Part shown: positions 1 through 64,000 of the stretch, one piece after another
Position numbering within the stretch: the stretch's first letter is position 1
Layout of the letters: every line of letters starts with the position of its first letter
Virus record (IMG/VR): IMGVR_UViG_3300031993_000018
Location: 89,614-153,613 of that record
DNA: 64,000 bases
Reading direction: 5' to 3' (one strand)
From: a virus
Taxonomy: Duplodnaviria > Heunggongvirae > Uroviricota > Caudoviricetes
Made by a program: the position numbers and the translations under genes
The notes under the pieces: model-generated
What the model was told of the DNA's origin: nothing
Seen by the model: the letters and a program-made list of their open reading frames with translations, nothing else
The model's database searches: none

Positions 1-351
1 TGTAGCATCATATGTTGACCGTTTTTTCGAGAAGGCTTCAACAATCATGGGGAACTGTATAGAGGTGCAGAACCACATAATGGCGTAAAATTTTCAAATA
101 GCGTAAAGGGCCTTGATTTTAGTAGAGGAGATTACATTGAAGCCAAAATAGATTTACGCAATTTAAATAGAGCAAAGCAGAACATCATCTCTATTGGAGA
201 AGATATAGCCAACTGGACCCCAAGTGGTAGTGGAGAAAAATATAATCTTCATATTTATTATCCCAATGATGTTAACGATTTACGAATAAGATTTTCTGCA
301 TTAAGCAGTAATAGAATTAAGATTGGTAATACCACTTATAATCGTAGAACA

Positions 352-663
352 ATGGGAATTGTTGATTCAGATATATTTTATTTTGATGAGGATACTAATT
401 ATGAAGTTACTATAAAATTTGACAAAGATGGATTTTATGTCAATGACCACTTGATAACCAGAGATGATTTTGAATCTGTTGAACCAAGTAAAATACCTGA
501 GTGGCCAACAAATCCAAGTGGTACTGGAACAGATGTTTGGACATATCCAGATTATTTCATGTTACATTTCCAAAATAAAGTAAGTGTTAGTTTTGGAAGC
601 ATGGAAGGTAGTACACGAAGTTACGCTTATTATGAATACATAAAATATCATCATGTACTATAA
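352..663 (+). CDS. Hypothetical protein. ATG at 352, but the frame is open from 19 to 351 with no in-frame ATG/GTG/TTG, so the start is uncertain
   Basis: ORF track gives 103 aa. I translated frame 1 upstream by eye and found it stop-free from 19. TAA stop is followed by a hairpin terminator at 664..690. Confidence 0.4.
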   Translation: MGIVDSDIFYFDEDTNYEVTIKFDKDGFYVNDHLITRDDFESVEPSKIPEWPTNPSGTGTDVWTYPDYFMLHFQNKVSVSFGSMEGSTRSYAYYEYIKYHHVL

Positions 664-744
664 AAGAGAGGATAAAACATCCTCTCTTTTGTACATAAAT
701 ATTTTATAAAAACTTTGTTATATTTAATATACAAAATAAGTTAT

Positions 745-951
745 ATGAGTATGAATGATTTGAAATACTTTGGTAAGGTGGTTGCCTTGTTTCTTGCAGG
801 ATTCATTGCCATCATCACAGCATCAGGTGTTTGGAATGGTGTAGCAGAAGGATGTGTTGATTCCTTCTATGGTTGGGTTGCTGGTATCAACTTCATCATC
901 CAGGGATTTGGTATCTATTCACTTTATAAGAAATTATTCCCAAAAGAATAA
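745..951 (+). CDS. Small two-TM membrane protein (start 715 or 745)
   Basis: Hydrophobic segments ALFLAGFIAIITASGVW and VAGINFIIQGFGIYSLY; it follows a terminator/promoter cassette. Confidence 0.4.
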   Translation: MSMNDLKYFGKVVALFLAGFIAIITASGVWNGVAEGCVDSFYGWVAGINFIIQGFGIYSLYKKLFPKE

Positions 952-1148
952 TACAATATGCTCTCTGGTGAGTTTATGGGTGTCTTGATTAACTTCATAT
1001 ATGACCCATAAATAAAAGTGGTATAAGTGCAGTATATTCCAGGAGTACATACTGCAACGGTTCATAGTTCAGCCGGGAAACGTACGAAACTATGCGTGGG
1101 ATCCATAACAGACGGAGAAGCATACGGTCACTTGAAAGTCTGTTTTTC

Positions 1149-1236
1149 GGAGGGTTGCCTGAGTGGACGAAAGGGGCTGCCTGCTAAGCAGTTGAACCCT
1201 TTATGGGTTCCAGAGGTTCGAATCCTCTACCCTCCG
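1149..1236 (+). tRNA. tRNA-Ser (anticodon GCU), class II with long variable arm
   Basis: Hand-folded cloverleaf. Acceptor GGAGGGT pairs with ACCCTCC, discriminator G. D-stem CCT pairs with AGG around a GG-containing loop. Anticodon stem GCTGC/GCAGT with loop CTGCTAA. Variable arm AACCC-TTTAT-GGGTT. T-arm AGAGG-TTCGAAT-CCTCT. CCA is not encoded. Confidence 0.8.
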
Positions 1237-1354
1237 CACATAAATACTATGAATATACAATGTTTTTGGTCCAGAGGATTCCGGAACCTTTTGAGTGTTA
1301 ATAAAAGACACGAATGGATTAGAGACAGTTAAATACAAAATAATTTAATAAAGT

Positions 1355-2191
1355 ATGTCTAATTTTATCGTTAAAGACTCATTGGCAAAGATTGCCATCC
1401 AAAAAAATCTAATCAAGGAATACAAGACTTCTGAATCTGACAGAACAGTGTACCTCAATGATGGTACTGAATTCCAAATCTATCTCAAAAATCCTTATCA
1501 GACACATCTGGGTATTAAGATTTCTGTGAACAACAAGTCCATAGGTAATATGCTTGTGTTGAAACCAGGTCAGAGTTTCTGGCTTGACAGGTTTGTAAAT
1601 GAGAACAGTAAGTTCTTATTCTCTACATACCAGGTTGAAAACACAGGTGAGATGAAGTATGCAACCAGTAACAATGGTAAGGTAAAGATTGAGTTCTACC
1701 ATGAAAGGGAAAACACTTTCAGTTTCTGTCGAGGTGTCTCAACAGTTTATGATGGTTATAATGGTTGGAGTAGTGGTACCAAATTATACAACAATGACAA
1801 TATAACCTGTTATTACAGTGCTTCAACCATCACAGGTTCAGCAGCAACACCTGATACAGTTCTTACAGCAAGTTCTGCTTGCTTGGATTCAAGTTCTCGT
1901 TCAAGAAGTCTCAAAAAGGAGATTGACAAGAGTGCAAACAAGAAAGTTGATCATGACCTTACAATGGAGACAGGTAGGGTAGAAAAAGGTGGAAGATCAG
2001 ACCAGGAATTTACAACCTGTGACATTAATTTTGATTACTATCCATTCCAGACAGAGAACATCCTTATCCTTCCAAATTCAAGGAAGCAGATAAGGGTTGA
2101 GGATACCAGAAGAAGATATTGCAGTCAGTGCGGAAAGAAGGTAAGTCCAAAGGATAAGTTCTGTTCCAACTGTGGTGCGAAACTCTACTAA
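1355..2191 (+). CDS. Hypothetical protein with C-terminal zinc-ribbon (CSQCGKK...CSNCGAK)
   Basis: 278 aa ORF; two CxxC pairs at the C-terminus; hairpin terminator at 2192..2222. Confidence 0.5.
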   Translation: MSNFIVKDSLAKIAIQKNLIKEYKTSESDRTVYLNDGTEFQIYLKNPYQTHLGIKISVNNKSIGNMLVLKPGQSFWLDRFVNENSKFLFSTYQVENTGEMKYATSNNGKVKIEFYHERENTFSFCRGVSTVYDGYNGWSSGTKLYNNDNITCYYSASTITGSAATPDTVLTASSACLDSSSRSRSLKKEIDKSANKKVDHDLTMETGRVEKGGRSDQEFTTCDINFDYYPFQTENILILPNSRKQIRVEDTRRRYCSQCGKKVSPKDKFCSNCGAKLY

Positions 2192-2234
2192 ACAAAATCC
2201 CGGATGAAAGTCCGGGATTTTTCGTAAATATAGT

Positions 2235-2615
2235 ATGAAAAGATTTACAAACAGTGAGATTACATTTGGTGAGGAGATCCAAATCAATGACTGGCAGGTC
2301 AGACTTCCTGTCATTGTTGATGGTAAGGAGATGTCTGTTGATGATGTGAACTTCATCATAGAACCTCATTATGTGTCAGGAGAGACATTGTATCAACCTC
2401 ATATATTCATTGATGAAAGACTCCGGGACCAAGGTCTGGGATATGGAATCTACAAGGCATTCATACATGAGTTCGGGAACATATACAGTTCCCACTGGTG
2501 TAGGACAAACAACAAGGAAATTATATCCATCTTCAACAAACTTGCACTGGAAGATGACATAGTGGTGGAGAAAAACAACAAATATTATTTCGCATATCTA
2601 AAGGGTTCAAGATAA
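2235..2615 (+). CDS. Hypothetical protein
   Basis: 126 aa ORF immediately after a terminator; followed by a hairpin plus TTTTGTTATATTTAA cassette. Confidence 0.45.
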   Translation: MKRFTNSEITFGEEIQINDWQVRLPVIVDGKEMSVDDVNFIIEPHYVSGETLYQPHIFIDERLRDQGLGYGIYKAFIHEFGNIYSSHWCRTNNKEIISIFNKLALEDDIVVEKNNKYYFAYLKGSR

Positions 2616-2661
2616 TTTGAACCTTTTTTGTTATATTTAATCTGGATTATTTAATTGAATT

Positions 2662-3792
2662 ATGCAGATTATAGACAATGTACAACTTGACTTCAGTGAT
2701 GTTCTCATTAAACCCAGGAGGTCAAGTATTGATTCGAGAAGTAAGGTAGATATTACCAGGGAGTACAAATTCAAATGGTGTCCATATAAAATCACAGGTA
2801 CTGGTATTATGCAGGCCAATATGGGAACCATAGGTAACTTTAAAGTGAGTGAGAAACTGTTGGAGAATGGTATGTTTGCTTGCCTTCACAAATATCATGA
2901 TACTGACAAACTGATTGATTTCTACAAGAAACTCATCCACAAAGGTGACGGAAGTATGAGAAGATGTCTCCTTGCAATAGGATTGAGAGATAATGGTATT
3001 GAGAAACTGAGGGAAATAAACAAGGCAACCGGTGAACAGATTGGTGTGAAGTTTGATGTTCCCAATGGATATATTCCCCAGGTAAAGGAAAGAGTCATTG
3101 AACTCAGGAAGGAGTTTCCAGATATGTTCATTATGGTTGGTAATGTGGTTACTGGTGATATCACAGAAGACCTGATTCTGTCAGGTGCAGACTGTGTTGC
3201 AGTAGGTATCGGTAATGGTGCCCAGTGTCTCACAAGAAGACAGACAGGTTGCGGAAGACCACAGTTCTCCGCTGTCGTAGAGTGTGCAGATGCAGCTCAC
3301 CAGGTCGGAGGTATGGTTTGTTCTGATGGTGGTATCACCTGTCCTGGAGATTTGGGTAAGGCATTTGGTGCCGGTGCGGATTTCATTATGATAGGAAGTC
3401 TGTTTGCAGGAACTGATGAGGCAGATGGTGAGACTGTTGAGAAGTATGTCTTCAATGGTGAGTATGACAAAATATTATATAATCCTGGTTATGTGTTTGA
3501 TCCCCATCTTGATAAGAAACAGTTCAAACAGTTCTATGGTATGAGTTCAACTCTGGCCCAGGAAAAGTTTGGTAATGGTAAACCCAGTTACCGTGCGAGT
3601 GAAGGTCGTGTAACTCTGATGCCTTATACAGGATCTGTTTGTGATGTGATTGAGGAACTCCTTGGAGGATTGAGGTCAACAATGACTTATATAGGTGCAT
3701 GGAAACTCAAGAATATTCCTAAACAGTGTGTGTTCTATAAGGTTCACAACCAACTGAACCAGACATATGAGAGATTTACAGTAGGTAAATAA
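2662..3792 (+). CDS. guaC: GMP reductase (IMPDH/GMPR family)
   Basis: N-terminal LDFSDVLIKPRRSS and the motif GADCVAVGIGNGAQCLTRRQTGCGRPQFSAVVECADAAH...SDGGI...GADFIMIGSLFAG match E. coli GuaC almost motif-for-motif, including the catalytic Cys loop. Confidence 0.85.
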   Translation: MQIIDNVQLDFSDVLIKPRRSSIDSRSKVDITREYKFKWCPYKITGTGIMQANMGTIGNFKVSEKLLENGMFACLHKYHDTDKLIDFYKKLIHKGDGSMRRCLLAIGLRDNGIEKLREINKATGEQIGVKFDVPNGYIPQVKERVIELRKEFPDMFIMVGNVVTGDITEDLILSGADCVAVGIGNGAQCLTRRQTGCGRPQFSAVVECADAAHQVGGMVCSDGGITCPGDLGKAFGAGADFIMIGSLFAGTDEADGETVEKYVFNGEYDKILYNPGYVFDPHLDKKQFKQFYGMSSTLAQEKFGNGKPSYRASEGRVTLMPYTGSVCDVIEELLGGLRSTMTYIGAWKLKNIPKQCVFYKVHNQLNQTYERFTVGK

Positions 3793-3830
3793 AAAAATGA
3801 GAGGTTGTTGCCTCTCATTTTTATTTTAAT
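3793..3830. terminator. Bidirectional intrinsic terminator between convergent genes
   Basis: aaaaaaaTGAGAGGttgttgCCTCTCAttttttatttt: a perfect 8-bp stem flanked by an A-run and a T-run. Confidence 0.6.
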
Positions 3831-4758
3831 CACCCCAGTATGTACCTGGTCTTGAACAATTAATTTCAACTTCATATTTATATCCTTTTGAGAAGTTGTC
3901 ATCATTGACATATCTCATAACAGTCTTGACATCATAAGGACTCATTGAGATGAACTCATCATATTTGACATAAGGTGCATCCATATAATCATCAGATTTC
4001 AGTGCATCTGCAATTTCCTTTGGAACATCCTGGGCAGCAATCTCCTCATAGTTGTCAGGATTTGCCTCAACATCTGCCTTGAGTGCCTCAACCCTTGCAT
4101 CATATGCTTCTTTCTTTGCCTTCTCTGCGGCAGTCCTGGCTTCCTCCTCTTCTTTTTCTATTCTTCTCTTTTCCTCCTCTTCCCTCTGCTTTTCAAGATA
4201 TTTGTCATAAAGTTCATCCACTTCCTTTGTAACTTCCTCAAGACCTGATGTCCTGATTTTGATGAACATTTCCAGAAAACCTATTGCATCATTGTTACTG
4301 CTGTAATATGATTTTGAATCTATTGTTGTGAAATAGAAGTATTTGTTTTCCTCATTCCAAAGAACATAATAGAGGTCACCCTTGTTTGTGAAGCATGATT
4401 TAACTTTCTCAATATTGGGTTCTGACAATACTTCAAGGAGTCTGTCCACTTTACCTTCTGTACCGAATGTATGTGTGTCCAAATATGCCTTACTTGGTTT
4501 ATGAGAAATATAATCTCTACCTCCACATTCATATAATTTATCACATATTTCATCAGGAACAACAGCCTTGATTTCCTTATATGCAAAATTATTAAAAGTT
4601 TTTACTTTGAAAGATATGTTTCCCAGGAACTCATAATCCTTTGAAAGGAAACCATTCTTCATCTGTGAATAACTCAGATTCCTGATGTTTCCATTTTCAA
4701 GTTCCTTTATTGAAATAGATTCCTTAAGAAAGTTGTAACTATTAAAGTTTGGTACCAT
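3826..4758 (-). CDS. Hypothetical protein with a central E/K/R-rich coiled coil (minus-strand moron)
   Basis: 310 aa ORF on the opposite strand, lying between a bidirectional terminator and a divergent promoter region. Contains an EKQREEEEKRRIEKEEEEARTAAEKAKKEA segment. Confidence 0.55.
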   Translation of the reverse strand: MVPNFNSYNFLKESISIKELENGNIRNLSYSQMKNGFLSKDYEFLGNISFKVKTFNNFAYKEIKAVVPDEICDKLYECGGRDYISHKPSKAYLDTHTFGTEGKVDRLLEVLSEPNIEKVKSCFTNKGDLYYVLWNEENKYFYFTTIDSKSYYSSNNDAIGFLEMFIKIRTSGLEEVTKEVDELYDKYLEKQREEEEKRRIEKEEEEARTAAEKAKKEAYDARVEALKADVEANPDNYEEIAAQDVPKEIADALKSDDYMDAPYVKYDEFISMSPYDVKTVMRYVNDDNFSKGYKYEVEINCSRPGTYWGD

Positions 4759-4788
4759 ATTTTTGTTATATTTATAATTGAACTTATA

Positions 4789-5889
4789 ATGTATTTATGT
4801 ATGAATAAGAATTTTTTAGAAGATTTTTTGAAGACTTACAGACCTTCAGGGTTTGAACAGGAAGGTGCTGAAGTGTTTGTCAGTAATGCCTGTGGACTCA
4901 AAGGAGTCAAGAAAGAGTTTATTGATAAGATGTGGAATGCATGTGTGAGTGTGGGTAGTGAAAAGGAGGATGCACTGAAAATCCTCATCTCCGGTCACTC
5001 TGATCAGAACTGTCTCATTGTGACTGAAATCACAAAGAATGGTTTCCTCAAGTATGCAACCCAGGGTGGATTCTCTCCAAGGACAGTAATTGATTCAGAC
5101 CTCTTTGTCATCACAAACAATGATGGTGTGAAGAAACTTATCCCCTGCTTCTGTAGTTATAAAGCAATACATATAGAAAAACCGGATGACAGAAAGAAAT
5201 GTCCAGAACATAAGGATCTCTATCTTGATTTGGGATGTACATCCAGGGAACAGGTTGAGAAACTCGGTGTACATATAGGTGACCTGGTTGTATTCAACAA
5301 CAGTGGTCTGAATATGGACTTTGGTCCTGATGGCAACTACATTGTAGGTTCAGGTCTTGATGATGGTGTTGCTTGCGGAATCGTTTATGATGTCCTGAAG
5401 AAACTTGATGAGAATGAACTCAAGGAGATGAACATCAGGGTATATGGTGCATGCATCACATCAGAGGAAACTGGTGCCAGGGGTGTTGGTCCTGTAGTAA
5501 GAAAGGTTCAGCCACATATCTCCATAGATATTGATGTATGTCATGACTGCACCAAGGAGATTGGTGAGGATGAAGGCCGGATTGCAAAGATGGGTGATGG
5601 TGCTGTCCTGAACTATGGTCCTGACAAATACAGACCTCTCAATGAAGACTTGAGACAGATTGCAAAGGATTATGACATCAAGTTGCAACTCATTGCCGGC
5701 AAGGCAGGAGGTACAAACACCAACAACATCCAGATGATGTCAGACAACTGTGCCACAACCCTGTTGAGTATCCCTTGCAGATATATGCACAGCGGAACAC
5801 ATGAGATGGTCAATAAGGATGACATTGATGGTTGTGGTCAGCTCATATACAAGTTCATCAACAAGGTAGATCCAAAGAAGTATGTATAA
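4789..5889 (+). CDS. M42-family metallopeptidase (glutamyl aminopeptidase / cellulase-M like)
   Basis: Segments GHSDQNCLIVTEITKNGFLKY, GSGLDDGVACGIV, ITSEETGARG and RYMHSGTHEM line up with the conserved metal-ligand blocks of M42/FrvX peptidases. Confidence 0.6.
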   Translation: MYLCMNKNFLEDFLKTYRPSGFEQEGAEVFVSNACGLKGVKKEFIDKMWNACVSVGSEKEDALKILISGHSDQNCLIVTEITKNGFLKYATQGGFSPRTVIDSDLFVITNNDGVKKLIPCFCSYKAIHIEKPDDRKKCPEHKDLYLDLGCTSREQVEKLGVHIGDLVVFNNSGLNMDFGPDGNYIVGSGLDDGVACGIVYDVLKKLDENELKEMNIRVYGACITSEETGARGVGPVVRKVQPHISIDIDVCHDCTKEIGEDEGRIAKMGDGAVLNYGPDKYRPLNEDLRQIAKDYDIKLQLIAGKAGGTNTNNIQMMSDNCATTLLSIPCRYMHSGTHEMVNKDDIDGCGQLIYKFINKVDPKKYV

Positions 5890-6361
5890 GTCTGAAATCA
5901 CAGATGATATGCCTGAACTTGAGAAGTTTGTCAGGCAAGAGGCAGCTGCCTATGTCAATTCCACAATCTTCTTGAGTTGTATTTCAACCAGTCACAAGAA
6001 CATTGACAGTGTTGTTGAGAAAGGTAAGGATGTTGTACCATATGTAATTAAACTATACAAGGAGAATGGTGAATACTCCAACCAGAATATGTACACACAT
6101 TTCTTCCTGATTGTCATGCAGAGACTCTATGGTAACCCATTTGATGGATATGTAGGTATGAACTTTGCAGAGAGGTATTGGTTGAAGAGATATGAGCATG
6201 GCATGCTGGATGACTATGATGAGAATACAGACAAGAAAAAGGAAGAGAATTTCATACTTGACCTGTTCCAGTGTAAGTCTATGGAAGAACTGAAGGCATT
6301 TTTTAAACCTGATTCAGTAGCATCTTATGGAGGAGGAAACAAAAACATACAGGACTCCTAA
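5882..6361 (+). CDS. Hypothetical protein
   Basis: 159 aa ORF overlapping the preceding stop. Confidence 0.45.
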   Translation: MYKSEITDDMPELEKFVRQEAAAYVNSTIFLSCISTSHKNIDSVVEKGKDVVPYVIKLYKENGEYSNQNMYTHFFLIVMQRLYGNPFDGYVGMNFAERYWLKRYEHGMLDDYDENTDKKKEENFILDLFQCKSMEELKAFFKPDSVASYGGGNKNIQDS

Positions 6362-6752
6362 ATGGAGAGAGTATTACAGTATCATCCTCTGGTGGATGAA
6401 TGAAAAGTTCCATGACCAGAATAATCTGTCTGGTTATGATGCCACACCTGTACAAAAATCCATTGATGGTAATGAGGAATATTACTCATTCTGGGTTGAG
6501 ATAGGTAATCAGGTATATGAGAAAGGTCATGAAGATTATATGAAAGACAATCCTGAAGCTGGAAAATTCTATGAAATACTCAATCCTATGAAGAAGGTTA
6601 CACTGGATGACCTACAGGAACTCAATCTCAAACTGAAGGAAGCGGGTGCTGATGAGGTGTATATTCAGACAAAAGAGATGTATGTGCATGGTCAAGCAGC
6701 TTTGTACAATTACATAAGTCCGAATATCCTACAGTTACTCATCAAAAAATAA
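6327..6752 (+). CDS. Hypothetical protein
   Basis: 141 aa ORF with a terminator hairpin directly downstream. Confidence 0.4.
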   Translation: MEEETKTYRTPKWREYYSIILWWMNEKFHDQNNLSGYDATPVQKSIDGNEEYYSFWVEIGNQVYEKGHEDYMKDNPEAGKFYEILNPMKKVTLDDLQELNLKLKEAGADEVYIQTKEMYVHGQAALYNYISPNILQLLIKK

Positions 6753-6794
6753 TTGAAGAAAGAGTCAGGAAAACCTGACTCTTTTGTTATTTTT

Positions 6795-7388
6795 ATGTTG
6801 TCAAAAAATGTATTTATTATGAGCAGACCAAACAAATGTATCAAGGATGAGAATGGAAAGGATCAGTGGATCTCCCGCAGTACTGTGGTAATACCTATTG
6901 TATTCAAGATAGACAATGAAACCGGAGACATCTACACTATTGTGGAACAGAGAGGTAATGCAGTAACCCATCCTGGTGAATGGTGTTGTCCCTGTGGATT
7001 TATAGACTGGGATGAGACTCTTGAAGAGGCCTGTCAGAGGGAAGTGAGGGAAGAGACCGGAATCATCCTCAATCAGGAAAACATCCATTTTATGTATGTC
7101 TATAGTGACCCCAAGAGTACCAATCAGACTGTTGACTTGTGGTATATGTGCTGGACAGATGCAGACATAGACACATCAAAGATTGAAACAAAGGAAGAGG
7201 TTATGGATGTAAGGTGGCTGAAGGTCGGTAAGTTATACCGGGGTAGTACATTGTTCATCTTCAACACATCAATCAAAAACTGTTATGGTACCTGGGCATT
7301 TAAGACACATGCCGGCAGAGTCATAGAGATGTTGAAAACAATTGTCAAAGATGCCAAGAATGGTAGAGTGGTTGAAGTAAATGATTAA
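6795..7388 (+). CDS. NUDIX hydrolase
   Basis: Nudix box [23 protein letters not shown] (Gx5Ex7REUxEExGU). The ORF-track start at 6753 is a TTG lying inside terminator hairpin 6761..6783, so the ATG at 6795 (or 6819) is preferred. Confidence 0.75.
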
Positions 7389-8880
7389 GAAAGGCAAATA
7401 TGAGAATATCCTGGATCATGGATATACAGTCTGGCTTGACTTCTTGCTGAATGACCAGCAGAAGGATGTCATCAAGCAGATAAATGACTTCATAACAAGT
7501 CCTACTGAATTTGCTATGACCATATCCGGATGGGCTGGAACAGGTAAGACCACCCTGATGGAAATTGTCAACAAGAGGTACTGGATGAGTCATACTGTTC
7601 ATTTTGCAGCCACTACACACAAGGCAGCAGGTGTACTCAAGGAGAAAGTAGGAAAGAAGGTATTTACTGTCAATTCACTCTTTGGAATCATGATTGAAAC
7701 CGATATGGAGGGTGAAACATATGATGTGTCCAAGAAAGCAAGGAAACTATCTGATGACAAAGTGAAACCAAACTCAATCATCATTATTGATGAGGCATCT
7801 ATGCTTTCCATCCAGAACTATATTGATGTGATTCTCAAGGCAAGAGAAAGAAAGTGCAAGATAATCTTCATAGGTGATTCAGCACAGTTGTCTCCTGTCA
7901 ATGAGGATGACATCTCCATTGTGTTCAGAAATACAGATCACAGGATAGTGGAACTCACCAAAGTGATGAGAACTGATGATGACTCCATCCTGAATGAATC
8001 CACTTCTGTAAGAACAGGTGATGGATTCACATATGAAACTCACATCAATGAAGAGGGAGATGGTGTCAGATATATCTCAAGTAAGGATACAAAAGCAATT
8101 CTTGATGTAATTGACAATCATATTGAAGGTCTGAAAGATGATCCCAATTACTTCAGGGTACTTACATACACCAATGCCAATGTGGAGAAACTGAACAGGA
8201 TGATCCGCAAGAAACTTGGTTATGACGGTCTGAATCCACAACCTGGGGAACCATTGATGGCATACAGTAACTGGGGGTATCAGGGTATGGGTCTATCAGG
8301 TGCTGTATATGTTGTGGTCAATTCGGAGGCATATACAGTCAAGAGTGTTCCTGAAATGTATGATGTCATTGTCCATAAAGAGGATGTAAGCAGAATGATA
8401 ACATACACCAATGAATCAAGATTGGATGACTACAACCTTGAAATCATTGACCTTGAGATTGAAGACTCACTGGGTATTCCTATTGATGTTCCTTTGATTG
8501 ATGTCAAGAACAACTCTCACAACAGGGAGATAGTGGTTGCCCTTGCATATGAGAAAGTCCATCAGTGGAATCTCTACAGGGAAGCGGAAAACAAAAATGA
8601 CAAACTGACCTGTCTTGATAAGATAAATGCCATTGATGACTTCCTGTTTGTCAATGACAATGTATATGACAAGTATGGAACTCTGATCCAGGCCAAGGTG
8701 ATTGACTATGGTTATGCCCATACAATCCACAAGAGTCAGGGAAGTACCTTCAGGCATGTTCTCATCAATGATGATGACATCAACCGCTGTCTTGACAAGA
8801 ATGTAAAAAAGCAGCTCAGGTATGTGGCTGTTACCAGGGCACAGAAATCAGCAAATATTATTACATCACATGTTGTTTAA
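7381..8880 (+). CDS. Dda/RecD-like SF1B DNA helicase
   Basis: Walker [10 protein letters not shown], Walker [11 protein letters not shown], and a C-terminal [13 protein letters not shown] motif typical of RecD/Dda/Pif1-type helicases. Confidence 0.8.
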
Positions 8881-8882
8881 TT

Positions 8883-9494
8883 ATGAGTTATAAGATTAGT
8901 TTATACAGATGTCCAAAGAAGGATGTTGATTCAATAAGGGACATCACAGATGAGGAGTTTGAGGTCAATTATGACAAGATATATGCCACACTTGAAAAGG
9001 AGAAAATCAAGTATGACACCCTTGCAAATATACTTGACACTGGTATGGAGGTTAGGGAAAACCTATGCAGCAGAATCTTCACAAACAAACTGAAGTGTGA
9101 AGAGGATGTATCTTTCTACACAATATCCAAAGACCAGCTCAGGAATATCATAGAAAAAATCAGGCAGCGCACCTTTGAATATGAATGGGGAAACACCATT
9201 GATTATGACAATAAAATAATAGGTGAAAAGATACATGGAGATTTGTCCTGGGAGAAACCTACCTGGGATGAAGCCATCAAACATGTATGTCGTGAATCAA
9301 GGTTTGACGCAAGGATGTGGGCAGACTATCTGGAGAATGAAGACGGTACTAAAAGATACACCAATGTAGATACCAGTGACAATAAGTGGTGGATTACCAA
9401 TGGGTTTGGTTACAAGTACTGCATATTCAACTTTGTGCATATCCTGAAGTGTTTTGACTGGGAAAATGACTATCTTGTCGCAATCGGCGGATAA
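8883..9494 (+). CDS. Hypothetical protein
   Basis: 203 aa ORF. Confidence 0.45.
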   Translation: MSYKISLYRCPKKDVDSIRDITDEEFEVNYDKIYATLEKEKIKYDTLANILDTGMEVRENLCSRIFTNKLKCEEDVSFYTISKDQLRNIIEKIRQRTFEYEWGNTIDYDNKIIGEKIHGDLSWEKPTWDEAIKHVCRESRFDARMWADYLENEDGTKRYTNVDTSDNKWWITNGFGYKYCIFNFVHILKCFDWENDYLVAIGG

Positions 9495-9522
9495 ATTATT
9501 TTTCAATTTACATAAATAACGT

Positions 9523-9963
9523 ATGGGAAAATATAGAATGTACAGCTTGGTGCTGAGGCAACTAAACCCAATTCAAAAAGGTGTTCAATCAGCACACTCA
9601 ATCGTCGAATACGCAAAGAAATTCTACAAATCCACTGAATATATACAGTGGGTTAATGTGGATAAGACCATTATCATACTTGATGGTGGAACATATCCTG
9701 AATTGAAAGAATGTAGGGACACCCTCATCGATTTAGGTGTACCTTATATGGCTTTCTATGAAGAAGATCTTGGTGATGTGATGACTTCAATATCATTCCT
9801 GGTTGAAGACAAGGTCTGGGATTCGAAGTCATATCCTTCTTATGAAGATGAACTTGATGAGAATTCATCTGAATCCGAAAATCCGGTATGGCTCATTATG
9901 ATGGGTGGAAAACGGAATCTTGAATTAAGGAAATTCCTGATGAGTAAAAGACTTTCAGCATAA
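9523..9963 (+). CDS. Hypothetical protein, possibly peptidyl-tRNA hydrolase PTH2-like
   Basis: N-terminal YSLVLRQLNPIQKGVQSAHSIVEY resembles the PTH2 core K..vvR.DL.M..GK.aaQ..HA. Weak, from memory only. Confidence 0.3.
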   Translation: MGKYRMYSLVLRQLNPIQKGVQSAHSIVEYAKKFYKSTEYIQWVNVDKTIIILDGGTYPELKECRDTLIDLGVPYMAFYEEDLGDVMTSISFLVEDKVWDSKSYPSYEDELDENSSESENPVWLIMMGGKRNLELRKFLMSKRLSA

Positions 9964-10022
9964 AAGTGATGAACAAAAGTTCATCACTTTTTTGTTATAT
10001 TTACTTTATAATACTTAAGGTT

Positions 10023-10337
10023 ATGACTGATAATGAACTGTTCCACTATATCTGTATGTATGTGACCGATGATGTCTTCACATTTGAGGAAAGGAGGAGT
10101 ATGAGTGTGGAGGATTTCCACCAGTATGTAAGAGAACACTTCATACCCATACCCAAATCAGAACTCATCACAGGTGTAATTTATGATGGATATTGCCGGA
10201 ACACCAACAGGGCAACATGGGATGGGGAGGAATTTCATTATAAAAGACATAAGTTCGGTACCACATTTGATGACACAATCAACCATTATGAAGATGATGA
10301 AGGTTATGATGTGTTTGTACCCATAAAGGAGATTTGA
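10023..10337 (+). CDS. Hypothetical protein
   Basis: ORF 9966..10337; ATG at 10023 lies after the terminator/TTTTGTTATATTTAC cassette. Confidence 0.4.
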   Translation: MTDNELFHYICMYVTDDVFTFEERRSMSVEDFHQYVREHFIPIPKSELITGVIYDGYCRNTNRATWDGEEFHYKRHKFGTTFDDTINHYEDDEGYDVFVPIKEI

Positions 10338-10338
10338 T

Positions 10339-10704
10339 ATGGAGAAATATAAAGCAAAAGGTTTGTATGGTGAAGGGGATGTTTATGTCCTCAAGACTAT
10401 GGAAGACTGGGATGAACTTGAAAGAATAAAGAGATCAAGATCCCCGGAATTTCCAAAATGGACTCCTGCCTTCTTTGACATCAAGGAGGATTTCCGTAAA
10501 TTCATTGGAAAGATTTGGCAGGATAAGGAGAAACTCAGGTACCTATATAATGGTGAACCGGTTTATGTCCAGTATAGAATAATTGCCATTGAAGATAACG
10601 ATCCAATGGCAGACTTCTATTGGGTAGTACAGAATGTAGATGATGACAGGGATATTAAGTATATCAATGTCCTTACACCAATCAGGAATGATATAATCTT
10701 TTAA
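10339..10704 (+). CDS. Hypothetical protein
   Basis: 121 aa ORF. Confidence 0.45.
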   Translation: MEKYKAKGLYGEGDVYVLKTMEDWDELERIKRSRSPEFPKWTPAFFDIKEDFRKFIGKIWQDKEKLRYLYNGEPVYVQYRIIAIEDNDPMADFYWVVQNVDDDRDIKYINVLTPIRNDIIF

Positions 10705-10708
10705 ACAT

Positions 10709-10867
10709 ATGGATACATTTAGATACAAGGTCATTAAGACTTCTACAGAATTGAGTGAAGCGAAACTCAACGAATTCGGCCGCAGAGGATTTGAACTTGT
10801 CAGTGTTGATTCTGATGAGTATGGTCACAGATATTATTTCAAAGTAAAGGTGGAGAACAATGGGTAA
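10709..10867 (+). CDS. Small hypothetical protein (52 aa, below ORF-track cutoff)
   Basis: Hand translation gives MDTFRYKVIKTSTELSEAKLNEFGRRGFELVSVDSDEYGHRYYFKVKVENNG. It overlaps the tdk start with an ATGGGTAA arrangement. Confidence 0.35.
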   Translation: MDTFRYKVIKTSTELSEAKLNEFGRRGFELVSVDSDEYGHRYYFKVKVENNG

Positions 10868-11429
10868 ACTGACATTCACTTATGCCTGTATGGGTGCCGG
10901 CAAAACAACCCAGATGCTCACAATGTTTGACCAATATAAGAGGAGAAAGAAGAAACCCATCATTGTCAAACCCTGTATAGATGTGAGGGAAGGTGTGTTC
11001 ACTGGTTGGGGTATCACAAAGTCACGAATTACGAAGAACGAGGAACCGACCTATTACTACAAGAATCTGAAAGAAGAGTTGGAGAAACTTGACTATGGTG
11101 TTCTCTTTGTGGATGAGGTACAGTTCCTATCCAGGGAAGATGTCCTGACACTCTGTGATGTATGTGACAAAAAGGATGTTGATGTGTTCTGTTTTGGACT
11201 CAAGACTGATGTGACTGGTAATCTCTTTGAAGGGAGCAGATACCTGTTGGCCCTGGCAGATAACCTCAATGAAATCCAGACTCCCTGTGAGATAGAAGGA
11301 TGTAACTGTAATGCAACCTGTCATATCAGATATATAAATGGTGTGAGGGATACAGATGGAAGAACTGTCGCAATAGAGACGGGAGATGTGACATATAAGG
11401 CAGTGTGTAGGAAACACTGGAAGTTATAA
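10860..11429 (+). CDS. tdk: Thymidine kinase (TK1 family)
   Basis: P-loop CMGAGKTT, Mg/dT site FVDEVQFL, lasso FGLKTD, and a C-terminal zinc ribbon C..C...C..HIRY...C. Confidence 0.85.
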   Translation: MGKLTFTYACMGAGKTTQMLTMFDQYKRRKKKPIIVKPCIDVREGVFTGWGITKSRITKNEEPTYYYKNLKEELEKLDYGVLFVDEVQFLSREDVLTLCDVCDKKDVDVFCFGLKTDVTGNLFEGSRYLLALADNLNEIQTPCEIEGCNCNATCHIRYINGVRDTDGRTVAIETGDVTYKAVCRKHWKL

Positions 11430-11724
11430 AATATGTGAAAAATATCATGAAAAGTGGAGATATACTCTCCACTTTTGTTATTTTTATAATGAAAAATTAT
11501 TGAGTTATGAAAATATATGGAATTAAATGCATCCAGTCTGAATGGGATGGATGCAATGGTTGTGAAACAGACAGTTATTTGTTGGACTATTTTTTCAGCA
11601 CAAGAGAAAAAGCAGAAGAAAATCTTTTAGAAGATGTACATAGTGCTGGGTACAGAAAAAGGTATGAGGTTGCTGAAATAGACCTTGACAGATATACTAC
11701 AAGACCTGAATACCGCAGAAAGAA

Positions 11725-12183
11725 ATGAAAGAATTGACAGAGACCGAAAAGCAGTATGTATGGTTACATGAGTTCTATGAACTTGAGGACAAAACCAAGT
11801 CAAGATCATATGATAACTATGATTCCAAGAGATCTGCTGTTGCCATATTAAAATGTACAGGTAAGATAAAGTATGGTCTTTATGAAGCAACTGTAATAGA
11901 CATAGTTTCAAAAGAGGAGTTCAGGGTTATGGGGACTCTGTCTGAATATACCCAGCAGTACAGGATAGGTCAGAAGATACAGTTGAGACAACACAGGGAA
12001 CAACCTACAAGAAGTTCCTTTTCAGACCACCATCACCACTTCTGGTATAATCCAGAACACAGGGACACCTTCCAGGGTGAGAGATATGAACTGTTGCAGT
12101 ATGAAGCACAGTGTATCAACTACAAGATAGATGATGTAACAAAATATACAACAATGGAATTGATTCCAGTTTCTAACAGATAA
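11725..12183 (+). CDS. Hypothetical protein
   Basis: 152 aa ORF. It is surrounded by many 40-75 aa ORFs (11507..11728, 12189..12380, 12393..12557, 12554..12739, 12741..12950, 12952..13155, 13262..13399, 13397..13567). Confidence 0.4.
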   Translation: MKELTETEKQYVWLHEFYELEDKTKSRSYDNYDSKRSAVAILKCTGKIKYGLYEATVIDIVSKEEFRVMGTLSEYTQQYRIGQKIQLRQHREQPTRSSFSDHHHHFWYNPEHRDTFQGERYELLQYEAQCINYKIDDVTKYTTMELIPVSNR

Positions 12184-13586
12184 ACATTATGTACATAGGA
12201 TTTAAACATTACAAGACATTTCAGTGGATTGAGGAAAAGACCTCTGATGAGTTACCAATTGTTCCAGACAAGGGAGATGTTGTCTGGTTAAAGGGTCATC
12301 AATACAAGGTCAAGTCTAAACTGTTCAACATCATTGATGGAAAGCATTCATTGATGTTCATATTTGTAAAAGAGGTATGAGTATGTGGGAATTAATATGT
12401 TTAGCATTATTTGTTGGAATTGCTACTCTTCTTGCATTTATAATTATATTTGGTATAGGTTATACTATCTATATTGGTATAGAATATTTCATTCACAGGA
12501 AGAAACTTATGAGGAAGTTAAGAGATGTTGATCTTGAACATTTTGATTGAGATATGATGACAAAGGAATTAGAAGAGTGGTTGAGGTATCACTGGAGAAG
12601 GGATAACCACCCCAAATATCAGAGATATTTTGAAGAGTGGATGGCAAATCTTCTGCCAACACAGATAGAGTATTTCAAGAAACAGATGTACAATGAGAAG
12701 AATGGAATCCTGGGTAAGACAATGACAAATAAGAAATGATATGAATAACAGTATAAAAGTGATAATAAGTCCTCTTGTCGGAACAAAGAATTACAGTATG
12801 CATGAAGGTAAGGAATTGGTTCTACCTTGTGTACCTCAAATTGGATCAGTCATTGAAATTGGCAGTGACAACCTTGAAGTCAAAAGAGTGTTTTATATAT
12901 ATAAAGAAGGTGAATATAAAGTTTATTTAAGTGTAACTGACTGGAATTAATATGACTAAATTTACATTAATCCCAATACACTGTAAGGTCCTCAGGATTT
13001 ATTATTCCAAGATGTGTTATAATGGATACTGTGATAAATCTGTTCTCAAAGATAAGGAATGGGTTGTGGGAAAATACTTTGTTGCTGAACATTCAAAGAC
13101 ACCAGGTCTTAAAGAGGGTGACAGTTTTATAATCAAAGAAATATATACTGATTGAGATATGGATAACAGTACATTAATCACTTTATTTATTTTTGGTGCA
13201 GGATTTCTTTTGGGGTTTTGGATTAGTGACAAGATGTCAAATAACAAAAGAAGAAATTAGTATGAAACTATTGAATGTATTTAAATGGATGTGGTATGAA
13301 CTCGGTATTATGGGAACCCTGATTGATGATTATGGAGATCCCGACGGAGCACAGAAACTCCGTATTGAACTATATAAAAAACAGGATGAACTAAAATGAA
13401 AATACTTTGTGTTATATTTTTGATTTACCTAATTGTAGGAACACTTGCGTTTATAGGTGGATCCATATATGCTATACTAACATATAAAAGAGATAAATCC
13501 AAAAAGAGTAATTATGGTTATCCATATCTGGGATTCAACAATCCCCTTATGGATGGGTTTGAATAATAGAATATAAAAAAGATATA

Positions 13587-14105
13587 ATGGAAAAGAAAGG
13601 TAATATGGATGAGTACATAGACAGACTCATCAGGGAACTTCCAGGTGTCCATACCTATGAGTATGGTCAGAGTTGGCACAAGGGTACATATGAAGGTTTG
13701 GCTGCCTTTGCCAAACTTCTTATAGAATATGGTATTGAACTTGGTCACACAGAAGCAGATGTGGAATCCAAAATGACAAGTATATACAGCAAACCTCTGG
13801 ATGAGGCTGCAAGAAAATATGAGGATTATTATGATGCATGTGATGAGACACCATACCTGTACTGTATGAGAGGTGATATGGAACAGGCATACAAGGCCGG
13901 TGCAGAATGGCAGAGAATCCATGACATAGAGGGAAGAGGTGTTGATATAGAGTCAGGTAAGGAGATTATGAAGATGGAGTTGATGAAGGATGCAAAAGAA
14001 TGTACTGTTTTCATCAGTGATGGAAAGAAAGTTATCAACCCTGGTAATATAGAGGTTGATGCAGATTTTGGTGATAAAGTTAAACTTGTAATTATAAAGG
14101 AGTGA
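13587..14105 (+). CDS. Hypothetical protein, paralog family A (conserved GA.WQ block and C-terminal GDKVKLVIIKE)
   Basis: Shares internal AGAEWQRI and C-terminal FGDKVKLVIIKE with 14110..14823 and 20464..21282. Confidence 0.5.
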   Translation: MEKKGNMDEYIDRLIRELPGVHTYEYGQSWHKGTYEGLAAFAKLLIEYGIELGHTEADVESKMTSIYSKPLDEAARKYEDYYDACDETPYLYCMRGDMEQAYKAGAEWQRIHDIEGRGVDIESGKEIMKMELMKDAKECTVFISDGKKVINPGNIEVDADFGDKVKLVIIKE

Positions 14106-14109
14106 GATT

Positions 14110-14823
14110 ATGATTGATGATAAGGATATAGAACAGTTAGTTCAGGATTATATTGGTGATGATGATATTGGGGATGATTTAGGAGATATCCTTGATGGAT
14201 TTGGCAGATACTTGCGTGACAAGATATTATCAAAGGGGGCATATGAAGGAGATGACCTGGAAAGGGCAGCAGAGAAATATGAACACAACAGAGCCTATGA
14301 GAATGAGATGGAGAGGTATGCCAATTACCTTGAAGGTCTTGAAGAAGATGAAACCCCAAGAATGAAAGAACCATCACCAGATACAGAGTATATATTAAAT
14401 GCTGATATGATTGATTCTTTTATAGCTGGTGCCCAATGGATGGAATCAAAGATGATAGGAGATTACAGATGGATGACTCCTCACAAGACCAAGATAATCC
14501 AGAAGTCCTGGTATCTGGAAGGATGGCATGACCACAAATATAACCAGAAACCCCAGTTTGAACCTGGTCCGGACTTGGAACAGAAATACCGACCCTGTCA
14601 TATGACTGGTGATGAAGTACAGGAACTGTGTAACAGGAACTATGAGAATGGTAAAAAGGATAAGGAGGAGGAGATAATGAAAGATGCCATTCATTGTAAA
14701 GTGTTCTGGCATGATGGTCCACTGTTAGATTATACCCAGGAACAACAGGATGATGCTCTTGAAAAGATAGGAGCAGAAGTCGGTGACAAGGTGAAACTTA
14801 TAATTGTTAAAGACAATGAGTGA
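14110..14823 (+). CDS. Hypothetical acidic protein, paralog family A
   Basis: AGAQWMESK block and C-terminal VGDKVKLIIVKDNE; Asp-rich N-terminus. Confidence 0.5.
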   Translation: MIDDKDIEQLVQDYIGDDDIGDDLGDILDGFGRYLRDKILSKGAYEGDDLERAAEKYEHNRAYENEMERYANYLEGLEEDETPRMKEPSPDTEYILNADMIDSFIAGAQWMESKMIGDYRWMTPHKTKIIQKSWYLEGWHDHKYNQKPQFEPGPDLEQKYRPCHMTGDEVQELCNRNYENGKKDKEEEIMKDAIHCKVFWHDGPLLDYTQEQQDDALEKIGAEVGDKVKLIIVKDNE

Positions 14824-15373
14824 TTCCAAATCCCTACATTACCAACTTTGTCTGGAAGGTGCCAAGTGGTTACATAGGAAAAAGAATGACTACAAGAAGT
14901 GCCCAAATAAAGACTGTCACTTGAAGTTCTGCCGGAACTGTGAGACTTACGATTACGTTGCGGTGGAACTCTGTGTATATGGTGCAGAGAACACTGATGT
15001 ATGGGGTTACTCATGTGGAAGTCATACCAGTGCAGTCATTGAAGTAAAGACATCTCATTCCGATTTTCTGGCAGATCAGAAGAAATGGTGGAGAAGTAAG
15101 GAAGCAGAGAATGGTGGGTTCCAGGCTGGACAAAGGAGATGGTATCTATGTCCGGAAGGTGTCATCAAACCTGATGAACTTCCCGAGGGTTGGGGACTTC
15201 TTTACTGGGATGGCAAGAAGGTATATCATGTGGTGAATCCTGTTATGACAGACAGGAAAACATCCAGGGCAGATATGATAATGCTGACATCTATATTGAG
15301 GCGAGAGAATTTCCCCAAGAAGATTTACAACTACAGATACACTAATCCAAATTTCCAAAATGATTTGGAATAA
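14804..15373 (+). CDS. Hypothetical protein, possible PD-(D/E)xK nuclease fold
   Basis: An ordered VAVEL ... TDVWGY ... AVIEVKTS pattern resembles the E / D / ExK motif series. Confidence 0.3.
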   Translation: MLKTMSDSKSLHYQLCLEGAKWLHRKKNDYKKCPNKDCHLKFCRNCETYDYVAVELCVYGAENTDVWGYSCGSHTSAVIEVKTSHSDFLADQKKWWRSKEAENGGFQAGQRRWYLCPEGVIKPDELPEGWGLLYWDGKKVYHVVNPVMTDRKTSRADMIMLTSILRRENFPKKIYNYRYTNPNFQNDLE

Positions 15374-15506
15374 CAAGAAAAAATCATTATCTTTGTAATG
15401 GAGAAATAATGTTTAAGAATATGTGGATAGTATTATTACTGTTGATTGGATTGATAGCTTGCCTTTGGAAAGGTGAAGGTAGTAAGTAATTTTAAAAAAT
15501 ATAATT

Positions 15507-15722
15507 ATGGCTTGGTATTGGATTGTAGCAATTATCATTGGCTACTTTATTTTTGGTAGCACCCTTACAGCTCTTGCAGTAAGATTTGACATTGTTGAAG
15601 ACAATGAGGAAGCTGGCTTCTGTATTGTGTTCTGGCCAGTTTACACACCGGTGAGATTTATATTCTGGTTGTGCGCAACTATCTATTGTGAAATTGCATT
15701 CCCAAAAAACAAAAGAAAATGA
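15507..15722 (+). CDS. Small membrane protein (MAWY family paralog 1)
   Basis: MAWYWIVAIIIGYFIFG; two TM segments; paralog of 16813..17004. Confidence 0.4.
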   Translation: MAWYWIVAIIIGYFIFGSTLTALAVRFDIVEDNEEAGFCIVFWPVYTPVRFIFWLCATIYCEIAFPKNKRK

Positions 15723-15952
15723 AAAGAATTGATTTTAGAGTTCTGTTGAAGTCAATAGGACTGTTTATTCTGGTGATTGGAGCAATCATAGGATTTTGCT
15801 TTTTTACAACTTTTTATCCTGTGGCGGGGTGTTGTATTTTCATTATATGTGTATCAGTAGTTTGTATCTGGTGTATATATGATATAGTACTTGATTCTGA
15901 ACGTCGTATAAAAAACCACACCAAGGATCCTGGATCAATGTAAATTAAAGTT

Positions 15953-16270
15953 ATGAAAGTAAAAGTAATTAAAACAGGAGAAATCATAGATGTCGAGTGT
16001 TTATACTCCACTGTATATTCAAGATTGGACGGTAATGGTAAAATCTTTGAAGAATACTATGATGATGAGATTGAAATTCTCCATGACGGTGAAGAAACAC
16101 TTGGCGCACGTTTAAGAAACCTTCTCACACCTTACAAGAACCTTATCCAGTTGAATAAGGATGGTAGGGATGTCAGTGGTTATCTTGAGGATGTGGAGAA
16201 AAACTTCAAAGACTTGTTGGAGTTTTCTGAATTATGGACAATGGAAAACCACTACTTAAAGAAAAAGTGA
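15953..16270 (+). CDS. Hypothetical protein
   Basis: 105 aa ORF. Confidence 0.4.
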   Translation: MKVKVIKTGEIIDVECLYSTVYSRLDGNGKIFEEYYDDEIEILHDGEETLGARLRNLLTPYKNLIQLNKDGRDVSGYLEDVEKNFKDLLEFSELWTMENHYLKKK

Positions 16271-16812
16271 TATGACCAGCACAGAAGAAAGATGGGCAGC
16301 AAAGGCAAAGGATGCTGAACAGAATCTATATGACCTTATTCCCAGGTTCAAGGGTGCTCATGGCAGGTATCTTGCAGAACGTGACTTCTATTCATTGAGA
16401 AACCTGGCAATGATGGCAGAAAATGTCAAACGGGATTGTATTGACATAATGAGAACATTCAGGGGTCCTGATGTTGAAGAGGAAATAAGAAAATTAGAAA
16501 ACTATGACTAATTTCTTTATAAATGGCGTGGTCATAAAGGCGGAGACCGAACAAAAGGCATTGGAAAGATATGCCCGGGAGTATGGTCACCACTATGAGG
16601 AATATGAAGATGAACTTTATGAAGATGAGATATGAGAAAAGAAGACATTGTAATTGGTAAGAAGGTTTATTACCATCCTATCATTGGTGGATCTGAAAAG
16701 AAGGAGGCTACTATCACCAGTGAAGTGTTTGTAATTGGAGGTACAGATTGTTGTATGGTTGACACTGTATCCGGTTGTGTTGCTATTGAGGCATTAAGTA
16801 AAAGAGAATAAT

Positions 16813-17004
16813 ATGGCGTGGTATTTTATAGTTTTAATTGTTCTGGGATATTTTATTATTGGTGGTATTACCGCAGGATTATACAAAAGATATTTTGAAC
16901 AACCAGTAGTTGGTGATTTAACTATGGTCATAGGTTTTTTATGGCCTATATTTATAATACCAATGTTTATAGTAATTATTTCTGACTGGGTATCAAATAT
17001 ATAA
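16813..17004 (+). CDS. Small membrane protein (MAWY family paralog 2)
   Basis: MAWYFIVLIVLGYFIIGG, homologous to 15507..15722. Confidence 0.4.
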   Translation: MAWYFIVLIVLGYFIIGGITAGLYKRYFEQPVVGDLTMVIGFLWPIFIIPMFIVIISDWVSNI

Positions 17005-17007
17005 ACC

Positions 17008-17289
17008 ATGAACATAACAAAGGGGAAACTGAAGGTTGAATGGAATGATACCCACACATGGAAGGTCACCAAGAGATACAATAAAGAAGGAAAGGTGATT
17101 GCTATGAAGTTTATGGGCGAGTGGTATTACCCCAGAAAGGATTACAGTGGAAGAGATTGGATGTATGGAAGCTGGTATATCGCCAGTGATGTCTGTGACA
17201 ACTGTGCCCTTGAAAAATATTGTAAAGGAGATAATCCAATCTGGAATGCATGTAATGGTGCAGATCAATCAGAAATAAATTGGCATTAA
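17008..17289 (+). CDS. Hypothetical Cys-containing protein
   Basis: 93 aa ORF with a CDNCALEKYC...C motif. Confidence 0.35.
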   Translation: MNITKGKLKVEWNDTHTWKVTKRYNKEGKVIAMKFMGEWYYPRKDYSGRDWMYGSWYIASDVCDNCALEKYCKGDNPIWNACNGADQSEINWH

Positions 17290-17292
17290 GAT

Positions 17293-17874
17293 ATGAATAT
17301 TGAAATTTCACAAGAGGATTATGAATTCCTGAAGGAGTTACAGCATGAACTGAACACTCAGGAGAATGATGGAAATGCTGACCCTGTATTCTGGGGTGTG
17401 GAAGAGACTGTTGAAGAGTGCAGAGGTGGTGATGGTGAATATGGTGGAGACCCATATATTCATTATGATGATGGTGACTGGACACTTGAAGAGGCAATTG
17501 AAGAGGTTGAGAATGCATTCAAGGATGAGGACAACTATGGTCCATATGATGAAGATACCCGTGAAGCATGGAAGGAGGTTGACAAGACCTGCGCAGAGGA
17601 TGTCTATGATTTTATGACAGAAGAACTTGGATGGAATTTTGTCTATGGTGTTGTTTATGTTGAAAAGGTACCGAGGGTGACTCCCTATACTGGAGCATTC
17701 ATCACCAAGAGGGCTTGTAAAAACTATATTGAGAGATTTGGTTACAATCACAACAATCCTCACACATATGCTATGACAGCATACAGGAACTTTGAGTTGG
17801 CAAGACTGATAAAGATTCTCAAGACTATGAACTTTAAAGATTCAGACAATGGGGGAAAAGAAGCAGATGCATGA
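17293..17874 (+). CDS. Hypothetical acidic protein
   Basis: 193 aa ORF, strongly D/E-rich in the N-terminal half. Confidence 0.45.
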   Translation: MNIEISQEDYEFLKELQHELNTQENDGNADPVFWGVEETVEECRGGDGEYGGDPYIHYDDGDWTLEEAIEEVENAFKDEDNYGPYDEDTREAWKEVDKTCAEDVYDFMTEELGWNFVYGVVYVEKVPRVTPYTGAFITKRACKNYIERFGYNHNNPHTYAMTAYRNFELARLIKILKTMNFKDSDNGGKEADA

Positions 17875-18039
17875 ATGGGAGATATATGAGAAAGACCTCC
17901 CCTGGTGGTTTTTCCTCATTCACCCCGGTGATGCTATTGTGTTCCAACACTATGGTTCAGTATGTTATGGTGGATACACTATTGAAGATGTCCCAAAGGA
18001 GTACAGGAAACATGCAAGAAAAATAATTCAGATAAAGTA

Positions 18040-18933
18040 ATGACAAAGAAAGCGGAATATATCGGTGATAACCATCCTCAGGTCTATGGATTTGAGGTTG
18101 GTCATATCTATTTATACAGAGACTTTGGTAGAGGGGTTGAAGTCTATTACTCCAAAGAGGGTGGTACTTCCCTGGCAATGGGTTACAATATGTTCAATGC
18201 CTGCTTCAGGGGTGTGGAAGATAAAGTGTTCAAGAAGGAGGGTAGACTCCAGCACATCACTTTCACAGGTATTGATTGGAAGACTGACTTGAATGAACTG
18301 TCAGAAATCCAGAAGCAGTATCCCTATGTGGAATGGGGAGTACTTGTATCAAAAAATTGGAAGACCAATGGTAACAGGTATTTCAACCCCTCATTCATAG
18401 AAGCACTTGACAGTAACCTCAACCTATCTGCACATATGTGTGGAAGGATTGCAAGGGAAGCAGTCAGAGGAAACCTGAATCCATTCCTGGATTGGGTAAA
18501 TGGATATGGTTACATCTTCAAGAGATGTCAACTCAACATATCAGGAAGTGAGACCAACCCAGAGAAGTTTGAATACAAGGGTGATTTGTCAGATTACTTT
18601 GATGAAGTCATACTTCAACAGAAGGGAGTCAATAACTGTGACCTGTTTATGAAGAGCAAGGGAAACAGACATGTGTCCATACTCCTGGATGCATCCGGTG
18701 GAAATGGAATCAACACTGACATTGAACTCCTCAATGTCAGGTCAAAGGTTGGTTATGCTGGAGGTATCAATGCCGACAATGTGGCAGAGAAACTAACATA
18801 TCTTGAAGAGAACTGCAAGACTCCATATTGGATTGATATGGAAGCAGGTGTAAGAACCAATGACTGGTTTGACACAGAGAAGGTGAGAAAGGTTCTGGAG
18901 ATTTGTGATGGTATAATCAATAAAAAGAAATGA
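18040..18933 (+). CDS. Hypothetical protein, possibly a (beta/alpha)8 barrel with C-terminal GGI..DN phosphate-binding motif
   Basis: 297 aa ORF. The C-terminal YAGGINADNVAEKL resembles the terminal phosphate-binding loop of ribulose-phosphate-binding barrels such as ThiE/TrpF. Weak. Confidence 0.45.
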   Translation: MTKKAEYIGDNHPQVYGFEVGHIYLYRDFGRGVEVYYSKEGGTSLAMGYNMFNACFRGVEDKVFKKEGRLQHITFTGIDWKTDLNELSEIQKQYPYVEWGVLVSKNWKTNGNRYFNPSFIEALDSNLNLSAHMCGRIAREAVRGNLNPFLDWVNGYGYIFKRCQLNISGSETNPEKFEYKGDLSDYFDEVILQQKGVNNCDLFMKSKGNRHVSILLDASGGNGINTDIELLNVRSKVGYAGGINADNVAEKLTYLEENCKTPYWIDMEAGVRTNDWFDTEKVRKVLEICDGIINKKK

Positions 18934-18934
18934 C

Positions 18935-19396
18935 ATGGATCCAAATGATGTAAAACGTGGAGACTGGGTATTCTCCAATACTATGAACCAACCCTGTAAG
19001 GTACTGGGAATCATCCCGGAGGAGACAGAGGAGGGTGAGAAAATTGTGTTCAAACTCACAAATGGTACATCAACATTCCTTGTCTATAACACAAGTGTGG
19101 ATCCTCTTGACATAAGTGATGACTTCCTTTTAAAGAATGATTTCCAACCAATCAAAGGTGTAGACAACAATACCATAAAATATATTTTGATTGAAGATGG
19201 AAGAAGAGAAGGATGTGTTATAGAGATTACTCCTTACAATCCTCCTCATATGGGTGTGAAATTCCTGGTCTCAATCCACACAGAATCAACACACGATAAT
19301 GGTGTAAACAGGATACACAATTGTGATATTGAGTATGTACACCAACTTCAGCATGCATTTAAGATTTGTAAAATTAAAAAAGATTTTATTGTATGA
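18935..19396 (+). CDS. Hypothetical protein
   Basis: 153 aa ORF. Confidence 0.45.
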   Translation: MDPNDVKRGDWVFSNTMNQPCKVLGIIPEETEEGEKIVFKLTNGTSTFLVYNTSVDPLDISDDFLLKNDFQPIKGVDNNTIKYILIEDGRREGCVIEITPYNPPHMGVKFLVSIHTESTHDNGVNRIHNCDIEYVHQLQHAFKICKIKKDFIV

Positions 19397-19908
19397 AAGC
19401 ATTTTACTTTGGTGGTCAGTTCAGGTTCAGATACAAGGACTGTAATCCTGATTTACTGGCAAAGGATTACCGGTCACTCCTACTTGGAGACAAGAAGGAT
19501 ATATGGATTAACAGACCTGAATGGGGATATGTGGAAATCAATGATAGTGTATTATATAATGGTCCATTCTACTTCTATGACCAGATTGATTCAGAGACTG
19601 TTGTCAAGGTTGAATCAGAAAGTATAAGTGGTTCAACTGACTGTGTGTTTGTGTTGAGTAATGATGATGCACCTGGAACAGTCACAGAGATAATCCAGGC
19701 AACAATGTTAAAGAAGAATGTGTACATATTCTTTGAGAAGAAAGATTTGCCAAAGGAAGAGGTGGATACCAAATATCCTTCAAACCTTTGGTATGTAATA
19801 ACATTTGCCTGTATGAATAATAACCCCAATGTCAAATACTGTATGGGATTTGATACGTATGATGATGCAGTTAAAGCATGTGTTAACTATTTCAAAGGAG
19901 TATTATGA
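19393..19908 (+). CDS. Nucleoside 2-deoxyribosyltransferase-like protein
   Basis: N-terminal FYFGGQF resembles Lactobacillus NDT (IYFGAGWF). Acidic block DDAPGTVTEIIQA sits at the position of the catalytic-Glu motif DxGxxxExG. Confidence 0.4.
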   Translation: MKAFYFGGQFRFRYKDCNPDLLAKDYRSLLLGDKKDIWINRPEWGYVEINDSVLYNGPFYFYDQIDSETVVKVESESISGSTDCVFVLSNDDAPGTVTEIIQATMLKKNVYIFFEKKDLPKEEVDTKYPSNLWYVITFACMNNNPNVKYCMGFDTYDDAVKACVNYFKGVL

Positions 19909-20459
19909 TTGAGTTTATTTGTGCAATACTTGGTCTGGCACAGGGAGTTCTGGCCTGGCTTAACAAGAGAATCAACTGGCTTGTATATGCAGTGATGATG
20001 GTGTTTCTAATCATATTCTCTGCTGCCAACAATCTATGGGCAGATGTTTTTCAGAACTCAATATATGCAGCAATATGTCTTTATTCATACTTCATAATGT
20101 GGAACAAAGGTTCTGATTTTGACCACATATCAAAGATGAGTAATGAAAATAGATATTGGACTGTTGCGATAGTATTGTTGGCAACACTCCTGCTTGGTGT
20201 GTTGTTAAAGGGTACCAATGACCCCTTACCTGTGATTGATGCATTTACCACAGTTACTACATTTGGAGCCCTGATACTGATGTCACGACACAAGATAGAA
20301 TGTTGGATTATGTGGTTAATCAATGACATTGCTTACATTGTCCAGTACTATATGTTACCGGACCAGGCATGGTATTTGATATTCCTGTATATAATATGGA
20401 CAGGATTTGCCATTGGTTCATTGATAACTTGGAGAAAGCAAATGATAACTAATTCTTAA
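19905..20459 (+). CDS. pnuC: PnuC-family nicotinamide riboside transporter
   Basis: 184 aa multi-TM protein. N-terminal ICAILGLAQGVLAWLNKRINWLVYAVMMVF, Trp-rich helices and an overall layout resembling PnuC. Confidence 0.6.
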   Translation: MIEFICAILGLAQGVLAWLNKRINWLVYAVMMVFLIIFSAANNLWADVFQNSIYAAICLYSYFIMWNKGSDFDHISKMSNENRYWTVAIVLLATLLLGVLLKGTNDPLPVIDAFTTVTTFGALILMSRHKIECWIMWLINDIAYIVQYYMLPDQAWYLIFLYIIWTGFAIGSLITWRKQMITNS

Positions 20460-20463
20460 GAAT

Positions 20464-21282
20464 ATGTCAAAAGAGAAGGAAATAAAGAACTATATGGGTT
20501 ACAAGGAAGCCCTCCTTGAAGCAAGGAAAGAGGTGGAGGGTCTCATCAGTAGATATGAATCCATCAAGGCAAAAGATTCATACAGTGAGACATTCCAGAA
20601 AGCAAGGGTGATGGGATACAGGGATGTACTCTACAGAATAGGTAACCTGATTGCAAAGTATGACAATGAAGGTCATAATTATACTGCACTCAATGAAATC
20701 AATGAGGCAGCAGACAACTATGTTGGTCATCCAGAGGAAGTTGATGAAGGTATCACAGTATCCGGAAGGAGAGATGCCTTCAAGGATGGTGCCAAGTGGC
20801 AGATGAAGAAAGACTTTGATTTCTTCACAGGACAGATGGGTTTGTATGATCCGAATATGGAAGTGACTGATGAGGAGAAAATAGAAGCATTGAGGTTTGC
20901 TTATGACCTGGATGCTTATATGGAAGGTGAAGGTCCCAACATCACTGATGTGGTGAATGGTTACTATGGAGGTCTCCTTGCACAGAAGAAAAAGGATAGG
21001 ACAGAACATCTTGCATACCCTGTGACAGATACAACAAAGGATAAGATTGAACATTATATTGCTTCCACATTCCACACAGAAAGACCTGAACCTGTTCTCA
21101 TTGAAACAGTGGAAGAGGGTGTCAGACTCGGAAGACAGGAGTATAGGGATGAGATGATGAAGGATGCACTTGATGGATATATCTCTGTTGGTGGTAAAAG
21201 AAGACTCATAACAATCCTGGATGGTATGAAGGACTTCAAGTTTGGTGAAAAGATTAAGGCAATTATATTAAAGGATAAGTAA
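20464..21282 (+). CDS. Hypothetical protein, paralog family A
   Basis: FKDGAKWQMKKDF block and C-terminal FGEKIKAIILKDK, related to 13587 and 14110. Confidence 0.5.
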   Translation: MSKEKEIKNYMGYKEALLEARKEVEGLISRYESIKAKDSYSETFQKARVMGYRDVLYRIGNLIAKYDNEGHNYTALNEINEAADNYVGHPEEVDEGITVSGRRDAFKDGAKWQMKKDFDFFTGQMGLYDPNMEVTDEEKIEALRFAYDLDAYMEGEGPNITDVVNGYYGGLLAQKKKDRTEHLAYPVTDTTKDKIEHYIASTFHTERPEPVLIETVEEGVRLGRQEYRDEMMKDALDGYISVGGKRRLITILDGMKDFKFGEKIKAIILKDK

Positions 21283-21582
21283 ATGGGATTTCTTGAAAAA
21301 CCAAAATTGAGTGAACCAAATGAATTGGGATATCAGTTCGGTATAAATGAATCACTCACAAAATATGCACATGATAAACAAATGCAGAGTGCCAATACAT
21401 ACCTTCCGGGTGTCAAGATCACTGTAATGGAAGTATGGAAGGATGATAAACTGGTGGCATATCTTTTGGTTGATGAGAAGACAAACCAACCACTGAAGGA
21501 AGCACAGGGGTATGAAGCAGCTGCGGTTGATATTGATGCATACAAAATATTAGCTCAATCAAAACAACTTGAGAAGAATTAA
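21283..21582 (+). CDS. Hypothetical protein
   Basis: 99 aa ORF; followed by several tiny ORFs (21586..21714, 21718..21849, 21847..22065, 22061..22175, 22172..22360). Confidence 0.4.
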   Translation: MGFLEKPKLSEPNELGYQFGINESLTKYAHDKQMQSANTYLPGVKITVMEVWKDDKLVAYLLVDEKTNQPLKEAQGYEAAAVDIDAYKILAQSKQLEKN

Positions 21583-22373
21583 TTATGAGTAAGGAGGATG
21601 CCATTCAGGAGTTGGAAGAGTTACTCTATTACTGGAGACATATAAAGTTTTACAACAACAAATCTGAACAGGACGCTGTTGAGTTTGCAATTAACTACTT
21701 AAAAGAGAATTGATTATGAATGATGAGATTAAAAATTATCTCAAGAGTCATCTTGGTTTGAGATGGGAAGTTAATCGTCATGGAGATTATTTTCTGGATC
21801 TCACACTGGATAATGAGACAATAAGTAAGGTACCGTTTCATATGGATTGATTATGAACAGAGAAGAATTTATAGAGATGCTGGTTAAGCTTGCCAGAATA
21901 AGGTACAACCTGTCAGAAACTGAACTCAATGAGTTCAGGACAGTGTTGGAAATGATGCCGGACAGGGAATCATTGGATACAAGTATCCAACAGGTCAAAC
22001 CAAAGAAGAATCCCTGGCCACAGAACTTTGATAACATACCACTTATGTATGGACCCCCAAGATGATGACTATGTGTTTAAGTGCAGGTATTTTAATTGTA
22101 GGTATGCTGGCAGTCATATGTATATGTGTTGTGGAAATGTTTGATGACTGCGAAAATGACGATGACGAAGAATGAAAGCTACATTTGAAGATTGTATGGA
22201 TTGTCCATTCTGCCTGGTGAGCAAGAAGGACAGAAAGTATGCCAATGTGTTTTGTCATGGTTTGGACAAAGTGGTGGCTCAAGTACTGATAAAAGATGTC
22301 TTGGATAAGACAGCAAAAGCAGGACTTCCGCCAAACTGTCCATACATTGATAAGGATTAAAAAATGCGAAAAA

Positions 22374-22406
22374 ATTTGTTGGTTCAGATTTTTTTATTAT
22401 CTTTGT
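22374..22406 (+). promoter_or_regulatory. Bacteroidetes sigma-AB type promoter (TTTG, then 19 nt, then TATCTTTG)
   Basis: aaaaaaTTTGttggttcagatttttttatTATCTTTGtaatag, upstream of the gene at 22427. Confidence 0.55.
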
Positions 22407-22426
22407 AATAGAAATAGAAAGGATTT

Positions 22427-23032
22427 ATGAATAAAGATGATATTATCAAGATAGGTAGTCACAACAGTTGGTCTTTCAATCCAATAAAGCAGTTGTGGCT
22501 TAAACCTTTTTCATGGGTGGCAAGGTGTCAAAGAGTCACCATACTTGAACAGTATTTTGATTATGGGGTGAGAGTGTTTGATCTCAGACTCCGTTATGAC
22601 AAGAGATCCAAGTCATTTAAGGTCGCACATGGACTTGCTATATTCAAGTGTGATTGGGAGAATGACCTCAAGGATTTAAATGCCCTGGCTGCCCTCGATA
22701 CCATCTATTGTAGGGTTTTACTGGAAGATGATGAAAACCAGAAAGACCAGAAGGAGAATGATGAGAGGTTCAAGGCAGAGTGTCAGAGACTGGCAGAGAA
22801 GTATAAGAAGGTAATATTCTTTGGTGGTTTCCCGGCAAGATACAGGTGGAGAAAGGTCATATATGACTTCAAGACCAAAGAACCCACCCTGCATGACAAG
22901 TATTCATCATCAAAACTGGTGAATGGAAACAAGGTATGGCCTTGGCTCTATGCTTTCAACCACAACAAGAAAAACCTGAAAATGGGAACTAATTTTGATT
23001 TCCTTTTCATTGATTATGTTGACATTAGATAA
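22427..23032 (+). CDS. PLC-like phosphodiesterase (PI-PLC X-domain-like)
   Basis: IGSHNSWSF and GVRVFDLRLRY resemble the catalytic His motif and the G.R.FD.R block of bacterial PI-PLC. Confidence 0.4.
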   Translation: MNKDDIIKIGSHNSWSFNPIKQLWLKPFSWVARCQRVTILEQYFDYGVRVFDLRLRYDKRSKSFKVAHGLAIFKCDWENDLKDLNALAALDTIYCRVLLEDDENQKDQKENDERFKAECQRLAEKYKKVIFFGGFPARYRWRKVIYDFKTKEPTLHDKYSSSKLVNGNKVWPWLYAFNHNKKNLKMGTNFDFLFIDYVDIR

Positions 23033-23041
23033 AGATAAGAT

Positions 23042-23647
23042 ATGCTGACAGTAGATGAAATGAAGTCCAATTCTGAACTCTACACATTGAGGGAAAGTCT
23101 TGGAAGACACACCCAACCGGTGATGTTGGATTACAGAATAGGTGATGCCCTTGTGAGTGATGACCTCACACACAGGGGAAGAAAGTATGATATGGATGTT
23201 TATCTTGAGAAATACAAGACAAACCTTCAGCGTCCTTATGTATGGACATATCCACAGCAGAATGCTTTCATCCAGTCTGTCCTTTATGACAAGGTTGTAT
23301 CTCCATTTGTTGTAATCATGCACTCTTTGAGTAATGATGGTCTTGGTGACAAGATTGTATATGTCATTGATGGCAAGCAGAGGCTCACTACTGTCCATAA
23401 GTTTATGCACAATGAGTTTCCTGTTGAGGTTGGTGGTGAGAAATATTACTACAAGGATTTTGATGATGACTTGAAGACCTATTTCAACAGAAACCTTGAC
23501 CGCTTTGTGGCAATTGTGTATTACAGTTACCCTTATGAACCGGTCACTGATGATGAGAAGATCCAGATCTTCAACTTCTACAACTTCACAGGTACTCCCC
23601 AGGCAGAGGAACACAAGATTAAGTTACAGAACCTTTTGAAGAAATAA
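23042..23647 (+). CDS. Hypothetical protein
   Basis: 201 aa ORF. Confidence 0.45.
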   Translation: MLTVDEMKSNSELYTLRESLGRHTQPVMLDYRIGDALVSDDLTHRGRKYDMDVYLEKYKTNLQRPYVWTYPQQNAFIQSVLYDKVVSPFVVIMHSLSNDGLGDKIVYVIDGKQRLTTVHKFMHNEFPVEVGGEKYYYKDFDDDLKTYFNRNLDRFVAIVYYSYPYEPVTDDEKIQIFNFYNFTGTPQAEEHKIKLQNLLKK

Positions 23648-23649
23648 CT

Positions 23650-24021
23650 ATGTGCCTTTTATCAACATCTATTAAACCCAAGAAGGCCAAAGAGGATATT
23701 GTCTGCTACAAGTTCTTTTTTAAACGTAATGGACGCCTGATATCTCCCTGGACTCATTTTGAATGGAGAACAAATGTGACATACACTGCCAGAAAGGCTA
23801 AACCAATGTATCCTAATGAGATAAAGGATGGATACTTCCATAGTTTTACAACAAATGAAATAGCAGATGAGATGGCAGATCATTACTCTGGTATACGTCA
23901 TTGTTATGTATATGAGTGTGTAATCCCAAAGGGTACTTACTACTATACTGGTGAACATCGAGGACTTTCTGGATATGCATCCAAGAAATTGATTATCAAA
24001 AAGAATGTAAGTGTATTTTAA
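23650..24021 (+). CDS. Hypothetical protein
   Basis: 123 aa ORF. Confidence 0.4.
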   Translation: MCLLSTSIKPKKAKEDIVCYKFFFKRNGRLISPWTHFEWRTNVTYTARKAKPMYPNEIKDGYFHSFTTNEIADEMADHYSGIRHCYVYECVIPKGTYYYTGEHRGLSGYASKKLIIKKNVSVF

Positions 24022-24247
24022 GTTCCTAACATTATGATGTACATACTTGCAGGAAGAAGTTATCAATTATATGGCATCTTCTCCACAAAGGAGAAACTCA
24101 ATGAGGCCATCGCAGTCGTAAGGAAACATGACCCTTACACACATCTCTATTGGCAGGAGGTAGAGGTTGACAACTTTGACACAACCATTGCCTCATTCTT
24201 TACAATGCATCCGGAAAAACTTATAGAAATAGAAAAAGACACAGATT

Positions 24248-24973
24248 ATGAAATTTCTGATACAGACAGTAAATAAACAGATTACATATGACTTCATTTT
24301 TGAGTTGACCATATGTAAGGAATACTTTGATTGGATTGGAAGGGATTTCAAACTCAAGAAACATGAAGGTCTGAACTTTGATGATATAAAGAACCCGGAC
24401 CAGTATGTCCCTGTTGGTTCTGTTGAGTTTGTATCAGAGTATTTGAGGAAGTTTTACCCCCAGGCAGAGAAAGCACTCATACCTATCAATGTTCCAGAAC
24501 AGTTGTTCCCATTTGCCGGCAGAACCATTGCCAACATAACCAAACCGGAGGATATGAATGGGTTTGATTGTCTTGTGTACAGAAAGTCTTTGGATACAAT
24601 AAAGGATCCCAACAATGGATGGTGGGGATTTCCTGAATATGAATGGTGTAAGGGTTACCAGGTTTCCACTCCAATTGATAACATTATTTCTGAATGGAGA
24701 GTATTTGTATTCAATGATGTAATTGTGGATGCAAAAAACTACAGGGGTGACTTTTTCGTATGTCCGGATGAAGAAACAGTTTCCAATATGGTGAAAGCAT
24801 ATAAGAATTCACCCAGAGCATATACGCTTGATGTAGCAGTCACAAGTGAAGGTAAAACTGTAGTGATTGAGTGTCACCGGTTCTTTTCATGTGGTCTGTA
24901 TGGATTTTGTGAGCATGATAAATATCCTGTAATGCTTTCACAGGAATGGTTTGAAATGAAAAATATGAGATAA
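24248..24973 (+). CDS. ATP-grasp fold enzyme
   Basis: EWRVFVFNDVIVDAK and LDVAVTSEGKTVVIECH resemble ATP-grasp C-terminal strands (RimK-like E.RV.V.G.VV and D....G...V.E.N). Confidence 0.4.
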   Translation: MKFLIQTVNKQITYDFIFELTICKEYFDWIGRDFKLKKHEGLNFDDIKNPDQYVPVGSVEFVSEYLRKFYPQAEKALIPINVPEQLFPFAGRTIANITKPEDMNGFDCLVYRKSLDTIKDPNNGWWGFPEYEWCKGYQVSTPIDNIISEWRVFVFNDVIVDAKNYRGDFFVCPDEETVSNMVKAYKNSPRAYTLDVAVTSEGKTVVIECHRFFSCGLYGFCEHDKYPVMLSQEWFEMKNMR

Positions 24974-25580
24974 TTATGAACACTAAAAAAAGAAATGTAT
25001 TCTTTGATTTGTTTTACAAGAAATACAAATCCATTGATAAAATGAACTACATCAAAAATGTTATGGACTCTTGTGAGACAAAAGTACAATTGGATTCAGC
25101 GTATTCATGGGGAATTGAAATCATTTGGAAAACATGTAGTGCAATGAGAGAAATACTTGATAATGAATATGGTAGTATCTTTGCATTTCCTATTGAAGAT
25201 AAAATAATGGATATGTGTAAAGAAATATCAGATGAAATTACCAATCATTATAATAACATACTAAAAAGAAAGATATAAAAGAATGATATGATAGGTATTT
25301 TTATTTTCCCGGCAAAACCAAACAAGGATTACCTGTTCTACAAAGAACCCAGAAAAGTTCTTGAAATGAGTGATGATGAAATCATATCATCAAAAAATTC
25401 ATCAAGGGGTATTTTCTATAACATACATTATGACAATGAATGGGAAGGACTCAGTGATGCAGAAATTGTTGATAAGTGGAATGAAAAAGCGATAAACCTC
25501 CAAATTCAGATTGGTAACAGAAAATCCGGACTTGGTTATACATCAGTAGATAAGACTAAATTTATTAGAATAATAAGGAA

Positions 25581-26258
25581 ATGAAACACTATGACAGTAT
25601 TCCCAGACTCCAGGATGATGGAACACTGAAAGGAGAGATGGTCGCCGGGTACAACAAACTTGACGGTCAGAACTTCTGTGTCACATATAATTGTAGAAAG
25701 AAAACCTGGGGACCTTATGGATCCAGGACTGTCACTGTTGATGAGAACTCTGAACAGTTTGGGGACACGGTTAGATTCTTCAACAACTCCGGTTACAAGG
25801 AGATACTTGGAAATATCATCAAGGAGTATTCAGGTAAGGGAGATGTGTTCAATGGTGTTGAAGAAGTCACATTCTTCTTTGAGTGGTATGGGTGGAACTC
25901 ATTCGCTGGCAAACACAAGGAAGGTGACAAGATGCACCTGGCACTCATTGATGTGTTCCTGAAGAAGAGAGGTTATATGGAACCCAAATCATATGAGATG
26001 TGTTTCAGAAATTGCGGAATTGAACTTCCTGATCTCATATATTCCGGACCACTCAATGCAGACATTATAGAAAAGGTTCAGAACAATGACTGGACAGACC
26101 CGGATTGTTGGAATTCCAAAGTACATGAGGGTGTTGTCTTCAAAAGAACAACACTCCTGAAAGGACAGAGGAGACCATCAGTCAAGGTGAAGACCAAATG
26201 GTGGTTGGACACTCTCCACTCACTTTATACAGAAGAGGAATGTAAGAAACTTGAGTGA
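25581..26258 (+). CDS. ATP-dependent RNA/DNA ligase-like nucleotidyltransferase (small)
   Basis: Motif I KLDGQN (KxDGxN), motif IV-like EGVVFK and downstream lysines in RPSVKVKTKWW. Confidence 0.5.
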   Translation: MKHYDSIPRLQDDGTLKGEMVAGYNKLDGQNFCVTYNCRKKTWGPYGSRTVTVDENSEQFGDTVRFFNNSGYKEILGNIIKEYSGKGDVFNGVEEVTFFFEWYGWNSFAGKHKEGDKMHLALIDVFLKKRGYMEPKSYEMCFRNCGIELPDLIYSGPLNADIIEKVQNNDWTDPDCWNSKVHEGVVFKRTTLLKGQRRPSVKVKTKWWLDTLHSLYTEEECKKLE

Positions 26259-27111
26259 TATGGAAGGATACAGTATAAATCCATTAGACTATCTTAACCA
26301 GGCACTTAATTATGCACATCGTTGGAAACTTGATGTCAATCTTGAAAATCCGACCACAATACAGGACAAACTGTTCTGGTTGAATTTCTATGACCAGGAC
26401 ATCAGAAAGTCCAGATGTGCAGATAAACTGTTAGTCAGGGAGTATGCAAAAGAAAAACTTGGTTTTGACATCAACATACCAATATTAAAGGTGTATGACA
26501 GTGTTGATGACATAAACCTGGATGAACTCCCAGATAAGTTTGTCATAAAGTGTAATCATGGAAGTTCAATGAACATTGTTGTCAAAGACAAGAGTTCATT
26601 TGACTTTGAAAAAGCAAAGGACAAACTCAGGAAATGGATGAGTATTGATTATGCACTATATAATCATTATGAGTTCCATTACCATGACATACAACACAAG
26701 ATTCTGATTGAGGAATACAAGGAAGATCTCAAGACCAATGAACTCAGGGATTACAAGTTCAGCTGTTTCAATGGTGTTCCCAAAGTTATGTGTGCAATCA
26801 CAAACCTGTTCAAACACAATGAGACAACCAACTATTATGATATGGATTTCAATCCATTGACTGATATGTCCCTGATATATCATCCTGCAAACTACAATGT
26901 CCAGATTGATAAACCCAAAGGGTTTGAAAAGATGATAGAGTATGCCACAAAACTCTCCCAGGACTTTAAGTATGTCAGGGTAGATTTCTTCAGTATCAAT
27001 GGTGATGTGTATCTGAGTGAGATGACATTCACACCACATGCCATAATCTGGTTGAGATTCAATAACCCCAAATATGACCTTGAACTGGGTAATATGCTTA
27101 ATATAAAGTAA
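26251..27111 (+). CDS. TupA-like ATP-grasp protein
   Basis: IQDKLFWLNFYD, ADKLLVREYAKEKLG, FVIKCNHGSS, DYKFSCFNGVPK and FTPH blocks match what I recall of the TupA-like ATP-grasp family. Confidence 0.55.
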   Translation: MSDMEGYSINPLDYLNQALNYAHRWKLDVNLENPTTIQDKLFWLNFYDQDIRKSRCADKLLVREYAKEKLGFDINIPILKVYDSVDDINLDELPDKFVIKCNHGSSMNIVVKDKSSFDFEKAKDKLRKWMSIDYALYNHYEFHYHDIQHKILIEEYKEDLKTNELRDYKFSCFNGVPKVMCAITNLFKHNETTNYYDMDFNPLTDMSLIYHPANYNVQIDKPKGFEKMIEYATKLSQDFKYVRVDFFSINGDVYLSEMTFTPHAIIWLRFNNPKYDLELGNMLNIK

Positions 27112-27860
27112 TATGAATACAAGTTTCATTTATAAGGTGATATCTGAATCAGAAAGGTGGCAGGTAAGACGCAAGAGAAAGATCGAGAGGATGAAATTTC
27201 TGATGAAAGTTCTTGAAGACAGAAACCTTAACCTCCCTGAAAGATTTTATGGTATGCTGGCAAGGTGGGAGTCAGAATATAGAAGAGAATGTGAGGAATA
27301 TCAGCAACTACTTAACATAACCAAGAATGAAAAGAAAGAAGAAAGAATACAGTAACATCTGTGATATGAATGGGGAACTCATCCCATATGGTGTCCCTAT
27401 TGACTTCACATGGTGGGCATACTATGGGACAGAAGTTGAACTCCACCTGGTTGCGAAGATACGAAAGCGAAAATCCGGTGACATCTTTGAGTTCATAAAG
27501 GATGAACATGGAAGAGATTGTTTCTTCACTCACAGACTGACATCACTCAATTGGGAACCGGCAGATTTGGAAATATTAAATGAAAATGAGTTATGAACAA
27601 CATCTTTAATTATATCTTTAATTTTGGACCGGTAATTGTCTCCCTCATCCTCCTTATCTGGATGAGATGTTGTTGTGTATTCACAGAGAACATCAAGTTC
27701 CCGACAAGAGGACATATTGTACTGATTACACTGTTGTCAGCAATCCCCATTATAGGAATTATAACAGTGGCGGGTATGATTGCATTCTATATTGGATTCA
27801 GAGTGACAGGTGATTTACGTCTTAAAAGTAATAGATTTACTAAATTTTGGTTTGACATAG

Positions 27861-28388
27861 ATGAATGATTTTAAGAAAATAGTTTTCCTGGATATAGATG
27901 GTGTATTGGCATCCATCCAATTCTTGTGTGATCATCCCAAGTCATCAGGAATTGATCCGGAAAAGTGTAAACTCCTCAACACCCTTTCTGAAATAGGTGC
28001 TGAAATTGTCATATCCTCTTCCTGGGGACACGACAATGGCAGAACTGAAAAGACATTGAGACAATGTGGGTTGACCCTTCCAATCATAGGTTACACCCAA
28101 CATTTTTCCCAGGACTGGATATGTAGGGGTAATGAAATTGAGAAGTGGTTGACAGAGATGTATGGTGGTATGGGTACCAAGTTTGGTTACGATTGCGATA
28201 CGGGTGAACCATACTACAGGGAACACTTTAGTGATAATGATGTTGATTATGAGTATGTTATCTTTGATGATGACACTGATTTCCTGCTTGGACAAAAAGA
28301 CAACTTCATCAAAATAGATGAAAAGACAGGTCTGACAGAAGAGGACATCAACAAAGCAATTAAGATACTTACAAGAAGTGGCGAATAA
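27861..28388 (+). CDS. HAD-superfamily phosphatase (HAD_SAK / polynucleotide-phosphatase-like)
   Basis: Motif I VFLDIDGVL followed by a short ISSSW block, as in the HAD domains of Swiss-army-knife RNA repair proteins and PNKP phosphatases. Confidence 0.5.
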   Translation: MNDFKKIVFLDIDGVLASIQFLCDHPKSSGIDPEKCKLLNTLSEIGAEIVISSSWGHDNGRTEKTLRQCGLTLPIIGYTQHFSQDWICRGNEIEKWLTEMYGGMGTKFGYDCDTGEPYYREHFSDNDVDYEYVIFDDDTDFLLGQKDNFIKIDEKTGLTEEDINKAIKILTRSGE

Positions 28389-28401
28389 ATTTCGCCATTT
28401 T

Positions 28402-28433
28402 TTTTTTGTTATTTCAAAAAAATATATTATCTT
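28402..28433 (+). promoter_or_regulatory. Sigma-AB type promoter (TTTG, then 19 nt, then TATCTTTG)
   Basis: TTTGttatttcaaaaaaatatatTATCTTTGtaatag, preceded by hairpin terminator GGCGAAtaaatTTCGCC. Confidence 0.55.
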
Positions 28434-28457
28434 TGTAATAGATATAAACAAACAGAT

Positions 28458-29063
28458 ATGAAACTGATTGAATTAGGTACCCAGTATCTCACCCGTAAGG
28501 ATGAGGAAGAGGCTGCCAGACAGGCTGCCCAGAAGATTATGGAAGAGATTGAAACCCTGTGTCCTCACAAGGTTGGTGAGATAATCAAGTGGATTGGATC
28601 CAAGTGCAAGAAGGTTGGTCCGGTACATGATTCATATTGGACAACCGGTGACAAGGTTGAGAAGAAAGCTATGCTTTCCAAGGTTCAACCTGACATCTTC
28701 AAAACTCCTGATGGTGAGGTCAAGGTCAATTTCATATATACTTTCCGACCCATCACATCCAAGGGCAACCTGAGTCATATACATACTTCACCTGAAGAAG
28801 AATTTGAATGGACAGGGGAAATGTATGAGAACCCCAACAAGAAGGATTACACATCTGACTTTGAGCAGTTCAAGAATGAACACCCGGGTTGGGATAAGTA
28901 TGGTATCACTGATTCAATGGCATATGACCTGATGGATTGGTATGATATAAAGCACAACATCACACTTGAACTGGATGAAGATGGTGAGGCAATATGTGCA
29001 AGTGATGAGGGACATGAGTTCGCAAGATATGTCTGGACTGAGATTCTCGGTCTTGTATGGTAA
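28458..29063 (+). CDS. Hypothetical protein
   Basis: 201 aa ORF. Confidence 0.45.
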   Translation: MKLIELGTQYLTRKDEEEAARQAAQKIMEEIETLCPHKVGEIIKWIGSKCKKVGPVHDSYWTTGDKVEKKAMLSKVQPDIFKTPDGEVKVNFIYTFRPITSKGNLSHIHTSPEEEFEWTGEMYENPNKKDYTSDFEQFKNEHPGWDKYGITDSMAYDLMDWYDIKHNITLELDEDGEAICASDEGHEFARYVWTEILGLVW

Positions 29064-29082
29064 ACAATTAAACACTAAGGAT

Positions 29083-29415
29083 ATGAAGAAGATTTTATTT
29101 TTACTTTGTCTTATGTTGTGTCTGGTCTCTTGCGGGCCATTAGGCAGATGTGACTATAAGAGTACAATCACATACAAACTGGATGGAGTATCCCATACAG
29201 AATCAATATTGATGGAAGACATACAAGAGTATTCTGTTCCATCTTATTCCTGTAGTCCAAAGGGGTTACAGATAATTGCTTCTAATGGTCCATACATCAC
29301 CTACCGTAAAAAGATATACACAGGAAATCTTCCCATTGAGGTTGAAAAATTTGAATACAAGACATTGAGAACATACAAGGTTTCCGCATGGAGTGGAAAG
29401 GAAATTAAGAAATAA
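29083..29415 (+). CDS. Putative lipoprotein
   Basis: MKKILFLLCLMLCLVSCGP: signal peptide with lipobox LVSC. Confidence 0.45.
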   Translation: MKKILFLLCLMLCLVSCGPLGRCDYKSTITYKLDGVSHTESILMEDIQEYSVPSYSCSPKGLQIIASNGPYITYRKKIYTGNLPIEVEKFEYKTLRTYKVSAWSGKEIKK

Positions 29416-29971
29416 TCATATGTTTGGAGATACAATAGATGATATGATGGTCATTATGGACAATGGTGTAAAGTCAAACCAGTCTGTCTATTCCGATCGC
29501 CTTTGGCAGATGAACCCCAAGAAGTATGACTCCTGTTGTATGAAGGTGTGGGGTAATGAAGGTCAGACTTTCTATGGCAGAGAGTTCAATGACATTGAGA
29601 AGTTCCTGAAACTCTATACAGAAAACAATGACCTGATACTGTGTAGAGTACTCCAGACAGAGAATGTCTCCAATGGTTACCCGCTGTGGAGATTTGATTA
29701 CAAGATATAAAAAAGTTATGGCAGCATCAAAATTACCTAAAATCAATGTAGTTCGCATCACAAAGAACTATGTAACATTCAAGAGGGAAGACTTTGAAGC
29801 ATTGAAGGCTGCATATCTTGATTTGTATAATGAACACAAGAATGACCCCAATGTCGGTAAGTCTGTCAAGGATCAATGGCTTGGACACTATCTGATGTTG
29901 TCTGAGATTTGTGGTAAATGGTCATTTCCCACTTTAGAAACAAAACCGGAAACAAATAAAACAAAATAATT

Positions 29972-30532
29972 ATGGCTTATAAAGGAGACCCCGAAAAGGA
30001 TTTGATGGTCCAGTTTCTTGACCAGAAAACAATGTCATTCCAGACATTAATAGATGGTGTTGAGAATTTCAAACACAACTGTGAGTTAAACCATATTGAC
30101 CCCAGGAATGTTCCATTTGTCATAGAGACAGATGGTCTCAAATATGCTGTACCCTGGTATGGTATCAGTCTTGGTATAGGAAAGGGTACAAGAGTTGCTG
30201 TGGAGTTTTCCAAGGATAAAAAGTGCATGCCCATTGTACCTGATGTAAGACCTGAGGGTGAGGGTGAGTACTGGAGTTCAAGAGGTCCAGGTTACCCGGA
30301 CATATCCGGTTTCGTAAAGAGCAAGCAGGCCGGTGAGAGAATTGATGCTATGGTTGACAGGGTACTTGGTACCAAGAATCACAAGACCTGGCTTGATTAC
30401 AGGGAGTTTGAACCCACCTGGATCCAATACAAGTTCCACAAGGATGAGTTTGATATGGAGAAACTGGACAAACTGACCAAGGATAATGATTATATCATCA
30501 CTGAAGAAATCATAAGGAGGTGTAAAAGATGA
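29972..30532 (+). CDS. Hypothetical protein
   Basis: 186 aa ORF. Confidence 0.45.
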   Translation: MAYKGDPEKDLMVQFLDQKTMSFQTLIDGVENFKHNCELNHIDPRNVPFVIETDGLKYAVPWYGISLGIGKGTRVAVEFSKDKKCMPIVPDVRPEGEGEYWSSRGPGYPDISGFVKSKQAGERIDAMVDRVLGTKNHKTWLDYREFEPTWIQYKFHKDEFDMEKLDKLTKDNDYIITEEIIRRCKR

Positions 30533-30770
30533 AAGGAAAGGCAAGACTGATACGAAAGGAAGATGGCAGATATTATGTCTATGCAAAGGACTTCTGGTTT
30601 CAGAGGTGGAAGCCATTGACATACAGTGAGAATAGTGATGTACAGATTTCATTCAAGGACTTTGCTGAATTTGGGGAGGTAACCCAGATTGAAACTTTTG
30701 ATGTCATCACATTATCTTATGACAAGTTTTCAGGAATGAGAGGTTGACTATGTAACATAAAGAAATAACT

Positions 30771-31406
30771 ATGAGAAAGTTCAAAGAGGGTGATGTAATC
30801 AAGTATGATGGTATAGGTCACAATGTATATATCATCAAGGAGGTTCATAGATCCCATTATGTAAACAGTTTGGGTAACTGTATGGATGGTGCTTACACAG
30901 ATGCTAATTTCGTTTTCTGTGAAAGATGTAAACCGAACACTCGGATCGGAGAACTTGAAAAACTGATAAAAGAAAAGGAATCTGAATTGGGAAAACTCCG
31001 CCAGGAATTGCATGAACTGGAAGAGAACATCAATTACGGCAACATCAATTTCTTAATAAAGTGTTCAAATGATTCATCCATACTTGCAAAGAATACAGAT
31101 GAAGGTGACATTCTGATTGACTCTTATGTGGACAACAATGGTAAGGTTCATGCCCGTTCTGGAAAAGAAAGAAGGGAATATGCTTCTGACATCTTCCTGG
31201 AATATCTTGGAACAGGAAACAAATACACTATCTGTACTTGCAGTGATGAGGCATTGAATGCTATTGGAAACCTATTGATGGAATACAATGTCATACCCAA
31301 CAATATAGAGGTACTTATGTTCTCTAAAGAACATCCGGAAGGTAAGGTCAGTCACTACACAAGAGAAGGATACCTGACCAACTGGGAGATTGGTTTCCTG
31401 GGTTAA
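30771..31406 (+). CDS. Hypothetical protein
   Basis: 211 aa ORF. Confidence 0.45.
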   Translation: MRKFKEGDVIKYDGIGHNVYIIKEVHRSHYVNSLGNCMDGAYTDANFVFCERCKPNTRIGELEKLIKEKESELGKLRQELHELEENINYGNINFLIKCSNDSSILAKNTDEGDILIDSYVDNNGKVHARSGKERREYASDIFLEYLGTGNKYTICTCSDEALNAIGNLLMEYNVIPNNIEVLMFSKEHPEGKVSHYTREGYLTNWEIGFLG

Positions 31407-31417
31407 AAAATACAACT

Positions 31418-31741
31418 ATGGTAGCATACAAGACAAGTAAAGACTATAAACACCTCATAGAGTTACTCAACAAAGGTGTTGAGGTGGTATGTTTCTACAC
31501 TTATGACTGGAATATGCTCAGACCTGGAGAGAAACAGGAAGACCATGAACCAATGATGGTAACTGATGTATGTACTGCAAAACTGATGTATAAGGACAGT
31601 AAATATGAGCAGTATGTCATCTCGTGTAGAGGATCCCAGTTCATAAGTTACTGGGTACATGATTTCCCTTACACATACACATTTGAGGAATTGCTTAAAG
31701 CAAGAGATATAGAATATATTGAACCCAATAACATCCAATGA
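31418..31741 (+). CDS. Hypothetical protein
   Basis: 107 aa ORF. Confidence 0.4.
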   Translation: MVAYKTSKDYKHLIELLNKGVEVVCFYTYDWNMLRPGEKQEDHEPMMVTDVCTAKLMYKDSKYEQYVISCRGSQFISYWVHDFPYTYTFEELLKARDIEYIEPNNIQ

Positions 31742-32793
31742 TATGGAAGTAATTATAGATGGAGTAAAATATCTTCCTTCCAATGTGGCACAACCCACAA
31801 TGGAGGAACTGAAACAGTATCTGGAGGAACTGAAAGGTAAAAGTCATCTGGTTGCTGAACAGAAAGTCCCTGCTGAATATGTAAGAGATGATGACAGAGG
31901 CAGACCCTTTGACAAGGCATATGACAAGAGAGACTGTTATGAAAGGGGATATGACTATGCCTTATTGGAGATTTTATACTGGGTAAATGAACACACTAAT
32001 AATAAGTAATATGGATAGAGAAAAATTATTGACAGTATTCAATTTGAGTAACAGTGCATTGATATTCACCTCATTTGGTGTATTCAATATGGCAATAAAC
32101 AACCACAAGGGTGCATTCATCCTGTTCGGTATTGCCCTGGTGGAACTCCTGGCGATGTCCATCACACTCGGAATTGGAGTGTTTGGAAAGAATAAATGAA
32201 CATCCAATGGAAGGAAAGAAGTTAGGCAGGAAGGATAAGGAAATGCTCAAGTCGGCACTTGGTGCCATCCACTTCGCAGATGACAGGTATTACTTTGATG
32301 GTGGAGAATACACATCCATTGATGTAATATCCTGACTGACTGATCTGGTCCTGAATAAATGACTTAATTTGGTATATTTATATAAAGGTAAGATATGACA
32401 AAAGAAGAATTCAATAATGAGATATCAGTCGGTGATGTAGTAAGAATCATTGGAACTGACAAAGAGGAAGACTGTGTGGTTCAACACAAGACAGAATATG
32501 CAGTCAATCTCCTGACTGTTGAATTAGGTCCGAGCGGTCTTCCGCGCGGAAGTTTCTATCGCACATATGATGAGATAATTTCAAAAGTAAAATAATATGG
32601 GTAATAAAAACAAATTAAAGGGTGAAGGTACTGCCACAATCATACAGACCAAACAAAACCTGGGTCTCTTCTTTGAGAATGGCAGATTCTACACCATGTA
32701 CTCCAATAGTTCATATGGTCCCATACTTGAAAAGGAGGATGTGACCGATGAAATTGCAAAGGTACTGAAACCATATTTCACATCTAATCCGGA

Positions 32794-33267
32794 TTGACAA
32801 TGATCCCTGTACTCACATTAGACACAGATGCCATCACCAAGAACTGGAAGGGTGACCAGGAGTCCATTGACTGGGTAAAGAAGTACTGTAACGCTGTTTA
32901 TGCAGAGAACAGTACCATCCCATTGTATCAATGTGATGAGAACTATGTTGATATGGAAGTCTTCAAGGAGTTCAAAAAGATTTGTACTATGAGGGATTTC
33001 CATGACTATGGTTACTGTGACAATGAGGAGTCCCTGGTGAAATATCTCCAGAAGTATGTTGATGACAAAGACAACAACTACTTTGTCCATTTTGGTTTTA
33101 TGAGTATGGACTATGAGAAGTACTACAAGAATGGGACATACATCAACAAGGATGGTATTGATACTGATCAGGACTACTATCTCTATATAGATCAACATCC
33201 GGAGATGAAGATTGACCAGGAGTTTGAGAACAAATGGATAACATATACAGTAAGAAAACTGAAATAA
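32794..33267 (+). CDS. Hypothetical protein
   Basis: 157 aa ORF. Confidence 0.45.
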   Translation: MTMIPVLTLDTDAITKNWKGDQESIDWVKKYCNAVYAENSTIPLYQCDENYVDMEVFKEFKKICTMRDFHDYGYCDNEESLVKYLQKYVDDKDNNYFVHFGFMSMDYEKYYKNGTYINKDGIDTDQDYYLYIDQHPEMKIDQEFENKWITYTVRKLK

Positions 33268-33282
33268 TCAAAATAAACAACT

Positions 33283-34074
33283 ATGGCAAAAAAGAAGGAG
33301 AATGAAGAGGAGAAGACAATCTCTCCAAGTCAGTACTTTGATTTCTTGAAGGGAGCAAAGAACATCATCACAACCGAGGCACTCAAGGAGTCATATGATG
33401 TGTTCATAAAACTGGCTGAAAAGTACCAAAAGATAGGTCAGGTGGAGTCTCTCAAGAAGCTTTGCTTCCTTGCAGACACACTGGTGAAGGAGGAGAAACT
33501 CATTGAGATGGGAATCAACACATTCATCTATAAGGACACCATTGAGGACTACATTGAGAATGTGGCAGGTAAGACCGTCAAGATTGTGGAACTCTCCAGA
33601 TATATGAGAGAGGTTCCGGATGAACTGGTGGAGACCATTGAAAAGACCAAGAGTCTCTTCAATGAGTTCTATGTAATCTTCACAGACTATACCGGTAAGG
33701 AAGAGAGAAAGATTGAGAAGGAGAGAAGGGATAAGGATCCCATCCTGTTCGGTGTGTTCAAAGACAACACCAATGTATCTGACCGCTTCTACTTCCTGGG
33801 TGACTGGGTGGATGAGTATTGTGACCTCACCCTTGACAAGATGGTTGAGCAGTACAAGTCAAAGAAGAATGTCTCACCTGTTGTAACCACAGAGATACCC
33901 AAGGATAGTGATGAACTTGTTTCAATCCTCAAGACATACAAGATTGAGGAGAAGAAGGGTAACAGTTACATAACCCTTACACCCAATGATCCGCTTCCTG
34001 TTGCCAATTACAAGGTAGAGGGTGAAAAGAAACCCGGATTCTTTAAGAAGGTCTTCAGTGTATTTAAGAACTAA
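33283..34074 (+). CDS. Hypothetical protein
   Basis: 263 aa ORF immediately upstream of the leader-family array. Confidence 0.5.
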   Translation: MAKKKENEEEKTISPSQYFDFLKGAKNIITTEALKESYDVFIKLAEKYQKIGQVESLKKLCFLADTLVKEEKLIEMGINTFIYKDTIEDYIENVAGKTVKIVELSRYMREVPDELVETIEKTKSLFNEFYVIFTDYTGKEERKIEKERRDKDPILFGVFKDNTNVSDRFYFLGDWVDEYCDLTLDKMVEQYKSKKNVSPVVTTEIPKDSDELVSILKTYKIEEKKGNSYITLTPNDPLPVANYKVEGEKKPGFFKKVFSVFKN

Positions 34075-34076
34075 GT

Positions 34077-34481
34077 ATGCTTCCGAGAAACATTGATCTC
34101 ACCGAGAATAGAGACTTTGGTGGTGATGGAGAATTGGATGGACTTGACATATCACTCTGGTGGGATGATGATGAATTGATAACTCCTGCCCAGTGGCACA
34201 ATAGTGTAAGGTTTCAGAGTTTCTTTGGGAAAAGAATCCACAAGAATGAGAAGGATAAAATCTTCACTCATATGGATCTTCCATTTCTCACAGGTGATGA
34301 AGGTAGATGTACCAAGTGTGGTCGCTTATTAGTCCCCTGGAATAGGTTTCACGGATTCTGTATGGGATGTAAAGATGAAATGGAAAAGTTCACACCAAAG
34401 GACATTCCTTGGCGGAACAATGAACTAAGAATAGTTAGAGCTGGTGACAGAGGTCAGGGAGATTTATTCAATTTAAGATGA
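34077..34481 (+). CDS. Hypothetical zinc-ribbon protein
   Basis: RCTKCGRLL...FCMGCK; its stop overlaps the next start as ATGA. Confidence 0.45.
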   Translation: MLPRNIDLTENRDFGGDGELDGLDISLWWDDDELITPAQWHNSVRFQSFFGKRIHKNEKDKIFTHMDLPFLTGDEGRCTKCGRLLVPWNRFHGFCMGCKDEMEKFTPKDIPWRNNELRIVRAGDRGQGDLFNLR

Positions 34482-34654
34482 GTATCTGGGGTGATATGCT
34501 TGACAAAGGTCAGGGAGATATGGAGAGAGGAGAAGACCTTCCACATATCAGAAGTCTTTATCCCTCAGTGTTTGGTAAGAAAAATCCCACAAGAAAGGAT
34601 TTGGAAGACTATAGAGAAATGTGTGAAAACTTAAATAAAATATTTGGACTATGA
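34478..34654 (+). CDS. MSIWGDMLD-leader family member 0 (58 aa)
   Basis: Hand translation gives MSIWGDMLDKGQGDMERGEDLPHIRSLYPSVFGKKNPTRKDLEDYREMCENLNKIFGL. Start and stop both overlap neighbours as ATGA. Confidence 0.5.
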   Translation: MSIWGDMLDKGQGDMERGEDLPHIRSLYPSVFGKKNPTRKDLEDYREMCENLNKIFGL

Positions 34655-34920
34655 GTATCTGGGGTGACATGCTTGACCGGGGAACCGGGGAGAAAATAAA
34701 GAAGGAGGATATCATCCCCTTTCCTAACTTTGATGAACTTTTTTATCCTGATATTACTATTAATCCCAAATCATTTACTGTAGATTATTTAGACCAATTA
34801 AGAGATTTCTCAAAGAAAACATCAGATATAGAAAGTAAACTATCAGATGTGGAAAAGAAACTCAAGGAACTTGGAGTTACAATAAATGATTTTACCAAAT
34901 CATGTAGATTACCATTATGA
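34651..34920 (+). CDS. MSIWGDMLD-leader family member 1
   Basis: MSIWGDMLDRGTGEKIKKEDIIPFP...; unique C-terminus. Confidence 0.6.
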   Translation: MSIWGDMLDRGTGEKIKKEDIIPFPNFDELFYPDITINPKSFTVDYLDQLRDFSKKTSDIESKLSDVEKKLKELGVTINDFTKSCRLPL

Positions 34921-35177
34921 GTGTCTGGGGTGACATGCTTGACAGAGGTAGAGGTATAAGAGAAAAGAAAGAAGATGATTACCTCTCCAAAATGAAAAGT
35001 GCGGGTGTATATAAACCTGTATTTGTACCCTGGTGGAAGAATTTTGACTCTACTGATATTGATATTGATGAAGATGCAATAAAGGAGATGAACAATTTCA
35101 GCTGGGATAAAATGTGGAAGAAACAGAATATCAATGATGAATATTCAAGAGACCTTTTATCCAAACTGTACAAATAA
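34917..35177 (+). CDS. MSIWGDMLD-leader family member 2
   Basis: MSVWGDMLDRGRGIREKKEDDYL...; unique C-terminus. Confidence 0.6.
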   Translation: MSVWGDMLDRGRGIREKKEDDYLSKMKSAGVYKPVFVPWWKNFDSTDIDIDEDAIKEMNNFSWDKMWKKQNINDEYSRDLLSKLYK

Positions 35178-35182
35178 ATCTT

Positions 35183-35500
35183 ATGGGAGTCTGGGGAAAA
35201 ATACTTGACCAAGGTTGTGGTATAAAGATTAAGAAGGAGAATGAATATTTGGAGAATCTGAAAAGGATGATTAGAGATGTCCTATCTTCCCATAAGGTTT
35301 GTCCAGATGGTGACCCACCAATCAAAAATTTCTTTATTGAGGTTGAAGAAGATGGAGGAGTACAAAGATATTCCATTACCCTTGCAGCCTTGGAACACAA
35401 AGATGAATATGGACAAATAACAAGAGATTTTAATAGTCTTGATAATTTGGAAAGCATCCTTAAACTACTTAAAAAAGGAAAAATAATATATGTATTTTAA
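35183..35500 (+). CDS. MSIWGDMLD-leader family member 3 (divergent leader MGVWGKILDQGCGIKIKKENEY)
   Basis: The leader is conserved at both protein and DNA level (atgggagtctggggaaaaatacttgac). Confidence 0.55.
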   Translation: MGVWGKILDQGCGIKIKKENEYLENLKRMIRDVLSSHKVCPDGDPPIKNFFIEVEEDGGVQRYSITLAALEHKDEYGQITRDFNSLDNLESILKLLKKGKIIYVF

Positions 35501-35502
35501 TT

Positions 35503-35916
35503 ATGAGTATCTGGGGTGATATGCTTGACCGGGGAACCGGTGAAAAGATAAAGAAGGAGGATCTCATTGCCGATCCACTGGGGACACTTGAAAAAAGTGT
35601 TATAGTGTATATAGGACCTGTGGACAGAACAGTGTTTCCCACAATGCCGGCGGAAAAAGGACAACTGTACTATGTAAAGGATGAGGTAACCATTGAAGGT
35701 GTAACCTTTCCAGCAGGTTCAGGTATAGTCTATGATGGAACCAAGTGGGTAAATGTAGGTGGTTACACTGTTGAAAGGGTAGATGCCAATATCGATTACC
35801 TTAAACCTGATTCTGGTTTGGAATATATCCCTGAGCCGCCGCGAATTACAATAGCAGCATATGACGATGACGGAGTATATGTACCAAAGTCAATAGGATG
35901 GAAAAATAATTTTTGA
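35503..35916 (+). CDS. MSIWGDMLD-leader family member 4
   Basis: MSIWGDMLDRGTGEKIKKEDLIADP...; 137 aa. Confidence 0.6.
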   Translation: MSIWGDMLDRGTGEKIKKEDLIADPLGTLEKSVIVYIGPVDRTVFPTMPAEKGQLYYVKDEVTIEGVTFPAGSGIVYDGTKWVNVGGYTVERVDANIDYLKPDSGLEYIPEPPRITIAAYDDDGVYVPKSIGWKNNF

Positions 35917-35945
35917 TTAATCAAGAAAAATCATTATATTTGTAA
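35916..35945 (+). promoter_or_regulatory. Sigma-AB type promoter (TTTG, then 19 nt, then TATATTTG)
   Basis: TTTGattaatcaagaaaaatcatTATATTTGtaag, upstream of the nucleotidyltransferase gene. Confidence 0.5.
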
Positions 35946-35968
35946 GAGAAGAGACATTTAATCTTATT

Positions 35969-37288
35969 ATGAAACTAACATTAGAGAATATTACAATCAA
36001 AGACCACAAGATTTATGACCCGGAAGGAAACTTCAGGGGAGAAATCTTGTATGAGTACATTCGTGGTTCTCATCTGTATTCAACCAATGTGGAGACATCA
36101 GATGAAGACCAGGGAGGTATCTACATTATGCCTAACAGCACCATATTGGGTCTTGGTCTTGACTATCAGAATGAGATAAAGGATAAGAGTAATGACAAGT
36201 GCATCTGGGAGTTGGGAAGATTCCTGGAACTTGCCCTGTCTTCAAACCCAACTGTCCTGGAGGCACTCTTTGTTCCTGGTGATAAGGTCATCTATGAACA
36301 TCCTGTCATCAAGGAGATCCGTTCACACCGTGATGAGTTTATCACCAAGAAGTGTTTTGCACCATTTGGAGGTTATGCTTCAAGTCAGATAAAGAAGGCT
36401 CAGGGTCAGAACAAGAAGATCCACTGGGATATTGCCCAGATGGTAAGGAAGACTCCTATGGACTTCTGTTATACCTTGAAGAACCAGGGTAGTCAGCCTA
36501 TGCAGGACTGGTTGGATGAAAGAGGACTTGATCAGAGAAACTGTGGTCTGGTCAATATTCCCAATATGCCTGATATGTTCGGTGTGTATTATGACTGGGG
36601 TCAGCACATCAGACTTGCCGGTATCACCAAGGAGTATTTCACCAATAAGGAGAATTACTACAAGGATAAGTTTATCAAGACTATGGACATGTATCTTGGA
36701 AATGAATATATCCTCCATGAGGATGGAAACCTTGAGGATGAACTTGAATATATCTGGGATCATCACTCTGAACCTCATGGTGGTTACTGTGGAATCATCT
36801 CACCCAATGAGGATTCCAACACAGTAAGGTTCTCTTCTGTTGTCAAGGGTGAGAAACCCATCTGTTATATGTCTTACAATGCCAATGCATATATATCACA
36901 TTGTAAGGAGTATAGGGAGTATGAGGACTGGAAGGAACACAGAAATCCAGCAAGGTATGAATCCAATATGGAGGGAGAGAAGTCAGGCAATGCAGATATG
37001 AAATATGACTGCAAGAATATGATGCACTGCTTCAGGTTGATGGCAATGGCAAAGGAGATTGCAGAAGGAAAGGGTGTGATCCTGGATCGCGCTGGTATTG
37101 ACAGGGAGTTTCTCCTGGATGTTAGAAACCGTAAGTATGGTTATTCTGAACTCCAGAAGAAGATGCTTGACCTGAAGGATGAGATGGATGCTGCCATTGA
37201 GAAATCTACCATCAAGGATGAGATTGATCCCCAAATGGTCAATGACCTCCTCCTGGAAGCAAGAAAACATTTTAATTCAAAAGATTAA
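35969..37288 (+). CDS. Pol-beta superfamily nucleotidyltransferase (GSHLYST...SDED motif)
   Basis: Near the N-terminus, IRGSHLYSTNVETSDEDQGG fits the GS...(S/T)D.D nucleotidyltransferase active site. The ~440 aa protein probably carries a helical substrate-binding extension. Confidence 0.5.
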   Translation: MKLTLENITIKDHKIYDPEGNFRGEILYEYIRGSHLYSTNVETSDEDQGGIYIMPNSTILGLGLDYQNEIKDKSNDKCIWELGRFLELALSSNPTVLEALFVPGDKVIYEHPVIKEIRSHRDEFITKKCFAPFGGYASSQIKKAQGQNKKIHWDIAQMVRKTPMDFCYTLKNQGSQPMQDWLDERGLDQRNCGLVNIPNMPDMFGVYYDWGQHIRLAGITKEYFTNKENYYKDKFIKTMDMYLGNEYILHEDGNLEDELEYIWDHHSEPHGGYCGIISPNEDSNTVRFSSVVKGEKPICYMSYNANAYISHCKEYREYEDWKEHRNPARYESNMEGEKSGNADMKYDCKNMMHCFRLMAMAKEIAEGKGVILDRAGIDREFLLDVRNRKYGYSELQKKMLDLKDEMDAAIEKSTIKDEIDPQMVNDLLLEARKHFNSKD

Positions 37289-37305
37289 CTTTAAAAAATA
37301 ACACT

Positions 37306-37581
37306 ATGTTTGGAATTATTTTATCATTAGTAGCTGCACTTCTATGTGCAATTTCATGTGGTATTTACATTCTTGAAAAGAAACCGGTGGGTGCCACATT
37401 TTTTGGATTCTTGTCAATTTTAAATCTTGTTTTCTTTTTTCTTAATCTTGTGAACTATAATTCAAATGAAATTGAGAAACATGAGATTGAAAATGTTATA
37501 AAGTATGATGTTGACAGTACCATGACAATATCCGGAAAGGACACTACAAAGACATACACAATTTATTACTACAAATATTAA
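37306..37581 (+). CDS. Small membrane protein
   Basis: Two hydrophobic helices at the N-terminus. Confidence 0.4.
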   Translation: MFGIILSLVAALLCAISCGIYILEKKPVGATFFGFLSILNLVFFFLNLVNYNSNEIEKHEIENVIKYDVDSTMTISGKDTTKTYTIYYYKY

Positions 37582-37585
37582 AATT

Positions 37586-38035
37586 ATGAAACCGGAGAAT
37601 AGGAATACATTGAAGAAAAGTGTGGAAGCTCTCACTACCCTTGGGTTCAAACCTGAAAACATTATGGTAACCGGAAGTATAGCTCTGGATATTGTTGGAG
37701 TACTTCCCCCGAACAGATGGACTCATGACATTGATTTCATCATCAAAATGGATGACAAGTCTTGGCATTGCATGAAACTGCTTGAAGCAATTGAAAAGGC
37801 AGATATGGGTAAGGATAGCAAGTATCCTGATGACAAGAATATGGTCTTCCTGAAGTTAAAGGGTATCAGTACTAACATATGGAGACACACTCCCAACTTT
37901 GACTGGTCAACCATCAAGGATACAGAGACTGGTGTTATGGTGGCAACAGTGTCTCATATTATTCAGGCAAAGAAGGCATATGGTCGCCAAAAGGACTATG
38001 AGGATCTTGCCGCCATTTGCAAATACATTCTTTGA
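37586..38035 (+). CDS. Hypothetical protein, possible minimal nucleotidyltransferase fold
   Basis: VTGSIALDIVGV....THDIDFII resembles the GS...D.D motif of MNT-type nucleotidyltransferases. Weak. Confidence 0.3.
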   Translation: MKPENRNTLKKSVEALTTLGFKPENIMVTGSIALDIVGVLPPNRWTHDIDFIIKMDDKSWHCMKLLEAIEKADMGKDSKYPDDKNMVFLKLKGISTNIWRHTPNFDWSTIKDTETGVMVATVSHIIQAKKAYGRQKDYEDLAAICKYIL

Positions 38036-38266
38036 TAATGATATTCAAGTTCAATGGAGGTAGAGGTGCCATCCTTTGTGACAAATGTGGAATCATCCTC
38101 AAGTCAGGAGATGACATTCCAAAATATGTCTGGGATGCAGTCAGGAAAGGTACTGTAAGTGACCTCCCTGGTATGTGTTGTGATGACAACTGTGAAAGAA
38201 GTAAGAAAATTCTTGGAGACATCTACACAGGTAACACCAAAGATGTAGGACAATAAAATTAAGATT

Positions 38267-39112
38267 ATGTATTTCAAAAACCTAAAAGAAAAGTGCGAAT
38301 ATTACCGTTCGCTTACTGATTATAAACTGATGTCAAACTCTTATGTCCTGGTGATGGTGGATGGTCACTGTTTCAGCAAGATGATCAAGAATAAGTTTGA
38401 CAAACCATTTGATGATGAGTTCATCAATATGATGAATGAGACTGCAAAGTATCTGTGTGAACAGGTACAGGGAGTTAAGTTTGCATACACACAGTCTGAT
38501 GAGATTTCACTTCTCATCACAGACTTTGACACACCAGTAACCGATGCATACTTTAGTTTCAGACTCTGTAAGATGCAGTCACTCATTGCTGCACTGGCAA
38601 CTGCCAAGTTCAACCAGTTATATGCCATCCATAACATTGGTAAGGAAGTGAGTGGTGGCAGCAACAAGATTGAACTTAAGAAGACTATTCCACTCTGTAC
38701 ATTTGACTGTAAGGTATGGACTGTTCCAAATGCAAATGACGCCTATGCCTGGTTCCTCTACAGACAGACTGACTGTATCAAGAACTCAAAGGCACAGACA
38801 GCCCAGACATATCTTCCACACAAACAGTTGGTGGGTCTGACAGCAGATGATATGATTGCCAAACTCAAGGATGAGCAGAACATTGACTGGTATGAGTTTG
38901 TCAATGGTAAGAAGTATGGAAGACTCATCAGGAAAGTGGAGACTCCTATGGAGAAAGACCTTTCCAATGGACTACACATTGAATACATAAGGAATGTATG
39001 GACACCTGTTGAGATAACAGACTTGAGAGAGGATGGGTCACAAGTGAGAGATCTGATTCCTGAACTGTTCAGACCTGGTGTTAATATAAAAGAAGAAATC
39101 ACAGAAGAATGA
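38267..39112 (+). CDS. Thg1-like protein (tRNA-His guanylyltransferase family 3'-5' nucleotidyltransferase)
   Basis: YVLVMVDGHCFSKMIKNKFDKPFDDEFINMMNETAKYL and FAYTQSDEISLLI parallel the Thg1/TLP N-terminal catalytic blocks (R.DGR.FH.F...KP.D....M...A...AYG.SDE.S..L). Confidence 0.65.
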   Translation: MYFKNLKEKCEYYRSLTDYKLMSNSYVLVMVDGHCFSKMIKNKFDKPFDDEFINMMNETAKYLCEQVQGVKFAYTQSDEISLLITDFDTPVTDAYFSFRLCKMQSLIAALATAKFNQLYAIHNIGKEVSGGSNKIELKKTIPLCTFDCKVWTVPNANDAYAWFLYRQTDCIKNSKAQTAQTYLPHKQLVGLTADDMIAKLKDEQNIDWYEFVNGKKYGRLIRKVETPMEKDLSNGLHIEYIRNVWTPVEITDLREDGSQVRDLIPELFRPGVNIKEEITEE

Positions 39113-39489
39113 TTATAGGTATAGATTTTGATGGGACATGTGTAAAGCATGCATATCCCAATATAGGAGATGACATTGGTGCTGTTCCAGTACTCAAGGA
39201 ATTCATAAGACAGGGACACAAACTGGTTCTCATCTCAATGAGGTCCGGGGAACTCCTGGACAATGCCGTACAGTGGTTTAAGGAGAGAGGAATTGAACTC
39301 TATGGAGTAAACCACAATCCTGATCAGGACAGTTGGACTAAGTCACCAAAGATTTATGCACAACTGTATATAGATGATGCCGGACTTGGTTGCCCCACTA
39401 ATTTTGACCAGAGAACCGGAAGACCTTATGTGGATTGGAAAGTAATTGCACAGGCATTCGGTTACAAATATGATGAACTTCCAAAATAA
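39109..39489 (+). CDS. Small HAD-superfamily hydrolase
   Basis: Motif I IGIDFDGTCV (DxDGT); 126 aa. Confidence 0.5.
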   Translation: MIIGIDFDGTCVKHAYPNIGDDIGAVPVLKEFIRQGHKLVLISMRSGELLDNAVQWFKERGIELYGVNHNPDQDSWTKSPKIYAQLYIDDAGLGCPTNFDQRTGRPYVDWKVIAQAFGYKYDELPK

Positions 39490-39499
39490 TATTTGATTT

Positions 39500-40219
39500 A
39501 TGGATACTACCAATACCAATTATTATTATATGATGAGAGATGAGATAGACAGTATTGACAATCCTGAAATCAGGAGGTTTGCCAACACACTGTTGAACAG
39601 AGTCCCCGATTATTTTTTCAAGGTACCCGCATCTTCATCAGGTAAGTATCACCCAAAGAATGACCTGGGTGAGGGTGGATTGGTCAGACACTCCATCAGT
39701 GTAAAGAGAATGCTTGTACATCTCCTTGAACTGGACTGTTATAGTTTCTCTGATGATGAGAAGGATCTCCTGATTGTTGCGGCTCTGTTCCATGACTGTA
39801 TGAAGTCAGGAACACAGGAGGAGTATAAGAAAAACAACAGAACCAAATTCCTCCATCCTGTCCTGGCTGCCAACTTCATTATCACCACATCTGTGATAGA
39901 TGGGTTCAAATATGATTGGGCATTGTATATTGCTGATGCTGTGATTTCACATATGGGTCAGTGGAACACCAACAAGAGTGAGGATGGTGAACTCCCTGTC
40001 CCTGTTAATCCGGCACAAAGAATCCTCCATCTTGCAGACTATCTTGTCTCAAGAAAGGACATCAATATGGTCCTCAGGGAAGATGATGAGATTATTGACA
40101 ATGAAGTAATTGTAACCCAGGATGACAACAAGGATGAACCTGGAGATGTTCCTGAACACAAGGAGAATGGTGAGGACACCAAGACAGCACCAGGAACAAC
40201 TATGGAAATGTCAGACTGA
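39500..40219 (+). CDS. HD-domain phosphohydrolase
   Basis: H...HS...AALFHDCMK contains His-Asp metal ligands, with additional downstream His (ISHMGQW). A bidirectional terminator follows. Confidence 0.6.
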   Translation: MDTTNTNYYYMMRDEIDSIDNPEIRRFANTLLNRVPDYFFKVPASSSGKYHPKNDLGEGGLVRHSISVKRMLVHLLELDCYSFSDDEKDLLIVAALFHDCMKSGTQEEYKKNNRTKFLHPVLAANFIITTSVIDGFKYDWALYIADAVISHMGQWNTNKSEDGELPVPVNPAQRILHLADYLVSRKDINMVLREDDEIIDNEVIVTQDDNKDEPGDVPEHKENGEDTKTAPGTTMEMSD

Positions 40220-40280
40220 TTGCTGCGATAGCGGTTGCGACAATAAAAAAGAGGGTGAATGATTTCATCCTCTTTTGTTT

Positions 40281-40577
40281 TTAAATACCATCACATCCTT
40301 CTTCACCAGAATCAACTTCTGCATAGTCCTCACCTTTGGGGATTGGGTCTTTAAACCTCTTCTCAAACACACCTATACCCAGGAGGGCAAATGCACCAAT
40401 CATCATGGTCATTATTGCCTCACCAAGCCAAACTGCCTGAACATTCCTGAACACACTGATTACAATGACAGTGAGTAAGACAATAAGAATGAATGTACCC
40501 AACACTCTCTTGGATGACACTCTTCCATTCGCACCGGTGAACATTGTGTCAAAGAATCTGACCTTTTTGTTTTTCAT
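40281..40577 (-). CDS. Minus-strand small membrane protein (2 TM, acidic C-terminus)
   Basis: Internal start MKNKKVRFFD of minus ORF 40281..40739; TM helices LGTFILIVLLTVIVISVF and IMTMMIGAFALLGIGVF. It is flanked by a bidirectional terminator and divergent promoters. Confidence 0.45.
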   Translation of the reverse strand: MKNKKVRFFDTMFTGANGRVSSKRVLGTFILIVLLTVIVISVFRNVQAVWLGEAIMTMMIGAFALLGIGVFEKRFKDPIPKGEDYAEVDSGEEGCDGI

Positions 40578-40668
40578 GTTGTATGTGTTTATTATAAAAT
40601 ATTTATGTGAATATTTGGATATTTCAAAAAAACATATTATATTTGTAGTAAGAATAAAAATATAAACT

Positions 40669-41127
40669 ATGTATTGGAAATTTATATACAGGTGGTGGTA
40701 CACCGCACAGGCATCAGTAATGTATGTTTGTGCAGACAATGCAAAGGATGCTGAGAAGGAATTTGACTCCCACTTCGGTTATGAGGATGTGGATATAGTC
40801 AGTTACAGTGAAATATCCAAGGAGGATATGCTGAAGGAAATGGTGAAGGGTTACAAGGGTGATGATACCGACAAGAAACTCTATCAAGTCTTTGAGGTGG
40901 ACACCACCATTGAAGAATATAATATGGAATATTGTCTTATTGGTGCCAATAATTTGGAAGATCTCATCCAGCATCTTCCAGACATTCTGAAAGAATATAA
41001 AAATATATCCAAAAAAGAAATAAGGGGACTGATGAAGAACTATGAGATATACCCACCTAAACCAGTTGTGGGTACATACACAAACAAACCATATTCTGTC
41101 TTAACTATGTTTGGTTATATGGAATAA
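40669..41127 (+). CDS. Hypothetical protein
   Basis: 152 aa ORF. Confidence 0.45.
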   Translation: MYWKFIYRWWYTAQASVMYVCADNAKDAEKEFDSHFGYEDVDIVSYSEISKEDMLKEMVKGYKGDDTDKKLYQVFEVDTTIEEYNMEYCLIGANNLEDLIQHLPDILKEYKNISKKEIRGLMKNYEIYPPKPVVGTYTNKPYSVLTMFGYME

Positions 41128-41336
41128 CGGACGATTACGAACGACAAAATAAAAGGCATTATGTTTTATATTTATAAAAAGAACTTGAACACAGGCAAGT
41201 CCTCATTCTTTATGAAGACTGCTGATAACAAACTGGCTGAGTCCAGGATTAGGGAACTGAATGCCGAGTCATTGTATGATGATGAGTACTACTACATTTC
41301 AGAGACACCTATCAATGGTTAAAAAATCTAAAAATA

Positions 41337-41368
41337 TTTGGTAGTATCGATTTTTTGTTTTATATTTG
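41337..41368 (+). promoter_or_regulatory. Sigma-AB type promoter, extended conserved form (AAAATATTTGGTRGT...TATMTTTGTATCAGAAAC)
   Basis: aaaaatatTTGgtagtatcgattttttgtttTATATTTGtatcagaaacc. The same extended motif occurs at 50791..50840, 54341..54390 and 60851..60900. Confidence 0.55.
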
Positions 41369-41937
41369 TATCAGAAACCAAAAACAATAAACAATTATGA
41401 ACGACGATCAACTCTTCATAGAGGTATTCAGGAACTTCCAGGAACATTATTATGGTCTGGATATGAGAGGTACACTTGTTTATTACAAGGGTGAGTGTAA
41501 ATTCAACATAGAGGGTTACAACCTCTGTTATAATCTCCTCCGACTCACAAGGATGCTTGAAGAGGCTGGAGAACTCAGGTAACAACTTAAAACATCAAAA
41601 TTATGAAACTTATCAATGTAAATGACAGAGATGGGGATACTTACATAATCAATCCCATCCATGTGGAGGAAGTCAAAGTCACACGTTCAAGTCACAATAA
41701 TGACTGGTGTATTGTGATTTCCGTTGGGGAGAACAGGACACACACAATCTTGTGTCATTCAGAATCAGAGAAGGACAAACATGTTCTTGAAATCAATGCA
41801 GCAATGGAGTCAATTTCTTAATCCTGACAACTATGAACTGGACAAATTTTTGGTTGTTCCTCATTGTACTTGTACTTTATGGAATAGGGGATGAAATCCA
41901 TAAGTTGAACAACAAAAACAAAGACTAATTTGAGATT

Positions 41938-42543
41938 ATGAAGAATATCCGTATAATTTTCAATGTCATAGCGACACTTTTGTGTATGGCTCTTGCCTTT
42001 TTGTTGATATATCCCTTCCTTGGGAATCCAAAAGAAAAGGAACTGAGAAAAATGGTGAATGTATACTATGAGACTCATGATTTCACCAACTTTGAAGAGT
42101 ATCAGTCCATCCGCCTGTGTGATGAGGTTGAGCAACAGATTAAGGTTATGAACACCAAACTGAACTGGGATAAGAGTTTCTGTGAGGCATACCGGGAAAA
42201 TCTTGATGGTGAGGTGGAGAGTACACTTTCAGAGGATGAGGTTGTATTCAGTTATAACTACTATAAACATGAGATAGAGAAGGATGAAAAGATGCTTGAA
42301 TATCTCAAGTATGTAAATCTGCTTTACCCGGAGAAATATAATGAGGTATCATACACTACATACAGAATAACATACCTTGGGAAAGATAAGGATGGAAATG
42401 TAATCCATGACAGATGTTATGGGAAATTTGACAATGACGGTGTGATGGTCGCATACAGAATGTCTGACACCGCCGAGTGGAAGGTTACTTATAAAGGTGA
42501 AACCACATCCATCCCAAAGTACCGTGAAATGCTTTTACAATGA
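41938..42543 (+). CDS. Hypothetical protein with N-terminal signal anchor
   Basis: MKNIRIIFNVIATLLCMALAFLLIYPF, then a soluble domain. Confidence 0.45.
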   Translation: MKNIRIIFNVIATLLCMALAFLLIYPFLGNPKEKELRKMVNVYYETHDFTNFEEYQSIRLCDEVEQQIKVMNTKLNWDKSFCEAYRENLDGEVESTLSEDEVVFSYNYYKHEIEKDEKMLEYLKYVNLLYPEKYNEVSYTTYRITYLGKDKDGNVIHDRCYGKFDNDGVMVAYRMSDTAEWKVTYKGETTSIPKYREMLLQ

Positions 42544-42607
42544 TTAATAGAAGTACATTTGAAGAAGGTTGTCTGTGAAGATAACCTTTTTTGTTATATT
42601 TACATAT

Positions 42608-43471
42608 ATGATTATACCCCCAATTAAAATACAAGGAAAGAAGACCAAACTGGTTCCGAGAATAATGGAGATTGCCCAGGACCAACTGGATACACATCCG
42701 GAGATTGACACCTGGGTTGAACCCTTCCTGGGATCTGGAGTGGTGGCCTTCAACTGTCCGGACAGAATAAAGAATGTCATAGTCAATGACATCAACCCCC
42801 ATATCATCAATCTATACAAACAGATTGCATGTGGATTTATCACCCCCGAAATGGTGAAAACTGTATTCTCACAACACAATGATGCACTACTGAAAGGAGG
42901 ATATACATACTATAATAAAATCAAAGACAGATTCAATAATTATTTTGATCCTATGGATTTCCTCTTCCTTACCAGGACTGGATTCAATGGGGTGATGAGA
43001 TTCAATGGTTCAGGAAAATGGAATGTCCCATTCTGTAAACTCAACAACAGGTTGTCCACAAAAGTCATAGAAGACCTTTCCAGCTCCATAGAGGAACTTT
43101 CTCACCTCTTCCTGAGCAAGTCATTCACTTTCTATAACACTTCGTTTGAGAAGGTTTTAGAGGCCTCTCCTGCCAATTCAATTTTCTATTGTGATCCTCC
43201 TTATTATGGACTCCAGGTTCAGTACTTCAAAGGGTGGGAAAAGGAAGATGAAATAAGACTCAATGAAATGTTAAAGGATAAGGTGTTCATCTACTCAACC
43301 TGGCTTAATGATGGAAAGAAAGACAACCCTATGATAGATGAATACTGGAAAGACTTTGTGGTGGAGAAGATACCTCACAAATACAATGTGGCAGAGAAGT
43401 CCACAGAGAGAAACCAAGTGTTTGAGGGACTCATATACAGACCGGCGGAAAACAAGTTTTCATTGTTCTAA
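42608..43471 (+). CDS. Dam-class (D12) N6-adenine DNA methyltransferase
   Basis: N-terminal KIQGKKTKLVPRI (compare Dam KWAGGKRQLLPEL), motif I EPFLGSGVVAFN, catalytic FYCDPPYYG. The ORF-track start at 42569 lies inside the terminator/promoter cassette, so the ATG at 42608 is preferred. Confidence 0.7.
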   Translation: MIIPPIKIQGKKTKLVPRIMEIAQDQLDTHPEIDTWVEPFLGSGVVAFNCPDRIKNVIVNDINPHIINLYKQIACGFITPEMVKTVFSQHNDALLKGGYTYYNKIKDRFNNYFDPMDFLFLTRTGFNGVMRFNGSGKWNVPFCKLNNRLSTKVIEDLSSSIEELSHLFLSKSFTFYNTSFEKVLEASPANSIFYCDPPYYGLQVQYFKGWEKEDEIRLNEMLKDKVFIYSTWLNDGKKDNPMIDEYWKDFVVEKIPHKYNVAEKSTERNQVFEGLIYRPAENKFSLF

Positions 43472-43593
43472 ACCTTGCGGTCACGACCTTACGAAAGATG
43501 AAGAAACAAAAAATCTTCATCTTTTTTTTCATTTTTATTTGGTAGTTTCAAAAAAAACCTTTATATTTGTAGTGTAAATCAAGTAACAAAGTT

Positions 43594-43917
43594 ATGAAAC
43601 ACTCTTACACGATTTTTCAACTTGATGATGAGAACATCAAAGTTCTCAAGGAACACAAACTCTTTGAGTCTTGGGAATTTCTCAACAGACGTTCAGAGTT
43701 TGACTTTAACCAGTATAAGAAGGTATATGAGAATGAGATCGATGGTGAAACCCCGGCAGGTATTCTTGAAGACCTGTTTCAGAAGTTCAATCTTCACATC
43801 CCGAAGGGTTTCAGAGGTCACTCCCTCTCTGTGTCTGATGTTGTCATTCTTGATGATGTCAAGTACTACTGTGACTGTTATGGTTGGGTAAATGTAGAGA
43901 CAGGTAAGAAAGTCTAA
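43594..43917 (+). CDS. Hypothetical protein
   Basis: 107 aa ORF behind promoter 43538..43569. Confidence 0.4.
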   Translation: MKHSYTIFQLDDENIKVLKEHKLFESWEFLNRRSEFDFNQYKKVYENEIDGETPAGILEDLFQKFNLHIPKGFRGHSLSVSDVVILDDVKYYCDCYGWVNVETGKKV

Positions 43918-43927
43918 ACACATCATT

Positions 43928-44461
43928 ATGGAAAGGATTAATATTAGATTTAAGATAACACTCCTGATGCTTGCGATATCGCTCGCAGTAAATGTGTACT
44001 TCATATCAACCAAGGAACAGAAACATCCTGGTAATGAAGATTCATATCCTGTTGTGGTGCAGAACAATGTCTTTTACTCAATGCCTGACACCCTGTCAGA
44101 CTGGAGTACCCTTCAGTTGGCAATAGCAATGACTGAGTCTGAATTCAAACCGGATGCAGTCGGAAAGACAAAGGATTATGGTATCTATCAAATCACTCCC
44201 ATTTATGTGGAAGAAATCAACAGACTCCTGGGTGAACAGATTTATACCCATAACCAGGCATTTGACATAGAAAAGTCTGTTGAAATGTTCAATGTTATGC
44301 AGGAGTTCAAGAATCCTGATCATGACATTGAGACTGCCATATACTATCACAACAAGGCCTCCTGGTATAAGAAGAAGGTGTTGAGAAACTATGAGACAGT
44401 CAAGAGGTATGAGGAGTTGAGATCCATATTACAAGATTATAACAAATCACAGAACATATGA
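43928..44461 (+). CDS. Lytic transglycosylase (SLT domain) with N-terminal signal anchor
   Basis: LQLAIAMTESEFKPDAVGKTKDYGIYQIT matches the SLT catalytic block (ES.F.p.A.S..GA.GLMQ). Confidence 0.65.
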   Translation: MERINIRFKITLLMLAISLAVNVYFISTKEQKHPGNEDSYPVVVQNNVFYSMPDTLSDWSTLQLAIAMTESEFKPDAVGKTKDYGIYQITPIYVEEINRLLGEQIYTHNQAFDIEKSVEMFNVMQEFKNPDHDIETAIYYHNKASWYKKKVLRNYETVKRYEELRSILQDYNKSQNI

Positions 44462-44742
44462 GAATAGAAAAAAGGCAGAAGACAGTGGTTGTAGACTATA
44501 ATGTCTATATTGCCAATGATGGTCAGGAGTTTGCAAGTGCGGAACTGTGTCGTGATCATGAGAAGATGCTTGATGGTACCAGGATCACCTGTCCAGAATG
44601 TGATGGAAAGAAAGGATACCGAGGTAAGTGGATAGAACCATATGATCATTGGGATGGACCAATGGGTGGTTATTATGAATGGCATACATGTTCAAGATGT
44701 GGAGGTAAGGGTTACCTTGAAAAGAAAACAACCTGGGAATAA
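44458..44742 (+). CDS. DnaJ-type cysteine-rich zinc-finger protein
   Basis: CPECDGKKG ... CSRCGGKG (CxxCxGxG repeats). Confidence 0.4.
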   Translation: MRIEKRQKTVVVDYNVYIANDGQEFASAELCRDHEKMLDGTRITCPECDGKKGYRGKWIEPYDHWDGPMGGYYEWHTCSRCGGKGYLEKKTTWE

Positions 44743-44894
44743 CTATGGCACACATATTAACACAGAAGGAAACTGAAACAAGTTCGGTGTATGTTATGCC
44801 AGCAAAAGAAAAATGCAAAACATGCATATACAAACATCATGATTGTTCAAGTGACCCGGACAACAAGTGTCAAGTAACTTATTAACCGAAGAAT

Positions 44895-45197
44895 ATGACA
44901 ACTAAATCATTCAAAGAATTACTCAACAAATCCTTTGAGATAGGATTTAATGATGAGAAAAGAATCATTTGGTTTATCAATGATTGCCCCTGGCTCAATA
45001 TTGAGTGGAAAGAAGGAAATGGGTTTATCTTTGATTATAAAAAGAATACATTTGTTGCTCATATTACCATTGACAGTGTTCCAAGACTTGTGGATGCTCT
45101 AAATCTTTGTGGACTGTCAGTGTTGGCAAAACAGGTAACATATAACTTTATAGACTCCGGTAGATGTCCGGAAATAAAAGAAGACATTGTAAAATGA
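44895..45197 (+). CDS. Hypothetical protein
   Basis: 100 aa ORF. Confidence 0.4.
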   Translation: MTTKSFKELLNKSFEIGFNDEKRIIWFINDCPWLNIEWKEGNGFIFDYKKNTFVAHITIDSVPRLVDALNLCGLSVLAKQVTYNFIDSGRCPEIKEDIVK

Positions 45198-45691
45198 TAA
45201 GAAGAATAGTAGTTGACGGTAATGACGGAACAGGAAAGACTGCAACCATTAACAAGTTGAAGTTCCTATTCCCTGGTATTGAAATACAGGACAGAGGTCT
45301 GTTCTCTGAAGCGACTCTCAATGATGAGTTGTTCAAGGAGTATGAGGAAGAGAGTAAAAGGAGGGAAAATAACCCGAATTTATTTCTAAACTTTGGTATG
45401 AATATTGATAACCAACAGGTGAACAAAAACATCATGAATTTCCTGTTGAGTCTCAGTGAAATCCCAGAATGTGATACACTCTTTATCATATGTGTTGCAG
45501 ACCCGGAGGTATGTCAACAGAGAATTGCTGCCAGAGGTGACTCCATTGAGGAGGAATATCACACAATGGAAGACTTGAAAAAGTTTGACTACCGTTTCAG
45601 AATACTGTGCAGACTTGCCGATTACAAACAGAACATAATGTTGGTTGACACAACAAACAGGACAAACCCGGATACTTGTGATCTGGTATAA
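45194..45691 (+). CDS. P-loop nucleoside/nucleotide kinase (thymidylate-kinase / NRK-uridine-kinase-like)
   Basis: RIVVDGNDGTGKTATINKL (Walker A) followed by IQDRGLF. ATG 45194 is preferred over 45164, which overlaps the upstream gene. Confidence 0.5.
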   Translation: MIRRIVVDGNDGTGKTATINKLKFLFPGIEIQDRGLFSEATLNDELFKEYEEESKRRENNPNLFLNFGMNIDNQQVNKNIMNFLLSLSEIPECDTLFIICVADPEVCQQRIAARGDSIEEEYHTMEDLKKFDYRFRILCRLADYKQNIMLVDTTNRTNPDTCDLV

Positions 45692-45714
45692 AAATAATAT
45701 GTAAAGTTAAAGAT

Positions 45715-45987
45715 ATGGATAAAGCAAAAGAAAAAGCATTGAAGGCATACCCAGATTATGTTGGGTTCAATGACCCTAACACCATAAACCATGTGAGAAA
45801 AGCATATGAAGATGGTTACAATGAAGGTCATAAAGACTCGGCTGTCACCACAGAGGACATAGCCAGGATAAAGGACTTGCTGGACATCGTTCGTGCAGTC
45901 AAGGGTGTTTCAATACCTCAGGACCAGTTCTATGAGGAGGTGTTGAAGAGATACAACAACTGGAAAGAAAACAAATCAAAAAATTGA
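45715..45987 (+). CDS. Hypothetical protein
   Basis: 90 aa ORF. Confidence 0.4.
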   Translation: MDKAKEKALKAYPDYVGFNDPNTINHVRKAYEDGYNEGHKDSAVTTEDIARIKDLLDIVRAVKGVSIPQDQFYEEVLKRYNNWKENKSKN

Positions 45988-45994
45988 AAATAGT

Positions 45995-46477
45995 ATGAAG
46001 GTATTTTTCCCGGGGACTTTTGATCCCTTTACAATTGGTCATGAAGACCTTGTTAAGCGTGCATTGGCAATGGGTTTTGAGGTGGTAATCGGTATTGGCA
46101 TCAATGAGAAGAAGGAACCTCTCTTCACCATAACAGAAAGACTTGATGCCATCCGTAAACATTTTGCTGGTTACACCCGTGTTGGTGTTGTTCAGTATGA
46201 GGGACTCACTGTTGATGCTGCCAGGGCAAATGGTTGCCAGGCAATCCTGAGGGGTGTCCGCTCAGTGGTAGACTTTGAGTATGAGAGAGGTCTGGCAGAC
46301 ATCAATGACAAGATTGACGGTATAGAGACCATCCTACTGGTATCCAAACTTGATCTCCAGTATGTGAGTAGCAGTTTTGTCAGAGAACTCATCCACTTTG
46401 GTCGCAACCCCAAGGATATGGTGATTGACACATTCCAACCGGATGTGGAACTCAAGGCATACTACAATAAGTCATAA
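45995..46477 (+). CDS. coaD: Phosphopantetheine adenylyltransferase (CoaD/PPAT), copy 1
   Basis: FPGTFDPFTIGHEDLV (compare E. coli YPGTFDPITNGHIDIV), ILRGVRSVVDFEYE (LIRGLRAVADFEYE), YVSSSFVRELI (FISSSLVKEV). Confidence 0.8.
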   Translation: MKVFFPGTFDPFTIGHEDLVKRALAMGFEVVIGIGINEKKEPLFTITERLDAIRKHFAGYTRVGVVQYEGLTVDAARANGCQAILRGVRSVVDFEYERGLADINDKIDGIETILLVSKLDLQYVSSSFVRELIHFGRNPKDMVIDTFQPDVELKAYYNKS

Positions 46478-46482
46478 AGTTA

Positions 46483-46895
46483 TGAAAAAGAAAAGATTAT
46501 GGAAGGTCATCAAGACCGGACTCACATACAGCAAGGCATTGAGTATTTTCAAGGCCCAGGCAATTGAGGGAAAGCAGTATGAAGACCTTGCTATCCAGGT
46601 TGGTGACAAGTTCTTTTCACGCAATTCCAATCCGGAACTGGAACAGTACTTCCCATCGGAATTACTCAATGACACATGGGAGGTGTTGGTACCCGACACT
46701 GATGAGGAGGCAAAGTGTGACAAGATCCGTCAGGCAGTCAAGGACTCAAACTGTTCAGGACTCAACTATGCACAGATAGACAATATGACTATCCCTGAAC
46801 TGTTTGAAAGAATTATGTCTGGTCTGAATAATGATCAGATGTATAAAGTTCTCAAAGCATTCTATAATGAAGAGATATACAAAACAAAAAATTAA
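46483..46895 (+). CDS. Hypothetical protein
   Basis: Internal ATG of ORF 46425..46895. Confidence 0.4.
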
Positions 46896-46910
46896 CAAAT
46901 TCAAAAAGTT

Positions 46911-47123
46911 ATGATTTACACTATTGTAATTGGCCTGTTGGTATTGGCCGTAGCACTTTACTACATTTTCTGTTTTCTGGAAATCTTCGGTGTGATAGAT
47001 TTCACCGGTGAGAAGACCACAGTTAAGGTTCCCCAGATGTTCATCCCCTTCTATTACCTCATCCATGAGGATAAGGATTCCAAAGAGAAGGAAAACAAAT
47101 CAAAAGACAAATCAAAAAAGTAA
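46911..47123 (+). CDS. Small membrane protein, possible short NfeD-like partner of SPFH protein
   Basis: A single N-terminal TM followed by a ~40 aa domain, sitting immediately upstream of the SPFH gene as in NfeD-SPFH operons. Confidence 0.3.
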   Translation: MIYTIVIGLLVLAVALYYIFCFLEIFGVIDFTGEKTTVKVPQMFIPFYYLIHEDKDSKEKENKSKDKSKK

Positions 47124-47150
47124 TTAACAATCAATTTAACAAAAAGTATT

Positions 47151-48368
47151 ATGATTAAACTTACAAAAGGTAAAGTTACCGCTATCATTTGCGGTGTGTT
47201 CACAATCATCGTTCTCTGTCTGTTGGGCAGTATAGGTGAGGATGTAAAGAACAAGACAATCGTTGTTAACCAGTATCCCATTTCAGGTCGTATGGCCTAT
47301 TGGACTGAACCTGGTTTCAAGTGGCAGTTGTTCGGTAAGACAACTACTTATTACAAGACCGAGCAGTTGTGGTTCGGTGGTAAGGACATCAATGACAACC
47401 CCATTGGATCTCCCATCCCGGTGAAGTTCTATGACGGTTCTGATGGTATGATTTATGGTTCTCTCCGTGTTGAGCTTCCTACAGACACAAAGTATCTGGC
47501 AAAGATTCAGAGAGAGTATGACAGTATGGACCGACTCATGAATGACCTGGTTAAGCAGACAGTAAGTAAGGTTATATATGCGACAGGTGCTTTGATGACA
47601 GGATTTGAGTCTTATGCAGAGAAAAAGAATGACTTCTTGGAGTATGTTCAGGACCAGCTCGCTCATGGTGTATATAAGACAAATGTTAGGATAGAAGAGG
47701 TTAAGGACCAGGCAGGTAATATAGAGAAACTCAAGATTGCCAGTCTTATACCCGACACAGCATCTGCAAATGGTTACAAGAGATCTGAGACTTCACCCTT
47801 TATGGATTATGGAATTAAGGTGAACCAGGTATCTATTTCAACAATTGACTATTCACAGAAGGTTAAGGACCAGATTGCACAGCAGCAGGAGTCAAATATG
47901 TTGGCACAGACTGCAAAGGCCAAGGCTGCAGCCGCAGCACAGGAGGCAATCCGTGCAGAGGAGGAAGGTAAGGCAAAGGCTGCTCAGGCAAAGTGGGCAC
48001 AGGAGACCATCAAGGCTACAGAGGTGACAAAGGCAGAGCAGGAGTATGAGGTTGCCGTCACCCAGGCAAAGCAGCAGAGGGAGACCGCCAAGCTTGCAGC
48101 AGAGAAGGCAGAGTTTGATAAGAAGAGAATTATCGCCCAGGGTGAGGCTGAGGCCGCAGCTAACAGAGCAAAGGTCAATGCTGGTCTGACTCCTCAGGAG
48201 AGGGCAGAGTGGGACTTCAAGACCAAGGTTGGTGTCGCAGAGGCAATCTCCAAGGTTAATCTTCCTACAATCGTAATGACCGGTTCAGGTTCAAATGGTA
48301 GCTCATCAGCACTGGATGCAATGGGTCTGAAGATGCTGACCGATCTGGCAGACAAAATGTCCAAGTAA
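47151..48368 (+). CDS. SPFH/band-7 (stomatin/HflKC/flotillin-like) membrane protein
   Basis: N-terminal TM, central SPFH-like region, and a long Ala/Glu/Lys/Gln-rich coiled coil (AKAKAAAAAQEAIRAEEEGKAKAAQAKWAQE...) typical of HflK/flotillin C-termini. Confidence 0.6.
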   Translation: MIKLTKGKVTAIICGVFTIIVLCLLGSIGEDVKNKTIVVNQYPISGRMAYWTEPGFKWQLFGKTTTYYKTEQLWFGGKDINDNPIGSPIPVKFYDGSDGMIYGSLRVELPTDTKYLAKIQREYDSMDRLMNDLVKQTVSKVIYATGALMTGFESYAEKKNDFLEYVQDQLAHGVYKTNVRIEEVKDQAGNIEKLKIASLIPDTASANGYKRSETSPFMDYGIKVNQVSISTIDYSQKVKDQIAQQQESNMLAQTAKAKAAAAAQEAIRAEEEGKAKAAQAKWAQETIKATEVTKAEQEYEVAVTQAKQQRETAKLAAEKAEFDKKRIIAQGEAEAAANRAKVNAGLTPQERAEWDFKTKVGVAEAISKVNLPTIVMTGSGSNGSSSALDAMGLKMLTDLADKMSK

Positions 48369-48473
48369 CTATAAGTAAAACTTGAAAAAAGACCATCCGA
48401 AAGGGTGGTCTTTTTTTGTTATATTTTTTATAAAATGACATAAATATCTATATAGTGTTTATAAGTTTTTCAA

Positions 48474-48746
48474 ATGGCAGACGATATTGAAACCATATCT
48501 TACATAAACCCTGGTGACGGACAGAATCATCCCATTGATGCTGTTACAGTTGGAGGTAAAACCATACCGGGTGCAACATCTCTCCTTCCATCAGTGTCTA
48601 ATTCAGACAATGGAAAGGTGTTGAGAGTTGTCAATGGACAGTGGGTCATTGTTACTCCTGCCATCATCTACACAGGTGATGGTGAGCCATCCGACAGTGA
48701 AGGAAATGATGGAGACATCTACATACAAACAAATATAGAGATCTAA
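48474..48746 (+). CDS. Hypothetical small protein, probably tail-fibre associated
   Basis: 90 aa, Gly/Asp-rich, directly upstream of the fibre gene. Confidence 0.4.
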   Translation: MADDIETISYINPGDGQNHPIDAVTVGGKTIPGATSLLPSVSNSDNGKVLRVVNGQWVIVTPAIIYTGDGEPSDSEGNDGDIYIQTNIEI

Positions 48747-48748
48747 TT

Positions 48749-50719
48749 TTGGCACAGTATATCAAGATAGGAGGTAGATGGAAACAAATCAGGTCTGTCT
48801 ATAAGAAGGTAAACGGTACCTGGATCCCCCAAGAGTATTATAATTTTGATGACAATATCCACTTCTTTAATGCAGCAGAGGTGGATGTTGATGTTTTCAC
48901 TATTGTATCAGAAGACTCTTATACCGGTAAACAGTTCTATCTTGTTGCAAAGTTCAATGGTACAAGAGTGTATCCTACCTGGTCAATCACATCAGGAAAT
49001 GAATATGCCACAGTCAACAGTAATGGTAAGGTGACCATACTTGCCGGAGCCCACAATAACACTATCACAGTTCATGCTTCACTCAATGGTCTGGGAAAGT
49101 CCAAGACCATCACAGTGTCTTACAGCAACCAGTTGTCAATTGAGGGTGCTGACACAATGTCAGGAACATCGGGTAACCTGATTGCCCTTTACAACTCAAC
49201 CATAGTTGTTCCTACCTGGTCAATCACATCAGGAAGTCAGTATGCCGAGATATATCCGACAGGTCAAATCTCCATTATGGATTCAGGACAGATTACAGTA
49301 TCTGCCACATATGATGGGTATACTGCAACCAAGGTCATCACTCTTGTCTATGATGAGAACAGTTCAGCATATACAGATGTTGATCCCGACACCGGTGCAG
49401 TCACAACAACCGAGACTACAACAACAGTTGACCCGGAGACAGGTGCAACAATAGAGACAACAACATCTACAACAACCAACACTGACGGTTCTACATCAGA
49501 GACATCAACAGAGACAACAACAAACACTGATGGTTCTACAACAACCACAGAGACAACTACCAATTCAGATGGTAGCAGCAGTTCATCAACCACATCAGTG
49601 TCTTCAGCAGATTCAGATGGTGCAGTCACAACAGAGACCAGCACCACAACCAATAATGCAGATGGTACATCAACAGAGACCAACTCTACAACAGTTGAGA
49701 ATGAAGACGGATCTTCAACATCAACATCATCCACTGTAAACTATGATGAGAATGGAAATGAGACATCATCATCCTCATCAACAGTGAATGTTTCATCAGC
49801 AGATTCTGACGGTGCGGTTACGACAGAGACCAGCACAACAACAAACAATGCTGACGGTACATCATCAGAAAGTACATCCACACTGGTGGAGAATGAGGAT
49901 GGTTCATCATCATCACAGTCACAAACAGTCAACTATGATGAGAATGGTGACACCACAGGATCTACAACCAATGAGACCAATGTCAATTCTGACGGTTCAT
50001 CACAGAGTTCTACAACAAACTATGATGCATCAGGTGACCCGACAGACACAACCAATGTGGGAACAGACACCACAGGTAATGTGGACACCCAGAACATCGA
50101 GTATGATGAGGAGGGTAACCAGACAGTAACAGGTTATGACATCAACACAGAGGCAAGTGAAGGTGAAGGTAAGGAGATTAGTGGTGATGGAGTCAATACA
50201 GAGTTTGTTCCTTTTGATGACCAGGGTTCAGGATTCATCTGCCACATCAGATTCAAGACTGTTCAGTCAGAACAGCCGAGACCTCCTCTTGTTGAGGACA
50301 TAGATGACAGTGGTACAAACTATCTTTATAATGTAATGTCTGCCAAGTCACCTACAAAGATTGGTAACTACTATCCTGGCTTTGACATAAGATGGGCAAT
50401 CTCCAAGACCAATGCTTCCAGTGGAGTAATCCAGTTCAGGTATGCCCCCGCCAATTCAGGAAACACCCAGACTAACCTCACACCATATGGAGATAATGAG
50501 TATGACATCACAGTGACTTATGATCCCCATAAGTTATACAACAATTACAAGCTCAGGGTCACATCAGCACTGGGAAGTATCCAGACCATTCAGGCAGACA
50601 AGGAGTTTTCCACACTGAATATGGACTTCACAATAGGTTGCGCCCTTTCATCACAAGGTACACCATACAGACATGCCAATGTGACAATATATGAGTTCAC
50701 GATAACCAAGTTACATTAA
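48749..50719 (+). CDS. Tail fibre / receptor-binding adhesin with Big_2 Ig-like domains, Thr/Ser-rich tandem repeats and a C-terminal beta-rich domain
   Basis: Two Big_2-like blocks (ATVNSNGKVTILAGAHNNTITVHASLNGLGKSKTITVSY and AEIYPTGQISIMDSGQITVSATYDGYTATKVITLVY). A ~62-aa unit SSADSDGAVTTETSTTTNNADGTS...VENEDGSS...TVNYDENG is repeated twice, alongside shorter TTNTDGST repeats. Confidence 0.6.
   Translation: MAQYIKIGGRWKQIRSVYKKVNGTWIPQEYYNFDDNIHFFNAAEVDVDVFTIVSEDSYTGKQFYLVAKFNGTRVYPTWSITSGNEYATVNSNGKVTILAGAHNNTITVHASLNGLGKSKTITVSYSNQLSIEGADTMSGTSGNLIALYNSTIVVPTWSITSGSQYAEIYPTGQISIMDSGQITVSATYDGYTATKVITLVYDENSSAYTDVDPDTGAVTTTETTTTVDPETGATIETTTSTTTNTDGSTSETSTETTTNTDGSTTTTETTTNSDGSSSSSTTSVSSADSDGAVTTETSTTTNNADGTSTETNSTTVENEDGSSTSTSSTVNYDENGNETSSSSSTVNVSSADSDGAVTTETSTTTNNADGTSSESTSTLVENEDGSSSSQSQTVNYDENGDTTGSTTNETNVNSDGSSQSSTTNYDASGDPTDTTNVGTDTTGNVDTQNIEYDEEGNQTVTGYDINTEASEGEGKEISGDGVNTEFVPFDDQGSGFICHIRFKTVQSEQPRPPLVEDIDDSGTNYLYNVMSAKSPTKIGNYYPGFDIRWAISKTNASSGVIQFRYAPANSGNTQTNLTPYGDNEYDITVTYDPHKLYNNYKLRVTSALGSIQTIQADKEFSTLNMDFTIGCALSSQGTPYRHANVTIYEFTITKLH
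49598..49965 (+). repeat. Two tandem copies of a ~186-nt unit inside the fibre gene
   Basis: The DNA starting at 49598 (gtgtcttcagcagattcagatggtgcagtcacaacagagaccagcacc...) recurs from 49784 (gtgaatgtttcatcagcagattctgacggtgcggttacgacagagaccagcaca...) with about 85 % identity. Confidence 0.6.
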
Positions 50720-50858
50720 AACGGTTGCGACAACGAAGCACGAATCACCAATTCCAAAAGGAGTTGGTGATTTTTTTGTTAAAAAGTACGAAAATATTTG
50801 GAGGTATCAAATATTTCTTGTATATTCGTGACAGAAACCAATAAGAAAGAGGGTATAT

Positions 50859-51065
50859 ATGAATACAAAGGAAGAGATAATTGAGTTCATCAAGAATGTG
50901 AAGACAACCTCTGCAAGAAACAGTATGGGTTGTTCTGAGAACTGGTACAATGCATATTTTGCAATCTCTAAAACATTCACAATGGAGGAAATTGAGGCGA
51001 TGAGTGAGAAGGAACTGAATAATCTGGTCAAACTGGCCGACAATATTGCAGAAGGTTTATATTAA
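50859..51065 (+). CDS. Hypothetical protein
   Basis: 68 aa ORF behind extended promoter 50797..50828. Confidence 0.4.
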   Translation: MNTKEEIIEFIKNVKTTSARNSMGCSENWYNAYFAISKTFTMEEIEAMSEKELNNLVKLADNIAEGLY

Positions 51066-51076
51066 AACTGACAATT

Positions 51077-51289
51077 ATGACAAAGAAATCAATCCTGGTG
51101 CGCAAGATGCGCAGGGCATACAACAATAAGCACAACAGAGAGTATTCATTATTCAAGGGTTACCCCAGTGACACATACTTTGGTTACTACTCCTTTGATG
51201 AAATGAAGAAGAGTGTACTCAAAGATTTCAGAGAGTATTATGGAAAGGGATTGAAGAGATACAGATTCAAAAAATTAACACATTGCTGA
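51077..51289 (+). CDS. Small basic protein
   Basis: 70 aa, K/R-rich. Confidence 0.35.
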   Translation: MTKKSILVRKMRRAYNNKHNREYSLFKGYPSDTYFGYYSFDEMKKSVLKDFREYYGKGLKRYRFKKLTHC

Positions 51290-51357
51290 CAATCTGTCAT
51301 ACAAACCCGACGGTACAGCATTTGTATTATATATTGAGGATTTAAAACAACAAAGAT

Positions 51358-52197
51358 ATGGTTATAAATTACACCAACCTTAATGAGAACATCAACATCT
51401 ATTTCAAGGAGATCCGCAACTTCGCATCCCTGACAAGAGAAGATGAGGTAAGACTGTTCTCAAGAATCAAGACAGGTGACAAGTCAGCACAGGCTGAAAT
51501 CTTCAACAGGATGGCCAAGCTGGCGGTCAACATTGCCAAGACATACACAGGTGATGCAGACCTTTTGGAAGATCTCATCCAGGAGGCAAACATTGGTATC
51601 CTTACCGCCATTGACAAGTTTGACCTCAATTCCGGTTTCAGATTTTCATCATATGCCCGTTACTGGATGAAGGCCGCCATTTCCAAGTATCTTGATGAAA
51701 TGGGTGTGGTACGTCACTGCAATCCCCATCTTGTTGACCTGGCCAACAAAATCCGTGAGAAGTTCTACAAGGAGAACCAAAGGGATATCACCAGTGTGGA
51801 ACTGATGGATATGTTGGAGGATGCAGGTGAGGTGGTTGATGACATCAAGTCAATCACCAGCATCACCAATGTGAGGATTGATCTTCCTTATGATTGTGAT
51901 GAGTCCGGAAAGCCAAAGGGCGAATATGGAGACTTCGCAGACCGTACTGCCTGTGACAATGGGTTTGTAGAAAAGGAAAGAGCCGAGGAACTTTCAGAAG
52001 ACATCAGACGAAGACTCTCAAGACTCACTCCGAGGGAGCAGCAGTTGGTCCTGTTGATGTACGGTTTCGTCACCGGAGAAGAAATGGGTTATGACGCTGT
52101 TACAGAAAGGTGGAATGAAGGTAAGCCCGAGAAGGAACAGCTCACACAGGAGAGAGTCCGTCAGATCATCAAGGGTGCACTCAAAAAGATGAAGTAA
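51358..52197 (+). CDS. Sigma-70 family RNA polymerase sigma factor
   Basis: Region 2 LLEDLIQEANIGILTAIDKFDLNSGFRFSSYARYWMKAAI (compare DLIQEGNIGLMKAVDKFD...F.TYA.WWIRQAI); region 4 LTPREQQLVLLMYGF...ERVRQIIKGALKKM. Confidence 0.7.
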   Translation: MVINYTNLNENINIYFKEIRNFASLTREDEVRLFSRIKTGDKSAQAEIFNRMAKLAVNIAKTYTGDADLLEDLIQEANIGILTAIDKFDLNSGFRFSSYARYWMKAAISKYLDEMGVVRHCNPHLVDLANKIREKFYKENQRDITSVELMDMLEDAGEVVDDIKSITSITNVRIDLPYDCDESGKPKGEYGDFADRTACDNGFVEKERAEELSEDIRRRLSRLTPREQQLVLLMYGFVTGEEMGYDAVTERWNEGKPEKEQLTQERVRQIIKGALKKMK

Positions 52198-52384
52198 TGA
52201 CACAGGTTCAGATACAAATGCTTGAGAGTGCAATCCAGACTCATCAGAGTTCCCTTTACAGGGATGCGGAGGCATACAAGCGTCAGAACAACACTGAAGC
52301 AGTCAAGGACTGTCTTGCTGAGATAAAGAAGTTTGAAGACTTGAAAAAGTCACTTAAATCAATCCCTGTAGAAAAGTAATCACT

Positions 52385-52663
52385 ATGTTCCCATTTTTTA
52401 TCATCCCCTGGATACACTGGGCAATCAACAGAGAGGATCTCCCGGAGATAGACTCATCAAAAGAAACATTAAAGACAGCTATATATTTTGCCATCATCAC
52501 CCCCATATGGTTTGGATTGGGCATATGGTTCATTCCGAATATAGTAAGTGCCGGCAACCCGACTTTTGATATCGGACTGATTAAAATGGTAATATGTATA
52601 TTGGTATGGTTAGCAGTCTATGCTGCCGCAGGTGTAATAGGAATCAAGAAGATATTCAAATAA
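52385..52663 (+). CDS. Small membrane protein
   Basis: Three hydrophobic helices. Confidence 0.35.
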   Translation: MFPFFIIPWIHWAINREDLPEIDSSKETLKTAIYFAIITPIWFGLGIWFIPNIVSAGNPTFDIGLIKMVICILVWLAVYAAAGVIGIKKIFK

Positions 52664-53833
52664 TAAATTGTAAATAACTTTTGCTCACCTTATAAACGAG
52701 GTGAGCAAAATAAAACAGATAGGAAATATGGAAATAGAGGACATTACAGATCTCAATCCGGAGGAAGTACAGAATCTGGAGGTAAAGGAGTCAATTGAGG
52801 GGTGTGGTTTTGTTGCAAGAGACAAGTGTGGAGACTTGTATTTCTTCAACACTTTTGAGAAACCCATAAGAGATAAGTTTCTTGGTATCAAGAGTGGTAG
52901 ATGGGTTTCAGTGAAAAGATGTCTTGTATTCAGACTGAATCCCAAAAGTTTCAAGAATGTTACCTGGGAGTCAGAGCCATTGATGGTGACACTGACAATA
53001 AAACCTAATGACTGGACAAAATGACAGACAAAAAGAAAAAAATTAGGGATATTCTCCTGCCTACACTGGTACTCCAGATGTTCGCTCATAAGACTTCTGA
53101 TGAAACATTGGAGGAAATTACAGATTCCTTCAATGATGACATCAAGAAACTTGAAGAACAGATGAAGCAGTCAATCATTGATGAGAAAATCTCCAATGAC
53201 AGGTACAACAAGGAACAGATGAAATTCAGAAAAAGGTTTTATAAGAAATGAACAACTTTACAAGTATAGAGGAAGGTTACACCCTGTTACACCTGGGTGT
53301 CAATAGGATCAGTGCAGATATGTACTATGGTTACAAGAGGGAGAAACCCGTTCCTCTTCCATACAATGATGTGGAGATAACCCATTTATGTACACCTTGC
53401 TGGACAGTTGGGGCACTGTTGGAAATCCTGCCGTCAGGTAGTTCAATTGTCAAGAAAAGTGAGGGTGCATATTACTGCACATGTCCACTGAAGAAGGATG
53501 AGGTTCCCACAACATATGAGACTCCTGTCAAGGCAGCATATGAAATGGTGGTCTGGTTGTTGAAAAAGAAAAGAAACAAGTAATGTCAAGGGAATGGATA
53601 GAACATCAGGACAACAGTGGTGAAACCATCTTCAGGGTGGGAGACACTGTTGAGGCAGGTGACATCAGATATGAACTGGGAACCTGTTTCAGACCTGGTA
53701 TATCCATCATTGAAATCAACATCACAAGGAGATCAATCACAACCCACAATGAAGGGTTTGGAAATTTCCAGATGACATACAGTAAGAATATGTCCGAAGA
53801 GGACTTCTATAATGAAATCAAAAAGAGACTGAT

Positions 53834-54277
53834 ATGAAAGAGATAACATACAGTAACAGTATGAATAATGTCTACCTGGCAGACAAGGGTGAATACAAGG
53901 GAGTCAAGTACTTCATCATTGCTGGTGGTATCCATCCCTGTGCATATGTCATGTGTGACGAGGAGTTTGTCAACAACCACAGGAATGAGTGGGGAGACCT
54001 GGACTGCATCAGTGTGCATGGTGGCGTCACCTGGTTGGAAGATGCCGACCATCTGAAGTGTCACCCTGATGACTGCACAGGTATATGCTTCGGTTGGGAC
54101 TATGGTCATGCCGGTGACTGGGCAGGTTACCATCAGGATGTGGAGAATATGGTCTATGAGAACCACAAATACACTCTGATGGAAATCCAGTATCACTGTA
54201 AGGATGCCATTGACCAGTACCTGAAAGCAATCAGGAAAGAGAGAAGAGGTGACAACTACAACAAAAGTGAAAAGTGA
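53834..54277 (+). CDS. Hypothetical His/Cys-rich protein
   Basis: HPCAYVMCDEEF...CISVHGG...HLKCHPDDCTGICFGWDYGHAGDWAGYH suggests metal binding. Confidence 0.4.
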   Translation: MKEITYSNSMNNVYLADKGEYKGVKYFIIAGGIHPCAYVMCDEEFVNNHRNEWGDLDCISVHGGVTWLEDADHLKCHPDDCTGICFGWDYGHAGDWAGYHQDVENMVYENHKYTLMEIQYHCKDAIDQYLKAIRKERRGDNYNKSEK

Positions 54278-54346
54278 TATGAAACCTTGCGATAACGACC
54301 CGCGATAAACCCTTTGTGTTAAAAAGTCTAAAAATATCAGGAAATA

Positions 54347-54378
54347 TTTGGTGGTTCCGAAAATATATTGTATCTTTA
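54347..54378 (+). promoter_or_regulatory. Sigma-AB type promoter, extended conserved form
   Basis: gaaatatTTGgtggttccgaaaatatattgTATCTTTAcatcagaaac. Confidence 0.5.
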
Positions 54379-54400
54379 CATCAGAAACAAGAAACAAAAA

Positions 54401-54980
54401 CATAAAAGATATGAGTACAACAAACTACAACTTCAAGAGAATGGATGAGGATGAGAAGATCCTTGCTATGGTAGAGTTGCTTGGCGCAAATTCCCCAGAG
54501 ACAGCAGTCACAATGGAGCAGATAATCGCCAAGGGTATCGAGACAGGAGCCACTGAAGACTATTTCAGAGAGAACTGGCATGGTTACAAGGAGGGAGATC
54601 ATCCCTGGTGGCAGAAGGTCGCCCCTATGATGGGTGTAGGCACAATCGAGGAGGTCAGAGCACATGACTGTCCCCATCTTCACCGCCGTCAGGTCAAGGA
54701 AATGAAGAATGACCGCAAGACCAATGTCATGAGATACTGGATTGATGAGTCAATGACTCACAAACAGGTCATCAGACAGAAGAAGGTCAAGACAAAGGTC
54801 AATGTTCTTCCTGAGATTCCACCTATGGAGGTAAGGTTCAGAGGTGAGGATGGTGCACAGCAGAAGGCTAAGGAGAATCCAGACTGGATTGCCATCAATG
54901 GAAGGGTTTACAGCCGCCAGTTCATCCTGGATCACCCAGAGAAATTCAATTCTGTTGAGATTGCTATGGCCAGACAGTAA
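54401..54980 (+). CDS. Hypothetical protein
   Basis: Internal ATG of ORF 54348..54980, placed after the promoter. Confidence 0.45.
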
Positions 54981-55115
54981 CACTTAAATCATCACAATAT
55001 GAAAAAGGGAAGCAAAACAATCCTGGGAGAGTACACAATATCTGACAATCCCATTGAAGGAAGACGAGTGGCAGTCCATTACAGTGACGGTTCCACAAAA
55101 ATAATCTGCAAATAA

Positions 55116-55147
55116 TTTGGAATATCCGAAAAGATCCATTATATTTG
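55116..55147 (+). promoter_or_regulatory. Sigma-AB type promoter (TTTG, then 20 nt, then TATATTTG)
   Basis: aataaTTTGgaatatccgaaaagatccatTATATTTGtaatg. Confidence 0.5.
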
Positions 55148-55500
55148 TAATGTAAGGGAATAAGATATGAAGAAAAGATTCAATGTTATCAGACAGGTCC
55201 TCGTCACAACAGAGGACATCTGGGAGGCAGAGTCAGAACAGGAGATCCTGGACAGGCTTGAGGATGGAACATCACTTGCCGGGGAAATATCTCTCTTGGG
55301 ACTCAAGTCAAGACCGGGAAGGATTGTCAAGTATCAGTTCCCGACTGATCCAAAAGTAAAAGAGTTAAATAAACCGTTGTGATGTTGTTTTAAGTCCTAA
55401 AGATTCATACCGCAATCATCAAAAATAAAATATTGATTATTACTTTTAAGAATCTTGTTAATCCGCTTTAAGACAACATCACAACATAAAAATCAAAACA

Positions 55501-55755
55501 ATGGCAATACGAAAAGTAACAAATGAGGAACTTCGTCAGATGATGAAGGAGGGAAAGGTGACTTTCCAGTACAAGAAGAAGGACGGTTCAATCCGTCAGG
55601 CAACAGGTACACTCAAACCTGAGCTCATTGAGAAGAAATCACAAGGAGGTCCTTGTTATCCCAAGGAAGCAGGATATTCAGTCTATTGGGATATGGATAA
55701 GAGGTGGTACAGAGTCTATGCGGAGTCTCAGCTTGTTGGTGTTGTCGAAGGTTAA
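55501..55755 (+). CDS. Small stand-alone domain protein, homologous to the C-terminal domain of leader-family member 58458..58892
   Basis: VTFQYKKKDGSIRQATGTLKPELIEKKSQGGPCYPKEAGYSVYWDMDKRWYRVYAESQLVGV aligns with IVRFQYRKK....RTAWGTRKSEVITKIPHGGECPPKKVGYSLYFDMEKSDWRVFWSGRLIGV. Confidence 0.5.
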   Translation: MAIRKVTNEELRQMMKEGKVTFQYKKKDGSIRQATGTLKPELIEKKSQGGPCYPKEAGYSVYWDMDKRWYRVYAESQLVGVVEG

Positions 55756-55766
55756 TCACAATCAAT

Positions 55767-56354
55767 ATGAATAATATAGTCAGAGAATCTATAATGGCAG
55801 GAATTCTCATTGGTCTGGGTGCATATGGTTACCTGGCCCTGGGTGGAATCCCCGGTGCAATCATCTTTGCCTTCGGTCTGATATGTGTTGTCCTTATGGA
55901 AGCATATCTCTATACCGGAAAGGCAGGAGTCCTCACCAACATCAAAAATGTGACTACCATCTGGTTTTTCAACATCCTTGCCTGTGGACTCATAGGTCTG
56001 ATGGTCTGGTATCTGGGTGGAAAACCTGTTGAGGTAGCACAGGAAATTGTCGCAAACCGTCTCGCGACAGAACCTCTCAAGGTATTCCTCAAGGCACTTG
56101 GTTGCGGACTCATCATTGATCTCTCCTGTGCCTCATACAGAGGTAGCAAGAGTCTCCTTCCCATTCTTTTCGGTGTCCCATTGTTCATCATACTGGGATT
56201 CTACCATTCAATTGCAGATGTGGTTTACATTGTTGCTGCATGGGACTGGTCAAAGGATCTCATCTGGTATTACCCCCTGATTGTAGTGGGTAACTATGTG
56301 GGATGCAACATCAGAAGACTGGTATATGTAACCAGATGGATTCAGATAGGATAA
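55767..56354 (+). CDS. Multi-TM channel-like protein, possible FNT (formate/nitrite transporter) family
   Basis: GLICVVLMEAYLYTG resembles FocA SLGLILCVVCGADLFTS (L-F-T signature). LGFYHSIADVVYI resembles FocA SGFEHSIANMFM (conserved His of TM5). At 196 aa it is shorter than canonical FNT proteins. Confidence 0.35.
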   Translation: MNNIVRESIMAGILIGLGAYGYLALGGIPGAIIFAFGLICVVLMEAYLYTGKAGVLTNIKNVTTIWFFNILACGLIGLMVWYLGGKPVEVAQEIVANRLATEPLKVFLKALGCGLIIDLSCASYRGSKSLLPILFGVPLFIILGFYHSIADVVYIVAAWDWSKDLIWYYPLIVVGNYVGCNIRRLVYVTRWIQIG

Positions 56355-56535
56355 TAATCTAAAACAAATTGACAATGAAAGATAACTTAATCAACCTGAT
56401 TTTAGACAACAGAAATTCTGTTTCTGACAAGGTGTTGGAAATTATGCTTGAGAAGTTGTACCAGGCAGGTACACAGGCAGGCTGGGTAGATGGTTTCAAT
56501 AACGGAGTAAATTATCAGCAATCAAATTAAAAGAT

Positions 56536-57159
56536 ATGGGTAAGAAAATAATTACCATCATCATTGATGATGACAAGAAGAGCATGAGTGTTGACATTAT
56601 CAAGGAGAAAGAGACCAATGTGGGAAAGTACATTGTCACCACCTCAAACTTCTCCGGATATGGAAAGGATATCCTGGATGATGCGTATGTGATAGGAATC
56701 CCCTGCAAGATTCTGACAGAACCATATCAGAAAAGAAAAAAGAACATCCTGGGTCATTATGAAGAGACCAAGGAGGTCATTGATGTCATGTCAATGGTGA
56801 CAGGTAAGACATATACAATCCCGACAGGTTGGGGAAACATATTTGACACCCTGGAGGAAGCAAACAACATTGCAAAAACCAAGGGAACATACAATCCTTC
56901 AACCAAAAACCTCATAGGTAAAAAGTACTGGCCATATAGTAACTCATTCAACAAGGATTTGGTGACCGGTGCAAGGTATAATCTTGTTGATAAAGAGTGC
57001 AGGATAGTCTCTGAACCGTTCAGGGAAAAGACCGGTGACCCGCAGTTCAAGAATGTGGAATGTGATTTCATTCTCGTGTATCATGAGGGAATGGTCTACA
57101 GGGTACAGTTCGGTGAGTGGGGACTTCAGGATCGTTTATATCGTTTAACCAAAAAATAA
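56536..57159 (+). CDS. Hypothetical protein, paralog family B
   Basis: About 40 % identical to 57783..58364 (KKIITI.I..D...NVGK..V.T.N......DAY..G.PCKIL.EPY...). Confidence 0.5.
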   Translation: MGKKIITIIIDDDKKSMSVDIIKEKETNVGKYIVTTSNFSGYGKDILDDAYVIGIPCKILTEPYQKRKKNILGHYEETKEVIDVMSMVTGKTYTIPTGWGNIFDTLEEANNIAKTKGTYNPSTKNLIGKKYWPYSNSFNKDLVTGARYNLVDKECRIVSEPFREKTGDPQFKNVECDFILVYHEGMVYRVQFGEWGLQDRLYRLTKK

Positions 57160-57163
57160 ACTC

Positions 57164-57772
57164 ATGTACAGACATAATTCAAAAAAGGCTGTAAAAGAGA
57201 TGGAGGCAGGTCTCCAGGCAATGGCGAACATCAAGGTAAAGTATGGCATCAGAGGTATCCAGTCTGCCCGTTTTATGAAGGACAGTGTTGTCGCTGACAA
57301 TCTCGGAAATGTCCAGATGAACACCAATCCTCACGGATGGGATGGAATATTCAGCAATGGTGTCTTCTATGAGAACAAGAATGTGTCGGCCGATGCCAAG
57401 AGTCAGGTCTCATTCTCACTCAAGTTCCAGGACACTTCAGAGGAAAAACTTGAGGAACTCAAGGATGGAGTCATCTGCACCACATCATTCTTTGATGACG
57501 GCAAGGCATGTCCTGGTTTCCTGATGGTTGGAAACACCAGGATGGTGGGAGATCTCCTTCAGATCTCATACAACCCCACAACCAGGAAGTCCTGTCAGGT
57601 AAGCCTGCCCAAGTGTATCAAGAATGGTTTCAAGATTGTCGCCTGGGAGTATGACAGAAAGCAGGTATGGGATATCCTCTCCTCAAAGTTCCCCCGTCTG
57701 GGAAATGTGATGACCATAAATGACATTCACACCAAGAGGGATCTCAAGAACCTGGTCGCAAATATGATGTAA
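57164..57772 (+). CDS. Hypothetical protein
   Basis: 202 aa ORF between the two family-B paralogs. Confidence 0.45.
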   Translation: MYRHNSKKAVKEMEAGLQAMANIKVKYGIRGIQSARFMKDSVVADNLGNVQMNTNPHGWDGIFSNGVFYENKNVSADAKSQVSFSLKFQDTSEEKLEELKDGVICTTSFFDDGKACPGFLMVGNTRMVGDLLQISYNPTTRKSCQVSLPKCIKNGFKIVAWEYDRKQVWDILSSKFPRLGNVMTINDIHTKRDLKNLVANMM

Positions 57773-57782
57773 TCTGGTAACT

Positions 57783-58364
57783 ATGGCAAAGAAGATTATA
57801 ACAATTCAGATTGAGATTGATGTCCCCGAGTCAAATGTGGGAAAGTTTATGGTTCCAACACACAACTATGGTGAAGTGGATGAAAATGATGCATATCTGG
57901 CCGGTGTTCCCTGCAAGATTCTCTCTGAACCTTATATGGCAACAGTGAAGACTTTCTGTGGGATACAGGAAAGAAGGGAACTTGTTGATGTGAAGTCAAT
58001 GGTGTCCAACATCAAGTACACAATTCCCACAAGTCTGTTCGGTCCGGTCTATGACACACTGGCAGAGGCCAATAAGCATGCAAAGATTCAGGGTGTTGAG
58101 AACCCCAGGATGAAGGATCTCATAGGAAAGAGGTACTACCCCTTCGACAATTCCTGGAACAAGGATTTGGTCAATGGAAAGTGGCATAACCTTATTGACA
58201 GTGACTGTACAATCATAGGAATCCCCTTCAAGGAACTGACGGGTGATCCCTTTCCGGATGTAATAGACAAAAAGATGGTCTTTGTCCATGTCCTTTCGAA
58301 TGGACAGGCACACAGAGTCCTCTATGGTGACTGGGGTCTGATTCCTGGTAAGTTAAGGAAATAA
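57783..58364 (+). CDS. Hypothetical protein, paralog family B
   Basis: Homolog of 56536..57159; followed by a terminator plus TTTTGTTATATTTAA cassette. Confidence 0.5.
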   Translation: MAKKIITIQIEIDVPESNVGKFMVPTHNYGEVDENDAYLAGVPCKILSEPYMATVKTFCGIQERRELVDVKSMVSNIKYTIPTSLFGPVYDTLAEANKHAKIQGVENPRMKDLIGKRYYPFDNSWNKDLVNGKWHNLIDSDCTIIGIPFKELTGDPFPDVIDKKMVFVHVLSNGQAHRVLYGDWGLIPGKLRK

Positions 58365-58457
58365 AAACAGTCCTCCGGGCCAAAATTCCGGAGGATTTTG
58401 TTATATTTAATATGTGAAACGGACATAAATAAAGTATATAACTAAATCACTGTTAAT

Positions 58458-58892
58458 ATGAGTATTTGGGATGATATGCTTGATAAGGGTGTCGGTGAAA
58501 AGGAGGCTCTGGAAGACAGGGCTCAGTTCAGGGATGACATCACTCCTGAAGATTTGAATGAGATGCTCCTTTCCGGAATTGTCCGTTTCCAATACAGAAA
58601 GAAGGCAAAGAAAGGTCAGCCGGAGGACAGTGGTGAGGTCAGGACTGCCTGGGGTACCAGGAAGTCAGAAGTGATCACCAAGATTCCTCACGGTGGTGAA
58701 TGTCCCCCCAAGAAAGTCGGTTATTCTCTCTACTTTGATATGGAGAAATCCGATTGGAGGGTGTTCTGGTCAGGAAGACTGATTGGAGTATGGGACAAAG
58801 TTTACACTGAACCTGAATTCACCAGGCTGTATGCCAAACTGAAGGCAGAAGAGGCCAAGGAGAAAAAGGAAGAGGTGATACCTGAAGAATAA
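58458..58892 (+). CDS. MSIWGDMLD-leader family member 5 (leader fused to the 55501-type domain)
   Basis: MSIWDDMLDKGVGEKEALED..., then a domain homologous to 55501..55755, then a K/E-rich tail. Confidence 0.6.
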   Translation: MSIWDDMLDKGVGEKEALEDRAQFRDDITPEDLNEMLLSGIVRFQYRKKAKKGQPEDSGEVRTAWGTRKSEVITKIPHGGECPPKKVGYSLYFDMEKSDWRVFWSGRLIGVWDKVYTEPEFTRLYAKLKAEEAKEKKEEVIPEE

Positions 58893-58945
58893 AAGGATTT
58901 TCAGAATCCATAACATCGATGTTTAACCTTTTAAATTGAATTGTA

Positions 58946-59182
58946 ATGAAGCACAAGACAGTTCGTACAATCCTGCTTGATTTTGTTGAGGCAAATGGTC
59001 CGCAGAGTTGGAACACACTGCACAGAGAGGTACTTGTAGTTTCAGGTCAGCCCCTGACACGAAACGAGTACGGAAGCTCATACCTTGATCAGGTTTCTGA
59101 GTCATCAGTGTGCAGACCTACCCGTCGTGAGAGTCGTTATCTCCAGAAGAGAGCAGACGGTCTCTACCACCTGGTAAAGTAA
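58946..59182 (+). CDS. Hypothetical protein
   Basis: 78 aa ORF followed by a terminator/TTTTGTTATATTTAA cassette. Confidence 0.35.
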   Translation: MKHKTVRTILLDFVEANGPQSWNTLHREVLVVSGQPLTRNEYGSSYLDQVSESSVCRPTRRESRYLQKRADGLYHLVK

Positions 59183-59271
59183 TCAGGAAAGAGATGAAAA
59201 AATTGACCTCCGGGATGAATTTCCTGGAGGTTTTTTGTTATATTTAATGTGATAATAATAAAGTATTTAGT

Positions 59272-59883
59272 ATGGATAAACTTAGTTATGCATTAGGTGT
59301 CAGCGTTGGTCAGAACCTGATAACACAGTTCGGAATCAAGGATTTGAATTTCGAGGAATTCACAGAGGGATTGAAAGTAATGTTCGGTAAGGTAGAAAAC
59401 AAGATGTCTATTGATGACATCAACAATACCATAAATGAACACATAAAGAAGATCCATGATGAGAAGAAAAAAGAACAGAAGAAGATCAATGAGAATAACC
59501 TGAAGGAAGGAAAGGCATATCTTACAGAGAATGCCGAGAAGGATGATGTTACTACAACCAAGTCAGGACTCCAGATGAAGGTACTTAAGGCAGGACCTGG
59601 ATACATCTCTCCGGGACCACATTCAAGAGTAAGAGTCCACTATGAAGGCAAACTCATTGATGGAACAGTGTTTGATTCATCATACCAGAGAGGTGAACCT
59701 GTTGAGTTTGGCCTGGATCAGGTGATTCCTGGTTGGACAGAAGGTGTACAACTGATGAAGGAGGGAGATGTATTTGAATTCACCATCCCATCTGAATTGG
59801 GTTATGGTGAGGTAGGAGTTCCAGGTCATATTCCTGGTAATAGTGTCCTGATCTTCAAGGTGGAACTTATAAAGATATTGTAA
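59272..59883 (+). CDS. FKBP-type peptidyl-prolyl cis-trans isomerase
   Basis: GLQMKVLKAGPG...VHYEGKLIDGTVFDSSYQRGEPVEFGLDQVIPGWTEGVQLMKEGDVFEFTIPSELGYGEVGVPGHIPGNSVLIFKVELIKI is a canonical FKBP domain. Confidence 0.75.
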   Translation: MDKLSYALGVSVGQNLITQFGIKDLNFEEFTEGLKVMFGKVENKMSIDDINNTINEHIKKIHDEKKKEQKKINENNLKEGKAYLTENAEKDDVTTTKSGLQMKVLKAGPGYISPGPHSRVRVHYEGKLIDGTVFDSSYQRGEPVEFGLDQVIPGWTEGVQLMKEGDVFEFTIPSELGYGEVGVPGHIPGNSVLIFKVELIKIL

Positions 59884-59884
59884 T

Positions 59885-60343
59885 ATGGGAATGACATTAT
59901 TTTATCCAGGGACTTTTGATCCCTTTACAACAGGACATGCCAACATTGTCCAGAGAGCAGTTAATATGGGTTTCAATGTTGTCATAGGTATTGGCAAGAA
60001 TTCGGGCAAGACTCCAATGTTCAGTCCTGAACAGAGACTGGAGGCAATCTCAAGTTATTATGCAGGAAATCCCAATGTGAAGGTTGTGGAATATGACGGT
60101 CTTACTGCGGATGCGGCAGCGAAACTTGCAGACGGTATATTGAGAGGTATCAGGAACGGTACCGACTTTGACTATGAGAACACAATCGCCCATGTGAACA
60201 GACAGGTGAACAGGATAGAGACTGTTTTCCTCCCTGCAATCGAAGGATACTTCTTTGTCAGCAGCACTCTTGTCAAGGAACTGTACAGAAATGGGGAGGA
60301 TGTTTCAAATTATATCATAGACACTTTCAAACCTTATCTGTAA
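59885..60343 (+). CDS. coaD: Phosphopantetheine adenylyltransferase (CoaD/PPAT), copy 2
   Basis: YPGTFDPFTTGHANIV, ILRGIRNGTDFDYE, FVSSTLVKEL. About 55-60 % identical to copy 1. Confidence 0.75.
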   Translation: MGMTLFYPGTFDPFTTGHANIVQRAVNMGFNVVIGIGKNSGKTPMFSPEQRLEAISSYYAGNPNVKVVEYDGLTADAAAKLADGILRGIRNGTDFDYENTIAHVNRQVNRIETVFLPAIEGYFFVSSTLVKELYRNGEDVSNYIIDTFKPYL

Positions 60344-60476
60344 ATGAAACTGGCGGAATATTTACTGACAAAGAATTTTTGTCATATAAGATGTAATCCG
60401 GAAGATGGGTGTTTCTCAAACTGTCCTCATTACAAGATGTTGATAGGTAGATATGGAGATGGGGAAGTTATCAAAT
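60342..60476 (+). CDS. Possible tiny Cys-rich protein (44 aa)
   Basis: Hand translation gives MKLAEYLLTKNFCHIRCNPEDGCFSNCPHYKMLIGRYGDGEVIK; the ATG overlaps the coaD2 stop (TAAATG). Confidence 0.25.
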
Positions 60477-60856
60477 AATGTTGAGGTGGATTATAGAGTC
60501 CCCCATATATTACTGTGGAGGTTGTACACCGGAGGAGGTTACCTGTGCGGGATGTGCCATAATGAAGATCCTGAAGGCAATGTTTCTGGACATATTCCAG
60601 GAAACAGTGTCCTGATTCTCAAGTTACAATTGTCCAATTTTGTCCGATTCCCATTGCAAATCACTCATCACCAGATGTTTAGATCAATTCCCAATAATGA
60701 GTGGTTGTCTGATAATCGGACAAAGTATCCGGACATAAATCAAGTCAGTGTGTCTAAATTCTCAATACCAAAATGAGTATTTAGACACATTTTTCTTGCG
60801 GTGACGGACTGCGAAAAGAAAATATTGAAAATATTTTCAAAAAAGTTCCCAAAATA

Positions 60857-60888
60857 TTTGGTGGTTTAAAATAAAACCGTTATCTTTG
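60857..60888 (+). promoter_or_regulatory. Sigma-AB type promoter, extended conserved form
   Basis: aaaatatTTGgtggtttaaaataaaaccgtTATCTTTGtatcagaaagg. Confidence 0.5.
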
Positions 60889-60920
60889 TATCAGAAAGGA
60901 ACAATAAAGACATAACAATT

Positions 60921-61151
60921 ATGGAGATCAACTATAACGAGACAAAGGCCAATGCAGTATATGAGGTAAAGACAATGATGACTGTATATCTCGGATGGAC
61001 ATCAAAGGAGGTGCCTGTAGAGTTCAGAATTCTGGAAATGCCTTGGGATAAGGGCAAGACACCCGAGCAGTTGGTCAAGGATATAGAGAGATCTGCCAGT
61101 GTTGAGTTCAGTATGAAGAAGAAACACCTCAGTATTGAGAAAATATCTTAA
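60921..61151 (+). CDS. Hypothetical protein
   Basis: 76 aa ORF. Confidence 0.4.
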   Translation: MEINYNETKANAVYEVKTMMTVYLGWTSKEVPVEFRILEMPWDKGKTPEQLVKDIERSASVEFSMKKKHLSIEKIS

Positions 61152-61168
61152 CTTAAAACAATAATGAT

Positions 61169-61567
61169 ATGAAAGAATTTTGGAATTTTATTGTTGAGGC
61201 ATATAATGCCAACACTTCAAATAAAGTAGCAATGATATTTGTACTGGTCATATTAATCGGTCTGATATTGTTCTGGATCCGTGATGCAAAACTCAACAAG
61301 GAGTTACAAAGGGAGGCAAACAAGTACCTGGAAGACAACCAGAAGAGAATTTCTGAAATCAGGATAAGGATTATGACCTGTGACAACCTGAAGGACTGGC
61401 CTAATGTCAAGAACTGGGCGATCGCGGCCGCAAACAATATTAGATCTGAGATATTCGACATAGAATACAACTATGGACAGATATATGGAAACCGGATTGT
61501 GAAGGATATAACAAATATGGTTTTCAGAAAGGAGGAGGAACTTATAAGGAAGACATTTAAGGAATAA
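61169..61567 (+). CDS. Hypothetical protein with N-terminal TM anchor
   Basis: VAMIFVLVILIGLILFWI. Confidence 0.4.
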   Translation: MKEFWNFIVEAYNANTSNKVAMIFVLVILIGLILFWIRDAKLNKELQREANKYLEDNQKRISEIRIRIMTCDNLKDWPNVKNWAIAAANNIRSEIFDIEYNYGQIYGNRIVKDITNMVFRKEEELIRKTFKE

Positions 61568-61626
61568 AATAAGTTTCGGATGGCACCCAATGCCGAAGAA
61601 ACAATGTTGTTTTCATGTTGTTATGT

Positions 61627-61680
61627 GTTTTTGGGGTGCCGGACTGTTGTGAAATAATACCGGCACCCATTTTTTTAAAC
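61627..61680 (+). terminator. Strong rho-independent terminator
   Basis: GGGGTGCCGGactgttgtgaaataataCCGGCACCCatttttttaaa: a 9-10 bp GC-rich stem followed by T7. Confidence 0.6.
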
Positions 61681-61693
61681 GAAACAAATAGAA

Positions 61694-62377
61694 ATGAAGA
61701 ATATAGAAGACATAAACACCAAATATCCAAGGACATATCATCTGCCTTGGTCACCCGGAGCCACTTCTGATGACAAGAAGTTGTCCTCAGACTGGTTTGA
61801 TGCAGATGAATGGAAAGGAAAGGAGATTGTGATCACTGAGAAGCTTGACGGTGAGAACACCGCCTTCTGGAATGGTGATGTCTTCAGCAGAAGTCACTCG
61901 GTTCCCACCAGGTCACCCTGGTCAAGAAACCTTTGGGACAAAGATGGACTCCTGTGGGTGATAAAAGACAAGATCTCCCCGGAAGAGATTGTCTATGGTG
62001 AGAACCTTTATGGTGAACACAGCATACACTATGACAGACTTCCGGCGTATTTCTTCGCCTTCGCCTGCCGCAGGGAAAATCAGTGGTGGAGTTGGGATGA
62101 TGTTGTTCTGATGGCGGATATTCTGAATGTACCGACAGTTCCTGTCCTGTGGAGAGGAAGGTTGGAGTCAGAGTCTGAACTGAAGGAGATGATCTCCAGG
62201 TTTATGTCCCAACCATCGGCATTCGGTGATACAAAGGAAGGAGTGGTGATAAGAAAGGTCGAAGGATTTGACAACAAGGACTTCTCCAAGAATGTCGCCA
62301 AGTATGTGAGGGAAAATCATGTCCAGACTGACCAACACTGGACAAAGAACTGGAAAAGAGCAAAGTTAATAGTTTGA
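61694..62377 (+). CDS. ATP-dependent RNA ligase-like nucleotidyltransferase
   Basis: N-terminal KYPRTYHL, motif I KLDGEN, motif IV EGVVIRK, plus downstream Lys residues. Confidence 0.55.
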   Translation: MKNIEDINTKYPRTYHLPWSPGATSDDKKLSSDWFDADEWKGKEIVITEKLDGENTAFWNGDVFSRSHSVPTRSPWSRNLWDKDGLLWVIKDKISPEEIVYGENLYGEHSIHYDRLPAYFFAFACRRENQWWSWDDVVLMADILNVPTVPVLWRGRLESESELKEMISRFMSQPSAFGDTKEGVVIRKVEGFDNKDFSKNVAKYVRENHVQTDQHWTKNWKRAKLIV

Positions 62378-62464
62378 TATAACAAATATGAGAGAGTTGG
62401 TTCCGAGAGAATTGAGAGGTGTTCCTGATGAACACTACAGCGAAGACGATATTGACGATTAGTT

Positions 62465-63250
62465 ATGAACATAAAAGAAGTAATAGAACAGTTTATCAAG
62501 GATTTCACAGTCCCTTACAACACAGAGTTCGCAAAGAGAACTGTGGAGATCTTCACCAATGGCAAAGAAGGTCAGAACCTGGATGACTATTTCGGATGCA
62601 GGTTCATCTTCTACAATGGTGAGAGGAGGATCATCATCAAGGAGAAGGGACACCCGCATGATTTCTATGTGTGTGAGTGGGAAAAGAACAATGAGTACTC
62701 AAATGTCAGTATCAACAATCTCATCTATGATATCCTGGATGCCAAGTATTATGAGAATGCATATAATTGTTTGGATGACAGGTATGAGATAAGTATTGAC
62801 AGAATCAAGGAGATCAATGAGTTCTTCGGAATCAATCTTCCTGTTGAAGACCAGGGTGTGCCGGAGGGAAACAAGATTTGTTTCAGTGGTGACGGTTGGG
62901 ATGACGGTGCCCAGGAATGTCTGGAGGAGAGTGATCTCTTCACTGAACTGAAGGATTCTGTAAAAAAGTATTTCCAGTATGAGTATGCACCTTACAAGAA
63001 ATACAACCCTTACTTCAATCCATTCAGATATGCCAAGGCCAACAAAGACTATGACATGATATTTGAGGAACTGGACAAAGACCAGATTTTCAATGCTCTC
63101 ATCTCCATCCTGGATAAGAAGACCAACAAGGAGAAATTCAAGAAATTCTACTATACACTGAATGACAACTCACAGATCAAGATGTTAGTTGAGGCACTTG
63201 GTCTTGATGAACTGATGGTTATCAGATGTAATACACTTTACAACCTATGA
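62465..63250 (+). CDS. Hypothetical protein
   Basis: 261 aa ORF. Confidence 0.45.
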   Translation: MNIKEVIEQFIKDFTVPYNTEFAKRTVEIFTNGKEGQNLDDYFGCRFIFYNGERRIIIKEKGHPHDFYVCEWEKNNEYSNVSINNLIYDILDAKYYENAYNCLDDRYEISIDRIKEINEFFGINLPVEDQGVPEGNKICFSGDGWDDGAQECLEESDLFTELKDSVKKYFQYEYAPYKKYNPYFNPFRYAKANKDYDMIFEELDKDQIFNALISILDKKTNKEKFKKFYYTLNDNSQIKMLVEALGLDELMVIRCNTLYNL

Positions 63251-63633
63251 GAAAGTTAATGATGTTAATCATCCTGATGTTGGGATTCATCTCCTGCGAC
63301 AAGTTTGGGGACAACAGGGATCTCGTCAATTACATCAGCACAGGTATCTTCCATGATACCTGGGGAACGGTGGACAACCAGTCTTCAATATCCTGGGACA
63401 TTACCCCCATCAGTGCTGATCATGTCAGGAATGACATCACATACCTGAAGGTCTTCATCAACTCCTACTATGTGGAATACAACTACAGTGAGGTGATGAG
63501 TGATGAAGAGTTCATACATTTTATGAAGAATATTGAAAGGAAGGAGAAAACATCAGATATTGTACAGATTAATGACAGTATCAGATGTACCTGGAACCTT
63601 TTCTACAAAGTATATAACACATATATAAAATGA
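63247..63633 (+). CDS. Putative lipoprotein
   Basis: MRKLMMLIILMLGFISCDKF: signal peptide with lipobox. Confidence 0.45.
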   Translation: MRKLMMLIILMLGFISCDKFGDNRDLVNYISTGIFHDTWGTVDNQSSISWDITPISADHVRNDITYLKVFINSYYVEYNYSEVMSDEEFIHFMKNIERKEKTSDIVQINDSIRCTWNLFYKVYNTYIK

Positions 63634-64000
63634 ACAAGCAAGGGGATAACAATAACAGTGTGCTTACCTGGCAGGACATCTGGAATGGACCTTTCCAGAG
63701 TGACCACTATGGTTATGTATGGGGAGCAGATGGTGTTCCGGTGTTCACTGTTGACGACCTGACCGAGGAGAATGACAAGCAGATGCAGGAGTTCTGCCAG
63801 AATATGGTAAAGGCACTGAACGGTGAGGAGTGCAAGAAGTATTCAGGACTCTATGTGACCGACGGTTGCGATTTCTACCAGTATGGAAATCTTATAGGAT
63901 ATTTCAGAGGTTGGGGTCATCTCACCGGAGGACTGAAGATGAAGGAGGATATGGCTGCCCAGTATCAGAATGAGATGATCAAGGCAGTTATGGATAAGAT
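63632..64000 (+). CDS. Hypothetical protein (3' end beyond the window)
   Basis: The ORF opens at ATG 63632 and runs to the window end. Confidence 0.4.

Follow-up and report, generated by a model that had tools for sequence, protein, structure and literature searches.

A portable 20-residue peptide on unrelated small phage genes and at module starts in multi-module proteins of uncultured giant phages

Introduction

In phage T4, 10-residue capsid-targeting sequences (CTS) are found on unrelated internal proteins and are cut after Glu, with residues 8 and 10 as the determinants (PMC9026906; PMC3012670). The head proteases of giant phages cut after Glu too, and in the paralogue families of SPN3US and phiKZ some members share identical N-terminal propeptides that are cut after Glu (PMC5694885). 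For the polyvalent proteins described by Iyer, Burroughs, Anand, de Souza and Aravind (2017), both packaging and processing were predicted (PMC5512222).

Here we analyse a 64,000-nucleotide stretch of phage DNA (the window), in which a sequence-only reading had noticed five tandem genes with a near-identical N-terminal leader on otherwise dissimilar proteins, and a sixth such gene some distance away. Judged by their sequences, the six genes belong to an undescribed family of uncultured rumen and gut jumbo and mega-phages. The peptide that they share most likely serves many unrelated domains as a common signal for docking or cleavage.

Results

Six genes in the window share a leader of 20 residues

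The shared leader of the five tandem genes (34478-35916) and of the sixth gene (58458-58892) is confirmed, and its carriers are exactly six plus-strand ORFs (Table 1), all of which start with M[SG][IV]W[GD][DK][MI]LD.G.G.....E[DN]. A leader HMM built from 360 motif instances and run against the six reading frames of the window returned the same six genes only (E 3e-12 to 3e-5), with the next match at E 0.88, and the 27-nt start motif, with up to three mismatches allowed, occurs five times in the window (0.00 expected from 100 shuffles), the sixth copy, that of g4, having diverged further. DNA similarity among the leaders sets in exactly at the ATG and fades past codon 20, and upstream of the ATG no conservation was found among the leader genes. 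The leader had been put at about 20-27 residues; there is indeed a common peptide, but it spans 20 residues, not 27. Likewise, all three of the ATGA stop-start overlaps noted in the array exist, but only two of them join family members (g1/g2 and g2/g3), the third being formed by the stop of the upstream gene g0 and the start of g1. Such overlaps are frequent in the genome (10 of 100 gene junctions).

Table 1. Features of the window discussed in the text
Feature	Position	Strand	Description	Basis
g0	34077-34481	+	134 aa, Cys-rich (CxxC...CxxC), coupled translationally to g1; outside the family	
g1	34478-34654	+	58 aa; leader 34478-34537, then 38-aa cargo	ORF call; leader HMM E 2e-08
g2	34651-34920	+	89 aa; leader 34651-34710, then 69-aa cargo	leader HMM E 3e-12
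g3	34917-35177	+	86 aa; leader 34917-34976, then 66-aa cargo	leader HMM E 5e-09
g4	35183-35500	+	105 aa; diverged leader (MGVWGKILDQGCG...), then 85-aa cargo	leader HMM E 1e-05
g5	35503-35916	+	137 aa; leader 35503-35562, then 117-aa beta-rich cargo	leader HMM E 5e-12
Recombination joint in g5 leader	35503-35532	+		comparison with L001
Leaderless WYL_2 paralogue of g6 cargo	55501-55755	+	84 aa	BLASTP against g6
g6	58458-58892	+	144 aa; leader, 7-residue linker, WYL_2 (aa 28-111), Lys/Glu-rich tail	leader HMM E 3e-05

The array is flanked by the Cys-rich protein g0 and an RlaP nucleotidyltransferase, and its wider surroundings consist of small non-structural genes for RNA repair and nucleotide metabolism. 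g0 has no family match in Pfam; its position and its ATGA overlap with g1 are kept in the related sequence L001 (5769-6170; 91% amino acid identity, dN/dS 0.18). In the array, a scan for sigma-70 promoters and terminators gave counts not above those in shuffles. The Bacteroidetes -7 box (TAnnTTTG) showed no enrichment, with 60 occurrences where 55 were expected. A host of Bacteroidota type fits the translation signals.

Unrelated cargoes follow the leader

Beyond the leader the proteins are unrelated, as had been proposed: in a cargo-against-cargo phmmer comparison there were no cross-matches. g1 has as orthologues P0001 and a gene of L001 (6167-6343), and a dN/dS of 0.14; dN/dS is 0.61 for g2, the orthologue of which lies at 6340-6612 of L001 and the cargo of which is probably helical. 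g3 (dN/dS 0.24) carries a cargo that is a distant paralogue of gX, a 63-aa cassette of L001 and L002 (jackhmmer E 1e-13). For g4 (dN/dS 0.62) the orthologue is P0020, and the class-i protein P0098 is a relative of its cargo. Only close orthologues of g5 were found among 5.8 billion proteins, and its cargo has a relative in the class-i protein P0088; an AlphaFold model of g5 was discarded (two input sequences, pLDDT 43).

The cargo of g6 matches a WYL_2 domain (Pfam PF10902, E 1.5e-11; phrog_1086, E 3e-09). A second WYL_2 protein in the window lacks the leader and is 44% identical to residues 28-111 of g6 (BLASTP, E 1e-21), and a JGI gene call on a matching contig is assigned to PF10902 too. 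The leader of g6 is therefore an add-on to a pre-existing domain. With WYL_2 behind the leader in g6, DUF285 and other domains behind it in relatives (see below), and the leaderless paralogue, the description of a constant tag on diverse cargo holds.

The leader of g5 contains a recombination joint

Comparison with L001 shows that the leader of g5 is a chimera of two adjacent L001 leaders. The window upstream of g5, up to about codon 3, matches the L001 junction between g4 and gX (ATGAGTATC...), and from about codon 11 the g5 leader matches that of L001 g5 (GGAACCGGTGAAAAGATAAAG...). gX is present in L001 and L002 and missing from the window, and the chimeric leader of g5 therefore explains the presence or absence of this cassette: as the aligned sequences have it, one cassette was gained or lost through recombination within the leader. 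Recombination-based cassette swapping, which the sequence-only reading had offered as one source of the leaders' similarity, is borne out here. More generally, leaders repeated at the DNA level would be substrates for homologous recombination by which cassettes could be added, removed or fused.

The same motif recurs at module starts in giant-phage proteins

A leader profile, with its query padded to 44 aa, matched 112 cluster representatives at E <= 1e-3 in a search of 1.84 billion proteins, 34 of them at <= 1e-10. All 112 are metagenomic and without names. Most have 300-1159 aa, lie on jumbo- or mega-phage contigs of up to 412 kb and contain 2-7 copies of the motif, with one copy opening each module of roughly 150 aa. 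One three-module member has homologues in 392 clusters made at 90% identity. The leader had been regarded as a strictly N-terminal element, and this does not hold for the family, since in most relatives the motif is internal and present in up to seven copies.

The consensus is S-[IV]-W-[GS]-D-[MI]-x-[DE]-R-[GS]-x-G-[DE]-x-[VI]-[KR]-K-E-D, and in a logo of 282 occurrences the W, R and G, the preceding Glu and the terminal E-D are nearly invariant. This preceding Glu, three positions before the W, is found in 177 of 181 internal copies and in 80 of 101 N-terminal copies; in the remaining 21 N-terminal copies, which are of the window type, the initiator Met occupies the same position. Five positions before the W, 82% of the internal copies have V, I, L or M. 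In relatives, the N-terminal motif copy is preceded by prefixes such as MKKLSKIxE, MIPxFKTYLxE and MGVIKTCSEYLxE; the window proteins lack such a CTS-like prefix.

The modules fall into about 60 clusters at E 1e-8. Of 292 modules, 129 are members of a single family, roughly 150 aa long, that always comes motif-first and in which conservation runs slightly past the motif (DDVNLLD..FYDY), with the invariant columns almost wholly inside the two motif copies and the motif far more conserved than any module. Behind the motif, relatives also carry DUF285 LRR domains (Pfam E 1e-30 and 2e-24), a weakly matching Lcl_C-like domain and at least 10 other module families; several of the cargo types (LRR, lectin-like) are atypical for injected effectors. 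GNAT domains occur ahead of the first motif copy, as N-terminal pre-modules, in P0005, P0009 and P0176, and the class-i protein P0071 contains an HExxH motif and has no Pfam match. Modules that are reciprocal best hits of each other form genes of their own in one megaphage but lie inside longer proteins in another. By Pfam, no MPTase, ART or ParB domain was detected in the family proteins. The common module and the C-terminal "anchor" conserved in long relatives matched no family in Pfam, PHROG, NCBIfam or PDB sequence searches, and the window has no homologue of the anchor.

On their contigs, the relatives are accompanied by T4-like Cpn10, Metallophos, RecA and PolB genes and by a weak match to T4 gp15. 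On two contigs, a conserved two-module member follows the large terminase gene at a distance of 16 nt, and a RimK-like ATP-grasp protein and a RimB-like protease are encoded near a multi-module gene; no head protease was seen in the relatives' 20-kb loci.

The sequence-only reading knew of no described family with this leader, and the leader indeed has no match in Pfam, PHROG, NCBIfam or PDB. In DNA and protein searches of 50,697 deposited phage genomes only an unrelated neighbouring gene was matched, and both motif types are absent from the GTDB species genomes. The exact 27-nt motif has no match in IMG/VR, nor has a pattern of the SIWSDMQ type; the family is seen at the protein level only.

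Selection acts on the peptide, which lies outside the cargo fold

Selection acts on the protein, because synonymous sites in the motif vary freely: in distant loci Ser is encoded by TCA, TCC, TCT or AGC and Arg by AGA, AGG or CGC, and all synonymous codons are used. Wobble-position conservation, from which an RNA- or DNA-level function had been considered, is real in codons 2-9 of the window leaders (pS 0.39), but codons 10-20 are synonymously saturated (pS 0.91). Within codons 2-9, Leu is CTT in six of six copies (24% usage) and GAC is used in five, whereas the AGT serine codon is forced wherever the start sits in an ATGA overlap. A nucleotide-level element at the gene starts, such as a translational operator, coupling signal or recombination site, would account for the low pS and uniform codons of this block, into which the recombination joint also falls. 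As the primary selected feature, such an element is very unlikely: distant relatives keep the peptide and vary every synonymous position, most of the copies in those relatives are internal and away from gene starts, nothing is conserved 5' of the ATG, and the low pS is accounted for by occasional leader-to-leader recombination. Recent gene conversion was considered for the identical leader peptides of g2 and g5 and rejected (differences at 4 of about 11 synonymous and 0 of about 46 non-synonymous sites).

Motif copies differ nearly as much at synonymous sites within genomes as between them (pS 0.63 against 0.70), but far less at non-synonymous sites (pN 0.166 against 0.282), and the excess similarity in pN within genomes was reached in none of 5000 permutations. 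The motif therefore has a genome-specific consensus (variants STWGG.., SVWSDME.., SIWSDIQDRS.. and SIWGDMLDRG..), which could stem from shared ancestry and not from co-evolution with a partner, pS being slightly lower within genomes too.

In an AlphaFold2 model of the common module flanked by two motifs, the module reaches pLDDT 85-94 and the motifs 46-62, values that may be partly lowered by the location of the motifs at the ends of the modelled chain, and both copies form a short unpacked helix. The motif is predicted to be a short amphipathic helix followed by a Gly turn and a charged tail, outside the cargo fold. These data bear on the proposal that the leader is the mere conserved N-terminal edge of one fast-diverging domain family, kept by common descent and with no function of its own. 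The size of the motif-first family and the conservation that reaches slightly beyond the motif would suit this proposal. It is nevertheless highly improbable, given that the motif lies outside the common module in the model and exceeds every module in conservation, that domains of separate Pfam families (WYL_2, DUF285) follow it, as do many unrelated modules, with no homology between cargoes, and that a cargo paralogue in the same genome does without it.

Discussion

A proposed docking and processing signal

Our preferred explanation, to which we give a probability of roughly 0.45, is that the peptide is a docking and processing signal recognised in trans, that the window genes are "pre-cut" modules, and that loading into the head is the leading guess for their fate. 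One factor specific to the phage lineage would recognise the peptide in trans, and the peptide would serve as a docking handle and probably as a processing junction too. In the multi-module relatives, a Glu-specific protease resembling T4 gp21 would cleave between Glu and Ser and free modules with the N-terminus Ser-Ile-Trp... In the window phage, the modules are encoded as separate, tightly coupled genes that start at this very point, with Met in place of Glu, and upon removal of the initiator Met the window proteins would gain the same N-terminus without cleavage. The motif would remain on the mature protein, because the T4-like site ([VIL]-x-E|S) lies directly upstream of it, and the retained handle would give every cargo one fate. 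Our leading guess is that the cargoes enter the head and are delivered together with the DNA, in the manner of T4 internal proteins or polyvalent proteins.

A more specific version is possible, if doubtful: a lineage-specific head protease, scaffold or other hub would read the 20-mer, as a new kind of universal signal for junction and address, on dozens of unrelated domains per genome, cut at Glu|Ser and load a large set of rapidly exchangeable effectors via the retained Ser-Ile-Trp..., with the window representing an "unzipped" state of one gene per module. As a counterpoint, hydrophobic-x-Glu is a short and common pattern, and the invariant Glu-Ser could be a helix N-cap. Furthermore, the coincidence of start codon and cleavage point counts once, not 21 times, because the M-S-[IV]-W proteins may share one ancestral event. 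The non-structural surroundings of the array, the missing prefix of the window proteins and the cargo types that are atypical for injected effectors also speak against our preferred explanation.

A recognition peptide need not lead into the virion. It could dock onto a non-virion partner of host or phage (a hub protein, chaperone or modifying enzyme) with no proteolysis, the relatives being multivalent and the window genes monovalent. Such docking would accommodate a conserved and flexible motif that is selected at the protein level and comes in genome-specific variants, as well as the tolerated fusion and fission and the place of the window array among early-looking non-structural genes. We consider it somewhat unlikely: it leaves unexplained the near-invariant Glu before internal motifs and its replacement by the start codon, as well as the CTS-like prefixes and the terminase-adjacent member, and no candidate partner was found.

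Conversely, the leader itself could be a cleavable capsid-targeting sequence, which would take the proteins into the prohead and be removed there by a prohead protease, leaving the trimmed cargoes to be injected and to act in host takeover or against host defences. A leader on unrelated cargo is the arrangement of the T4 internal-protein loci (PMC3012670), the leader ends in a near-invariant Glu-Asp and cleavage after Glu is known for the head proteases of both T4-type and giant phages, some relatives have T4-like genes, and one member adjoins a terminase gene. The residues around the terminal Glu render this unlikely, however. It is preceded by [VI]-[KR]-K, with a basic P3, unlike the T4 site (L/I-x-E) or that of phiKZ and SPN3US (S/A/G-x-E), and in the window leaders Glu19 follows K-K, R-G, A-L or similar, with a P3 other than L/I. 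Moreover, most relatives have several copies of the motif inside the protein, and the relatives' own CTS-like prefix upstream makes the motif look retained on the mature protein.

Should the peptide be a common address or processing signal, as in our preferred explanation, it would provide a sequence handle for listing the cargo repertoire of uncultured giant phages, which amounts to dozens of genes in each genome and, in total, to hundreds of clusters, all now annotated as hypothetical. It would also extend the concepts of T4 capsid targeting and of polyvalent proteins to a signal that is retained, stands at every junction and doubles as a recombination site, and a transferable short tag that steers arbitrary domains to one destination would be of interest as a possible tool for packing proteins into phage particles. 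Whatever the mechanism, the family is a clear case of modular evolution, with fusion, fission and cassette gain or loss at one short repeat.

Comparison with known systems

RiPP loci typically consist of precursors in tandem, each with a constant leader before a variable part, and the window array, with its tandem, tightly packed genes, near-identical N-terminal leaders and dissimilar remainders, resembles them. RiPP-like precursors, whose leader would recruit a modifying enzyme such as an ATP-grasp ligase acting on the Lys/Glu/Asp-rich motif end or on the cargo, could draw on the two ATP-grasp enzymes of the window (24248-24973 and 26251-27111) and on the RimK-like and RimB-like proteins near the relatives' multi-module gene. 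We regard them as extremely unlikely. Unlike in RiPP arrays, the cargoes are folded domains (WYL_2, LRR) of up to several hundred residues, and no maturation enzyme, protease or transporter is encoded beside the array. The ATP-grasp genes are separated from it by 8-10 kb and are unlinked to it in L001. Moreover, the motif is repeated within proteins of about 1000 aa.

With the inner-body proteins of phiKZ and families A and B of SPN3US, the genes share the character of lineage-specific multigene families of giant phages with variable copy number. Those paralogues are homologous over their full length (e.g., pfam12699), whereas here only a 20-residue peptide is shared, and no sequence or profile similarity between the phiKZ/SPN3US head families and the present family was found.

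The T4 internal-protein loci have features of layout in common with the window array. The six window genes carry a short constant N-terminal peptide on unrelated small proteins, and the locus is variable, with a cassette content that differs between the window and L001. In the relatives, the prefixes of 8-13 residues end in [IL]-x-Glu, with a small residue next, which is the format of MKTYQEFIAE|A in T4, and several of their genomes contain T4-like core genes. Unlike the CTS, the conserved element here has 20 residues of unrelated sequence; its place is after the putative cleavage point, and it recurs inside the proteins up to seven times. The (L/I)-x-Glu end that characterises the CTS is found in this family only upstream of the motif, where relatives have [IL]-x-E|S; the window proteins start with the motif itself.

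Polyvalent proteins have 2 to 15 domains per polypeptide. The window genes are single-module and fall outside this range, whereas the relatives string together 2-7 disparate modules, including GNAT, in variable number and order, with solo genes occurring too. In the relatives, Pfam detected no zincin MPTase or other hub domain, and most modules match no known type. The relatives differ from polyvalent proteins in the 20-residue motif that stands at every module boundary, a feature undescribed for polyvalent proteins.

The Window Genes Share a 20-Residue Leader

Five consecutive ORFs (g1–g5) and a sixth lying apart from them (g6) all begin with M[SG][IV]W[GD][DK][MI]LD.G.G.....E[DN] (6/6 ORFs). 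At the DNA level, the 27-nt start sequence is found in five copies at ≤3 mismatches, where none is expected (100 dinucleotide-preserving shuffles), and the g4 leader is a sixth, more diverged copy. A profile HMM of the motif, constructed from 360 instances and run against all six reading frames of the window, picked out the six ORFs alone (E 3e-12 to 3e-5), the next-best match having E 0.88. The tandem array with a distant sixth member, proposed in the sequence-only reading, is thus borne out by the ORFs, the shuffles and the HMM, and so are the unrelated C termini, as comparison of the cargoes (the rest of each protein) gave no matches to one another. Similarity among the leaders starts at the ATG and is lost past codon 20, so the leader comprises 20 residues and not up to 27; no sequence conservation was found upstream of the leader ATGs among the window genes. 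The genes are real, with orthologues present on an independent 10-kb contig (L001) and two fragments (L002 and L003) and dN/dS of 0.14–0.62. The three ATGA overlaps noted previously do exist, but one joins the preceding non-family gene to g1 instead of two members, and such overlaps are ordinary in this genome (10/100 gene junctions).

Features of the window and of related loci
Feature	Position	Strand	Details
tRNA-Ser	1149-1237		single; anticodon GCT
Minus-strand ORF	3826-4758	-	310 aa
M42 glutamyl aminopeptidase	4789-5889		E 7e-54
Gene shared with locus L006	17293-17874		193 aa; phrog_3205, unknown function
GmrSD_N-like protein	23042-23647
ATP-grasp enzyme, R2K clade	24248-24973		E 8e-20
RNA ligase	25581-26258
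ATP-grasp enzyme, TupA-like	26251-27111		E 9e-49
Non-family gene before g1	34077-34481
g1–g5, consecutive ORFs	34478-35916	+	58, 89, 86, 105, 137 aa
RlaP nucleotidyltransferase	35969-37288
Thg1-like tRNA-His guanylyltransferase	38267-39112
SPFH protein	47151-48368
Sigma-70 family factor	51358-52197
Leaderless WYL_2 paralogue of g6 cargo	55501-55755		84 aa; 44% identity, E 1e-21
g6	58458-58892	+	144 aa
RNA ligase	61694-62377
Dda-like helicase, NUDIX, DNA methyltransferase	in window		
Carriers of C-terminal anchor	L004 299-2230	-
	L006 10001-13048
	P0004, P0005, P0008
Locus of large terminase gene and, 16 nt downstream, conserved two-module member (length of member given)	L023 8011-10936		~311 aa
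	L024 4011-6939		~311 aa

Selection Acts on the Peptide

In distant loci, conserved motif residues use all synonymous codons (Ser TCA/TCC/TCT/AGC; Arg AGA/AGG/CGC; Gly GGT/GGA/GGG). Among the six window leaders, synonymous sites are saturated in codons 10–20 (pS 0.91, pN 0.34), and codons 2–9 are the only stretch with lowered synonymous divergence (pS 0.39, pN 0.12), part of which is mechanical because an ATGA start forces an AGY Ser codon. The wobble conservation reported earlier therefore holds for codons 2–9, in part through this constraint, and fails beyond them. The g2 and g5 leaders encode an identical peptide with 4 synonymous differences, an identity that reflects purifying selection on the peptide; recent conversion between these two leaders is ruled out by the same differences. 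A single tRNA-Ser gene in the window reads AGY codons, and AGT is the serine codon in every leader having serine.

Motif copies were further compared within and between four genomes, using 5000 label permutations. Synonymous divergence is nearly equal (pS 0.63 within versus 0.70 between), and at the amino-acid level copies are much closer within a genome (pN 0.166 versus 0.282), either difference being reached in 0/5000 permutations. The resulting genome-specific consensus variants (STWGG.., SVWSDME.., SIWSDIQDRS.. and SIWGDMLDRG..) would fit co-evolution with one trans-acting partner per lineage, although shared ancestry could also have produced them, since pS is near saturation.

A Large Family with the Motif at Protein Starts and Module Boundaries

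Queried with the leader profile, a word index of 5.8 billion proteins returned only three, all from close relatives. An exhaustive search of 1.84 billion cluster representatives returned 112 at E ≤ 1e-3, 34 of them at ≤ 1e-10. Class i, the window type (21 representatives), has M-S-[IV]-W at the protein start and diverse cargoes, including one with HExxH and another containing a membrane segment, as well as a 220-aa protein from a cluster of 202 members; a JGI metagenome scan added arrays of two or three tandem genes and singles of 114–392 aa. Class ii consists of 170–1159-aa proteins, encoded on contigs of 136–412 kb, in which the motif occurs 1–7 times, ~150 residues apart, and the first copy follows a prefix such as MKKLSKIxE, MIPxFKTYLxE or MGVIKTCSEYLxE. 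One three-module member used as query yielded 392 clusters at 90% identity. No family member bears a name. Neither the motif nor the commonest module is covered by a model in searches of Pfam, PHROGs, NCBIfam and PDB sequences, and 185,579 species-representative genomes of bacteria and archaea lack the motif. In these libraries and the literature searched, the earlier statement that no family with this leader is described stands.

One class-i protein (P0071, 305 aa; L012 10001-10918) combines the leader with HExxH, and its neighbours look bacterial (a LeuA-like gene, three BspA-type LRR_5 proteins, an HTH and M78 peptidase pair, an ABC transporter); a prophage or island may thus be a further setting for the tag.

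The consensus from 282 occurrences is [VILM]-N-E-S-[IV]-W-[SG]-D-[MI]-x-[DE]-R-[GS]-x-G-[DE]-x-[VI]-[RK]-K-E-D. Glu lies three residues before the Trp in 177/181 internal and 80/101 N-terminal copies, the remaining 21 N-terminal copies having the initiator Met in its place. At the fifth position before the Trp, 82% of internal copies have V, I, L or M, and almost every prefixed N-terminal copy has I or L. Each class-ii copy is thus preceded by hydrophobic-x-Glu and then Ser, and class-i proteins begin exactly at the position of the class-ii Glu.

The Motif Is a Portable Add-On

The motif is an attachment carried by various domains and belongs to none of them. In g6, a linker of 7 residues connects the leader to a WYL_2 domain (PF10902, E 1.5e-11), and a leaderless paralogue of this domain sits 3 kb upstream; a single genome therefore encodes this domain both with and without the tag. 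Relatives have the motif ahead of DUF285/BspA-type LRR domains (E 1e-30, 2e-24), Lcl_C-like modules (weak match), several helical modules and a common ~150-aa module, and GNAT acetyltransferase domains occur as N-terminal pre-modules. The common module, flanked on both sides by the motif, was modelled with AlphaFold2 (35 sequences). The module was confident (pLDDT 85–94), and both motif copies were at pLDDT 46–62 and formed only a short unpacked helix over S-I-W-S-D-M-Q-D-R, although their placement close to the chain termini may account for part of these low values. Invariant columns of the alignment lie almost wholly inside the two copies, and thus the most conserved segment is the one outside the predicted fold, as is characteristic of linear recognition motifs.

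Modules Gained, Lost and Fused at the Motif

In L001 and L002, g4 and g5 are separated by a sixth gene, of 63 aa. The window sequence upstream of g5 together with the first g5 codons matches the L001 junction between g4 and this extra gene, and from about codon 11 on it matches L001 g5, which therefore places a deletion or insertion joint inside the leader. Furthermore, modules that are reciprocal best hits form genes of their own in one megaphage, and in another they are found as module two or three within a longer ORF, with several independent cases of gene fusion or fission among L004, L006 and L008. Long proteins of 4, 6 or 7 modules are encoded at one conserved position, adjoining SAM-synthetase-like, Metallophos and Cpn10 genes, and end in the same ~100-residue segment (E-C-x-G-V-P-G-G-x-T-P-x-x-V-G-G-M-G-x-A-Y-F-P-G-P...poly-K...F-R-K-E-D-E-P-C-V-H-S-P-N-A-K-V-Y-D-Y-V-D-D-F-R), for which Pfam, PHROG and PDB gave no match; it lacks a homologue in the window and could be an anchor. 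Between window positions 33283-37288 and L001, dS is lower in the array (0.10–0.25; 91–97% nucleotide identity) than in the flanking genes (0.7–0.9; 82–85%), which suggests that the array region was recently exchanged horizontally.

Genome Context and Host

Throughout the window, small genes run in the same direction as one block. RlaP, the Thg1-like enzyme and the two RNA ligases make up an RNA-repair-type gene set. It is conceivable that the ATP-grasp and M42 enzymes are tied to the Glu/Asp-rich motif. In relatives, a RimK-like ATP-grasp and a RimB-like protease adjoin the multi-module gene. The sole sizeable minus-strand ORF of its stretch lacks a Pfam match, and its PHROG match, to major head protein, is weak (phrog_10, E 9e-5). 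The only well-conserved gene common to the window and class-ii locus L006 is 71.5% identical to the gene beside RecA there.

A search of 50,697 deposited phage genomes gave no relative of the window. A protein identical to g5 is on record from a 153.6-kb contig, JGI metagenome 3300028887 contains a near-identical contig of 121 kb, and sample labels of related contigs are bovine or rumen. We infer a host of Bacteroidota type because Shine-Dalgarno-like words are depleted 5′ of plus-strand starts (10% versus 19% background), window start codons are preceded by A-rich sequence, and a DUF3575 protein is encoded just upstream of the window (L010 flank).

A Proposed Mechanism and Known Systems

A flexible 20-residue peptide under protein-level selection precedes unrelated domains and, in multi-module relatives, stands at every module boundary, tolerating fusion and fission and existing in genome-specific variants. 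Recognition of the peptide in trans by a single factor would explain this most simply. The near-invariant [VILM]-x-Glu|Ser before the motif has the format of T4 gp21 sites; in T4 IPIII, the capsid-targeting sequence (CTS) is MKTYQEFIAE, with residues 8 and 10 as processing determinants (PMC9026906), and giant-phage head proteases all cleave after Glu (PMC5694885). Class-ii prefixes (9–13 residues ending [IL]-x-E) resemble the T4 CTS in length and form, some relatives carry T4-like genes (Cpn10, gp47-like phosphoesterase, RecA, PolB and a weak gp15 match), and a two-module member adjoins the large terminase gene, which has a faint intein-splicing match, on two related contigs (373 kb and 250 kb). 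These features favour a model in which the Glu|Ser bond would be cut and modules released with S-[IV]-W... as new N terminus. The window genes would encode the same product directly as Met-Ser, with a removable Met, and the retained peptide would presumably be a handle common to all modules, destined for the head interior, as for T4 internal proteins, or for another hub. The sequence-only reading instead had the leader itself cut off; however, a basic residue occupies P3 of the leader's terminal Glu, and motif and CTS-like prefix are plainly separate elements. Cleavage at the Glu|Ser junction with retention of the peptide remains our preferred reading, by analogy with T4.

The motif, its junction-by-junction repetition, its predicted retention on the mature protein and the family size have no description in the libraries and literature searched. 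The closest known systems are the T-even CTS/internal-protein cassettes, polyvalent proteins and phiKZ-like paralogous ejection-protein families. Polyvalent proteins, for which head-interior packaging was predicted (PMC5512222), differ in being multi-domain, unlike the window genes. The end of the window leader does not conform to a CTS cleavage site, whereas the window genes share with the T-even cassettes a constant peptide, unrelated cargo and a variable locus.

Follow-up and report, generated by a model that had tools for sequence, protein, structure and literature searches.

The RNA-repair kits of jumbo phages are the described systems closest to the locus reported here. In its parts dealing with RNA repair, the survey by Iyer, Anantharaman, Krishnan, Burroughs and Aravind (Iyer et al. 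2021, Viruses 13:63, PMC7824862), which builds on Burroughs and Aravind (2016) and whose dataset includes the Prevotella megaphage Lak-B8, lists RlaP, Thg1, RNA ligases, HAD-SAK and PTH2 as such kits, and its section 3.4.9 explicitly proposes that jumbo-phage Thg1 restores 5′ ends. Phage Thg1 genes had been noted since 2010 and 2013 (PMC2904730, PMC3601020), and 151 phage records in GenBank contain annotated Thg1-like genes. Enzymes of the RlaP family, which includes T4 NrdC.11, the RlaP of T4, add 1–2 NMPs to RNA 3′-OH ends and prefer cleaved tRNA (PMC12776372), and MenT1 and other MenT enzymes target the 3′ acceptor end of tRNA (PMC10435456, PMC7450476). The activities of RlaP, of Thg1-like proteins (TLPs) on 5′-truncated tRNA, and of YhaM as an exonuclease are taken here from the literature. 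We analyzed a cluster of genes related to these enzymes in a large Bacteroidota-infecting phage of the gut or rumen, within a stretch of 64,000 nucleotides (64 kb) referred to below as the window.

Results

Layout and boundaries of the cluster

The region from 35969 to 40219 contains seven tightly packed genes, all on the + strand, with intergenic gaps of 2–17 nt and one 4-nt overlap. Its 3′ boundary is a strong hairpin terminator (40247..40276) with a 13-bp stem and T-runs on both strands, at which a convergent minus-strand gene terminates as well. Every ORF named in the preliminary description of this DNA was present on the + strand at the coordinates given there, in concordance with the JGI gene calls for the source contig, and the five enzymes that it placed within 4.3 kb all kept their assignments in profile and structure comparisons, with intact motifs. 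Two more cluster genes, absent from that description, encode a 91-aa membrane protein and a 72-aa Cys4 protein.

A promoter-like motif of the Bacteroidota −7 type (TAnnTTTG), TTATATTTGTA, is located on the + strand at 35934..35944, 25 nt 5′ of the RlaP start codon, and may act as a promoter. Motifs of this type occur 18 times in the window versus 2.5 expected, a number reached in 0 of 100 shuffles, and the majority of the copies lie in intergenic spacers 5′ of + strand genes. The motif upstream of RlaP was not conserved in L001, L003 and L014. The suggested co-regulation of the cluster with the upstream array of paralogues is uncertain: here the array and RlaP are separated by the motif, and relatives have no spacer.

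The nucleotidyltransferases and their neighbors

The first gene (35969..37288, + strand) encodes a 439-aa Pol-beta nucleotidyltransferase. A profile search assigned it to the RNA-linked RlaP family (PF10127, aa 25–146) with an E-value of 5e-19 (69 bits, where the cut-off is 23), and its full length matched phrog_388, "nucleotidyltransferase" (7.6e-46). The active-site motif G33-S34...D45-E46-D47 (GS...DED) is legible in the sequence, and the identity to homologues was 81% in L001, 67% in L003, 68% in L009, and 44% in L005. The next gene (37306..37581, + strand), also called by JGI, encodes the predicted 91-aa membrane protein, which gave sub-threshold membrane-protein matches only; in L014 a weakly conserved counterpart, 43% identical over 63 aa, occupies the corresponding place.

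The third gene (37586..38035, + strand) encodes a minimal Pol-beta-fold nucleotidyltransferase of 149 aa, which belongs to the DUF6036 / AbiEii(MenT)-like group. It has in common with MenT/AbiEii (DUF1814) and DUF6036/TM1012 proteins the Pol-beta core with GS...DxD and the C-terminal K...R.KD..D helix. MenT1 is among its closest structural relatives; the resemblance is confined to the fold (18% identity), and comparable scores were obtained for TM1012, LnuA and ANT(2''). The protein is much smaller than these enzymes; the solved chain of MenT1, with 195 residues, exceeds it by about 45. Directly 3′ of it lies the gene of the zinc-ribbon-like Cys4 protein (CxxC...CxxxC; 38038..38256, + strand, with the ATG at 38038 as the conserved start), whose four cysteines are conserved across five loci. 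This pairing is invariable, as the Cys4 gene directly follows the nucleotidyltransferase homologue also in L001, L003, L014 and L015, while the partner of MenT/AbiEii enzymes is the MenA or AbiEi antitoxin.

Such a pair could have an offensive or exclusion use, in which the nucleotidyltransferase would modify the tRNA 3′ ends of the host or of competitors and stop translation, with the zinc ribbon as regulator or antitoxin, and the remaining cluster genes would protect or restore the translation capacity of the phage itself. The invariable pairing resembles a two-gene toxin–antitoxin layout, and some members of the nucleotidyltransferase family matched the AbiEii toxin model. However, the window protein matched none of the toxin family models in Pfam and PADLOC, its likeness to MenT1 is shared with TM1012, LnuA and ANT(2'') and comes with the smaller size, and the pair always adjoins RlaP, a repair-like context rather than one resembling a defense island or a toxin–antitoxin locus. 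We consider the offensive use highly improbable.

The Thg1-like protein

The fifth gene (38267..39112, + strand) encodes a 281-aa protein of the bacterial TLP type. The Thg1-like assignment, for which a profile match to another family had been named as the refuting outcome, was upheld by matches to Thg1 PF04446 (E 2.9e-26) and phrog_4717 (2.4e-54), and by significant full-length sequence similarity to the TLP structure of B. thuringiensis (BtTLP; PDB 4kgk, E 1.1e-32 over aa 9–221), against 1e-6 for human Thg1; the Pfam search gave no match to Thg1C. Residues D32, S77-D78-E79 and R166-Q167-D169-N173 were invariant in 24 homologues, and the catalytic Asp, the Asp-Glu pair and the RQxDxxKNS region of bacterial and archaeal TLPs (PMC3701042, PMC4820378) are conserved. 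Unlike those TLPs the protein is phage-encoded, and it differs from BtTLP by an insertion of ~25 residues (roughly aa 120–145) and by a 60-residue unaligned C-terminal extension. Judged by its sequence, it is predicted to be a templated 3′–5′ RNA polymerase, which would activate the 5′ end with ATP or GTP and then add nucleotides in the 3′–5′ direction by Watson–Crick templating.

The HAD phosphatase and the HD-domain protein

The sixth gene (39109..39489, + strand) shares its first 4 nt with the end of the TLP gene. Its 126-aa product is a capless HAD phosphatase of the BT0820 type with a DFDGT motif, homologous to PDB 2obb (BT0820; E 1.1e-20) and matching phrog_1238 (3.6e-28) and NCBIfam NF046079 (BT0820-family HAD; 5.8e-27, under the cut-off). 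In crAss001 the HAD homologue gp60 overlaps gp61, annotated as "polynucleotide kinase," and by analogy these translationally coupled genes would be a split counterpart of T4 Pnkp. HADs of the BT0820 type are widespread in phages (198 phage records), where they occur in varied contexts and are annotated as metabolic "morons."

The last gene (39500..40219, + strand) encodes a 239-aa protein described earlier as an HD phosphohydrolase. The HD domain is clear (PF01966, E 1e-9), but the label is probably too generic, as the predicted fold is nearest to the YhaM 3′–5′ exonuclease. Compared with the YhaM / Cbf1 3′–5′ exonuclease of Firmicutes (PDB 9h3f; PMC6243249, PMC12107432), the phage protein is without the N-terminal OB-fold domain and carries an acidic disordered C-terminal tail, and the sequence similarity is marginal (NCBIfam E 0.0027). 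The HD enzyme may work on DNA, because YhaM degrades DNA as well (PMC12107432) and HD homologues lie among genes for DNA replication and repair (in SPO1 those for DNA polymerase, an exonuclease and DNA ligase; in c-st that for a replicative helicase).

Gene neighborhoods in other phages

Megablast against GenBank gave no match for this phage lineage, whose proteins are at best 41–57% identical to those of Lak. The order RlaP, nucleotidyltransferase, zinc ribbon, Thg1, HAD, HD is repeated on IMG/VR contigs of 344,746 and 411,604 bp, with 54–81% protein identity, and the overlap of the Thg1 stop with the HAD start is conserved in L001 and L003. The close relative L014 keeps RlaP, the membrane protein, the nucleotidyltransferase and the zinc ribbon, while Thg1, HAD and HD are missing, and the two halves of the cluster are therefore separable. 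Elsewhere, the neighbors of Thg1 are a CCA-adding enzyme, RlaP, an RNA ligase and RNase_T (L005); RlaP, HAD_SAK_2, Metallophos and, two genes from Thg1, a BT0820-type HAD (L009); two RNA ligases and Tpt1/KptA (L010 and L011); or Metallophos and a PHA02142-like gene (L007). In Yersinia phage fHe-Yen9-04 RlaP lies 3 kb from the Thg1-like gene; in Lak megaphages the distance is ~190 kb, with no partner genes within ±8 kb of Thg1. The recurrence of the same order in related contigs, together with the adjacency of Thg1 and RNA-repair genes in several other lineages, argues that the clustering is not due to chance and supports a role in the repair of RNA, probably tRNA, ends. The RNA-repair reading of the preliminary description is hence strengthened by neighborhoods in independent phage lineages and by the biochemistry of RlaP (PMC12776372).

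Alternatively, the cluster could be a loose set of genes for nucleotide and nucleic-acid metabolism with no common pathway, co-located in an early or auxiliary gene region, in which nucleotides or DNA ends would be the substrates of the HD and HAD proteins, leaving RlaP and the TLP as the only enzymes that handle RNA. The surroundings of the HD homologues in SPO1 and c-st, the scatter of BT0820-type HADs among phages, the lack of the Thg1–HAD–HD cassette in L014, and the abundance of nucleotide-metabolism genes around the cluster (GMP reductase, thymidine kinase, NUDIX, PnuC, dNMP-kinase-like) are consistent with such a set. On the other hand, the conserved Thg1/HAD overlap, the HAD found again two genes from Thg1 in L009, and the single terminator that bounds the unit make it distinctly unlikely.

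RNA-repair and tRNA genes elsewhere in the window

Two RNA-ligase-like genes and a HAD_SAK phosphatase, previously noted outside the cluster, were confirmed. The ligases (both PF09414) are a 225-aa protein (25581..26258, + strand; E 1e-9, phrog_548 6.9e-15) and a 227-aa protein (61694..62377, + strand; E 1.7e-30); the cluster is 10 kb away from the former and 22 kb from the latter. Homologues of the former, with 57–74% identity, lie 1–4 kb upstream of Thg1 in L002, L005, L010 and L011, and it is likely a functional partner of the cluster; those of the latter lie 5–7 kb upstream of Thg1 in L002, L010 and L011. The 175-aa HAD_SAK_2 phosphatase (27861..28388, + strand; PF18143, E 2.4e-17), an RNA-repair HAD of the "Swiss Army Knife" kind, has homologues ≤2 kb from RlaP in L009 and L014. 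The gene called PTH2-like (9523–9963) is present, but its identity is weak (sub-threshold Pfam match, E 0.016). No polynucleotide kinase was found within the window, and thus the genes seen here could not make 5′-OH ends ready for ligation or TLP activation. Hence, to call this healing-and-sealing toolkit complete was an overstatement.

The tRNA genes bear on a further explanation, that the cluster serves housekeeping tRNA maturation or quality control and not counter-defense. The TLP would then add G−1 to phage tRNA-His or mend 5′-truncated phage tRNAs, and the nucleotidyltransferases and exonuclease would shape the 3′ ends of phage tRNAs without encoded CCA. The addition of G−1 to tRNA-His is the best-known activity of the Thg1 family, large phages of this kind carry many tRNAs (33 in Lak-B2, including tRNA-His(GTG)), and the tRNA-Ser(GCT) in the window is without encoded CCA. 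The authors of the Bc431v3 genome also suggested that tRNAs of the phage or the host are modified (PMC3601020). However, tRNA-His is absent from the window, none of the 12 loci examined has a tRNA gene within about 6–8 kb of the Thg1-like gene, and the acceptor-stem register of Lak-B2 tRNA-His is ambiguous with respect to an encoded G−1. Moreover, the protein belongs with the TLPs and not with the Thg1 enzymes dedicated to tRNA-His, and its recurrent partners (RNA ligases, Tpt1, HAD_SAK and RlaP) are repair rather than maturation enzymes. We regard the housekeeping role as rather unlikely.

Discussion

The data suggest, with a probability of roughly 0.6, that the seven-gene cluster is a compact module for RNA-end remodeling, probably transcribed as one unit, whose likeliest job is to restore end-damaged tRNAs or other structured RNAs. 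The damage could be inflicted by nucleases of the host or of competitors, such as those of bacterial defenses. The YhaM-like HD enzyme might first trim or clean damaged 3′ termini, after which the capless HAD would remove 3′-phosphates, and RlaP would re-add one or a few nucleotides at the 3′-OH, which the minimal nucleotidyltransferase and its zinc-ribbon partner probably also extend. The Thg1-like protein would then rebuild missing 5′ nucleotides in the 3′–5′ direction with the opposite strand as the template, and nicks could be sealed by the two RNA ligases from outside the cluster. The substrates assumed here, the sequence of the steps and the use against defenses are proposals for this phage. 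The preliminary description took a Thg1 module to point to a defense that damages tRNA 5′ ends or acceptor stems. No defense that damages tRNA 5′ ends was found in the literature searched, including that on acceptor-stem tRNA cleavage by defense systems, and the known acceptor-stem attackers, retron Eco2, HEPN-MNT and MenT/AbiEii, target the 3′ strand or 3′ end.

In T4, Pnkp and Rnl1, set against PrrC anticodon nucleases, are likewise a phage-encoded counter to tRNA damage. Common to T4 and this phage are a HAD-type 3′-phosphatase, RNA ligase(s) and a nucleotidyltransferase of the RlaP family. In contrast to T4, the window yielded no polynucleotide kinase, the ligases are unlinked, and the HAD is a BT0820-family protein and not a Pnkp phosphatase domain; on the other hand, the cluster has a 5′-extending polymerase and a probable exonuclease, both of which T4 is without. 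The sets described in the RNA-repair parts of Iyer et al. (2021) have the same families and proposed logic, with ATP-grasp RNA ligases, the HAD "Swiss-army-knife" phosphatase, and RlaP restoring 3′ nucleotides. Compared with those descriptions, RlaP and Thg1 are here within a single tight seven-gene unit, and the extra partners are the DUF6036/MenT-like nucleotidyltransferase with its Cys4 protein, the BT0820-type HAD, and the YhaM-like HD protein. Because kits that include the rare reverse polymerase have already been described in big phages, the cluster is a well-resolved new example and not, as had been suggested, a new anti-defense mechanism.

Gene organization of the cluster and its relatives

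The region between positions 35969 and 40219, for which the preliminary description had listed five enzymes, contains seven ORFs, all on the + strand. They encode a nucleotidyltransferase of the RlaP family (35969-37288, 439 aa), a small membrane protein (37306-37581, 91 aa), a mini-nucleotidyltransferase (37586-38035, 149 aa), a Cys4 zinc-ribbon protein (38038-38256, 72 aa), a Thg1-like protein, or TLP (38267-39112, 281 aa), a HAD protein (39109-39489, 126 aa), and an HD protein (39500-40219, 239 aa). The zinc-ribbon gene starts at the conserved ATG at 38038 and not at the mechanically listed TTG at 38017. The genes are spaced by 2-17 nt, and those encoding the TLP and the HAD protein overlap by 4 nt. 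Gene predictions made by JGI for the source contig (3300028887, Ga0265299_10000100, 121 kb) are concordant with these ORFs. The cluster is closed by a hairpin with a 13-bp stem and T-runs on both strands (40247-40276), which also ends a convergent minus-strand gene.

The 52-nt spacer upstream of the RlaP gene contains a promoter-like motif, TTATATTTGTA (35934-35944), which resembles a Bacteroidota-type -7 element. When at most one mismatch was allowed, 18 sites were found in the window versus 2.5 expected, an approximately sevenfold enrichment, and they were mostly located in spacers ahead of + strand genes (for example at 4766, 15387, 22397, 28427, 35934, 40637, 41360, 43561, 55139, and 60880). 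The agreement of the motif with the Bacteroidota -7 promoter consensus TAnnTTTG suggests that the host of the phage is a Prevotella-like member of the Bacteroidota. Because the motif is present in the spacer before RlaP, the cluster is probably transcribed from a promoter of its own in this phage; the motif is absent before RlaP in three relatives (L001, L003, and L014), where coding sequence abuts the RlaP gene. It is also possible that transcription reads through into the cluster from an upstream paralogue array. This array belongs to a family of six small ORFs (34478-35916 and 58458-58892) with near-identical N-terminal ~20 residues (MSIWGDMLD+G.GEK..KED) and unrelated C-termini. Five of the six are arranged in tandem directly upstream of RlaP, the sixth has a WYL_2 domain, and counterparts are found in the same three relatives.

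No match to the cluster was obtained when GenBank phages were searched by megablast, and the window has no near-identical DNA among them. The best protein matches were those of Prevotella Lak megaphages, with 56-57% identity for the TLP and 41% for RlaP. The gene order, with the exception of the membrane protein, whose position is weakly conserved, is kept on two IMG/VR contigs (344,746 bp and 411,604 bp) at 54-81% identity. The close relative L014 (a 90.8-kb contig) keeps the first four genes, lacks those for the TLP, HAD, and HD proteins, and continues with the genes that in the window follow the cluster. The locus L015 contains RlaP, Dam, Macro, mini-nucleotidyltransferase, and zinc-ribbon genes, and further on an HD gene, but no Thg1. 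The gene content of these two loci indicates that the cluster consists of a core (RlaP, membrane protein, mini-nucleotidyltransferase, and zinc-ribbon protein) and a variable cassette (Thg1, HAD, and HD). The comparison of L014 6001-8100 with window 37586-42500 shows a clean cassette indel, in which the adjacent 40.2-41.6 kb segment is missing from L014 together with Thg1-HAD-HD.

The window is a fragment of a large phage with many auxiliary genes, which include those for GMP reductase, a NUDIX protein, thymidine kinase, PnuC, Dam methylase, a sigma-70 factor, FKBP, an SPFH-domain protein, and two PPAT-like cytidylyltransferases. The last two are paralogues of the PPAT/NadD-like HIGH nucleotidyltransferase type (45995-46477 and 59885-60343), both matching phrog_29208. 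These two genes, PnuC (19905-20459), and NUDIX (6753-7388) may all serve NAD or CoA salvage. Two ORFs of ~200 aa, at 56536-57159 and 57783-58364 (MGKKIITIIIDDD... and MAKKIITIQIEIDV...), which have motifs in common along their length and one ORF (57164-57772) between them, are likely paralogues without a Pfam family. A 656-aa protein (48749-50719) with a long, internally repetitive middle region rich in Thr, Ser, Asp, and Glu, and with no Pfam match, is a candidate fibre or surface protein.

The Thg1-like protein

The Thg1-like assignment of 38267-39112 was confirmed by a Pfam profile search, in which the protein matched PF04446 with 92.4 bits (E 2.9e-26), above the curated cut-off of 29.2, and its catalytic residues are intact. 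It also matched phrog_4717 (2.4e-54) and the structure of Bacillus thuringiensis TLP (4kgk; E 1.1e-32 over aa 9-221), while the match to human Thg1 was about 1e-6 and covered the N-terminal part only. The palm-domain catalytic carboxylates of human Thg1 are D29, D76, and E77. In the phage protein D32 and S77-D78-E79 align with the RIDG and SDE motifs of the Bacillus and human enzymes. Neither these residues nor the RQxDxxKNS segment vary among 24 homologues, the most divergent of which have 54% identity. The HINNLYN motif, by which eukaryotic Thg1 recognizes the anticodon, is lacking; the aligned segment is RQTDCIKNSKAQT versus RQADCHINNLYNT in human Thg1. Judged by its sequence, the protein is of the bacterial TLP subtype and not a eukaryotic tRNA-His-specific Thg1, and it is predicted to add nucleotides in the 3′-5′ direction to 5′-truncated RNA.

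Metagenome data contained 4,699 Thg1-like homologues, the closest of which are located on phage-like contigs. In another phage lineage (P0091, P0092, P0097, and L007 8001-9425) the Thg1-like domain is followed in the same polypeptide by a C-terminal domain of ~200 aa, which resembles a paralogous family of Fibrobacter succinogenes, and a DnaJ gene adjoins. In L009 an ORF with a match to Pfam 'Tad6' (PF25188; 6372-7004) lies directly upstream of the Thg1-like gene and overlaps it.

The nucleotidyltransferases and the zinc-ribbon protein

The first gene product, previously described as a Pol-beta-type nucleotidyltransferase, was assigned by profile searches to the RlaP family, whose name derives from its genomic association with RNA ligase genes. 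It matched PF10127 with 69.4 bits (cut-off 23, E 5e-19), at profile positions 19-142 of 249 only, and phrog_388 over the full length (7.6e-46). The Pol-beta motif hG[GS]...D.[DE] is present as G33-S34...D45-E46-D47. RlaP extends RNA 3′-OH ends by one or two NMPs, with a preference for mimics of cleaved tRNA, and is required for restoring the aminoacylation of over-damaged tRNA; T4 NrdC.11 is a member of this family (PMC12776372).

The mini-nucleotidyltransferase had no family match of its own in profile searches. In an alignment of 35 family members, G30-S31 and D48-x-D50 are invariant and are accompanied by a C-terminal K..R.KD..D helix. The DUF6036 nucleotidyltransferase profile (PF19502) matched 14 of the 35, the window protein not among them (best E 1.2e-5), and AbiEii matched four. 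The combination of a profile match to DUF1814 (PF08843), four conserved motifs, and a cognate antitoxin, which would identify a MenT/AbiEii toxin nucleotidyltransferase, was not found for the mini-nucleotidyltransferase. The zinc-ribbon protein, with four conserved cysteines (CxxC...CxxxC), directly follows the mini-nucleotidyltransferase in every locus that contains the latter.

The HAD and HD proteins

The HAD protein is a capless HAD with the nucleophile motif DFDGT (D6-F-D8-G-T). It is homologous to the structure of Bacteroides thetaiotaomicron BT0820 (2obb; E 1e-20 over aa 1-95), and it scored 94.7 bits against the BT0820-family profile NF046079, below the equivalog cut-off of 165. Its pairwise similarity to the HAD_SAK_2 protein encoded at 27861-28388 was not significant, so the two were not considered paralogues. 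BT0820-type HADs are common among phages, and in crAss001 the homologue gp60 overlaps gp61, which is annotated as 'polynucleotide kinase'. The gp60/gp61 pair makes up a split analogue of T4 Pnkp, which independently supports a role of this HAD in RNA repair. A polynucleotide kinase was not found in the 64-kb window by Pfam scans or by tblastn with crAss001 gp61. Hence, the healing-and-sealing toolkit, which the preliminary description had read as apparently complete, falls short of a T4-type Pnkp/Rnl system, and the PTH2-like protein counted in it (9523-9963) has a sub-threshold match only.

The HD protein matched PF01966 with 39.1 bits (cut-off 22, E 1e-9), and its invariant metal-binding residues are H64, H98-D99, H119, H151, and D180. 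In a comparison of predicted folds YhaM ranked first, followed by Ppx/GppA (score 10.8), cyclic-nucleotide phosphodiesterases (about 10), and dNTPases (about 7). The match to NCBIfam YhaM, which points in the same direction, was marginal and below equivalog level, and the protein lacks the OB domain which in the YhaM exoribonuclease is N-terminal to HD. In SPO1 (gp32.6) and phage c-st, its homologues are located among DNA replication and repair genes, and YhaM is also a DNase (PMC12107432). A role against CBASS or Thoeris, with the HD protein as a cyclic-nucleotide phosphodiesterase and the mini-nucleotidyltransferase as a CD-NTase, was set aside, because CD-NTases scored well below TM1012/MenT1 and phosphodiesterases well below YhaM. 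A PADLOC scan of all seven cluster proteins gave no match and thus no support for a defence-system or signalling-nucleotide reading.

Linkage of Thg1-like genes to RNA-repair genes

The strongest evidence for a role in RNA repair is that in other lineages Thg1-like genes are repeatedly linked to bona fide RNA-repair families. The neighbors of the Thg1-like gene are a CCA-adding enzyme, RlaP, an RNA ligase, and RNase_T in L005, where one small gene separates RlaP from the ligase; RlaP, HAD_SAK_2, Metallophos, and a BT0820-type HAD in L009; and Metallophos and a PHA02142-like gene in L007. In L010, L011, and L002 each of the two window RNA ligases has a homologue among these neighbors (57-74% identity), and in L010 and L011 Tpt1/KptA also adjoins Thg1. 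In Yersinia phage fHe-Yen9-04 RlaP lies 3 kb from the annotated Thg1. The distances are longer in Lak phages, with about 190 kb between Thg1 and RlaP, and in the window, where the RNA ligases (25581-26258 and 61694-62377) are 10 and 22 kb away from the cluster, the nearer being ~10 kb from RlaP.

We consider it probable (about 0.6) that the cluster and the ligases repair RNA ends in four steps, a mechanism pieced together from the predicted activities. The HD exonuclease and the HAD, acting as a 3′-phosphatase, would clean damaged ends; RlaP, and possibly the mini-nucleotidyltransferase, would restore 3′ nucleotides; the TLP would restore missing 5′ nucleotides using the 3′ strand as template; and the unlinked ligases would seal the nicks. 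The main rival explanation, housekeeping maturation of the phage's own tRNAs, appears unlikely, as none of the 12 loci examined has a tRNA gene near its Thg1-like gene, and the only tRNA of the window is tRNA-Ser(GCT). The latter (1149-1237) has no encoded CCA and overlaps a mechanically listed, probably spurious ORF (1027-1332). A scan of the genome of the Lak-B2 phage without its last 839 bp found a tRNA-His(GTG) at 24815-24888. Its acceptor stem is irregular and can be drawn in two registers, with a single bulged T or with two mismatches plus a G·U wobble. In one register G-1 is not encoded (T at -1), and in the other G-1 is the first G and pairs with C73, so that this tRNA from a distant relative is ambiguous on the encoding of G-1.

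A further explanation, which we regard as quite improbable, is that the cluster is a dedicated tRNA "acceptor-end reconstruction" pathway. Damage on the 3′ strand would be resected and cleaned by the YhaM-like exonuclease and the HAD phosphatase. RlaP would then re-extend this strand jointly with the MenT-like mini-nucleotidyltransferase, for which the zinc-ribbon protein would act as a guide, and the Thg1-like enzyme would re-synthesize the 5′ strand. In this way nicks in the acceptor stem, clipped CCA ends, or toxic 3′ extensions left by defences such as retron Eco2, HEPN-MNT, or MenT/AbiEii would be undone. If true, a bacterial-type TLP would for the first time have a physiological role, and RNA could be repaired with no need for a ligase.

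Comparison with known systems

The preliminary description had also proposed that Thg1-based anti-defence would be new. It is not, since the RNA-repair inventories of jumbo phages set out by Iyer et al. (2021, PMC7824862) already read Thg1 as restoring 5′ nucleotides and contain this proposal, papers of 2010 and 2013 (PMC2904730, PMC3601020) mention Thg1 genes in phages, and Thg1-like genes and RlaP occur in 151 and 499 GenBank phage records, respectively. In the literature searched, the attacks on the tRNA acceptor stem or 3′ end, made by retron Eco2 and HEPN-MNT (PMC12916289) and by MenT toxins (PMC7450476, PMC10435456), strike the 3′ strand or the 3′ terminus, and none of them the 5′ end. 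The cluster reveals no new principle. It represents a compact, conserved, and apparently abundant TLP context, and it adds a particularly compact, conserved arrangement with a two-part modular structure. The partners that it appears to add to those in the inventories of Iyer et al. (2021) are the BT0820-type HAD, the YhaM-like HD protein, and the mini-nucleotidyltransferase with the Cys4 protein. The TLP shows translational coupling to a phosphatase and has at its sides an RNA 3′-end nucleotidyltransferase of a biochemically characterized class and a probable exonuclease; the cluster therefore offers a concrete enzyme set for in vitro reconstitution of two-ended tRNA repair, as well as a lead on tRNA-targeting defences of Prevotella/Bacteroidota hosts. 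When compared with the T4-type Pnkp/Rnl system, from which it differs by the absence of the 5′-kinase, the window contains both phosphatases and ligases.

Follow-up and report, generated by a model that had tools for sequence, protein, structure and literature searches.

Extended promoter boxes in a jumbo-phage clade resemble strong Bacteroidota primary-sigma promoters

Well-known promoter classes that depend on phage sigma factors are those of SPO1 (gp28, gp33/34) and the T4 late promoters (gp55). In phi29, the late A3 promoter has an upstream site for the activator p4, with its centre near −82. In Bacteroidota, promoters of the primary sigma factor, sigma-ABfr, consist of a −33 TTTG and a −7 TAnnTTTG element (Bayley et al. 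2000, as cited in PMC7366714). The transcription start site map of Bacteroides thetaiotaomicron contains the same −7/−33 motif and gives a modal 5′UTR of 23 nt (PMC7366714), and translation in Bacteroidota proceeds without a Shine-Dalgarno sequence (PMC6847099). [quoted passage not shown] As far as the literature searched showed, how Bacteroidota phages programme their transcription is essentially uncharacterised, and this holds especially for the jumbo ones.

The window, that is, the whole stretch of 64,000 nucleotides analysed here (positions 89,614 to 153,613 of IMG/VR record IMGVR_UViG_3300031993_000018), carries five copies of an extended promoter box at the coordinates assigned to them in a first-pass annotation. 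Four of them match the corrected pattern TTTGGWRGT-N15-TATMTTYRYRWCAGAAA exactly, on the + strand (41337-41377, 50797-50837, 54347-54387, and 60857-60897). No match was found in 100 dinucleotide shuffles, even when two mismatches were allowed. The repetition of the box was thus confirmed, but the spacer had been given as N17, and the gap from GGTRGT to TAT is 15 nt. The fifth, weaker copy (43538) has the upstream half TTTGGTAGT and the −7 box in common with the others, but its start region is TAGTGTAAATC, not TATCAGAAAC. The boxes follow the Bacteroidota −33/−7 grammar on the right strand, as had been claimed, but in two of them the −7 element is degenerate, being one base off TAnnTTTG (TATATTCG-TGACAGAAAC at 50821 and TATCTTTA-CATCAGAAAC at 54371). 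The weak TTCG of box 2 is found again at the same position in several relatives. The degree of conservation among these four differs along the box: 89% for the −33 block, 79% for the −7 box, 74% for the start region, and 47% for the spacer. A cassette duplicated in recent times was ruled out, because the genes that follow the boxes show no paralogy, identity in the spacers is only 47%, and the conservation is block-specific.

The boxes belong to a wider promoter family, referred to here as family A. The window contains 11 same-strand −33 TTTG/−7 TAnnTTTG promoters, nine of them strict. The strict pattern (TTTG-N18-21-TAnnTTTG) has nine occurrences on the + strand and a single one on the − strand, where 0.57 would be expected by chance. 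The −7 TAnnTTTG is exact in 9/11 sites, and the spacing between −33 TTTG and the −7 element is 19 or 20 nt at every one of the 11. The ATG follows the −7 box at a distance of 13 to 32 nt (28-32 nt for the exact matches). The six “simpler” promoters reported earlier are real (−7 TA at 15388, 22398, 28428, 35935, 40638, and 55140), and the five box copies are simply the most similar members among the 11. For the promoter at 40614..40652, an orthologous site is present in one relative (L041), and sites at the corresponding position in two others (L043 and L045) head an unrelated gene. No enrichment of the E. coli-type −35/−10 consensus was observed in the window, and no third AT-rich promoter motif was evident in its remaining intergenic gaps. 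The leaders are A-rich and, at the four exact boxes, predicted to be unstructured. The conserved leader was considered as an RNA element and rejected as one, as no Rfam family was found at or near threshold and folding of the four leaders was no better than that of shuffles.

Table 1. Promoters, upstream elements, and associated genes in the window (coordinates are window positions).
Feature	Position	Strand	Details
Family A promoter, “simple” flavour	15364..15400	+	TTTGGAATA...TTATCTTTG-TAATGGAGA
Family A promoter, 19-nt spacer	22375..22412	+	TTTGTTGGT...TTATCTTTG-TAATAGAAA
Family A promoter, 19-nt spacer	28405..28442	+	directly 3′ of terminator 28373-28403
Family A promoter	35912..35950	+	heads RlaP-family gene (ATG 35969)
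Family A promoter	40614..40652	+	TTTGGATAT...TTATATTTG-TAGTAAGAA
Box 1, family A promoter	41318..41380	+	UP-like GTTAAAAAATCTAAAAATA at 41318-41336
Box 1 −33 TTTG	41337-41340	+	within TTTGGTAGT
Box 1 −7 TATATTTG	41361-41368	+	predicted +1 A 41373, in CAGAAAC
Box 1 first gene	ATG 41397	+	61 aa; box without TGCGR array
TGCGR array TGCGGTCACGACCTTACGA	43476..43494	+	starts 4 nt after Dam gene stop codon, 62 nt upstream of box 5 −33
Intrinsic terminator-like hairpin	43498..43529	+	GATGAAGA...TCTTCATC + T-run; dG −9.9; between array and box 5
Box 5, partial copy, family A promoter	43538..43580	+	−33 TTTGGTAGT at 43538-43546
Box 5 −7 TATATTTG	43562-43569	+	start region TAGTGTAAATC
Box 5 gene	ATG 43594	+	YodL-like
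TGCGR array TGCGACAACGAAGCACGA	50726..50743	+	6 nt after upstream stop codon
Strong intrinsic terminator-like hairpin	50742..50773	+	14 bp + T-run; dG −20.6; immediately 5′ of box 2
Box 2, family A promoter	50778..50840	+	UP-like GTTAAAAAGTACGAAAATA
Box 2 −33 TTTG	50797-50800	+	within TTTGGAGGT
Box 2 weak −7 TATATTCG	50821-50828	+	TG just before; predicted +1 A 50833
RpoD/RpoS-like sigma factor	51358..52197	+	279 aa, regions 1.2-4; in box 2 operon
TGCGR array TGCGATAACGACCCGCGA	54288..54305	+	10 nt after upstream stop codon
Box 3, family A promoter	54318..54390	+	UP-like region with 10-nt insertion (GTTAAAAAGTCTAAAAATATCAGGAAATA)
Box 3 −33 TTTG	54347-54350	+	within TTTGGTGGT
Box 3 weak −7 TATCTTTA	54371-54378	+	TG just before; predicted +1 A 54383
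Box 3 first gene	ATG 54411	+	189 aa
Family A promoter	55116..55154	+	TTTGGAATA...TTATATTTG-TAATGTAAG
TGCGR array TGCGGTGACGGACTGCGA	60797..60814	+	20 nt after upstream stop codon
Box 4, family A promoter	60836..60900	+	UP-like TTCAAAAAAGTTCCCAAAATA
Box 4 −33 TTTG	60857-60860	+	within TTTGGTGGT
Box 4 −7 TATCTTTG	60881-60888	+	predicted +1 A 60893
Box 4 first gene	ATG 60921	+	76 aa

The full genome probably exceeds 200 kb, of which the window represents 64 kb. A profile scan found sigma-bearing relatives of 345 and 412 kb; a DNA search against deposited phages and a single-protein sigma scan of IMG/VR gave no match. The relatives are syntenic jumbo phages, approximately 12 in number and on contigs of up to 412 kb, in which the promoter architecture recurs; together with the window, they provide a set of 65 family A sites. 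Measured over these 65 sites rather than over the five copies alone, and against an AT-rich background, the non-core positions hold 30.8 bits of information, compared with 1.6 ± 0.2 for within-sequence shuffles, so that the extra conservation lies far above what A+T bias predicts. The extra positions shared by the whole family are, upstream, A-tracts with AAAGTG, the TTTGG extension, and a spacer of TC plus a homopolymer and, downstream, TATCTTTG-TA followed by an AGAAA start. Since the same architecture and the same non-core information extend over 65 sites in the window and about 12 relatives, the extra positions are real but family-wide. The approximately 20 positions once taken to define a separate promoter class are mostly the consensus of the entire family in this clade.

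A further cis element, previously unnoticed, is a tripartite TGCGR array, in which three RCGR units follow one another as direct repeats at spacings of 6 and 7 nt. It is located upstream of 31/65 family A promoters, including four of the five boxes, and of 0/27 members of a second promoter family (family B). Where no hairpin intervenes, 29-31 nt separate the end of the array from the −33 element, and the centre of the array lies at about −75. A terminator hairpin often lies between array and promoter, and across the clade it is present at 21 of the 31 array-bearing sites. In the window, it stands directly upstream of the boxes at 43562 and 50821, and none is found at those at 41361, 54371, and 60881. 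The proposal of an additional regulator survives in altered form: an extra conserved cis element exists, but it is this array and not the positions within the box.

The assignment of the host to the Bacteroidota is sound. The extended pattern was found in 17 genome contigs, of which 16 are from Bacteroidota, mostly rumen Prevotella/Prevotellaceae metagenome-assembled genomes (MAGs). In these chromosomes it lies upstream of ordinary genes, such as dtd in a Prevotella MAG, with no phage sigma factor present, and several of the chromosomal sites also carry an upstream AAAAAAGT-N-AAAATA element for which they had not been selected. The pattern is likewise found in unrelated Bacteroidota-type viral contigs with a GC content from 27% to 49%. 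Ordinary host promoters in the sampled loci (14 sites only) lack the long consensus and show little beyond TTTG-CA. At 63/65 sites of the clade, the −7 box is followed by T. At the 26 Bacteroidota chromosomal sites, drawn from sampled Bacteroidota that may not be the phage's own host, the following base is C in 20 and T in 3, and in other Bacteroidota-type viral contigs it is C at 20/25 sites (p=3e-16). The clade thus departs systematically from what is typical of hosts at this discriminator position.

Taken on their sequence, the boxes are probably complete, near-optimal promoters of the sigma-ABfr type, read by the host RNAP with the host primary sigma factor; a probability of roughly 55% is given to this reading. 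By analogy with the T4 early promoters, they would most likely be very strong host-sigma promoters. The upstream part of the module, from about −60 to −37, consists of phased A-tracts with a conserved AAAGT(G) and would act like an UP element. It is followed by the extended −33 element TTTGG, by a 20-nt spacer with a conserved TC and then a 7-nt A- or T-run, and by the −7 box (T)TATMTTTG with an invariant TA. Transcription is predicted to begin at the A of C-A-GAAA or G-A-GAAA, since this base becomes +1 when the −7 TA is placed at −12/−11. The leader would then measure 19-27 nt and be A-rich, predicted unstructured, and without a Shine-Dalgarno sequence. Both the geometry of the box and these leaders match the B. 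thetaiotaomicron start site map and translation without Shine-Dalgarno sequences, which supports the host-sigma explanation. The boxes are placed where one operon gives way to the next, in many cases immediately 3′ of an intrinsic terminator. The short operons that they head contain small genes without known function and, in one case, the gene of the phage sigma factor. By analogy, this layout is that of “early” phage promoters, which would out-compete the promoters of the host. The T after the −7 box, the TGCGR array, and the sigma gene in the box 2 operon leave room for a phage-specific layer. The systematic T, the sigma factor with its invariant region 4.2 helix, and the lack of the long consensus at the sampled ordinary host promoters speak against the host-sigma reading.

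Other explanations have been weighed against this one. The view of the first-pass annotation, in which the GGTRGT...TATCAGAAAC flavour would mark a separate temporal or regulatory class (e.g., middle genes) with an extra factor contacting those positions, appears highly improbable. In its favour, orthologous groups preserve the GNRGT feature (P=0.0006), a near-invariant 40-nt version, TTTGGTRGTCTCGTTTTTTTGTTGTATCTT(T/C)GTAYCAGAAACAA, occurs in several relatives, and the flavour features co-vary over the 65 sites (U-D p=0.02, E-D p=0.006, and U-E p=0.009), although these values are uncorrected and the sites phylogenetically dependent. The coupling of GGTRGT with CAGAAAC is weak (p=0.02 over 65 sites, uncorrected, sites not independent), and that of GGTRGT with TATCAGAAAC gives p=0.14 in the window and p=1 in the first set of relatives. 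Every combination of the features is found, and one flavour may replace the other at orthologous promoters, as in the MSTTNY group; conservation of the start-region flavour among orthologues is not significant (P=0.08). Among the four copies, 24 non-core columns are invariant, compared with 16 ± 4 for random family quartets and 11-33 for the best quartets of relatives, than which the window quartet is no tighter. Moreover, the AGAAA start is common to both flavours with a 1-nt shift, and the array is independent of flavour (p>0.6). A discrete extended-box subclass is not supported by these comparisons. It is also unlikely that the modules are kept mainly as recombination cassettes, like the PeSL elements of T4-type phages, which are composite conserved promoter-terminator motifs of this kind (PMC2839356, PMC4122927). 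Homologous exchange would in that case keep the terminator-promoter units alike and shuffle the small genes, and the conserved length would exceed the needs of transcription alone. Terminators and promoters do form composite units between small ORFs, and relatives differ in the genes that come right after orthologous modules: the promoter that precedes the sigma gene is separated from it by zero, one, or two small genes, or by an extra promoter and a 254-aa gene. Conservation is, however, position-specific, with functional blocks kept and spacers and leaders diverged, and the modules persist between genomes whose sigma proteins are 52-70% identical, which argues for selection on function. A role in exchange would in any case be compatible with the explanation by host-sigma promoters.

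A different possibility, to be entertained only tentatively, is that all family A promoters, the boxes included, are read preferentially or additionally by RNAP carrying the phage RpoD-like sigma factor. The T after the −7 box, the TTTGG, and the conserved spacer would let this sigma tell phage from host promoters, and its operon, which encodes proteins of 68 and 70 aa ahead of the sigma gene, would be self-reinforcing. The preference for T rather than the host-typical C at that position points in this direction, as does the conservation of the sigma gene, under a family A promoter, in all relatives fetched. Its region 4.2 recognition helix (E-R-x-R-Q) is invariant in the clade, which implies that a −35-like element is read, and family A is the only promoter family of the window that offers a −33 element. 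In region 2.4, the residue equivalent to Q437 is Ala, so that the readout of −12 may be altered. In addition, group 2 jumbo phages are thought to redirect the host core RNAP through RpoD-like sigmas (PMC7824862). No Bacteroidota-sized primary sigma was obvious among the 60 PDB matches listed for the phage sigma. Family B (TG-T-TATATT) was considered as an extended −10 promoter for this sigma; the pairing is weakened, because the TG-reading H/E residues of region 3.0 are not conserved in the clade and those of region 4.2 are. Against the phage sigma as the reader of family A, the core of these promoters is a perfect host consensus, so that the host holoenzyme should bind anyway; the sigma gene itself needs prior transcription by something; and most of the extended features are also found at chromosomal promoters and at those of unrelated phages. 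The targets of the sigma, e.g., late promoters, may lie outside the 64-kb window, and the T may simply be the optimum of the phage's own host or give an AT-rich discriminator favouring open-complex stability. Rather doubtful is a self-contained circuit of the clade, in which the RpoD-like sigma would pick phage promoters (TTTG-TA versus host TTTG-CA) and a phage factor acting on the TGCGR array would switch about half of the promoters or terminators. The array would act either near −75, where it is centred, or as part of the upstream transcript, at its 3′ end ahead of the terminator.

The consensus of about 60 nt, drawn from 65 sites in about 12 genomes, may provide a strong portable promoter for Prevotella/Bacteroides genetics and could also serve the annotation of operons in Bacteroidota jumbo phages. 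The difference at the discriminator position, the clade-restricted tripartite upstream repeat, and the RpoD-like phage sigma are three testable handles on phage-specific control. If the circuit were real, it would offer a first look at how Bacteroidota jumbo phages take over and time transcription. If the host sigma alone reads the boxes, they are the Bacteroidota counterpart of T4 early promoters, which is useful but not surprising.

Among the systems described, the phi29 p4 site resembles the TGCGR array in its near-fixed upstream position (centre at about −75 here), but the array is composed of three direct units instead of an inverted repeat, and a hairpin is often inserted before the promoter. 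With phage sigma-dependent classes (SPO1, T4 gp55, and group 2 jumbo phages; PMC7824862), the locus shares a sigma gene in one operon and the existence of the −33-less family B; here, however, the boxes retain the host consensus instead of substituting another for it, and no finding ties the sigma to family A or B. The PeSL cassettes likewise repeat a short conserved unit between small variable ORFs of a large myovirus-like genome; in them the unit joins a terminator hairpin to an early promoter, whereas the hairpin here accompanies only some modules (2/5 boxes and 21/31 array-bearing sites) and the tripartite array is an extra. Sigma-ABfr promoters have in common with the boxes both core elements, the 19-20 nt spacing, the AT-rich spacer, the short leaders without Shine-Dalgarno sequences, and the location on the coding strand upstream of genes. 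They differ in showing little beyond TTTG-CA, compared with about 31 extra non-core bits here, and in their typical C after the −7 box, where the phage sites have T; about half of the phage sites also carry the upstream TGCGR array. T4 early promoters follow a sigma-70 grammar, unlike the Bacteroidota grammar found here, and an RpoD-like sigma is encoded by this clade but not by T4. As in T4, all elements recognized by the host RNAP are matched, UP-like A/T tracts and extra regions of consensus are present, and the promoters head operons of small genes, which by analogy would be early genes here too.

The five extended promoter boxes proposed by the first-pass annotation lie where it placed them and align without gaps when anchored on ATTTGG; the spacer between GGTRGT and TAT, which it gave as N17, measures 15 nt. 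The pattern TTTGGWRGT-N15-TATMTTYRYRWCAGAAA has four exact matches in the window; 100 dinucleotide-preserving shuffles gave none, even when two mismatches were tolerated. The fifth copy has TTTGGTAGT and a perfect -7 box, and its start region differs (TAGTGTAAATC). Six further promoters, previously listed as simpler, are also real. In the window, strict TTTG-N18-21-TAnnTTTG has nine occurrences on the + strand and one on the - strand, versus 0.57 expected, and the nine together with two near-matches make up 11 -33/-7 sites, each with an ATG 13-32 nt downstream. In box 3, the UP-like region (54318-54346) carries a 10-nt insertion (ATATCAGGAA-like) relative to boxes 1 and 2; as this equals one helical turn, it leaves the upstream A-tract in phase.

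The boxes belong to a larger promoter family (family A), since every -33/-7 promoter in the syntenic relatives of the window has the same long architecture. Its consensus is aaaaAAGTGnAAAAAAA-TTTGG-nnnn-TC-(A7 or T7)-nnnn-TATCTT(T/C)G-TA-(TC|GTG|AT|CC)-AGAAA(A)G. A set of 65 non-redundant sites, drawn from the window plus about 12 genomes, has 30.8 bits outside the core that defined the search, with the promoters' own AT-rich composition as background, versus 1.6 +/- 0.2 bits in within-sequence shuffles. The extra positions are therefore real, as the first-pass annotation had supposed, and no A+T artefact, and they are a property of the whole family across the window and its relatives.

Two flavours of these positions are recognized. 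The first has GNRGT-TCG-T7-TTG before the -7 box and TAYCAGAAAC after it; the second has GATAAT-YCA-A7 before the box, with TAGTGAGAAAAG. Both carry AGAAA at the start, with a displacement of one base between them. The flavour features co-vary at the 65 sites (U-D, p=0.02; E-D, p=0.006; U-E, p=0.009; uncorrected, the sites being related by descent), and a coupling of GGWRGT with CAGAAA is not significant either in the window (p=0.14) or at the first 19 sites from relatives (p=1). In a permutation test the GNRGT feature is clearly conserved within orthologous groups (P=0.0006). Because all combinations of the features occur, flavours swap at orthologous promoters and the start-region flavour is not clearly conserved within the same groups (P=0.08, same test), it is concluded from these comparisons that the flavours are two preferred spellings of one promoter family, not two classes. 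The separate promoter class that had been suggested is not borne out by the invariant non-core columns either: the four exact copies share 24 and random family quartets 16.1 +/- 4.1, while the best quartets within single related genomes reach 11-33.

Duplication of a box and an RNA element were both considered and rejected. The first downstream genes are unrelated to one another and conservation is block-specific, with the identity among the four copies falling from 89% (-33 block) through 79% (-7 box), 74% (start region) and 53% (leader) to 47% (spacer). No Rfam family came at or near threshold there, and the leaders fold no better than shuffles. The promoter blocks are kept at orthologous sites of genomes in which the sigma proteins share only 52-70% identity.

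Promoter elements and identifiable genes of the window, with related sites in relatives (L-numbered contigs)
Feature	Position	Strand	Remark
Extended boxes, exact matches	41337, 50797, 54347, 60857	+	
Extended box, fifth copy	43538		
TGCGR arrays before boxes	43476, 50726, 54288, 60797		
Fifth TGCGR array	40224-40241	+	TGCGATAGCGGTTGCGAC; directly before terminator 40247-40276
Arrays arranged as at 40224	L041:3130, L045:214, L040:6494		
Family B sites	716, 2629, 4764, 6785, 9993, 11476, 13410, 42592, 48417, 58399, 59236	+	TTTTG-TTAT(A/T)TTTA(A)
Weakened -7 boxes upstream of sigma gene	window 50821-50828; L038:9267, L040:9692, L041:7511, L043:8781/9113, L046:9129		TTCG for TTTG
tRNA-Ser (anticodon GCT)	1149-1237	+	sole tRNA and sole Rfam family match of the window
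IMPDH/GMP-reductase-family protein	2662-3792	+	
M42 peptidase (aminopeptidase)	4789-5889	+	
RlaP (RNA-repair-associated nucleotidyltransferase)	35969-37288	+	
Thg1-like tRNA-His guanylyltransferase	38267-39112	+	
RpoD/RpoS-like sigma factor	51358-52197	+	phage-encoded; full-length (regions 1.2-4)
SF1 helicase, Dam methylase, Band_7 protein, YodL-like protein		+	

All genes of the window are on the + strand. The IMPDH/GMP-reductase-family, M42, RlaP and Thg1-like genes are auxiliary genes unusual for a phage, and RlaP and Thg1 are conserved in relatives. The deposited phage collection gave no DNA-level match to the window. Homologues of the phage sigma factor (50-70% identity) are present by the hundreds on long viral contigs, several of which stem from samples labelled as rumen or ruminant gut. 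Since the contigs carrying them are syntenic with the window and its IMG/VR relatives include contigs of 345 kb and 412 kb, the window is, by synteny and contig size, apparently part of a jumbo phage. In the comparative literature, RpoD-like sigmas are placed in 'group 2' jumbo phages, which are without an RNA polymerase of their own and presumably redirect the core enzyme of the host (PMC7824862).

The proposal of a Bacteroidota host stands. A search of 596 Gb of prokaryotic genomes for the extended pattern yields 17 contigs, of which 16 are Bacteroidota, mostly rumen Prevotella/Prevotellaceae MAGs. E. coli -35/-10 consensus sequences are not enriched (54 versus 50.5 expected, 62 versus 73.7 and 75 versus 66.2). 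The box leaders, A-rich and without a Shine-Dalgarno sequence, are predicted to be unstructured, all of which is in keeping with Bacteroidota (PMC7366714; PMC6847099).

It seems somewhat more probable (about 0.55) that the boxes are read by the host sigma, which would recognize them since their core is a perfect promoter for sigma-ABfr, the Bacteroidota primary sigma. The extended pattern is also found upstream of ordinary chromosomal genes, such as the D-Tyr-tRNA deacylase gene of a Prevotella MAG, and several chromosomal sites have in addition an upstream element, AAAAAAGT...AAAATA, that the search pattern did not select for. Unrelated viral contigs ranging in GC from 27% to 49% carry the pattern as well. 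T4 early promoters, which match all host elements and have UP elements and 'additional regions of consensus' (PMC2988021), are an exact precedent.

That the phage sigma reads the boxes, exclusively or alongside the host factor, is judged rather unlikely. What speaks for a phage-specific layer is the base after the -7 box, which is T in 63/65 sites of the clade (the window and its relatives), versus C in 20/26 Bacteroidota chromosomal sites and 20/25 other Bacteroidota-type viral sites (p=3e-16); moreover, the long consensus is absent from ordinary host promoters in the sampled loci. The protein itself probably reads a -35-like element, because the recognition helix of its region 4.2 (E-R-x-R-Q) is invariant across the clade and the region 3.0 residues reading an extended -10 TG are not conserved; the residue equivalent to Q437 is Ala. 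Within the window, a -35-like element is present only in family A. The window is only part of the genome, and the targets of this sigma may lie elsewhere. In the window and several relatives, the -7 box is weakened in the family-A promoters that closely precede the sigma gene, often with TG directly before TA. Judged by the first gene downstream, these sites are confirmed orthologues only in two pairs, 50821 with L040:9692 and L043:9113 with L046:9129. The weakening suggests selection for a particular strength, lower or regulated.

As for the additional regulator that the extra positions had been taken to imply, its nearest fit is a different element, which extends beyond the copies first annotated. 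This TGCGR array is GC-rich, directly follows the stop codon of the preceding gene (median distance 6 nt) and precedes 4/5 boxes. It consists of three RCGR units spaced by 6 and then 7 nt (TGCGR-nn-RCGR-nn(n)-TGCGA). Exact TTGCGRnnRCGR occurs four times on the + strand of the window, with about zero expected. Clade-wide, the array is upstream of 31/65 family-A promoters, versus 2.8% of random gene-strand windows, and at 0/27 junctions of a second promoter-like family (family B); it is independent of flavour (all p>0.6). A terminator hairpin lies between array and promoter in 21/31 cases, and in hairpin-free cases 29-31 nt separate the end of the array from the -33 TTTG. Such fixed geometry points to a candidate DNA site near -75 for an activator or repressor; the placement before terminators equally allows a candidate role at the RNA level, such as read-through control. 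In IMG/VR, the composite of array and promoter was found in only three contigs, namely the 412 kb relative, with six copies, a 248 kb relative, with two, and a 5 kb fragment. No family-A promoter lies closer than 120 nt to the fifth array; the next is at 40614, and in relatives a small minus-strand gene occupies the stretch between.

Family B lacks a -33 TTTG and usually adjoins the T-run of a strong terminator hairpin. Its exact 10-mer TGTTATATTT occurs nine times on the + and never on the - strand of the window, versus 0.03 expected. Relatives conserve the element at orthologous sites that precede Dam and FKBP-type genes, and for Dam, compared in four genomes, the distance between the family-B TG and the ATG is 15-16 nt without exception; Dam mRNA would be leaderless if it started about 7 nt after TATATT. 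The family-B TTTG is retained even without a hairpin (716, 4764; L041:13351). TTTG followed by T(T)AT is common to families A (...CTTTGTATC...) and B (...TTTTGTTAT...); in host promoters TTTG-CA stands instead. The genes headed by family B in the window encode enzymes (IMPDH-family, M42 peptidase, Dam, FKBP), and those headed by family A are for the most part small and of unknown function, with the sigma, RlaP and YodL genes in addition, a division that would fit early versus middle expression.

Bacteroidota phages in general may have long promoter consensus sequences specific to their clade. In a different large phage (L016:226-4950; IMG/VR 3300045988_163480, 237 kb contig), four -33/-7 promoters lie within 5 kb, each with its own conserved ~25-nt upstream element (gATTAACnTTnATTAACTCAATAAA-TTTGGTA) before it and host-like TTTG-CA after it. 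Related viral contigs of 53-100 kb (L001, L004, L006-L008, L011, L012, L014, L019; IMG/VR 3300045988) share one orthologous extended box (TTTGGTRGTT...TATCTTTGCATCAGAAAAATAAAGAAAACAATATTAAT) with a conserved GC-rich stretch (..AGAACAGGGCGGCAACCT..) after it. The boxes can serve as a promoter model and offer several handles for testing, and would be surprising only if a phage-specific circuit proves real. They belong to the sigma-ABfr promoter kind; in behaviour they would most closely resemble the T4 'uber' early promoters, and in layout they partly resemble the PeSL terminator/early-promoter cassettes (PMC2839356, PMC4122927). Three features set them apart: a T after the -7 box that is specific to the clade, the TGCGR array and the RpoD-like phage sigma.
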